Assembly: GCA_020137815.1 (NCBI GenBank)
Contig: CM035352.1
Coordinates: 6,944,001-7,008,000 of the forward strand
Reading direction: 5' to 3'
Length of the DNA: 64,000 bases
Source: Hormiphora californensis
Taxonomy: Eukaryota; Animalia; Ctenophora
A program made the position numbers and the translations under genes. Below are positions 1-64,000 of the stretch, piece by piece. Position 1 is the first letter of the stretch; each line of letters opens with the position of its first letter. The notes below the pieces were generated by a model. It saw only the letters and a program-made list of their open reading frames with translations. It ran no database searches and had not been told where the DNA came from.

Positions 1-30
1 CAGTATTCAGATGAACCTGCTCTCCTCTAG

Positions 31-3000
31 ATACGAGTAATGCTGGAGGTTGCTTGGGAAGCGATAGCAGACTCAGGGTATGACCCAAATGAACTACGAG
101 ATACCTCAACTGGGGTTTACATAGGTTAGTGCTTACTGTTGTATATCTCACCACCTTGCTGGGCCTGGGGTTTGCTGGACAATGTATCCTAAAACCGCTT
201 CCGGTTTAACAATTTATCGCGTGTCCGTGGTATATAGAAGTTCCCATCTTAACCCCCCCCCCCCCTCATTTCCAGGTAACTGTATCATTGAGGCAGGAGA
301 GGCGCTGACTAACAATGTCTCTAATATCACTGCAACCGGCTTTCTAAACGGACTTCACAGCTCCCTTCCTAACCGGGTTTCACAATTCTTCCGTTTCACT
401 GGACCTAGTGAGACTCACGATACAGGCTGTTCGGCCTCCCTCTACTCGCTAGGTAGGTTATAAATAGCTGTAACAGTGTAACTGTTGATGAGTATACGGC
501 ACTGCGGGGTAGCAACACCTCCCATCTAGGTACAGTACTACATACAAACACGGTCCCCCTTATTTCAGATACGGCAGTGATGGCGATGAAGAGGGGAGAT
601 ATTAGTGCAGCCCTTATAGGAGGGTGCAATCTGAACCTGAAGCCCCAAGCCACCACCGCTCTTCACCGTATGAATATGGTCTCCAGTGGACGGGGGTGTA
701 GAGTGTATGATAAATCTGCCGATGGGTATAGCAGAGCTGAGTGCATCTCCCTCGTCTTACTACAGGTAAATCATATCATGTTTGCTACTTTGAGTGTTGA
801 CGTTGCCGTCCTTGCTGACAGTCCGTCCCACGCTAACCGATGACATAGCACCACGGTTTCGTTATTTATCGTCATATTTCAGTGGCGAAGTAAGGCCCGG
901 AGGATATACGGAAGGATTGTTAACAGTGTAACAAATAATGATGGATTTAAAGAGGAGGGCATCATCTTCCCTGACTCCAACAGCCAGGTAACAACACCAA
1001 AATTCGCATAGAGAAACCTGCTTTCACCTGGTGAAACACATGCAATAGCGCAACTAATCGCCTGGTGGAAGAAGGTTCCTCCGCACGATCTCCCCATCAT
1101 GATATCCACACCAGATGATCCAACTAATCTCCTGCAGATATCCCTGTTAACGGAAGCGTACCAAGGAACATGTGTCAATGTAGGGGACGTGGCATATGTC
1201 GAGGCACATGGTACTGGTACACAGGCTGGTGATACCCAGGAATGTCTCGCTGTGGATTCTTTTTTCTGTTCATCACGTGATCAGGTAGGGAGAGAGCAAG
1301 AGAGAAAACAAAAGCTTGGTGACATTTACACTTCGCGCAACCGAGATTGAGCTCGCACATATTGAGCGAAGCAGAGAGGTAGCAATGGTACCAAAAGAAA
1401 CTTCATAATATCTTCTTTCGTGTATTGGAACAAGTTCTGACAAATATTCTTTCCAGAATGAACCCTTGCTAATTGGTTCAATCAAGTCGAATCTTGGCCA
1501 CGCTGAACCTGCTAGTGGAGTTGCTAGTCTGTGCAAGGTTCTGATGTCCTATACACACGGAGTTATACCGCCCAACATTCATCTTAACGAGATCAACCCT
1601 AAACTGACTGCTGTAGTGGAGGGTAGACTGAAGATAGTGGTATGTTAATTTACTGGGGTTAGGGAAAATTGTATCTTCACCAGAGATAGTTGGGTGATCA
1701 ATACAAATTACAAATTATATTGATTGTGATATATACAAATGAGTGATCCTAAAATATTCAGACGGATGCCACGCCTCTAACTGGAAACGCCCTTGTATCT
1801 TTGAATGCTTTTGGGTTTGGAGGTTCCAACGCCCACGTTATTTTACTGCCCAATGAGAGAGAAGGAGGGGAAGATGTGGGGATTACTGAGGTGTTTGTAG
1901 CTGGGAGGACTGAGCGTGCTGTAGATGGGATCCTGGATATCTGCCAGACTCACCCTACCCCAGGTAACCATGGTGATTAGCTAGACTCACCCAACCCCAG
2001 GTAACCACTTGGTAATGAAATTACCCCTCTGTTATTATTGCTCATGTATGCAATAAAAGGGGTGACTTCGTAACCAAGGTAACCACCACTATCTCTCCAC
2101 TATATCTCCACTAAGTAGTGGTGTGGTGTGTACAAATTACCAGCCCCACCATTACCTCTTCCAGGTGTCAGGGACGTTGTCAGGGGGAGTATCCGGGTTG
2201 CTAGGGAACTCTATCCGTATCGAGGAGTGGCAACCTTTAACAATTCGGGAGAACAGCTCACACGGAAGATAGAACAAATCCAATCACCTCCTAAACCAGT
2301 AAATTTCCATGTTTTCGGAAATGCCACCGATGTTCGATGAGAATTGCCAAAAACCAACTTTTGATATCTGGTTCAGCTTGAAGACGTCATAACTCATAAC
2401 ACCCCCGCTCCTATTTATTAGGTTTGGTTGTTGCTAGGTGGTCTGGGATCCCAATGGCCCGGCATGGCGGCTGGTCTGATGAGTTTTCCTGAGTTTTCCA
2501 ACTCTATTACCACCTGTCAGGAGGTTCTAGAGCGTCTTGGGGCAACTGAGATTGACATACCTTACATTATCACCAGCAAGGTAAAATGCAAATGCCCCGG
2601 TGGTCCAAATTACCCCGGTCTTAGGTCTACCCTATGTTATGTTTAGGAAGAGTTTGCGCTCAATTTGCATACTTTTGCTAGAATCTTTCCATCCGTCTGG
2701 TATTCTCAATGTCAACAAGTATCCGTATAATGAGTCCTAACTTTAATTTTAGGATTCCGACATAGGGAGTTCCATCGTTTCCATGTTTGTGGGTTTGTCC
2801 GCCCTCGCTGTTGGGCTAGTTGATCTTCTCGGGCATCATGGCCTGCCCGTTGCTGGGGTCATTGGACACAGTCTGGGTGATACACTTTGCGGGTACGCGT
2901 TAGGTAAGTACAGGGTGTCCCACTGTCTTTGCGTGACCTATGATTTTGGGTGATGAGTGGGTTCCATTCAAATGCTCATAACTCATCGAAAAATTGGTCA

Positions 3001-6000
3001 AAACGGCTCAACCAAAAACAGTGTTGTAGAGAATTGTCAGGCGAACATTTGGGTACAAGATTGATGTTCCAAGTCTTACCAACCGTCAGATATATCGTCT
3101 TAAAGTCAAAAATACGTGTTCATGAAATCCGACCGGGGTTCACGTTTTGAAAAATTCACAAATGCAAAGTTGCTCGGATCACATTGCATCCCTCATAAGA
3201 GTTGTAGGAAATTGTCTGGCGGTCATTTTGGTACCCGAGTTTTTGTCCTAGCTTAATGTTTAGAGTGTCTTATGACTGTCAGAACTGGAATTTTCACAAA
3301 AGTGGTCTCAGGTATCGCATTACATTTTGCCCTGTTATGAAGCTCATTGCTGCTTGAATAACATCTTAGTGCATGATAGTGTTGAGATAGACCACTTGCG
3401 TATCCTACACATTAACAGGGGCCTTGCCAAATCGTCATAACAACCCTGTCAAGTGTCTAGATGAAATTGAGACGATATGTGCTGATTATCATGGGATTAC
3501 ACACGACACCGAGCCACCTAATTAGGCGTTGTGAGCCGATACCAACTAAGACTCAGCGTAGACAAATCCTTATGTTCCTACAGTCATAACGCAACTAAAA
3601 CGTAGAGCTATGGATAAAATCATGGTATCAAAATGAACCTTAGACGATTCCAATGAAGCCCTTATAAATTTCAAACCATTTTACCCATTTGTTGATGACA
3701 CGTGATCCCCTCAAAAATGTTGGTTGAATTTCGTCTTTAGACAGTCATAAGACAGTCTAAACATTAAGCTAGGACAAAAACCCGGGTACCAAAGTGACCG
3801 CCAGACAGTTTCCTACAACTCTTATGAGGGATGCAATGTGATCCGAGCAACTTTGCATATGTGAATTTTTCAAAACGTGAACCCCGGTCGGATTTCATGA
3901 ACACGTATTTTTGACTTTAAGACGATATATCTGACGGTTGGTAAAACTTGGAACATCAATCTTGTACCCAAATGTTCGCCTGACAATTCTCTACAACACT
4001 GTTTTTGGTTGAGCCGTTTTGACCAATTTTTCGATGAGTTATGAGCATTTGAATGGAACCCACTCATCACCCAAAATCACAGGTCACGCAAAGACAGTGG
4101 GACACCCTGTACTACAACATGAGCCATTGTTACCATGGTTACCATTGTTACCATGGTTACCAAGATATCCATACACAACAACCCTCCCCCTGGTGCAGGT
4201 CTACACAGCGTTGAAACCGTAATGAAGTCTGCCTACGCTAGAAGCACCTTCTTCACATCCCACTCTAACCGTCTCGCGGGGAAGATGTACGGTGTGTCGT
4301 GTGGTGTGGAGGACCTGGCTCCTGGGGTACATGTGGCCTGCTACAACAGCCCCTCTCATGTGACTGTTAGTCTCCCCGCTGGGATTGGGACTGGAAAGGA
4401 GATCCTCTCTAGAAATGGTACAATTTGTATAATAGATGGAGTTGTAATGCTGTTGCCATGGAAATTAGACACAACCTTGACAACAGAAAAAACTCTCTAA
4501 CTTCATCTCCAACAATCAGGTTCAGTTCGGATTCGTGAAGTTGCATCTGGTGGATTTGCCTTCCATCACCCTATATTCACCACCCTAACATCCGACATCA
4601 CCACCCTTTTGTCGAGTTGTGTTACCCCGGTAACGCGTCCTGACAACTGGATATCCACATCATATCCACCGGAGAGCCAGCCCGTTACCATGGGAGCTGA
4701 ATTCTTCTCAGATAACCTGGTGAACCCTGTATACTTTGAGCAGAATGTCCGGGAGAGTCTGCCTAGTGATGCCATTGTTATCGGTAGGTGGTCGAGCTGC
4801 TAAATGCAACTGTAGAAACCCGGTATAATGTTGTGATTAAATTGTGAACAAATCGACCTGCCACCTGTTCACTCCATTATTGTGAGCTCACTAGGTGTCC
4901 ATGTCACCAACCCTCTCCCCAATTCACCATGGTCATTACTCAAACTGGGGGGGCCGGCTGAAGTTTTTGAAGTTTGAAGTTTTCCACCCTACTTTTTGAG
5001 TTTTTGAAGTTTTTGAAGTTGACTTCAAAAACTTCAAAAACTTCAAAAACTCTAAACTACTTTTATATGCCATCAGTGACTATTATTACACTTGTTTAGG
5101 TTAGTTTCATGCTTAATACATATTGTGGCAAAGTTATCCGTCCTTGTCTGCCCTTTTTCTACCACAAATTAGGATAATTACAATGATTCCTAGCCATGAA
5201 ATCCATGGCACAATAGGCGTAAAAAATTTAAATTTTTTGTAAAAACAGATTTTATTTTCATTCTATAGCTCAAAAAAATGCCTAGAAAATGCTAAGAAAG
5301 TGTTTAAAAATTATGAAGTAAATTTTCAAAAATTTTTTGGGGCCACACCCTTTTTGCCAGTTTCGCAAAATGCAAATTTTTCATGAAGGGAGTAGTGAAA
5401 AAAATATGGACACCAAAATCATCAGCGGCCTCGAGTTAGTGGGGGTACGTGCCAAAATGAAGTCTCCACCTCATCTAATTAGAGGGATAATGGGATATTT
5501 TCATAATTTTGTGTGTGCACATGACTTTTTTTGGGCTAGACCAGTTTTAATGGTTTATGAGTGACTATAGGCTTTTTAAAGAGGTGCACCTTGTCCGGAA
5601 TATGCAAGTTTATATAAGAGTTATGAAGCAACATAGGGCCTATCTCCAACGGTTTAGGAGATATGAGTTTTTGAAGTTTTTGAAGTTTTTGAAGTTTTCC
5701 ACCCTAAGTTTCTCTTTGAAGTTTTTGAAGTTGACTTCAAAAACTTCAAAAACTTCAGCCGGCCCCCCCCTCAAACTCCCATTACCCAATTCAGAGATCT
5801 CAGGAAACTCGTCCCTTCTGGGTCTACTACCCTCCTCCAACACCAAAATAGGACTTGTCCGTTACAAGAAAAACTCTCGAGATTCCTTCCTAGCTGGTAT
5901 GTGAAGTTATAAACACCTTGGTCAATGGAGGTATCATCTCATGACTCATAATAAACACCTTTCCCTCAATAAATATCAACTCTGCTCATTTCATTCCTGA

Positions 6001-9000
6001 TTCTGCTCATTGTATTCCTAATTCCTGTCCTCATACTTCATGTTTATTCAGGGGTTGGTGAGTTGTTTCTGCAGGGGGTTGTGGAGGACCCGTACGTTCT
6101 ACTACCTGCCCCTTCTTACCCCGTACCCCGGTCTACCCCACATATCTCATCTGCCATAGCGAGCGGTTGGAACCACTCAAAACGGTAATTAAGTTAACTA
6201 TTTAATTAAGTAACTTGTAAACTAATAGTTTAGTTTGTACCGACCCTTCTTACACTTTGAGTGGGTGATGAAGAAGGGTCGGGTAGGTACTGCAAAAGTG
6301 GTGTGCGGACTTTAGTGCTAACGGACTCTTTATCTAAACCCAAGGCGGACTCTATGTCTATTAGATAAAGAGTCCACTGTAGACTTAGAGTGTAGCACTA
6401 GAGTCCGCACATCTGCAGTAGTACTACTCAATGATTTATTTTTGTCCCGCGCCGCCCATCCTGCCTGTGGGTTGCCATCGTGTAAAAAGATGCAATAAAG
6501 TGCTACTCAATTTCACTTTTAAACTCTATATTAATTAATCCCTGGATAATATCGTACTGACATTTCAGATGGTGGGTTCCAGTTTTGGACGAGTTCTTGG
6601 TTAATGCTAATGATGCAAAACTAAATAAATTTGTCTCCTCCTTCCCAATAACTACACCTCTAATCGGTGAGTATTTAGTTAGTGGCAATATAATCGCTAT
6701 GACAACCATAACAACCACTTGAGAAGGTTATATCAGAAGTTGGAAGCCACTTTAGAATCGGAAACTAAATGTGTAGAGAGAACTCCCCTGGGATATTTCA
6801 TTACTGGGGGTTTTCTTGGCCAATCGTGAGAGATTATAAATAATTCAATCTGAGTTCTAAAAAATATTATCATTTCAGCGAGTTTCCTGGCGGGATACAG
6901 TGTAGGGGGACAGTGCACCCTGCCCCTTTCCCTGGGCGTGTACCTTACCTGGCAGAGCTATGCTCGTGTTAACGATCTCTCCCTGAGCAGTGTCTGTGTG
7001 CAGTTAACACACGTTAACATTCATAACACGGTGAGTGGCAGTAATCACACGTTAACATTCATAACACGGTGAGTGGCAGTTAACACATGTTAACATTCAT
7101 AATACGCTGAGTGGTATATTGCAGTTGTTACATGGTAACCATGGTAACCCTGTTAACTTCTGCAGGTGTACAGAGATACGTTGGAGGATTCGGCAAAGAT
7201 AAACGTTGCTATCCTCCCTAAATCAGGGGCATTTCAAGTCAGTGTGGGAGATATCCTCTTTATCTCAGGGACCATCAATATACACGATCCTCTGGTGAGA
7301 AATGAACATTTCGCCCCATGTTGTGATCCTTGCTCCTATTTCTTCACCCTCTGTTTCTTCACCCTCGATGTACATAATTGTACCCCTCCCATTTATGGGT
7401 ATTTGTATACAATACCCTCGCCCTCCACTCACTATATCAATTGCAGAGTGAATGTATGCTCGGCTCATGCTCGGAATCATCCCTCCTGGAACCAGGAGCA
7501 ATGCTTGAATTCCTGGAATTGTTGTCGCCTAGCAACGGAGATCTTGTAAAGTGTGACCTGGAGACATTCTCTTGTCTGGCTTTACCTAATGATAACTTAC
7601 TCTATAGTCTGGATGCTCACTTTCAGTCACTCCAGGTATATCTTGTTTAGCTCACACTCTGAGGGCTCGGCATATCAAGGTATTTCTTGTCTTGTTTGAC
7701 CCCTATGAACAGAACAAGGTACTGTAATTACAGTCGTACCCTGATTTACCGGAAAAAGTAAAAACCCATGTCCTTCAAGCATCCTGGTAAATCGGACCGG
7801 ATATCATAACCGTAGCAATTGAGATTATAGCCGTAAAACACCCAATTATATCCAATGTTAATTGCAATGTCATGTTACAGCTGGAAGCCATGTCCCACTT
7901 CCCATTCTGTGGTTTGACGTCAGTTGACTCTGTCACGGTTGATGGTCGGGGATTCCCTGAAGTCTCCTGGATTTGCCATCCCTACCCGGGTTCCTGTCTC
8001 TCTGATGCTGTCCACGTGGAGGGAGCTACATTCACCGTTCGAACAGGTACATGGCACACAATATTATAGGTATCCATGGAAACATGGGGGGTTACTATGG
8101 AAACATGGAGGGGTTACCATGGAAACATGGGGAGGGGGTTACTATGGAAACATGGGCAGGGGGTTACTATGGAAACATGGGGAGGGGGTTACTATGGAAA
8201 CATGGGCAGGGGGTTACTATGGAAACATGGATGCGTTACTATGGAAACATGGGGAGGGGGTTACTATGGAAATATGGGGGGGGGGGGGTACTATGGAAAC
8301 ATGAGGATGGGGTTACTATGGAAACATGGGCAGGGGGTTACTATGGAAACATGGGGAGGGGGTTACTATGGAAATATGGGGGGGGGGGGTTACTATGGAA
8401 ACATGAGGATGGGGTTACTATGGAAACATGGGGCGTTACTACGGAAACATGGGGAGGGGGTTAAGGGTACGCTAACCAAATTTTTTTTTCGAGTGCAGGG
8501 AAATCTCTCACCGTAGGGTTGTAGGCCATACCAAGGAGACCTCAAATATGCAATTTTAGCTCTTAAGTCGAATTCATATTTTTGCTACAGCTGTATAAAA
8601 AATGTCCTGTAAATACGTTTTTGGCATCTCAAAAAATTTTCTTTAAAGATAGAAGCATGAAAATTTGGGGATTTGAAGAGGACATGAAGGGGAATAACCA
8701 CAAAAATTGTTTTTGCAATCCGAGCTGATTTCCGGTCCTGAGATGGATTTCTTTTTTTCCACTTTAACGCCCTATTTGGCAAAGTTCCGAAAACATGTGA
8801 AAGCTGTAAATTGGTGAAAAGTTGCGTCTAACGATTCTCTATATGGCCATAAATTTTGGGCGTGTCCTTATTTGAGATAAGCTGTACAGAGTTTTTTTTG
8901 TGAAAGCCGTCATTTCAGAAATAAATAAATTGCCTGTATCTCAAAAACGGCTGATCGTAGAGACCTGAGACTATGCTTAAACGATTCAGGAGGTCCGATT

Positions 9001-12000
9001 TTGGGGGGGTCTTCTGAGAGACATTTTGCTCCTACTTCAACCGTTTTTGCTGTAATTGCGAAAAACAAATTCTATGGAAAGGGCAAAAGCTAAACTCCAA
9101 TATCCTGTAATTAGGTAATTTTGGCTAAGAAAGGACCGAAACTATGGAAAAATGTGTAACAAGCTAATTCCTTCACTATTTGGTCCATATGGGTCCCTAT
9201 AATCACAAAAAACAAAATCACAAAAAATCCACGATGGCGAAGATGGGTTTTTGTTTTTCGCAATTACAGCAAAAACGGTTGAAGTAGGAGCAAAATGTCT
9301 CTCAGAAGACCCCCCCAAAATCGGACCTCCTGAATCGTTTAAGCATAGTCTCAGGTCTCCACGATCAGCCGTTTTTGAGATACAGGCAATTTATTTATTT
9401 CTGAAATGACGGCTTTCACAAAAAAAACTCTGTACAGCTTATCTCAAATAAGGACACGCCCAAAATTTATGGCCATATAGAGAATCGTTAGACGCAACTT
9501 TTCACCAATTTACAGCTTTCACATGTTTTCGGAACTTTGCCAAATAGGGCGTTAAAGTGGAAAAAAAGAAATCCATCTCAGGACCGGAAATCAGCTCGGA
9601 TTGCAAAAACAATTTTTGTGGTTATTCCCCTTCATGTCCTCTTCAAATCCCCAAATTTTCATGCTTCTATCTTTAAAGAAAAGTTTTTGAGATGCCAAAA
9701 ACGTATTTTCAGTTCATTTTTCAAGCAGCTGTAGCAAAAATATGAATTCGACTTGAGAGCTCAAAGTGCATATTTGAGGTCTCCTTGGCATGGCCTACAA
9801 CCCTACGGTGAGAGATTTCCCTGCACTCGAAAAAAAATTTTGGTTAGCGTACCCTTAAGTAACACCCTCCTTGTTTCTATAGTAACCCCCCCCCCTATGA
9901 TTCCATAGTACTATGGAATCATAGGGGGGGGGGTACTATAGAAACATGGATGCGTTACTATGGAAACATGGGCAGGGGGTTACTATGGAAACATGGGGAG
10001 GGGGTTACTATGGAAACATGGGGGGGGGGGGGGTTACTATGGAAACATGGATGCGTTACTATGGAAACATGGGGGGGGGGGTTACTATAGAAACAAGGAG
10101 GCACGGTCTTGTATATTATCAATATAATATGTGTTGCACTGTTATGTTTTACTTCTTCATTGTTTGTTTTGTTCCGGGGCGCGGGGAAGGAGGGTCGAAC
10201 AAGGCAATTCATTGTCACATCTTAACCAAACATTGGCTCGAGAGAGATGTTATATCGCTCTGTAGTTGTTATTCATGTTGCTGCACAGTTGGCAAAGTTA
10301 CTCAACGACCAAATACACCCTCCCACGTGACTTGCACCACGTGCAAAACATGCGTTATAACAATATTATCATCTATGCACAGGTCAACATACAGCTTCCT
10401 AAACGCTCGAGCTAGTTTTCCATCCTCACTCACTCGAATATCCGCGGATCATGATCCTGATACCTCCCCCCTCCGCCATCAACGACACCTTACTTGAAGA
10501 CGATGATGACATAACAGAGAGACAGATAAAATCCGTTCTAAAGATTCTCCTCCCAGTCCTAGCTGGGCTCTCCATCCCCCCATCACTTGTCAATATTATC
10601 CTGCTACTAAACTTTGGTATCTTCACAGCCCCTTCCAATATCCTGTACCTGAATCTCATCCTACTAGATCTCATCAACAGTTACCTCGCCCTGACACTAA
10701 CCCTCAACAATCTTGATGTTGATAAAGTTTGGAGCAGATTTAACGCCACCCTGTATCTCTTCTCCTTTGATGCCTACATAGTTCTCCTACTGGGTCTCAC
10801 TGTCCTCCGTGTCCTCTGTGTCAAGATGTCTGCCTTGTCTGTCCTTCACAACCTCCACCTCGTATCCAGGGGAACGGTTGTCATGGCAGCAGTGTGGGGA
10901 GTCTTCATGGTGGTATACCCTCGCTTGGTACCTGTGGATGACGACACAAAGCAACCTGATGTAATCTGGTTCCTGTGGTGTGACATCGGAGAGATTCTTA
11001 TGGTGCTTGCTGCTGTCATTCTAGCACTGTACACCTGGGCACGTGTTAGGTACGTGTACACCTCATGTCACACATACAAAGCAGCCACATACACGTGCAT
11101 GCTCCTTGTCCTGAACTACATGATCAGTTACAGTTGGTATTTTGTATTAAACATGGGGCGATTCTACTACACGATTATTGATAAAGATGTACCTGATAGT
11201 GGGCTGTTCGTGTTGTTGTTTTTCAAGAAGAATAACTCAGTTATCATTGGAATTGCGTTCATGGCCGCCCAGACTCTTTGTCTGAATCTCATCCTGCTGT
11301 GGCAAGACAAGGCGAGGGGCACGTTGAGGAAGTATGGTCTGATGTGCTGGAGTGATGTGAAGAGGAAGGTACAGAACTTCGGTCAGGATTCAATGCTCTA
11401 CACTCGTCTTGAGTGAAACGAGACACTGCATGGGATCTAGATCAGACAGCGAGAAACCATGGGATTGGAAGTAACTCTGTCTGTGACACTGATACTGGGA
11501 TTGAGAAAGAGACTGCATTTCGAGTTCGTGTGTGTTAATGTTGTTATGGGGAATAGTTTGATTTTTTCATAAAAACTCTGCAAGTTTTTGTTGTTATTAG
11601 AACAGTCGGCCCTCGATTCACCGGGGAGGGAAAGGTGTCAATATGAGCCCACAACACCTTCCCCCCCAACCATCCCCATATGGGTTGGTAAGTTTCGTGT
11701 CCGGTAAATTGACAGTATACTGGAATTGGGGTCCTACCCCATTCTAGACTCCTTGAGACCCGATGTAACCCATGATATCTTTGTTGAGTCAACAATGATA
11801 TCTCTCCCCGATACCCATATCGCCCCCATCTCTGCCCTAACCCATGATATCTCTCCCCCAGACGTTCCACCCAGCCTGGTATACAGTGGTATTGTAGGAG
11901 GTGGCCCACTGTGGGTTACCAGCGCGGAACCTGTCTTCCAGGGCCAGCTACACGTGATGTGGTCACGTGACCGGCCCGTGGCGGTCCTCACAGAGGAGGA

Positions 12001-15000
12001 GTTGGTGACAGGGGACTATCAACCTACCAAACACTCACTGGACATTGGAACTAGGTAAAATGTTACATTTCTGGGTGACAAGTCCCTTATAGATCCTGCT
12101 CTGTTTGGGCTCCCAGACTGATATGTGATGGTTCAAAGGTTCAAATTTTACCCCACATAATAGTAACTCAATAGTCAATATCTCCTTGTAGGATCGTGAG
12201 TTCTGAAGATGTCATCCTGGAACTTGTTAGTGTGTGTATTCACCGTCTGGTGGCCCAGTGGGGTAAAGGTCAGGTCGTTATTCTAGCAGGGCCCACGGAG
12301 TCACCAACCCTCTCTAACTTCCTATCTCAAAGGTATTACACGGGAATCTTCTCATCGGGACATCACATACATTCGATCTCTTCGAAGCTTTCGAGAACAT
12401 ATGATATTTGTATTTGGTGATGACATCCCCTCTTATGGGGCTGCAAGTGTAAGGGTGCCCGCGTCACCGATACTTCTATTTGAATTCCTATATACAATTT
12501 CAGAGGGTTAGCAGTTCGGACTGTGGACCTCTCTGATGATCCCCACCCCACCATGTACCCGGGGGAGTGTGCTGTTGTTCCCAATAGAAACGGGTACCTT
12601 GCCGAAACGCTGGCTAATGTGACCAGGTATGTGCTGTGAATGCGGTTGCTCGACCGAGCCACACACCACAGAGTGCAGTCTGTGTGAGATACATCAGGAA
12701 CCAGCTTCAAATAATTGAGAATGGGTGCTTACTTGTATCATGTACCCAAATTTTTTCTTATCAGGTGTGGTAAAGTCATCAATTTGGTCCTAAATAAAGA
12801 AGCAGAGAAAGACCAAGGAATGAATTACCTGCTAAAAAATATTACAAGTAAGTAGCTCAGAATTTGATTATTAAAAACGAGTCAGCGCCGCCAGACAATT
12901 GCTTCTAGGTTCCTTTTGGCGGATTTTGCAGTCAGTATGAAAAACTTAATAAAACAATTAAAACTAATATTAATTTCAGTTGTCAACTTCAATCTGGCCG
13001 ATATAAAGTGTCCTAGTAACTGGTCCGCCATCCGCAAATCCCTCTCCCCCGAGTCTGAAGAGCCTGCTGCTGGGGACGACGCCCCAGATCAGGGTAAGTT
13101 GAATGTTGATATTATAGAGCACGCCCAGGCCTCTGATCCCTCACAGCGGTCAGCACGGGCCGTTGCCTACGGGCGCGCGAACAATGAACATGGGGGGCGC
13201 GACGTGCCCAACACGGGCCGCGGCGGTCAATCTGTGAGCGCCACTCAGTTCTGGGGAACAGTAGAACCTATCAGTATCATTCAGGTCAACAACGTTTCAA
13301 ACTTTTCAACACTACTTTAAACAAATTAATTTGAGGCGGCACCCCCCCTCAAATCATTTGCAGCTATGTCCGATGATGCAGGAATAGTGGAGAAAGTGTT
13401 AGCAGACCTGAGGACAGCGGTCGGAGTCAAGGGTTCGAAAGTTGTCGAGGTGTACGAGTTTGAGGATACCCATCAGCAGAACGTCAAACGGATTGAAGCG
13501 AAGACTCTGCCTGAACTGAAACCGGTATGTAAGGTTCTGGGAGTACCGCTAGTTGGACGGGACGGGAGCACTCGAACTAAGCCGGTGTTGGCAGACAAAA
13601 TCGTACTCCAGTTAGAGGGTTTGTTTCCCATTGAATGCCAGGACTGCGGGGACAAATACAGGATCGAAATTGGGAAAAAACCCATAATGAGGTGCTTTTT
13701 GTGTGGGCAAGGGGCTCATGCATGTAAATTCTCAGCAGAGGGAACCAGGAAGGGGTCTGTATGGATTTGTATCTGCTGCTGGAAGAAAAATGAGGAGAAC
13801 ACCGACAGGGAAGATACCAAGGAGGAGAAAGAAGAACCCTTAACAGTAAAACAGGATGAAACTGTCGAGGGGGAGGAAACAGAAGAGAAAGAGGAGGAGG
13901 AGGAAGGTGAAGGTGAAGAGAAGAAGGACGATGAGAAGAACACTACCGTTGCTGGAGACAAGACTATGGAAATTAGCCCAGGAAATGTATGTAATTACTA
14001 CCTGAACAAAGTGTGTCGACATGGCAGGAATGGAGACCAACTGGTGAATGGAAAAGCTTGCCCAAAACTTCACCCGGTTTTGTGCAAGAAATTCTGCCAT
14101 TACGGAGGCTCCAAGCGGTATGGCTGCATCAAGGGAAGTTTATGCAAATTTTATCATCCAGTTCTCTGCAAGGGTTCTGATGCTAGAAGGCAGTGCTACG
14201 ACAACCAGTGCAAAATGACTCATTTGTTGCACACCAGGAGAGTGAGGGAGGACACCCAGGACTCTTGGAGAACAGAGGAGAGGAACCGGAAATCCTTTAC
14301 TCATGCGGTTGAGGCGGCAGACACTGCGTTTAGACCCAAGCGACAGAGGAACATGACAGGACCAGAGAAGCGAGGGGAACCAGTCACCAAGGAATTTCTC
14401 CTAGAAACGCTGGGGAAAATCAAGACTGAACCTCCTCGTAAAGAGATACAGAAGGAGAAGAGGAACGAGCCCATTACAAAGGATTTTTTATTAAATATCC
14501 TGGAGGACATGAAAGCAGAAATAAAGCAATCAGTGGTCCTACAGTTGATGGAGTTCAAGACTCAAGTGGTGGATCCAGTGGCGGGGAGCAAAGTACCTGT
14601 TTGGGGGTCAGCAGGAGTGCACCCAATGTTTCACAGTTTCACCTCTTAAACGCCAGAAGTTTTTGTCCATCAGAGGAGTCCACCTGGAAACTTGAGGTGG
14701 TACGTGATATGGTGGATGCAGAGACCACCCCTGTAGCGTTTCTAGGAATAACGGAAACCTGGTGGAGAGGGTATATGGCGGAGGCCCAGCTGCAGATTTC
14801 CGGATATAACCTGGTGAGATGTGACAGGAAGGGTAGGATTGGAGGAGGATGCGCCCTCTACATCCATTCTAGCCTCGCTATATCGGACCAAGTGGAGTAT
14901 TCCGACAACAGTAATAACCTAGTGGCGGCCTACATGGGCGCAACCCACTCAATAGCGGCAGTTGTGTATCGTGCAGGGTCGGACTCAACAGATTTTCAGG

Positions 15001-18000
15001 AACTGGTGAATAAACTGCAGACATTTGTAGAATTGCATAGCCAGGATAAAACCGTACCGGATATTTGGGTGATGGGTGACTTCAATCTCCCACTCCTCAA
15101 ATGGAAAGGAGGGGTACGGGAAACAGTTGACCTACCTCTGTATAATGTTCTAGGTCATTTTGTAGACAATAACTCACTAAGTCAAATGGTTAATTTTCCT
15201 ACCAGAGGGGAGAACGTCTTGGATTTGGTACTAACCAACCGTCCCGATTATGTCCTTTCAACCAAGTGTGAAGACCTGGGGATTTCTGATCACGACATGG
15301 TTACATGCACCTTGACATACAATAGTACGGAGAAGCCCCCCAGGGAAAATAGGGATAGGTCGGAATTTGCGGAGCTGAATCTTCTGAAGGCAGACTTCGA
15401 CAGGCTAAACACTGTTTTCGACGAAGTGGACTGGGATCAGCTACATCGTTTGTGTACAGAATCGGAAGACGCTGATGCTGAATTCTTAGAGTTAGTAAGG
15501 CTCACTGTTCTTCAGGTATGCAAGATCTTCACTGTGCCGAAGCGATGGAAGGAGAAACGGAAGGACAAAATCCTCCGGCACCTCCGCAGTCGGAGAAGAA
15601 AGTTGAATAGGAGAATGGTACATGCAAGAGGCAAGGCGAAGCTCAAATTTGAGGAGCTAGTCGGCAGAGTCACGCTTGCTATTAAAGGGCATGTGAAGGA
15701 AAAACAGCAGAGTGAGGAAGAACGAGTCGCTTCTGCAGTTAAAGATAAATCCTAAGTTTTTCTACAGTCATGCAAAGTCGCTGTCTAAGGTCAAATCAAC
15801 AGTGGCACCCCTAGCGAGAAAGGATGGATCGCTTACTACTGACCCAAAGGAAAAAGCTGAGATCTTACAGAGTCAGTATGTGAAAGTTTTCAGCGATCCT
15901 TCAGAGGTAGATCCTGAAAAGGCAGTGGAGCACATCACAGAAGAGGAAGCTGAGATAAGCGACATCAGCTTTACGAAGGAGGACATAGAGCGGGCACTAA
16001 AGGAACTCAAACCGAACTCAGCGGCCCCTCCTGGTGATATCCCGGCCATCGTTCTGAAGAATTGCCGCCAAACGTTATCCTATCCAATATGGGTTATATG
16101 GCAGTCTTCGTTTCAGTCTAGTACAATACCTGCCGTTATGAAGGAACAGTTCATTTGCCCCATCTTCAAGAAAGGTGACCGATCAATACCTGGAAACTAT
16201 AGACCAGTTTCCCTAACGTCTCACCTTTCCAAAACCTTTGAGAGAATTGTCAGGGATCACCTAACGGAGTTCCTGGAGAGGGCAGAGCTGCACTGTAATG
16301 GTCAACATGGGTTCAGGAAAGGGAGAAGTACTATGACCCATCTTCTCGCCCATATCGACAGAGTTCTCAAACATCTGACGGACAACAACGAAGTCGATGT
16401 GCTTTACCTAGATTTCCAAAAAGCATTCGACCGAGTTGATATTGGGGTCTTACTGAGAAAATTACAAAGATATGGCGTGAGAGGAAAGCTACTTGCTTGG
16501 ATAAAGGAATTCCTCACCAATAGGAAGCAAGCAGTACTAGTGGATGGAGAGCAGTCTCGGTGGGAATGGGTCATCAGCAGTGTGATCCAGGGAAGCGTGC
16601 TGGGACCTATCCTGTTCTTGTTCTACGTAATTGACTTGAAAGAGTCGTTGTCAAGCGCTGACGCCCTGTCCTTTGCTGACGATACGAAACTTATACAGGT
16701 AATACGGACCCTACTAGACCAGGCTGAACTTCAGAAGGACCTAGGAAGTGTCACTCAGTGGTCAGTCAACAACAACATGAAGCTCCACGAGGATAAGTTT
16801 CAATTGGTTAATTATTCGCTTGGTAGATCAAAGTTGTTGAGAGAACTACCCTTCACTGCAGAAACGTTATCCTATGTTACAATGGGAGGAACCGTGGTGG
16901 ATCCAGAGCAGCATGTAAAAGACCTGGGGGTCTGGCTATCTTCGGATGGTACCTGGACTCATCATATTGGCGATATCGTAAGGAGAGCTAACATGATTTC
17001 AGGATGGATCTTCTGTGCATTCAGGAGTAGGTCACCAGAAGTACTACTAACCTTGTACAAGGCGTTAGTCCGGCCCATACTAGAATACTGTTGCCTGGTG
17101 TGGTATCCAACGAAAATCGGGGATGATCAAATGGTGGAAAACGTTCAACGGGCGTTCACTCGGAAGATCCAAGGGATGAAGAATCTGGACTACTGGCAGC
17201 GGCTAGAGGCGCTTGACCTTATTTCCCTCCAGAGAAGACGCCAGAGATATGAGTTAATCCACGTTTGGAAGATCTATCAGGGACTTGTTCCCAATTGTGT
17301 TGAGATGGAGTTCCAGACGGGTCGGTTGGGAGTACAGGCGAAAACCCAGAAATATCCTTACTGGGCAGAATCCAAACGGGCAAACCAACTGTATAACTCT
17401 TTCGGCTTCAGGGCACCTCGGTTATGGAATAAACTCCCTCGAGAGGTTACTCTTTCAGAAACACTTCCTGGGTTCAAGGCAAACCTTGGTGCGTTCATGA
17501 AGGAATTCCATGACAGACCACCGGTGCGTGGCTATATGACGGTCCCTAATGAGTTTCGAGAGGCAGAAAGGAAGAGCGTTGTGTGAAGCTGTATATGTTG
17601 TTTGCTGCTGACGCTGTTTGTGTTTTACTTTGAGTTAGAGACTGTAAATAGACAATTTGACAAAGGAGGACCCACGAGATTGGAATTTCTGCACTTTATG
17701 TTTGTATTGTGTGTAATTTATTTGAACTTGAACTTGAACGTTCTCTCCATCTCTCCATCTCCAGCGCGCGCCACAAAAATTCTAAATGTCACTTGAAAAT
17801 TCACTGAAATTTCAATTTTGGATGAATAGTGGGGGGGGGGGGGGGGGGGGCGGCCAACATCGGCCTGAATATAAATAGTGTAGACACTTAACAACGTCAA
17901 CAACAATAATCATGCCCTCCTTTCTTCAGATACGTGGTCACTTGCAGCATACACCAAAGACCCCTTTGTTCGACGAGCTATAGAAGACTTCTTCCGTTAC

Positions 18001-18198
18001 AAAACAAGCTACTCCTTAACAACAGGGAGCTCATTTGAAGACCAGGAGGGAGATAGTGTGATCCTCAGCTCGGGGTCTCGTGAAATGGTCGATGTTAAGA
18101 TTGCACCCAACAATATATCCGCCCTCTTGGCGTGGATGGAGAGCACTTTCAAGGGACTGAAACCACCCATTTCAACTAGAATATTGTTTGAAACGTGA
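31..18198 (+). CDS. FASN: Animal type I fatty acid synthase-like / PKS gene, 5'-partial, multi-exon (KS-MAT-degenerate DH-divergent C-terminus)
   Basis: GT/AG exons in a continuous frame: ~31-124, 276-452, 569-765, 883-987, 1138-1284, 1457-1639, 1762-1963, 2165-2298, 2422-2580, 2753-2903, 4199-4417, 4520-4783, 5795-5896, 6052-6184, 6569-6667, 6879-7030, 7166-7294, 7447-7635, 7881-8046, then less certain 11748-12054, 12192-12268, 12504-12626, 12765-12847, 12980-13093, 17930-18198 (TGA). KS motifs [37 protein letters not shown]; MAT motifs GLGSQW, GHSLG, AFHH. Orthology to FASN itself is not established. Confidence 0.85.
2911..4109. mobile_element. Non-autonomous Tc1/mariner-like element (long-TIR MITE) in FAS intron
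   Basis: CAGGGTGTCCCACTG...CAGTGGGACACCCTG termini, ~370-bp TIRs (mirror ORFs 2950+ and 4070-), TA duplication on both sides. Confidence 0.9.
4947..5769. mobile_element. Foldback/MULE- or Merlin-like MITE with G7/C7 termini
   Basis: GGGGGGGCCGGCTGAAG...CTTCAGCCGGCCCCCCC, subterminal (TTTTTGAAG)n/(CTTCAAAAA)n arrays, 8-bp TSD CTCAAACT (4939-4946, 5770-5777). Superfamily assignment is an inference. Confidence 0.8.
7001..7114 (+). repeat. ~38-bp tandem repeat x3 duplicating an FAS exon end and its GTGAGT donor
   Basis: cagttaacacacgttaacattcataacacggtgagtgg repeated three times with few changes. Confidence 0.85.
8075..10095 (+). repeat. ~20-25-bp minisatellite (GGGTTACTATGGAAACATGG), interrupted by a DNA transposon at 8465-9854
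   Basis: Repeat units visible at 8075-8460 and ~9860-10095, including a short inverted stretch at ~9870-9945. Confidence 0.9.
8465..9854. mobile_element. Long-TIR non-autonomous DNA transposon with TTAA TSD (Kolobok-like GG..CC ends)
   Basis: TTAA|GGGTACGCTAACC...GGTTAGCGTACCC|TTAA; ~600-bp near-perfect TIRs with ~180-bp spacer (mirror ORFs 8782- and 9537+). Confidence 0.88.
10451..11416 (+). CDS. Single-exon divergent rhodopsin-like 7TM GPCR nested in an FAS intron
   Basis: 321-aa ORF with seven hydrophobic segments, N-terminal NDT sequon, TM2 [12 protein letters not shown] (cf. N..l.nLa.aDl), TM3 end LTVLRVLCV (DRY-equivalent Arg), TM4 Trp, basic helix-8-like tail. Confidence 0.8.
   Translation: MILIPPPSAINDTLLEDDDDITERQIKSVLKILLPVLAGLSIPPSLVNIILLLNFGIFTAPSNILYLNLILLDLINSYLALTLTLNNLDVDKVWSRFNATLYLFSFDAYIVLLLGLTVLRVLCVKMSALSVLHNLHLVSRGTVVMAAVWGVFMVVYPRLVPVDDDTKQPDVIWFLWCDIGEILMVLAAVILALYTWARVRYVYTSCHTYKAATYTCMLLVLNYMISYSWYFVLNMGRFYYTIIDKDVPDSGLFVLLFFKKNNSVIIGIAFMAAQTLCLNLILLWQDKARGTLRKYGLMCWSDVKRKVQNFGQDSMLYTRLE
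13299..13335 (+). other. Spliced-leader (SL) exon sequence at the 5' end of the CR1-like LINE
   Basis: AAACTTTTCAACACTACTTTAAACAAATTAATTTGAG, identical to 55547-55583; matches my recollection of the ctenophore SL exon; not followed by a GT donor, so not an SL RNA gene. Confidence 0.8.
13366..14649 (+). CDS. LINE ORF1 with PHD-like and CCCH-type zinc fingers
   Basis: 427 aa; CQDC..CFLC..HAC..WICICC cluster, acidic linker, repeated C-x-C-x-C-x3-H motifs (e.g. CKKFCHYG...[11 protein letters not shown]), helical C-terminus. Confidence 0.8.
   Translation: MSDDAGIVEKVLADLRTAVGVKGSKVVEVYEFEDTHQQNVKRIEAKTLPELKPVCKVLGVPLVGRDGSTRTKPVLADKIVLQLEGLFPIECQDCGDKYRIEIGKKPIMRCFLCGQGAHACKFSAEGTRKGSVWICICCWKKNEENTDREDTKEEKEEPLTVKQDETVEGEETEEKEEEEEGEGEEKKDDEKNTTVAGDKTMEISPGNVCNYYLNKVCRHGRNGDQLVNGKACPKLHPVLCKKFCHYGGSKRYGCIKGSLCKFYHPVLCKGSDARRQCYDNQCKMTHLLHTRRVREDTQDSWRTEERNRKSFTHAVEAADTAFRPKRQRNMTGPEKRGEPVTKEFLLETLGKIKTEPPRKEIQKEKRNEPITKDFLLNILEDMKAEIKQSVVLQLMEFKTQVVDPVAGSKVPVWGSAGVHPMFHSFTS
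14601..17586 (+). pseudogene. CR1 ORF2 (APE endonuclease + reverse transcriptase) with one frameshift near 15740
   Basis: APE motifs LNARS, ITETW, MGDFN, SDH; RT motifs [38 protein letters not shown]. Removing one A in GTTAAAGATAAATCCT restores the frame as VKINPKFFY. Confidence 0.88.
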
Positions 18199-18771
18199 TT
18201 TTTGTTGGCTGCGAAAAATCGCGCGCGAAAAAGAGGGCGCGACGTGCCCAATGATTTTTGAGAGGTTGAGGCATCATTTAGTTAATTAGTGTTCCGATAT
18301 TATTGTATTTTGACGCATTAAATTAACTTGTTTGATTTTGCAAACATAGAAACGGTAAAACTGCTACTATAAATGCGAACGCGAATAAATATAAAATGTG
18401 CTGCTTATATAAGCCGCGCGTGAAAATTACGTTTGACGCGACGCGCAATGAAATTCATCGGGAAAAATATCCGCGAATAGAACTCGCTAAAATTTTCTGT
18501 TTCTCTCCCGATTTTTTCATTTTTGTTGAATTTCACGTCTGCAGTCTGCTGTCGGCTTGCAGATCCTGGACCCTGCTTGCGGGGGCTCTACACCCTACAT
18601 CCCCACTGGGGATTATCCCCTTATGGGGTGATTCAGCCCTGACCGGGGCTGTCGCGAGCGCAGCTGAAAGCCAGGCACCACCCCTGGGCCCTGGCTGTCG
18701 CAAGCCCTTCTAGGTTTAAAATTAACTTAACTAAACTTTTAAAAACTCAATTTTAACACAGGTTTGGTCCC

Positions 18772-19966
18772 ATGAGTGTTCCAAACCCGGATGACGACAA
18801 TGCGTTTCGCAAAATAATGACAACTGCTCCCGGCGATCTGCCCAAAGGTAAAGTTAAAGGGACTAGGGGCTTGCCGCGTCTCTTCCTTTTAATGGTTGTT
18901 ATTAAAAGAGTTTTGAATAATCAGTCTCAATTTATTCAGGAGCAAAACGTCAACAATCGTGGATGGAGACTCTACGGCGAAGTGCGTCTGTGAATGAAAC
19001 TGATCGATTGATAGATTGTCCGAGTTGTCGGGGAACTGGCATGAAGGAAGTTTCTAATGAACTGGTGACTATTAAATTGAGCAGGGTCTTTGAAAACAAA
19101 CAAACAAACTATTACATTGTCGATACATACTGAATTAGATATATGAGTCACATTGTGACTGTCACGTCACATTTACTAAACACTTCAGGTTGCACTGATA
19201 CCATTACAACGATGAAAGATTGAAACCCCGAAGGATCAAGTTGAAAATAGCCATTGCACTGCTAATTTGTTCAGTTCTTCTCGGAGTTGTTACGTACATT
19301 CTACTTCCGGGGAAGGTTTTCATCACAATCACCGATCTAACGCTAAAGAGGGCGGACATCGCCAAACCGTGGTCACTACAACCCAATGCAGTTAACAGCA
19401 ACAGTACCCTTACATGGCAGCTCCTCACTAATGTCACAAACAAAAACAGATTTCTACCTGTCACAATAGAGCAAACTAATGTTACCTTAAAACGAATTGT
19501 AAGTCGAATAAATGTTGCAATTCTCTAACTTACTAACTTCTGCCGCTATTTGTTGTTTCTAGCCCGAAGATAATCAATTTTTATCGTATCGAACTATTGA
19601 GCTAACACCATCACACCCCACACCCAGAGTAGAGAGATGGTGATAGTAGGGGTGCAACAGCTTGGAAACTATACAGTCAGCGCGGCCGCTACTGACACCC
19701 ACAACTACGAGTTTCTAAACACCACTGGATACAGCGACATAGCACTCAACTGTATGTGCTGTGTTAACTACCAAGCGTTCGATAGCGTTGTCATGGTAGT
19801 AACGACCACAATTCGGTACAGTCTCCAGCTCTTTGGTATGTCGTATTATTTTTCTTTTGCCAGTGACGAGTCAATAAAATCGGACAATTGTAACTTTTTA
19901 ACTGAGCTTGACAAGAATAAGACAATTAGTTGCTCCATCTACAACTTCTGTAGCATGGACCCGTGA
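18772..19966 (+). CDS. TMEM106: TMEM106-family membrane protein (two apparent frameshifts)
   Basis: Exons ~18772-18847, 18940-19064, 19189-19498, 19563-19966; CPSCRGTG..ELVALIP[+T]YNDERLKPRRIKL matches the TMEM106 CPTCQGTG..LVALIPYSDQRLRPRRTKL signature; single TM followed by a domain rich in N-glycosylation sequons. Confidence 0.8.
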
Positions 19967-20054
19967 GGGGTTATTGAGGTCATTATGGACCCGTGAGGTT
20001 CATTGAGGTCATTTTGGACCCGTGAGGTTCATTGAGGTCATTATGGACCCGTGA
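19954..20054 (+). repeat. ~29-bp tandem repeat spanning the TMEM106 stop codon
   Basis: ATGGACCCGTGAGG..ATTGAGGTCATT repeated about 3.5 times. Confidence 0.8.
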
Positions 20055-20366
20055 ATCGTGATTAGGTTGTACCTCATTGAGGTTTCTAATTGGTGGAGGT
20101 GGGATGTGGGAGGTGTATTTATGACAGGGTGAATTGTTTGTGTTTTTGTCTGTTTTAATTGTGTCAGAATTTTAAAGTTTTAAAAAGCTTTTTTCCAACA
20201 AAGATTTCACACTAAAAGATGTTTGTAAATCATGATCCATAAACTCAACAATTTATTCCACTACATACAAATTACATATTGAATTACTCAACTAATTATT
20301 CCACTTGACATGTGTAGATCATGATTGAATTACTCAACTAATTATTCCACTTGCCATGTGTAGATC

Positions 20367-41977
<21,611 letters not shown>

Positions 41978-42201
41978 CGATAAAAGGGTAGCCAGTCTAC
42001 CAAATTATGATGTGTTTCGTGTGTCTGATTAACCAATTTATGTTTCTAACATCTAAGTATTTTATTATTTCCCCGAAGAGTCGCTTGGAATTGGATATTT
42101 CTTTATGCGCCAAGTTTGATATATCCAAAGTGTGGCAAATCTGGATACGTTTTTATAGATTAATTATCCCACTATTAGTATTTAGTATATTTTAGGAGGT
42201 A

Positions 42202-43078
42202 CAGGGGTGGGCATAAAAAATGTCCGCCCTAGACTAGCATGGTTCCAGATATTGTAGAGCGCTAAAATTTGGCAGAGTTACTCTATGGGACAAATAAATA
42301 GGTTGACCAAAATTTCAGACTTTTAGCTCAAAGTTCATTTTTTGATCGGAATGAACATTGTCATTCATTCCAAAAAAACATAAACTTTTGCTCCAGAAGT
42401 CAAACAATTGTCTTTGGCTATCGAATTTCTTTCAAATGCGACCAAGAAAATCAAACACAGACAACCACAAGGCACACAGTGATCATGTTTCTGGCAGTTA
42501 GTCAGGTCATGTGATCCTCACCGAATCGTGGACAACTTTCTGAATTGCTGGTCAGGCTTATTGGGGAAGAATCACGTATCATAGCCGCTAATGAGGAATG
42601 TGTATCGAAAAAGCGACATGTGATTCGAGAGCACTGGAATAAAGAGGCCACTTGTTAATGAGTCTCGGATCTCATGGCCAATCATCTTCGTCATCCCTCA
42701 TTGGCGGCTGTGATACGTGATTCTCCACCACTAATCCTGATTAGCAATTCAGAATAGTCCACGATTCGATAGGGATCACGTGACTTGACTAACTGTCGGA
42801 AACATGACCTCTGTGTGCCTTGTGTTTGTCCGTTTTCGATTTTCTTGGTCGCATTTGAAAGAAATTCGATAGCCAAAGACAATTGTTTGACTTCTGGACC
42901 GAAAATTCATGTTTTTTGGAATGACTGACAATGTTCATTCCGATCAAAAAAATGAACTTTGAGCTAAAAGTCTGAAATTTTGGTCAACCTACTATAGAGT
43001 AACTCTGCCAAGTTTTAGCCCTCTACGATATCTGGAACTATGCTAGTCTAGGGCGGACATTTTTTATGCCCACCCCTG
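42202..43078. mobile_element. Tc1/mariner-like palindromic MITE
   Basis: TA|CAGGGGTGGGCATAAAAAATG...CATTTTTTATGCCCACCCCTG|TA, ~400-bp diverged TIRs. Confidence 0.88.
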
Positions 43079-44450
43079 TACAATTCGCAATGAGCGGGAC
43101 TCCTTGTGATATGTTTTTTGTGGTTTTTATAGAACCGAGATTTGATAGGGATCTACTATTTGATAGGGATCTACTACTATTGCCGGAAAGGGAAGTCGTT
43201 AAAGTTTCAATATTATTACTTGTTGTGAACAGATTGATATTTTGTTAGGACAAGATGTAGTTGTGTCCCTCGAGATGTAATGGGACTCCGCCAATATGAA
43301 AACTTGCCTAGTGGCACAGGGATATTATGAAGGGGTCGTTAGTGGGAAGTTGGGTTGAGATGTAGATACAGTTTTACCAAATGTCGCAAAATAATTGATT
43401 TCGTTTCCCCATTTTCATAAAAAGTGTTTTTTATTCGACTTCCTCCCATGAGACATGAGTGTGACAGTGAGTGTGGATGGTGGTCCGTGGTGGTATAACA
43501 AGGTGGCGCCTGGTGTGATAATCAGTGCAATAATCCCCTGAATTACTCAGTGAATATGTGAGTGCCATGATCACGACCATCATAGTTTTTCAAATCTGCA
43601 CAGGTACAGGTGGCACTCATGACTCACAAAGACACACAAAGGGACAAGTGGTGTTTGATTAACTTAGCTCAAGTTAGAAACAACCCAGGTCACGACCCGA
43701 CCTGAGCTGAGTTAGTGGTCACGACTGGCCACGGTTTTCTCCACATGAGAATGGTTCATGCCCTCTGACAGGGTCCCTATCTGTCTAGCGCCGCCCTGTC
43801 AGGGCATTAGCCTGACAGGCGCCGCGGGCCGCCAGAAGAAGGTCGTGCACGATCGTGAACTTTTTCCTCTGTCGCGGGGGACGAATGATCGGATTTCCCA
43901 CGGTCACCGAGGGAGGGATGCGCGCACAGAATTTGGCGCCACATGTTCCATCGTTGTGTCATTGTCGCGCGTTACGTCCAAACTTTCCGATCCTCACCTG
44001 TTCTCTTCTTCTTACCTCGCCGTACCATCTCCAGACCCCATCACGCCAACATCCCCACACCAGATGCTGGCGTGTTTTACCGTAATTAGTTGAACAATTC
44101 AGACAATCGTTTCCCACCATGCAATGTAGTTACGGAGTAAAATGACAGTAATAGAGAAAAGTAAAACATATTTCACTTCTATCTCAATAGTCCACTGTTT
44201 AGTTTAAGTCTGTGTCACATTCTCGGAATTAATTACCCAATCAATGCACACGTACAGAGTTTATCGTGGCCTCATCAGAGGGAGAAAAAAGCGGTGAAAA
44301 TAGGCAGCCCAATCACAATATTATACCACAAACATACACTATCATCAGATTATACAGTTAGAACGACATTTCAAAAAGTAAACTAAACTGCTAAAAACAA
44401 AAGAGGGTTAAACACTGTTTTAACACTGTTAAACACTGCTAAAAAGAGAG

Positions 44451-47400
44451 TTATTTTTTCGGTATTGACATTGGTTTTTGAGTTTTTCGAACGTTCCACA
44501 TTAAGCAGTTTTGCAGTCCATTAAACCAGTCCTGCATTGACCCATTCTTGTCTATACAAGGCAGCGGGAAGTCCGATACGCCAATCTCAACACTGAGGAA
44601 AAGATTTAGTTTTTATTTACATATCATTCACATTTGTTTAAAATGGACGGAAACTTAATCCACTATCCAGCGATTACATAGTTGCATTTAACTTACGCGT
44701 GTGACTTTGTAAAGTCTTGAGAGTGTCGCCCATCGAAAGATACCAGAGCATCTGTTCTAGCATCAGGGTTCAACCGGCACTGAGGGATGTGATAACATAG
44801 GGTTAATGGTTGCCTTGTTAGACCCTCTCTCTCTCCGCGCCCCAAATGTAAAGCATGGTTAGAACATAACATAATGGTACACTATAATACAGGGGTGGGG
44901 GAACTGATCCTATTGTTTCAAAGTCTAGTTGAAGCATGTTGGATAATCTCTAGCGCTCCTACCTTTAGAGTACAGTTGATAGGAACCATTATAGGCCGGA
45001 ATGCCAGGGAGTGAGGACAGATCGGGGCTATTATCATACAGGGGACAGAGGGAGCCACCACACTAGCCCCTGTTGCAGCTGCGTACGCTGTACTACCCGT
45101 GGGTGTAGCTACAATCACACCTAGGTAAGTTTTGGTGAGGGGGATGCAAGTATCATACCTAGGTGTGTGGTGTGATGTGGGTGTTTCTTCTTTTTTTCAA
45201 ACGCAAAAGGTATAATATCCTACAGTTCAAAAAGAAGTTGATACAATTATGTTTTTGGAAAAGCAATTCAGGGTATCATGGCCTGATTGAAATATATACG
45301 TACCATCTCCAATGACAGTTGTGACAAAGTTCTCGTCGCAGTATATATCGACCATGCAGACACCACTGTTGAGCCCTCTGTTTATTACTACCTCATTCAT
45401 GACCTGCGGAGAGGGAGAGGGAGTGAGAGAGATGGAAGGAGATAGAGGATATAGAGGGAGAGAGATGACAATGTCTGTAATCTGTCCATTATAATTAGTA
45501 CTCAGTACAATAATCGTCTATACTATCTCCCCTTCTCCACCACCTACCAATAGATTAACTACCAGCTGTCAATTTGAAGGTTTTGCATATATGTATTTCA
45601 TGCCCAGTAAGATAAACATAACTTGTCATATCGCCATGAAAGATGAGTATTTTTTATGATGCTAGTGTGCACATAACAATGAGTAAAGAATCAACTAATC
45701 AGATTTCAGACAAAAATTGAAGAAATTAGTGAGAAGAGAAAAGATACAGATGTGTCTTTGTTGAAATTGAGAACATAGTGAGGGAGTGAGAGAGAGATTG
45801 ATTGAGAGACTGTGGAGTACAATAACATGATGGGATATTGTTTAGTAAAATACAGCTCCCTTTCTACTCACTCGCCCACTCTTTCAATCTCATTTTGATA
45901 TTGGGAGAAGTTGCTACAGAGAAGTCGATCCAAGATAGTGATTCATTACCGAGAGAAATAGTGATTCATTACTGAGAGAGAAATAGTGATTCGTTACTGA
46001 GAAATATAACCAGTGTGGACTGTGAACCAAATCATATATTGTCCTATTGTGAGAACTGAGACAGAAGCTGGGGTGTGAACTGATTTAAATCATGGTCTTT
46101 TGAAAGCCATTGTACCAGCTGGCACAATGGCTTGCAAAATACCATGATTTGACCTACATATGCACGCTACGCAAGCGGTGCGTCTGCGTACCGTGTTTGA
46201 AAACCGTTTCCCCACTTTAACAAGCGGCCTTGTTACTGCTTAGTTGAGAGCGGATGCAGCACCTCACACAAATATGCCACCTGCCAAATCTTGGTATGTC
46301 TGTCTGTATGCACAAAAACTCTTCCTACTCAAATGGGGGGGGGGGGACATGTTAATTTTGTTAACTTTGTTAATATTAACATCGAAAAAACAGGTGATTT
46401 ATTAACAAAGTTAACAAAAAGTTAACAAACGTTAACAAATGCCATTTATGCCATCTAAAACCCCTTTAGCACGTATTTTTGGTATTTAACACTTGTTCTG
46501 TGAGCAAAGTTGGTCCATCTGCACGATTTACATACCACCACTACCTCTTCTACGGCTTTTTTACAGCGATTAGTTCAATTGTGTAAATTTTAATAAGAAC
46601 TAGCCAAACTAAACTGCAATTGTCAAATGACCCTAATCCACATTTTCCAACCCTAAAAATTAAATAAGACTCGTGACATTACCTTAAAACGAAAAAAATC
46701 CCAAAAATCTATTTTTCTAAAAAAACACAAGGATTTGTAGCGAAGCAAATTTTCAATCTTTGACCAAAAAATTGATTTTGGAAAAATTTTATTCCTTTTT
46801 CCAACAGAAACGTTGTATATCATCTTGTTAAGTCCAAAGAATCGATTACCAATGAAAAAATTACGTTAAAGTGAGATTTTAGACGCTTAATTGAAATATT
46901 TGTAACTTTTGGATTTTTATCGATTTTGAGCCAAAAAACCTGTATGTCGGACTTTGGTTATCGGAAAAGGCCATATTTGGGTAAATATGTGTTAGGTAAG
47001 TCATTAAACTATAAAATTAAACCAGTTAAAATCGTATTATCAACCAATAAGAACAGTCTTTTAGCATTTGTTAATTTTGTTAATTAACGTTAATTAACGT
47101 TAATTAACAAAATCGAAAAAAGAGGTGATTTATTAACAATTAACATGTCCCCCCCCCCCCCACTCAAATATATGTCTTGCCGCTCTACGGATGAAAATGG
47201 AACGACTATTTTCTCATGTTCTGTCGGGGGAAAGGGTTTTCTCAAGTAAATCGGCGTTCCAGTAACACTCATTTACCTGGTAGCACTCTGGAATGAGATC
47301 TGATTCTTCATCAGAGTCCCCATCTCCACTATCATCCCCACTGGTGACTGCTGCCGGAGCACTGCTCCACAGGGTGGTATCAAGTCTGTTCCGTAATGTG

Positions 47401-49988
47401 AACCCCATAGTTCCTGCAGGAAATAGTAATGTGAATCCCATAGTTCCTGGGAGAAATAGTAATGTGAACCCCATAGTTCCTGGGAGAAATAGTAATGTGA
47501 ATCCCATAGTTCCTGGGAGAAATAGTAATGTGAACCCCATAGTTCCTGGGAGAAATAGTAATGTGAACCCCATAGTTCCTGGGAGAAATAGTAATGTGAA
47601 TCCCATAGTTCCTGGGAGAAATAGTAATGTGAACCCCATAGTTCCTGGGAGAAATAGTAATGTGAATCCCATAGTTCCTGGGAGAAATAGTAATGTGAAC
47701 CCCATAGTTCCTGGGAGAAATAGTAATGTGAACCCCATAGTTCCTGGGAGAAATAGTAATGTGAATCCCATAGTTCCTGGGAGAAATAGTAATGTGAACC
47801 CCATAGTTCCTGGGAGAAATAGTAATGTGAACCCCATAGTTCCTGGGAGAAATAGTAATGTGAACCCCATAGTTCCTGGGAGAAATAGTAATGTGAACCC
47901 CATTGTTCCTGGGAGAAATAGTAATGTGAACCCCATAGTTCCTGGGAGAAATAGTAATGTGAACCCCATAGTTCCTGGGAGAAATAGTAATGTGAACCCC
48001 ATAGTTCCTGGGAGAAATAGTAATGTGAACCCCATAGTTCCTGGGAGAAATAGTAATGTGAATCCCATAGTTCCTGGGAGAAATAGTAATGTGAACCCCA
48101 TAGTTCCTGGGAGAAATAGTAATGTGAATCCCATTGTTCCTGGGAGAAATAGTAATGTGAACCCCATAGTTCCTGGGAGAAATAGTAATGTGAATCCCAT
48201 AGTTCCTGGGAGAAATAGTAATGTGAACCCCATAGTTCCTGGGAGAAATAGAGAAAAATGTGTTTGTTTATGAGGGATGAATAGATCAAGCTTTTGTTTT
48301 TAGTTGCTATCTTTTACATACAACTTTCTCACTCACCACCCAAATATTCTGGGTTGAACTGAATTTTAGCACCCTGATGATGATAGTGTATGTGATGAGA
48401 AGAAAAGAAAACACAAGCCCACACACAGTCTAGGAAGGAGGGGGCAAGTTTGTTGGTTTACCAGAACACACACGTGCACTCTCTTTCTCACTGCTCACAT
48501 GCAGAGTGAGAGTGCACGTATGTAGTACAGTAATGTGTGTGTGTGAGGTATATAAATCAAGATATTATTAATCATTCTCCGCGGCTCTGGAGAATGTGTG
48601 CAGGTCATGATGCGGACGTGCGTCATTGTAAACATGATTTAAACGGTGATTACTCATTTCTCTGCTTTCTTTCCCTCTCTCTCTGCCCTATCTCTCTCTC
48701 TCTCTCTATGCGTCTGCAACGTTGTAATATCCCGTCCGACTGATTCCAGACTTTCCCGCAATTTCTTGAACTACCAAACCCTCACAGACTGGCGTTAGCC
48801 ACACGTCACAAACAGTTTCTTACCTTTTAAAACCTTTTGCAGAACAGTTGGGAACTCTTTAAAGTCAAATGGAGTTAGAAAACCAAGGGATCCCAGATTA
48901 AACGCAATTATTGGCGGTACACTATTCTGAAATGATATTATTTTGAGAAGTGGTCAATACAGTGGGCTCCGGTGGGCTGTAATTTCAATTGTGTAAACCT
49001 TTGGTACCATTTTGAAACCCAAATTTACAATCAAAAGGTATGGACTTCACAAATCTACACATCCGTGTTTGATAAACAATTGTCCGAGCTTCGGTTTAGT
49101 TTTAACAAAATAGCCCCTACCTGAAAGAGGGAGGAGGCGTATAACAGGGTTCCGTCTCCACCCAAGCATATTATAAAGTCGATTTTATTACTGAGTTTAT
49201 CGGTGCCTGAAAGGAAGGATGTGGGTAATGTTAAGGAGCAAGACGTCTCCAGGAGATCTCCGGAGGTGCAAGGGAGGCCGTAATGGTATTGAACCACACT
49301 GTGTCTCAGTGTTTGTTCGTGCAAGAAGCAGAAATGAGCTGACCAAATAAATCTGCCAAAAAGAAACCACAATATTGTCTTTGTTTAGTTACTGTGTTAA
49401 TAGTGTTTACTCACCATCCCGCCACACTTTTATATGATCAATCAGCTCACTAAATTCAGTGTCCAGGTTCTTCTTTGTGATGTTCTGAAAGTTATCATAA
49501 CTCGCCGATTTTGGCATATCGCCAGATTTCTGCTGCTGTAACTCCTCAAAATCCTTCGCCTCAACGAATACGTCTAACCGTTTATTCTACGAGAGAGAGA
49601 GTTGGGATATTTATTGAATCAACGTAATTCTGCCAGTTCACAGCAGTGCAGTTGTAATGGGAATCGGGACTGATGTCTGATGGATAATTTATTCAGTTAT
49701 TTATTTCTAAGAATCTACTGATTACGAATTTAAGATGCCGAATTCTATTTCAAATTGGAGTTTGATCCTTGATTCTATGCACGCATATAATTCTGTCCAC
49801 CCCTCGCGAGTAGTGGGGGTCCTAAAAATAGTGCTTCTTTGTTTTCGCAAAATCACAATGAAGCAGTTGACGCTGCAATCAAACTGGGGCAACAAATCCC
49901 AACAGATAATGCTTGCCTTTTTCATAAATAATATTTAGCATTTAGTTATGAAACATACAGACAAATAAACAGACAAGCAAACAAATAA

Positions 49989-50028
<40 letters not shown>

Positions 50029-53000
50029 CAAACAGACATACAGTGTATGTTTGTTTGTCTAGTCTATCAGATACATACCGTAATGAGCCAGATACAGAGC
50101 ATTTTAAATTTCTTCAAAACAGCCGGGTCATGGTACTTCTTGATTATTAGACAGTTTGTTGGGGGCCTTGTCCACGATAAATGTAACTGCTTTGATAAGC
50201 ATCTGTGGGAGAGAGACTGGATGAGTTACGTGACGTAAAATTACTTTTTGAACCCTGAACCCCAGCCCTTCCCCTCTTTTTGGTGATATATTGGTACTCT
50301 AGCGATAGAACTGAGAAGGTGGATCGCGATTTGTGAGTCTTGTTTTGTACGTGAATCTACTAATAATAAGCTAAAACAAAAGGTTAAAAAAACGAAACAT
50401 TGAAAAACCTGTAAAAGCATTGTCAGAATGGATTCTAATGCAAACCGAACACCGAATGGTCGTTATAAAACGATGAAAAAGAAATCAGAGAATAAAAGGG
50501 ACAGAGTGAGAGAGGGCCGAATAAAAAAGAGGGACTAGAGAAAGAGAGAAATAGGGAGGAATGTGCATGACATAATGTAATGACATTAATGTCCTATCCA
50601 GTCGACTTGGTAACTTTTTAAATAAGCTGTTTTATGATTTATCCGTCCTGTTTATATTCCCCAGCACCAGATTATGCAGTTTCGTCCATTTGTACCTCTC
50701 CAGTTATGTCATTGATCAAACCGAGTAGAGGACAATGGCTATTTTATCTAAAGGGGACACTGGTACGGGCTCCACCTTACACAATGGGTCTTTTTGATAA
50801 ACGTACCATCCCCCTCTTTTATTCACTGTTTCACCAATCACAAAGCTTTCCTAACAAGCTTCTGCAAACCCCACACCCCTCTCCAGTCTCCTCCTAACTA
50901 TCACCCACACCCCTCTAACAAGAAGAGTCTCATTAGAAGAATAATACAACAAAACCCCTTCTTACTCAAAGGAACAATGACTAGCACGGGACCCCCTTCC
51001 CCGGGCTGCTACTTGCTGCCTTGTTATAATGGTCTAAGAAAGGGTCGACAAAAGATACCATCCATTCCAACAATGACACCCGTCACCCACAATGGTAGTT
51101 CACCCCTCCCCTCTCTGGTAGTTCAACCCCACAACAACAATGACCCCTCCCCCACACTCCACTAACAACAATACTCCACAATGTCCCACCTTCTATTGAG
51201 ATGGTGAAGGGTACGATGATGATGGTGCTGTCTCCAATAGCAGTTATTAGTCTGATGGGCTGATGATTCTATAGTCATACTGGTATAACAGAGATCTAAA
51301 CAATGATTCTATATAGTCATTCTATAGTCATACTGGAACAAGATAGATAATATATGTCTCACACGACACGCCCTATTGTACAACAGCTAAAGGGGAAACA
51401 TACTGGACACTAGTATGCAGATCTAGAAACACTGCAATCAGTTCAAAAAGCACACTGAAACAATTAATCAGATGTGTAGGGGCGGTATCGGTCGTTCACA
51501 CTTTATTAACAAGCAGAGTTATTAAAATTGACGGACGACCACTGCAGGTTCGATATCACTCAGAATAATTCTTAGGAATGGAAATCCAGTTTGTGAATTG
51601 CCGAAATTTATGGAGAAAACGGCGGATATTAATTCGCCCAAAAAGTCAAAAACTACGCAAAAACAGTTGTTAGCGGAGGTGTTATTGAGGTATTTTCAAG
51701 CTGTTGACAATGAGGCTAATCGCTATCAATTCACAGGTCCCACGAGTCACGACACACTAACAACAACAACAATACGAGAGAGGGAGAAAAAATGAAATCT
51801 ATTTTTGGGTGATATTTTTCTATGTTTTGCTACATGTGTATCGCATAATAAATGTGACCGGAATAATAATGGAATTTGGTCCTTTTCCGTTTCGATGTTA
51901 TGATGTTGTTACTCAGTTTTCTAGTGCCGGTAAAGAATCGTGACGTGTGTTGCAGCTATATAAACATCAAAACTTCTCATATAATCAAACATATACATAT
52001 AATCGGTTTAGTTTATCGCCCTTTCGAATTTCTGTTATTGTTGTTTCCAATATAGCAGGCATGTACAACAGCCAAAAATGAACAGCAGGCATGTACAAAT
52101 CAAAGGTTCAATGGGAGAAGAAGGGTGTGTGCAGAAAGAGAGTTAGAAGCTAAGGAACCAAGTGAGAGTGGTTGAGAGATTGTTATGTTTGAGGGTCGAA
52201 CAAGGCAATGGAGAGATTGTTTGAGAGAGAAAAACAGCTGACACAACAGCTGCTCAACCTGATTATTACAAACTAATGACTCTTTTCTCACGCTTTTTAT
52301 CTTCACTCACTCACTTTATTTTAGTCTCCCCATTATTCCTTTCCTTCTCTCTTCTCCACTCTTTAGTTAACCGCCCTCTTCGCTCATTACCCCTCATTTT
52401 TCACCCTAATTAAATAATGCATATTTTAGATCACGTTCGGTAGCAGTACTCAAGTCTCAACTGGGGTTTTTTAAAAAGACCGCTACAATCCCAGTAAAAA
52501 GAGTGTGCTAATTTGCGGCCCACAATAAATTATATGAAAAGAAGATGAGTAAAAGAAACGTGTTTATTAAAGAAACAAAATGAATGAATGACCTTTGACT
52601 ATGCTGATTATGTAAAGTCACGTGCTTTGTTTTCTTTTGAAGAATAGTATTATGACCACCTTATGACCAACATGTGTGGTATCTCAAGAATATATAATCA
52701 CAGTGGTTACTGCCCCCAAAATATAAAATAAGGGGGATTTATAGTATAGTTTATAGTATATAGTATAGTAGTATAATACCCACCACGATAAATCCACTAA
52801 ACTCCCCACTACCCCCCCCCCCCACTACTACCTGCATATTTAATGCTACATATTATTACTCATACCATACTCACACAATTGCATCAACTTACACTTTAGT
52901 ATCCTCAACAGTCATACTGTTCCGGCCAAAAAATGTCGACTCCGTCTTCTTCAGTTTCCCTATTTTCCTCTGTCCCTGTTCCGGTTTGAGTAACCCAGCT

Positions 53001-53056
53001 TCTCCGCCACTCCCTCCATTACTTTGTTCAGTCCCCCCATCCGTTCCCTCAGACAT
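44451..53056 (-). CDS. NADK: NAD kinase, multi-exon
   Basis: Exons 53056-52893, 50202-50079, 49586-49415, 49206-49121 ([13 protein letters not shown]), ~48927-48823 ([10 protein letters not shown]), 47413-47277, 45403-45304 (VMNEVVI..GDG), 45120-44963 ([16 protein letters not shown]), 44779-44697 (SFDG), 44592-44451 (DWFNGL..CL.WNVRK, TAA). Confidence 0.93.
46335..47161. mobile_element. G-run/C-run terminated MITE with 8-bp TSD in an NADK intron
   Basis: ACTCAAAT|G12ACATGTTAAT...ATTAACATGTC12|ACTCAAAT, subterminal GTTAAC/TTAACAAA repeats. Confidence 0.8.
47393..48250 (-). repeat. 33-bp minisatellite, ~26 copies, each containing the NADK 3' splice site
   Basis: Minus-strand unit CTATTTCTCCCAG|GAACTATGGGGTTCACATTA; open reading as ([11 protein letters not shown])n. 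Confidence 0.95.
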
Positions 53057-53473
53057 TGTGGAGCTAGACAGAGAATATATGAGATTGAGATTTATAGGAG
53101 GGGCGGGGTTTCATTTTCATTCATTTCATGGAGGGTGATTGGAAGGGGGGGGGGGGGGTAAACAAGAGTAAAGAGCTTTGTGTTACTAATGAACGATATG
53201 TTTGAAACAAAATAAAAGTAACACTACAATATTAGACATGCAAAATACACATAATGATCAATACTTTCTAAAATAAAAGTGTTACAGTAAAACGTGTTTC
53301 TAAATGTCCTGCATTCTCCATCATCATCATACACGTTACACCACCGACCACTGACCAGTCTATATCTAGTAGGTAAACACATTCGTTCAACCAACAAATC
53401 CACTCTTAAACCATCTAGTCTCTCCCGACTTCGAACGCATGATGCGACCTCCTGTTCATCTATACTGTTTGAT

Positions 53474-55123
53474 CTAAACACGGTTTTTCTTGATGAACGA
53501 GATGAGACCATTAGTAGAGCTATCCTCACTCGTCACCTCCCCATCTCCCTTCAGTAGGGGCTGGATCTTAACAGCCAGCTTCTTGCCCAACTCAACCCCG
53601 AACTGATCATAACTGTTGATGTTCCAAATCACCCCCTGAACAAAGATCTTGTGCTCGTACATTGCAATCAGTGCACCTAACATGGCTGGGGTTAGTTTGG
53701 AGAACACGATGCTATTGGTGGGACGATCACCTGGGAATTCAGTGAAAACACTCAGCCTGTCTTGTTCCTCAGGGGTTAACTTGCTCAGCATGGATCTCGC
53801 CTCCTGGTTATCCCTCCCCATCATGAGGGCAGTGGTTTGGGCGAGGAAGTTGGCCGTTAGGATCTCATGGTGATCACCGATTGGGTGGTGAGAGTTGACC
53901 GGGAGGATGAAATCACAAGGGATTAGTTTAGTTCCCTGGTGGATCAGCTGGTAGAAGGCGTGTTGGCCGTTAGTTCCTGGTTCTCCCCAGACAATAGGTC
54001 CCGTGCTGTACCGCACCTTGTTTCCCTCGCGAGATACTCCCTTTCCATTGCTCTCCATGTCACCCTGTTGGAAGTAGGCTGCAAACCTGTGCAGGTATTG
54101 GTCGTATGGGAGGATGGCGTGAGTTTGGGCGCCCATAAAGTTGTTGTACCAAATACCAAGGAGAGCCAGAATGACAGGGATGTTCTTTTCAAGGGGAGCA
54201 GAAACGAAGTGTTGGTCCATGGAGTGGGCTCCCTCGAGCAGCTTGATAAAGTTGTCACTGCCAATGTAGCACATAATGGTCATACCAATAGCAGACCAGA
54301 GAGAATACCGTCCACCGACCCAATCCCAAAACTCGAACATGTTGTTCGTGTCAATGCCAAATTTGCTGACCTCCGCGGCATTTGTTGACAAGGCGATGAA
54401 GTGTTTTGGGACTCCTTCGTCACTTGCAGCCTTCGAAATAAACCATGCACGTGCAGTTTTAGCATTTGTAATGGTTTCAAGGGTGGTGAAAGTTTTACTG
54501 GCAATGACAAACATGGTCGTTTCGTAATTCAGCTTTTCCAGAGTTGTGGCCATGTGGGTTCCATCGATGTTGCTGACAAAGTGCACACTGGGCCCATCTC
54601 CTCGGAAGGGTTCCAATGCTTCAGTTACCATAACGGGACCAAGGTCTGATCCACCAATTCCAATATTGACGACATCTGTAATCGGCTTCCCTGTTACACC
54701 TTTCCACGTACCGTTGCGGAGATTGTCCGCAAAGCCCTTCATCTTTTCGAGTACACGATTAACGTCTGGCATGACATCCTTCCCGTTAACGAGAATGGGG
54801 AAGTTGCTTCGATTTCGAAGGGCCACGTGGAGGACAGATCGCTTTTCGGTAAAGTTGATCTGGTCGCCGCTGAACATTTTGGCACGCATTCCCTCGACAT
54901 CTGCTTCTTTTGCGAGATTAAGGAGCTCGATTAGGACCTCTGGGTTTATTTTGTTCTTTGAGTAGTCCACCAGCAAGTTCAATCCGTCGATTTCAATTTC
55001 CTGATGATACTTAGCAAACCGATCCGGATCCTCCTTGAAGAGGTTTTTCAGTTGAACAGACTTGTACTTCTCAGCAAGAATTTCCAGAGCTTTAAAGCTT
55101 GGCTGTTTGTCGAAGTCAGTCAT
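53474..55123 (-). CDS. GPI: Glucose-6-phosphate isomerase, intronless (549 aa from MTDFDKQ)
   Basis: [87 protein letters not shown]. Confidence 0.97.
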
Positions 55124-55546
55124 ATCTAAGCTATCCGAGAAGTGAGGGATAAGGACGAAGCACGGGAGACTGGAGAGCAGTGAGAAAAAGGGCGGCTGGA
55201 AATGTGTAAAAAAGTGCTGCCTGTGTGAATCAGAACGCATTAACTGATGAAGTGGCGGCCGCGCGGCATTTTGGACAAAATGGTGGAATCAGCGATCAAA
55301 ATATTATTCGCGCTGCATTTTGAGCCGCGCATCTAAATTTACATTTAGATTTTTCTTAAAATTTTTCCTAAATTTTTCTTAAACTCGCCAGTCGGGGTTT
55401 TTTTAGCAACAGTTCGGCCCGGGCGCGATTATAATCTGGGTGCCTTGCAGCCTGTTTACAGGTGCGCGCTACCAAAAGAGTATACTTAGACCGACTTTTT
55501 TCAAACGGCTATAGCCATGGAACCACATGGCCGATTTGAGTAAACT

Positions 55547-55583
55547 AAACTTTTCAACACTACTTTAAACAAATTAATTTGAG
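55547..55583 (+). other. Spliced-leader (SL) exon sequence at the 5' end of the L2-like LINE
   Basis: AAACTTTTCAACACTACTTTAAACAAATTAATTTGAG, identical to 13299-13335, ending 13 nt before the ORF1 ATG at 55597. Confidence 0.8.
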
Positions 55584-55596
55584 ATCTCCTCGCAGG

Positions 55597-56784
55597 ATGA
55601 CAGGACCGCCCGACGAGGGCAGGCCGGAAGCTATGACGGAGCAAGATGGACCCCTACAACAACTTGAATCGGAGCTAGCAGAACAAAACATCCTCCAGCT
55701 TCTGAAGGACGATTCTGACGTCCCTAGAAACAAACCCAATCGTGAGACCCTATGGACGCTCCTGAAGAAAGCGTACAATGCTGTATGCTCCTTGACTGAT
55801 GCACATGCTCAGACAACAAATGGAATGAATGACGAGAACCTCGGCAAGCGGTTTGAGGCGTTGCAGAATAATGTTCTCGCTGCTGTGACTGCGGAGATAT
55901 CGAAATTGAAGAACTTTCATCCGAAAGCTGCTCAAGACACTCCAACCGCTCGTATCAACATGAATTCAACTATGCCACCTGTCAACTATGCTGAACAACT
56001 CAAGAAACCAGTCACCAAGGCTCATTTATCCCTATCCGGCGATTCAGGTCAACTTTCTGCTGCTAACAAACTTTTAAAATCTGTGCCAACCACGTTTCTG
56101 AGGAACAAAGATGACGGATCTGTTCTCATCGGATTTGACTCGGAGGAGGCTATGACGAAAGCCAAGGACAGTATTGCTGTATCAAGTCCCGACGTGACAT
56201 TGGAAGAAAAGGTGAAAACGAAGAAGCTGACGATCAAAAACGCCGATGTTTCATCCTTCCCCATCGAGAGCACTGAGAAAATGAACAAAGAGATGATTCA
56301 GAGAAATGATGCCAATATTATAGAGATGCTATGCGAGAAAAATAATGATGTGAAAAAGATGATTGATGATGGCGAAAGAATTGAGATAGTGCACTTTAAG
56401 CGACATTTTCGTGATAAAGACCTAGCTACAATTGCAATTCGTGTTACTTATAGGCTATTTAACTACATGCATACTAAGGGGTTTGTGTTCATGGGAAACT
56501 CCTTCTCAAGAGTAGAGGAGAGATTCCATGTCCGCCAATGTTTTACTTGCCAAAAATTCGGTCACATCGCCTCTGAGTGTACGGCGAAAACCCCAACCTG
56601 CTACCGCTGTGCCGGCCCCCACATTGGTCGAGACTGCGATAGTAAGGATGGGAATAACCAATGCTGTGCCAATTGCTCACAGTCCAGTGACCCTCATTTC
56701 CAATCATGTGCATCCACACACAACGCTGCTTCCAAAGACTGCCCGAGCTACCTGAAACGAATCCAGAACCCAAAAAACTTCTAA
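55597..56784 (+). CDS. LINE ORF1, gag-like with three zinc knuckles
   Basis: CFTCQKFGHIASEC, CYRCAGPHIGRDC, CANC...HNAASKDC; N-terminal coiled-coil-like region. Confidence 0.85.
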   Translation: MTGPPDEGRPEAMTEQDGPLQQLESELAEQNILQLLKDDSDVPRNKPNRETLWTLLKKAYNAVCSLTDAHAQTTNGMNDENLGKRFEALQNNVLAAVTAEISKLKNFHPKAAQDTPTARINMNSTMPPVNYAEQLKKPVTKAHLSLSGDSGQLSAANKLLKSVPTTFLRNKDDGSVLIGFDSEEAMTKAKDSIAVSSPDVTLEEKVKTKKLTIKNADVSSFPIESTEKMNKEMIQRNDANIIEMLCEKNNDVKKMIDDGERIEIVHFKRHFRDKDLATIAIRVTYRLFNYMHTKGFVFMGNSFSRVEERFHVRQCFTCQKFGHIASECTAKTPTCYRCAGPHIGRDCDSKDGNNQCCANCSQSSDPHFQSCASTHNAASKDCPSYLKRIQNPKNF

Positions 56785-59700
56785 GTTCCCCTTTGCAGAG
56801 GCTAAAGATTGGACTGCTGAACTGTTTCTCGTTAAGAAACAAAACGGTCGATATTCTCGAACTTATGATTGATCGTGGACTGGATGTTCTTGCAGTTACG
56901 GAAACGTGGCTGCAGAGTGGAGAGAAAGCTCTGTGTGCTGATATTAAAGATGCTGGGTTTGATATCCAGCACCTTCCAAGGAATGGCCGCGGTGGGGGAG
57001 TTGGAGTCATCACACTTCGGAGTGTTAAGATTGGCAAGGCTAAGTCTCGTGTTGTTGCTACATCATTTGAACACCAGGAGGTACTTCTTAAAGCATTTTC
57101 ACCTACAAGGATTGTTGTTATCTATAGGCCAGGAAACAGCTCGAGTTTCTCTCTATTCCTTGAGGAGTTCGAGCAGATCCTTTCATGTGCAAACGAGAAC
57201 CATGAAGCCACAATAATCTGTGGAGACTTCAATATCCCCATCCAGGATGCTCAACATCCACAAACAAGGAAGTTCCAAAAACTTCTTAGTGAGTTTGGCT
57301 GGAGAAACATTGTGAATGAGAAAACACATGTCAAAGGCGGGACTCTAGACCTAGTCCTTGTCCAGACCGCACACGAGACAACGTTGGACTTGTCTAATGT
57401 TTCAGTGTCACCCGTTCCAGATGTTCCTGACCACTTTTTAGTCACTCTTGAAGCCACAATAACTATGCCACCGCCGGAGCCAAAAGTAATCAAGTCCAGA
57501 AAGCTAAAAGACATTCAAAGAGAAGACCTTGCTGAGGCTATTTTGGGGACTGACCTCTGTGGAGATCTGCCTGAAGAACTGGAGGACTGCGTGAGACTAT
57601 ACAATAAGACTCTGCGTGATATCCTAGATGAGTTAGCTCCAATCGAGAAAATGATTATGAAGCACAGGAAGCGCAACAGATGGTGGACACCAAAATGCCA
57701 ACAACTAAAAAGAAAGAGACGTGCAGCAGAAAGACGGTGGCTAAAAGCTCGCCTGAACTCAAATGATCGTGGAAGACTAACAAAAATGTTTACTGCATGG
57801 AAAAACGCCAGTAGAGAAGCAGCAACTCTAATCTGTAATTCTCGTTCTCAATACTACTTCTCACGCCTGGACAAACTGACTACAGATGGAAAAGCCACAT
57901 TTGCTATAGTAAATAAATTGCTTGATATCGAGAAAACACCTACAGAGCTGCCATCTCAACACTCTCCTGATGCTTTAGTAACCAAGTTCAACGAGTTCTT
58001 CAGAAATAAAGTGGCTAAGATCTACAATGATATTGAGAAGCTTCCATATGTCACAACTCAACCGTCTTCTGGCCCTCCTACTCCTGCTCTCCCTGGACCT
58101 CCCGTTCCTGCTCTCCCTGGCCCTCCTGTTCCTGCTCTCCCTGATTCTCCTGTTCCCGCTCTCCCTAGCCCTCCTGCTTTCGCTGGCCCTTCTGTTCCTG
58201 CTCTCCCTGGCCCTCCTACTCCTGCTCTCCCTGTTCCTGGCCCTTCTGTTTCTGCTCTCCCTGGCCCTCCTACTCCTGCTCTCCCTATTCCTGGCCCTCC
58301 TGTTCCCGCTCTCCCCAGCCCTCCTGCTCCTGCTCTCCCTGTTCCTGGCCCTTCTGTTCCTGCTCTTCCTGGCCCTCCTACTCCTGCTCTCCCTGTTCCT
58401 GGCCCTCCTGTTCCTGCTCTCCCCAGCCCTCCTGCTCCTGCTCTCCCTAGCCCTCCTGCTCCTGCTCTTCCTGGACCTCCTGTTCCTGTTATCCCTAGCC
58501 CTCCTGCTCCTGATATCCCTAGCCGTGCTACATCACCTCCCAAACTAATATGCTTTCAGCCAGTCACTGATGAAGATTTGCTCAAAATTATCCGTGGAAT
58601 GCAGAAAAAGTCTTGTTCTCTTGACCCGATGCCATCCACAATGGTATCTTCTGTTCTTATTGAGCTTCTTCCGGCTATCTCCAAAATCATCAACGACAGT
58701 CTAAAGACAGGAATTTTCCCTACCAAGTTCAAAGAAGCAGTCATCAGGCCGGCATACAAAGGAAAAGGTCTTGACCCTGAAGATCTTGGCAGCTACCGCC
58801 CAATCAGTAATCTACCATTTGTGTCAAAGATCATTGAGAAATGTGTATCTTTACAGTTGACCGAGCATTTAGAGAGCCATCAGTTGCTATCGGGAGTTCA
58901 ATCTGCTTACCGCAAACACCATAGTTGTGAGACTGCAACACTAAAAGTTGTTAACGATCTTCTGCTACTGCTTGATAAGAAGTCAAAGGCTGTGCTACTA
59001 CTGCTGGACCTATCTGCAGCATTTGACACAGTTCAACACAGCAAACTACTAAAGAAGATGCGGACGGACTACGGAATAGAAGATACTGCTCTCGCCTGGT
59101 TCAAATCATATCTCACAGGTCGGTCCACCTCGGTACAAATTGGAGATGCACGATCAAGATCGATAGAGGTGGATATTGGTGTGCCGCAGGGTAGCATCCT
59201 AGGGCCTATTCTCTTCATTATGTATACCAAAGAGCTCCAGTCGATTGCGGAAAAGCATGGTCTTAACATTCACCTCTTCGCTGACGACACCCAGATCTAT
59301 ACTAGTTTTAGGCCGGAAACCTTTGACTTTGTTGTGGATAAATTACAAAATTGTATCAGTGACATCAAGCAATGGATGAAGCAAAACTACCTCAAGCTAA
59401 ATGCCAGTAAAACGGAAATTCTGATACTCAACCACAAAGCCGACCGCACTCCTGGGCCAACTGGATTAGTGATTGAAAAAGACGAAAGTCCAATCGTACA
59501 ATCTACGGAAATCGAATCAACGACAAGTGCCCGTAATCTCGGTATTTGGCTCGATCCCACCCTCTCAATGGCAAGCCATATCTCGAAAATTGTCCAAGCA
59601 TGTAATATGCAACTTCTGAATCTGTGGAGGATAGCTAGAAAACTTCCCAGGCAACTGAAAATCAAGCTAGTGCATTCGTTAATACACTCTCGCCTAGACT

Positions 59701-60149
59701 ATGGAAATGCCCTACTCTATGGTGCCACAGAATCTGATTTAAACCGCCTCCAAAAGGTCCAAAACAGTGCTGTACGGTTCGTCTATGGAACAAGAAAGAG
59801 GAGAGGAGTGACCCAGATGCGGAAAGACCTACACTTCCTTCCGATCAAAAGCAGAATCATCTTCAAAATCTGCTTACTAACATACAAATCCATCAATGGA
59901 ATGGCTCCCCCCTACATCTCCAACCTGATCCCCCTCCGGAAGCCAAAGGTCAAGGTAGTCAGGGCAGACGAGGATAGCACACTCCTCCACAAACCATACA
60001 CACACAAGTACACATCCACTAGTAGAGCCTTTAGTATTAGTGCACCTAAACTGTGGAATGAGTTGCCGAAACCCCTGCGAGAAAGTGAATCTGTCGATGT
60101 GTTTAAACAGCAACTTAAAACTTACCTCTTTAAGAAAGCTTATTGCTAA
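56706..60149 (+). CDS. L2 ORF2: APE endonuclease + reverse transcriptase with Pro-rich insert
   Basis: 1147 aa; AVTETWL, CGDFN, PDH; YRPISNLPF, QSAYRKHHSCETA, LLDLSAAFDTV, GVPQGSILGP, FADDTQ; L2-type C-terminus RAFSISAPKLWNELP..FKQQLKTYLF. Confidence 0.93.
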   Translation: MCIHTQRCFQRLPELPETNPEPKKLLSSPLQRLKIGLLNCFSLRNKTVDILELMIDRGLDVLAVTETWLQSGEKALCADIKDAGFDIQHLPRNGRGGGVGVITLRSVKIGKAKSRVVATSFEHQEVLLKAFSPTRIVVIYRPGNSSSFSLFLEEFEQILSCANENHEATIICGDFNIPIQDAQHPQTRKFQKLLSEFGWRNIVNEKTHVKGGTLDLVLVQTAHETTLDLSNVSVSPVPDVPDHFLVTLEATITMPPPEPKVIKSRKLKDIQREDLAEAILGTDLCGDLPEELEDCVRLYNKTLRDILDELAPIEKMIMKHRKRNRWWTPKCQQLKRKRRAAERRWLKARLNSNDRGRLTKMFTAWKNASREAATLICNSRSQYYFSRLDKLTTDGKATFAIVNKLLDIEKTPTELPSQHSPDALVTKFNEFFRNKVAKIYNDIEKLPYVTTQPSSGPPTPALPGPPVPALPGPPVPALPDSPVPALPSPPAFAGPSVPALPGPPTPALPVPGPSVSALPGPPTPALPIPGPPVPALPSPPAPALPVPGPSVPALPGPPTPALPVPGPPVPALPSPPAPALPSPPAPALPGPPVPVIPSPPAPDIPSRATSPPKLICFQPVTDEDLLKIIRGMQKKSCSLDPMPSTMVSSVLIELLPAISKIINDSLKTGIFPTKFKEAVIRPAYKGKGLDPEDLGSYRPISNLPFVSKIIEKCVSLQLTEHLESHQLLSGVQSAYRKHHSCETATLKVVNDLLLLLDKKSKAVLLLLDLSAAFDTVQHSKLLKKMRTDYGIEDTALAWFKSYLTGRSTSVQIGDARSRSIEVDIGVPQGSILGPILFIMYTKELQSIAEKHGLNIHLFADDTQIYTSFRPETFDFVVDKLQNCISDIKQWMKQNYLKLNASKTEILILNHKADRTPGPTGLVIEKDESPIVQSTEIESTTSARNLGIWLDPTLSMASHISKIVQACNMQLLNLWRIARKLPRQLKIKLVHSLIHSRLDYGNALLYGATESDLNRLQKVQNSAVRFVYGTRKRRGVTQMRKDLHFLPIKSRIIFKICLLTYKSINGMAPPYISNLIPLRKPKVKVVRADEDSTLLHKPYTHKYTSTSRAFSISAPKLWNELPKPLRESESVDVFKQQLKTYLFKKAYC
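58069..58525 (+). repeat. Degenerate 24/30-bp pyrimidine-rich tandem repeat encoding (GPPVPALP)-like units inside ORF2
   Basis: Repeated GGCCCTCCTGTTCCTGCTCTCCCT; frame is preserved. Confidence 0.9.
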
Positions 60150-61371
60150 GTGTCTCTCATTATCGGTGATATTTTACACAGTGATCACTACCAGGGTCAG
60201 TGAACATCTGAATTTTAATTATTAACTGTTTTTTTACTACCACTAATATTTTTTATCACTCTTGTACACTGTTATCCATGTAAACTGTTCTCCCTGTAAA
60301 CTGTTTACTACTGTATGCTGTTTCTATGCATGACTCATGTATTGATTCTGTATACTGTTTCTGTAACAATGTGCACGTATTTTTTTATTATATATACAGA
60401 TTATATATTTTATATGATACATTAAATCGTACTTACCTCAGTTCTATACCAACACCCACATCTCCACTACCCATACATGTCCATCACTCACCAACACATT
60501 CACTTACTCACCTATACTTAATAATAGTCTATAACAATTAACTTATCTCTCTTAATATGAATAGTATTATATTATGTCTTTATTACTTATTCAATTAATA
60601 AATATGATTGCACTCTTTTTAATCGAATTCTATAAATCAAATTAATTTATTAACTTAATTTATAAATAATCATCATAGCATGCATATTCTCTTACTAATA
60701 CATAATATTTTGATGTTATCTTGACTGAGCGTTAAAAATATGTTATTGGCTCTCCTTTACCACTGGCCCTTTCTTGGACCGCTTTAGAAAGTGGTAAATG
60801 GTGTAGCATCGATCTGATTGAATCAGTAGCAAGCCATTTATTTTAAACACTATTAAGCGGTATATTAAATGTCATGAATTATTATTATTATTATTATTAT
60901 TAAACGGTATCAGTTAGAGAATCGATAGCCCTAACCGATAACCCCAAACCAAACCCTAACCAGACCCTAACGGATAGCCCTAACCCGTCGCGCGCGCCAA
61001 AACTACAAATTGTTAGCAATGAAAGGCACCCAGATTTTAACGTTTTCCGTTCGGCCCCCTCGGCTATCACCTTCTGCTCATATTCCAAAAGATTCCTGTC
61101 TAGTAGTGCGGACCTGATCTAAACGCACTGTCTGATCAAAACTGGGATAAAGTCCATTTTTATTCAACTGTTCACCCCTCAACTCGTGCGCGTGCGATAT
61201 TTTAATTTACGCTGCGCGCGCTACACGTTAACATGTGATAAACGCGCAAAACAATTCCGCGCACGACTTTGGGGGGTGAACAGTTGAAAAAAAATGGAGT
61301 ATAGACAGGTAGTAAAAGAGTTGCCAGTTAATCAAAAGGCTGAGTAAAAAGTCTCTACCAAAGACTTAAGT

Positions 61372-61986
61372 CAGGGACGGCGCTGGGCCTTGGGCCCAGC
61401 AAGTCCCTGGGTGTCCGGGGCCAGGGGCGGCAGCCTCGGTCAGGGGGTGTGGGGGGTGAAACCCCCCACAAGCAGGGTCCAGGGGCGCAGCCCCGGCGGG
61501 GGCGTAGGGGGCAGAGCCCCCGCAGGCAGGGTCCAGGGGCTGCAAGCCCCGGTGGGGGTTGAGGGGGCGAAGCCCCCCGAAAATTTCGGACATTTTTACG
61601 CGTATTTAGTCGATTTTAAGCATTTCTGAACTCCTTTTGTGAAAAATGGAAAAAAAAGATGAAAGTTTCTTGATCACGAGAAAAAAAAAATCATCCGTGC
61701 GCACACACAATTTTCTGGGTGAACCGGACACCCTGGTCACGTCAAAATGCACTGTGGCGCGCGGAAGAACCCTCTTTATGCTCTGCCGTGCGTTACAGGT
61801 GCGCGCAGTGCACCTGGGTGTCCGGCAGAGCTCCGGTCACCCGGCTGCACGCAAATCCAAAATTTCCCAGTTTTCATCGATTTTTTTCAATTTTTTTTGT
61901 TTTTTTCCATTTTTTCTTCTTTTCTATTTCCGTCTTTCTGGTCTGGGTGTCCGCGGACACCCGGACACCCACGAGCGCCGTCCCTG
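61372..61986. mobile_element. hAT-like MITE with GC-rich interior
   Basis: CAGGGACGGCGCT...AGCGCCGTCCCTG TIRs, 8-bp TSD ACTTAAGT on both sides; a related inverted fragment at ~18560-18710. Confidence 0.8.
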
Positions 61987-62071
61987 ACTTAAGTTTCTCC
62001 GGCCTTCTATCATCTCTCACTAGCCACCGTGGGTGACAACGTGTCAGCGTTTTTGTTCACTTTTTTTCGAT

Positions 62072-63417
62072 AAGGATAATGTTTTAATTATGCACTGAAC
62101 TGCTGTAGACATCACCCACTCACTTCATACACACACAAACACCCACACACATGACCAAGCCTGTACGACAGGTTATTGATCACCGGCTGTATTACAGCAC
62201 GAGAGAGCCGTCACTAGTATCGTGCAGTGATCCGAAGATCATGATAACAATTAATATGACGTGATCAACTGCTATAGCCCAACTGTTCATTCTGAGAATT
62301 CTGATACAAAGATATTATTTGCCGTACTGATATATGAGGTAACTCCAACCCCCCAGTTTCATCTCCTTGTTTAACATGGGAGTTACCAAGGGAATCCACT
62401 GGGTTCGATTAATCTAGGCACATACCCACAGTACTATTCGAATTGGCGTATCTTTATATCAGGAATCTCGGATAGCAACAATCCTTGTGTTTTATTGCTA
62501 TCTGAACAGATTAGGCGTATAGACAGGGCTCTTATTATCAGCAGTGCTCACGTTTCAAGGATAATGTTTTAATTATGCACTGAACTGCTGTAGACATCAC
62601 CCACTCACTTCATACACACACAAACACCCACACACATGACCAAGCCTGTACGACAGGTTATTGATCACCGGCTGTATTACAGCACGAGAGAGCCGTCACT
62701 AGTATCGTGCAGTGATCCGAAGATCATGATAACAATTAATATGACGTGATCAACTGCTATAGCCCAACTGTTCATTCTGAGAATTCTGATACAAAGATAC
62801 AAAGTTAAACAAGGAGATGAAACTGGGGGGTTGGAGTTACCTCATATATCAGTACGGCAAATAATATCTTTGTATCAGAATTCTCAGAATGAACAGTTGG
62901 GCTATAGCAGTTGATCACGTCATATTAATTGTTATCATGATCTTCGGATCACTGCACGATACTAGTGACGGCTCTCTCGTGCTGTAATACAGCCGGTGAT
63001 CAATAACCTGTCGTACAGGCTTGGTCATGTGTGTGGGTGTTTGTGTGTGTATGAAGTGAGTGGGTGATGTCTACAGCAGTTCAGTGCATAATTAAAACAT
63101 TATCCTTGAAACGTGAGCACTGCTGATAATAAGAGCCCTGTCTATACGCCTAATCTGTTCAGATAGCAATAAAACACAAGGATTGTTGCTATCCGAGATT
63201 CCTGATATAAAGATACGCCAATTCGAATAGTACTGTGGGTATGTGCCTAGATTAATCGAACCCAGTGGATTCCCTTGGTAACTCCCATGTTAAACAAGGA
63301 GATGAAACTGGGGGGTTGGAGTTACCTCATATATCAGTACGGCAAATAATATCTTTGTATCAGAATTCTCAGAATGAACAGTTAGGCTATAGCAGTTGAT
63401 CACGTCATATTAATTGT
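62072..63417. repeat. ~485-bp tandem unit that switches strand at ~62800 (large fold-back)
   Basis: 62072-62313 recurs at 62557-62799; 62804-63417 is the reverse complement of the same unit. Confidence 0.9.
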
Positions 63418-64000
63418 TTTTTTTCGATAGTTTCCGTTTTTAGTTTTGTAGCATTTGTGCTGCGTGTAATTCCTGATTACTTCCACAATCCACTCTCCAG
63501 GCTCCTCTACCGAGGCTAAATAGTGAACCTTAATGAAGTTCAAGAGCGTCCAAGAGCGCACCGGGTCCAAGGGCGCACCAGGAGCAGGAGAGTACCCCAT
63601 CCAGAAGACACAGGGGATACCATGCACTGAAGATATCACGCACGCAAATACAACGCCGCGGACATCTTCTGCGTGTGGTATCCCCTGCATATGGTCTCTT
63701 CTGGATGGGGTGCACTCTTGGATGTGATGTGCTTTTAGACTTGGTGCGCTCTTGATTGTGGTATCTTCTGGGTGTGGTGCGCTCTTGGATGTGGTATCTT
63801 TTGGATGGGGTGCGCTCTTGGGCTCTCTTGGACGCTCTTGAACTTTATTATGATTCACTATAGTAAGAGCTGCCGAAGTTAGCCAGGTCCTGCTCTCTGG
63901 ACCCTACTAAGACTCTACTAAGACTCTACTAAGACTCTAGAGCCATGAGATTTTATATCTTATTCGTCTGATATCTGATTAACATACATTAGCATACTTT

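Follow-up and report, generated by a model that had tools for sequence, protein, structure and literature searches.

Non-LTR retrotransposons are already known beside spliced leader (SL) sequence: NeSL, CRE, SLACS and CZAR insert into SL RNA genes with a restriction-like endonuclease, and the ctenophore elements described here resemble them in being non-LTR elements found beside SL sequence, but differ in that they are of the APE type and carry the SL exon to unrelated sites. In flatworms, Calvelo et al. 2025 discarded 597 loci in which partial leaders adjoin LTR and LINE elements, with the suggestion that these are integrated trans-spliced retrotransposon RNA (PMC12582326), a process which is thereby already in print as a suggestion. 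The section concerned gives no junction anatomy, family analysis or life cycle, and the flatworm leaders are partial, whereas the ctenophore elements are full-length LINEs of several lineages headed by near-complete, exact SL exons. For Hydra, about 30% of transposon Iso-Seq reads are reported to carry an SL, which means that animal transposon RNA is trans-spliced, and the accessible text stays at the RNA level, with no description of genomic SL-headed LINE copies (PMC12220107). In dinoflagellates, trans-spliced RNA has been copied into the genome together with its leader, and it was suggested that an AG within the SL relic might act as a fresh acceptor and that the relic might work as a promoter (Song et al. 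2017; PMC5585692). As far as the accessible text goes, these are host retrogenes, often with partial, mutated or stacked relics, while in the ctenophore case the LINEs themselves are the passengers and carry one exact leader.

A defined 5' end can also be given to LINE RNA in other ways. L1Tc/ingi and other non-LTR elements carry 5' HDV-like ribozymes that release their RNA from co-transcripts (PMC4035085), and an internal promoter additionally gives L1Tc transcripts that are unspliced (PMC1874656), both according to the accessible text. Trans-splicing would likewise define the 5' end; the ribozyme acts by element-encoded self-cleavage, whereas trans-splicing is a host spliceosomal reaction which would also add a cap. 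Our literature search, with most subscription papers and Repbase outside its scope, returned no SL-headed LINEs in ctenophores and no SL-renewing LINE cycle. For ctenophores, the accessible text of Schultz et al. 2021 places the Hormiphora californensis leader on 56% of Iso-Seq reads and in 718 genomic copies, counts 491 genomic copies of the Mnemiopsis leidyi leader motif, and terms the dispersed copies spliced-leader loci without a link to LINE 5' ends (PMC8527503).

Here we analysed one stretch of 64,000 nucleotides from the H. californensis genome, referred to as the window, in which 151 LINE query proteins detect two LINEs, E1 and E2, both of them SL-headed (2/2); as a sample of LINEs the window is unbiased but small (n = 2). 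Their parts are as follows.

13094..17929, + strand: likely host intron around E1, GTAAGT..TTCAG, with the flanking exons in phase
13294-17739, + strand: E1, whole element, from SL head to (TTGAAC)3 tail
13291..13296, + strand: likely target-site duplication AACGTT, 5' copy, overlapping the SL start by its last 3 nt (microhomology)
13294..13335, + strand: SL exon copy of E1, exact over 42 of 43 nt, up to the splice-donor boundary
13336..13365, + strand: 5' UTR of E1, 30 nt, with a single acceptor-like AG (97.8th percentile) 2 nt before the ATG
13366..14649, + strand: E1 ORF1, 427 aa, cysteine-rich
14442..15755, + strand: first part of E1 ORF2, APE-type endonuclease, stop-to-stop frame
15697..17586, + strand: second part of E1 ORF2, reverse transcriptase
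17722..17739, + strand: 3' tail of E1, (TTGAAC)3
17737..17742, + strand: likely target-site duplication, 3' copy, overlapping the E1 tail by its first 3 nt
55547-60901, + strand: E2, whole element, from SL head to (ATT)8 tail
55541-55545 (again 55546-55550) and 60901-60905: likely target-site duplication TAAAC of E2
55547..55583, + strand: SL exon copy of E2, 37 of 43 nt, exact
55584..55618, + strand: UTR of E2 (13 nt), in which an acceptor-like AG stands 1 nt ahead of the ATG; a GCCC-N5-GGGC motif comes next
55597..56784, + strand: E2 ORF1, 395 aa, zinc knuckle
56691..60149, + strand: E2 ORF2, open, 1152 aa from stop to stop
60878..60901, + strand: 3' tail of E2, (ATT)8

The initial annotation had taken the sequence at the head of E1, a 42-nt stretch ending 30 nt 5' of the ORF1 start codon (ATG at 13366), for the ctenophore SL exon. 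This is borne out, as it equals the final 42 of the 44 letters printed for the H. californensis leader in the accessible text (PMC8527503), with an identity of 42/42 nt for E1 and 37/37 nt for E2. The further statement that the same 37-mer opens two unrelated LINEs holds as well: the copies are exact, and at the DNA level this 37-mer is the sole long similarity between E1 and E2 (blastn E 8e-14), whose reverse transcriptases are about 27% identical. A 36-nt SL pattern, with up to three mismatches allowed, matched the window twice (13300 and 55548), both times with 0 mismatches, and matched none of 100 shuffled controls, on which ground chance was rejected as the source of the two copies. At both ends of E1 lies AACGTT, as the initial annotation had noted, and in E1 as in E2 the SL sits between the target-site repeats, which makes it a part of the insertion and not its target. 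As likewise anticipated, neither copy is directly followed by a GT donor; the match runs only 0-1 nt into the SL intron and has no counterpart upstream, and an identity as SL RNA genes was rejected for both. An Rfam search of the window gave no match. The 5' junctions of both elements show 3-4 nt of microhomology, and the genomic SL of E2 lacks the first 6 nt. In addition, ATTTGAG, equal to the final 7 nt of the SL, occurs at 55534-55540, 6 nt upstream of the E2 SL, either by chance or as a relic.

Beyond the window, metagenome contigs were scanned with an exact 35-nt SL pattern, which yielded 17 matches in 16 loci; such a pattern selects perfect SLs, and mutated SLs and SL-less copies could not appear. 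The 16 loci comprise five mRNA-like contigs, one SL RNA/5S rRNA tandem gene (L012) and ten retroelement heads, seven of which belong to two-ORF LINEs and three to ORF1-only elements; set against the spliced-leader loci of Schultz et al. 2021, retroelement heads thus make up 10 of the 11 non-mRNA loci in this sample. The presence of the leader at mRNA 5' ends, on which its identity depended, is seen in the five mRNA-like loci, whose contigs open with the SL and continue, after 1-26 nt, with the ATG of host ORFs that are unrelated to each other. These encode a papain-type protease, a CCT chaperonin, PSMD13 and two unnamed proteins, Pfam giving names for three of the four scanned; judged from their anatomy, we infer that these contigs are RNA. 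The SL RNA gene in L012 consists of the exon, a GT donor and an intron that folds (z -3.9); it sets the exon length at 43 nt and alternates with the 5S rRNA gene in a 778-bp tandem unit:

263-381, 693-822, 1041-1159 and 1471-1600 of L012: SL RNA gene/5S rRNA gene repeats

A linkage of SL RNA and 5S rRNA genes is known from nematodes and other groups. No Rfam family covered the L012 SL RNA. Among viral contigs, a 20-nt SL pattern returned 14 loci, all of them chance matches inside one phage gene family, and the E1 reverse transcriptase as query found 0 relatives among nine candidate stretches; prokaryote genomes gave 0 SL matches, and none of 33 stretches encoded an ORF1 relative.

Together with E1 and E2, the ten outside heads confirm that the SL heads LINEs of several lineages. 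Six of the ten are related to E2 over ORF1 and ORF2 and one (L010) to E1, while three have an ORF1-like frame only:

462-1620 of L015: ORF1-only SL-headed element
54-1258 of L009: ORF1-only SL-headed element
L014: ORF1-only SL-headed element

In L015 and L009 a microsatellite tail closes the element after about 1.2 kb, a repeat cuts into L014, and all three are likely non-autonomous half-LINEs; they belong to a diverse family with 14 homologs (32-97% identity), most of them on contigs of 1.0-1.3 kb. The L015 protein was placed with ctenophore clusters in the Atlas (0.91-0.92), with PF25298 as a lead, and L014, in which the SL is joined 1 nt before the ATG, is weakly related to E2 ORF1 (E 3e-5). 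Unrelated upstream DNA of 38-461 nt precedes the SL in six of the ten outside elements; the other four have 1-17 nt upstream and, taken alone, could be RNA contigs. None of the three outcomes that the initial annotation had named as contradicting it turned up, two of them, an SL at the empty site and a shared upstream sequence, having been approached by indirect means. Across the 12 elements the SL matches measure 42, 37, 40, 41, 42, 43, 42, 42, 35, 41, 38 and 41 nt, so that the full 43 nt are kept in one copy and 1-8 nt are lost in 11. In all 12 the match runs 0-2 nt into the SL intron, stopping at the splice donor, and the DNA found upstream of the SL gene exon in L012 is absent. No second SL relic was found by eye within 150 nt after the SL in any of the 12, the two window elements included. 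Moreover, five L2-like sister families, with an ORF1 identity of 44-63%, have a four-fold-site identity of 0.29-0.42 in 10/10 pairs and yet the same SL, and L002, L005 and L016 have a common SL-UTR junction, with UTRs 76-82% identical. As these families are saturated at silent sites and still have the same SL, and three of them the same junction, the junction has outlived many cycles. SL heads are general among the ctenophore retroelements visible here, and perfect SLs are common on ctenophore elements, universality being beyond the reach of a scan with an exact pattern.

With its two ORFs, APE and reverse transcriptase domains, microsatellite tail and short target repeat, E1 has the layout of a CR1-group LINE. 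Its reverse transcriptase has its nearest named relatives in M. leidyi (43-48%), followed by bird, Hydra and lancelet elements, and in a tree of 16 rows, hand-chosen from 120 listed matches and built without curated clade references, it falls together with Mnemiopsis elements (93/94), next to sequences from stork, Hydra and lancelet, and E2 lies far off. The bird LINEs, which we take to be CR1, support the CR1-like label of E1, and the L2 label of E2 draws on C-terminal and 3' end signatures that we assume to be those of L2; resting on reverse transcriptase neighbours and on such signatures, both labels are to be read as likenesses. E1 ORF1 gave no match in a Pfam scan, has a CCCH zinc finger solely as an Atlas lead (0.87), and is 28% identical to ORF1 of the SL-headed L010. 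A frame shift in ORF2 near 15750 makes it improbable that E1 serves as a master copy. The junction of E1, AAC|GTT, recurs in L010, to which E1 is distantly related, and may reflect a target preference arising from tail/leader microhomology.

The surroundings of the two elements differ. For E1, the initial annotation had described a sense copy in a host intron, and this fits: E1 is inserted in sense within a putative in-phase GT..AG intron (13094-17929) of a + strand gene, which without E1 would measure 390 bp. The upstream exons of this gene match ketoacyl-synthase and acyl-transferase domains; for the exon 3' of E1, none of 45 candidates was an informative homolog (one repetitive protein matched), and the intron accordingly rests on splice signals and phase. 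The whole may form a multi-exon gene of the fatty-acid or polyketide synthase type (window 276-18198, + strand), with an intronless hydrophobic ORF of 321 aa nested in sense at 10451-11416, without a Pfam match. For E2 the description does not carry over, as no sense intron is demonstrable around it; E2 and an intronless ORF of the opposite strand stand head-to-head, with E2 about 420 bp upstream of the ORF. This ORF encodes glucose-6-phosphate isomerase (GPI; window 53474-55123, - strand; PGI, E 1e-237) and has an AG 2 nt before its likely ATG. E2 ORF2 encodes, in this order, an APE endonuclease, a proline-rich tandem insert and a reverse transcriptase. Additionally, both elements lie within 125 nt of a GGCGCG site (13172, 13196, 17767, 55422 and 60993); the window has 13 such sites and 5.7% of other positions lie within 150 nt of one, a comparison that is post hoc with n = 2. 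For ctenophores, the accessible text of one study describes a loop-anchor motif that is GC-rich (PMC12221973). Finally, perfect inverted and direct duplications of 130-304 bp at 62072-63418 are possibly an assembly artefact or a foldback element.

The results thus place the SL exon within the insertion, with its end at the donor boundary and with an exact sequence in elements that are unrelated. Because it stops at the donor on full-length elements of several lineages, we are confident that the SL on these LINEs came by trans-splicing of LINE RNA, which would be processed like a host mRNA before reverse transcription proceeded nearly to its cap. How the leader persists is a separate matter. 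Our best model as a whole, to which we give an even chance, combines this origin with leader-headed copies as the propagating form, whose leader would be renewed by new trans-splicing at or next to the end of the old one. Transcripts running into a copy would originate in the host intron that holds it, at a host promoter close by or at one inside the element; the sense intron around E1, for example, would supply read-through RNA. The more specific step, in which the old SL serves such run-in transcripts as outron and ends in the AG that is taken as acceptor, with the full leader restored and no relic left, we put forward tentatively, at slightly below an even chance. Renewal is preferred as it would account for the loss of 1-8 nt in 11 of 12 copies alongside leaders of 40-43 nt, exact and single, in old lineages; with the SL kept in full in just one of 12 copies, the 5' end would be expected to erode without it.

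Several observations stand against renewal, namely the weak score of the GAG at the SL end, competing AGs in the UTRs and the position of E2 outside any demonstrated sense intron. GAG is the weakest acceptor; at the SL end it scores -1.3, below 18 of 19 hand-picked host acceptors, which end in CAG (16) or TAG (3), although this comparison is partly circular, the exon finder used having penalised GAG. An AG scoring better than the SL end is present in the UTR of 10 of the 12 elements; where the UTR is long this is expected by chance, while in L010, L015 and E2 it lies only 6-12 nt behind the SL and should compete. L010 and L015 have TTTCAG directly after the SL, and the UTRs of E1 and E2 each contain a single AG, which scores above the 97th percentile and precedes the ATG by 1-2 nt. 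If these downstream AGs were used, daughters would lose them, and L014 may, on weak grounds, be such a daughter; under simple renewal the retained downstream acceptors sit unexplained.

Among the alternatives to renewal, the one that survives best assumes SL-less masters with their own promoter and outron, of which the SL-headed daughters are dead ends and which are themselves renewed from rare unspliced RNA. This is the ordinary layout of a trans-spliced gene, and it would explain, without calling on a GAG acceptor, why the SL is exact, the 5' ends ragged and the junction conserved, and why relics are missing; furthermore, our outside sample could not contain SL-less copies. On the other hand, both window LINEs are SL-headed (2/2), and five of seven element contigs, from one assembly, end no more than 38 nt upstream of the SL, as would be expected of repeats collapsed at the boundary of their family. 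LINE proteins prefer the RNA that encoded them, which here would be the spliced one, and masters would therefore rarely be remade. Overall, we regard this explanation as unlikely, at roughly one chance in four.

Somewhat less probable, at about one chance in five, is a single capture of the SL per lineage followed by inheritance, in which an internal or SL-borne promoter drives unspliced RNA that is copied, and a downstream AG makes the translated mRNA. It is here that the UTRs carry weight. The initial annotation had given the elements almost no 5' UTR, which is true of E1 (30 nt) and fails for six L2-like relatives with 5' UTRs of 145-215 nt. These UTRs are conserved and partly structured, with strong folds in three of the six (z -2.6 to -3.5). 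A consensus fold, drawn from three UTRs only, has 7 of 65 pairs changed on both sides, which is too few sequences for proof. Long hairpins are predicted in the 145-215 nt UTRs of L002, L005, L016, L008 and L011, and in L002, L004, L005 and L016 the UTR closes with TGTTTTAGG ahead of the ATG. A GCCC-N4-5-GGGC motif follows the SL by 18-24 nt in four of the 12 elements, namely E2 (55608-55620) and the three ORF1-only elements L009, L014 and L015, with a shuffle frequency of 0-0.02 each and no occurrence in the five host mRNAs; it is followed by an AG, and in three elements a very short upstream ORF precedes it. This recurrent motif and the similar UTRs of L002, L005 and L016 could be internal promoter signals. 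The inherited leader would moreover agree with the retention of downstream acceptors, with L014, which resembles the product of splicing at a downstream AG, and with the position of E2 outside any demonstrated intron; an SL-borne promoter has been proposed for dinoflagellate retrogenes, according to the accessible text (PMC5585692). Against it count the need for at least three independent captures, the loss of 1-8 nt in 11 of 12 copies, which could not be restored, and the absence from all 12 of the DNA upstream of the SL gene. The 35-43 nt without substitution across saturated distances speak against it as well, a point weakened by ascertainment through an exact pattern.

Very improbable, by comparison, is a fusion of SL RNA or SL-capped mRNA to the LINE at insertion, by template switching or RNA ligation. 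Chimeras such as U6-L1 exist for other small RNAs, and the microhomology at the 5' junctions would fit; the match, however, stops at the donor in 12/12 elements without a piece of SL intron or host mRNA, the LINE part is full-length, and one junction is common to three diverged families, for which reasons this origin was rejected. Hardly worth entertaining is the insertion of LINEs into SL RNA genes or dispersed SL exons with the SL as target, for although SL-gene-specific elements of the NeSL/CRE type exist in nematodes and kinetoplastids, the SL here lies inside the target-site repeats, an APE domain precedes the reverse transcriptase in E1 and E2, and the 5' and 3' flanks of E1, E2 and L015 are unlike the SL gene L012, in line with the initial annotation, which had set the elements apart from that type.

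Returning to renewal of the leader by trans-splicing, such a cycle does not imply that a promoter is absent. That the elements do without a promoter of their own, as the initial annotation had proposed, is a separate step, which we consider doubtful. The broadest form of the proposal, in which at least three ctenophore LINE lineages would have given up their promoters, the leader would cut read-through host transcripts and most dispersed SL loci would be LINE heads, likewise appears to us improbable, at somewhat under one chance in three.

In conclusion, many of the 718 dispersed SL copies of H. californensis may be LINE heads, and LINE heads likely explain the dispersed ctenophore SL copies together with the mis-joined gene models that these cause, while full-length LINE insertions can be recognised by the SL as a tag. 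Renewal of the leader in each cycle, if it takes place, would add trans-splicing to internal promoters and 5' ribozymes as a third means by which LINEs keep their 5' ends; the elements would then be exploiting trans-splicing selfishly, with a bearing on the question why this process has persisted. Should the promoterless cycle be true, trans-splicing would solve the 5' end problem of these LINEs as ribozymes do for R2 and L1Tc.
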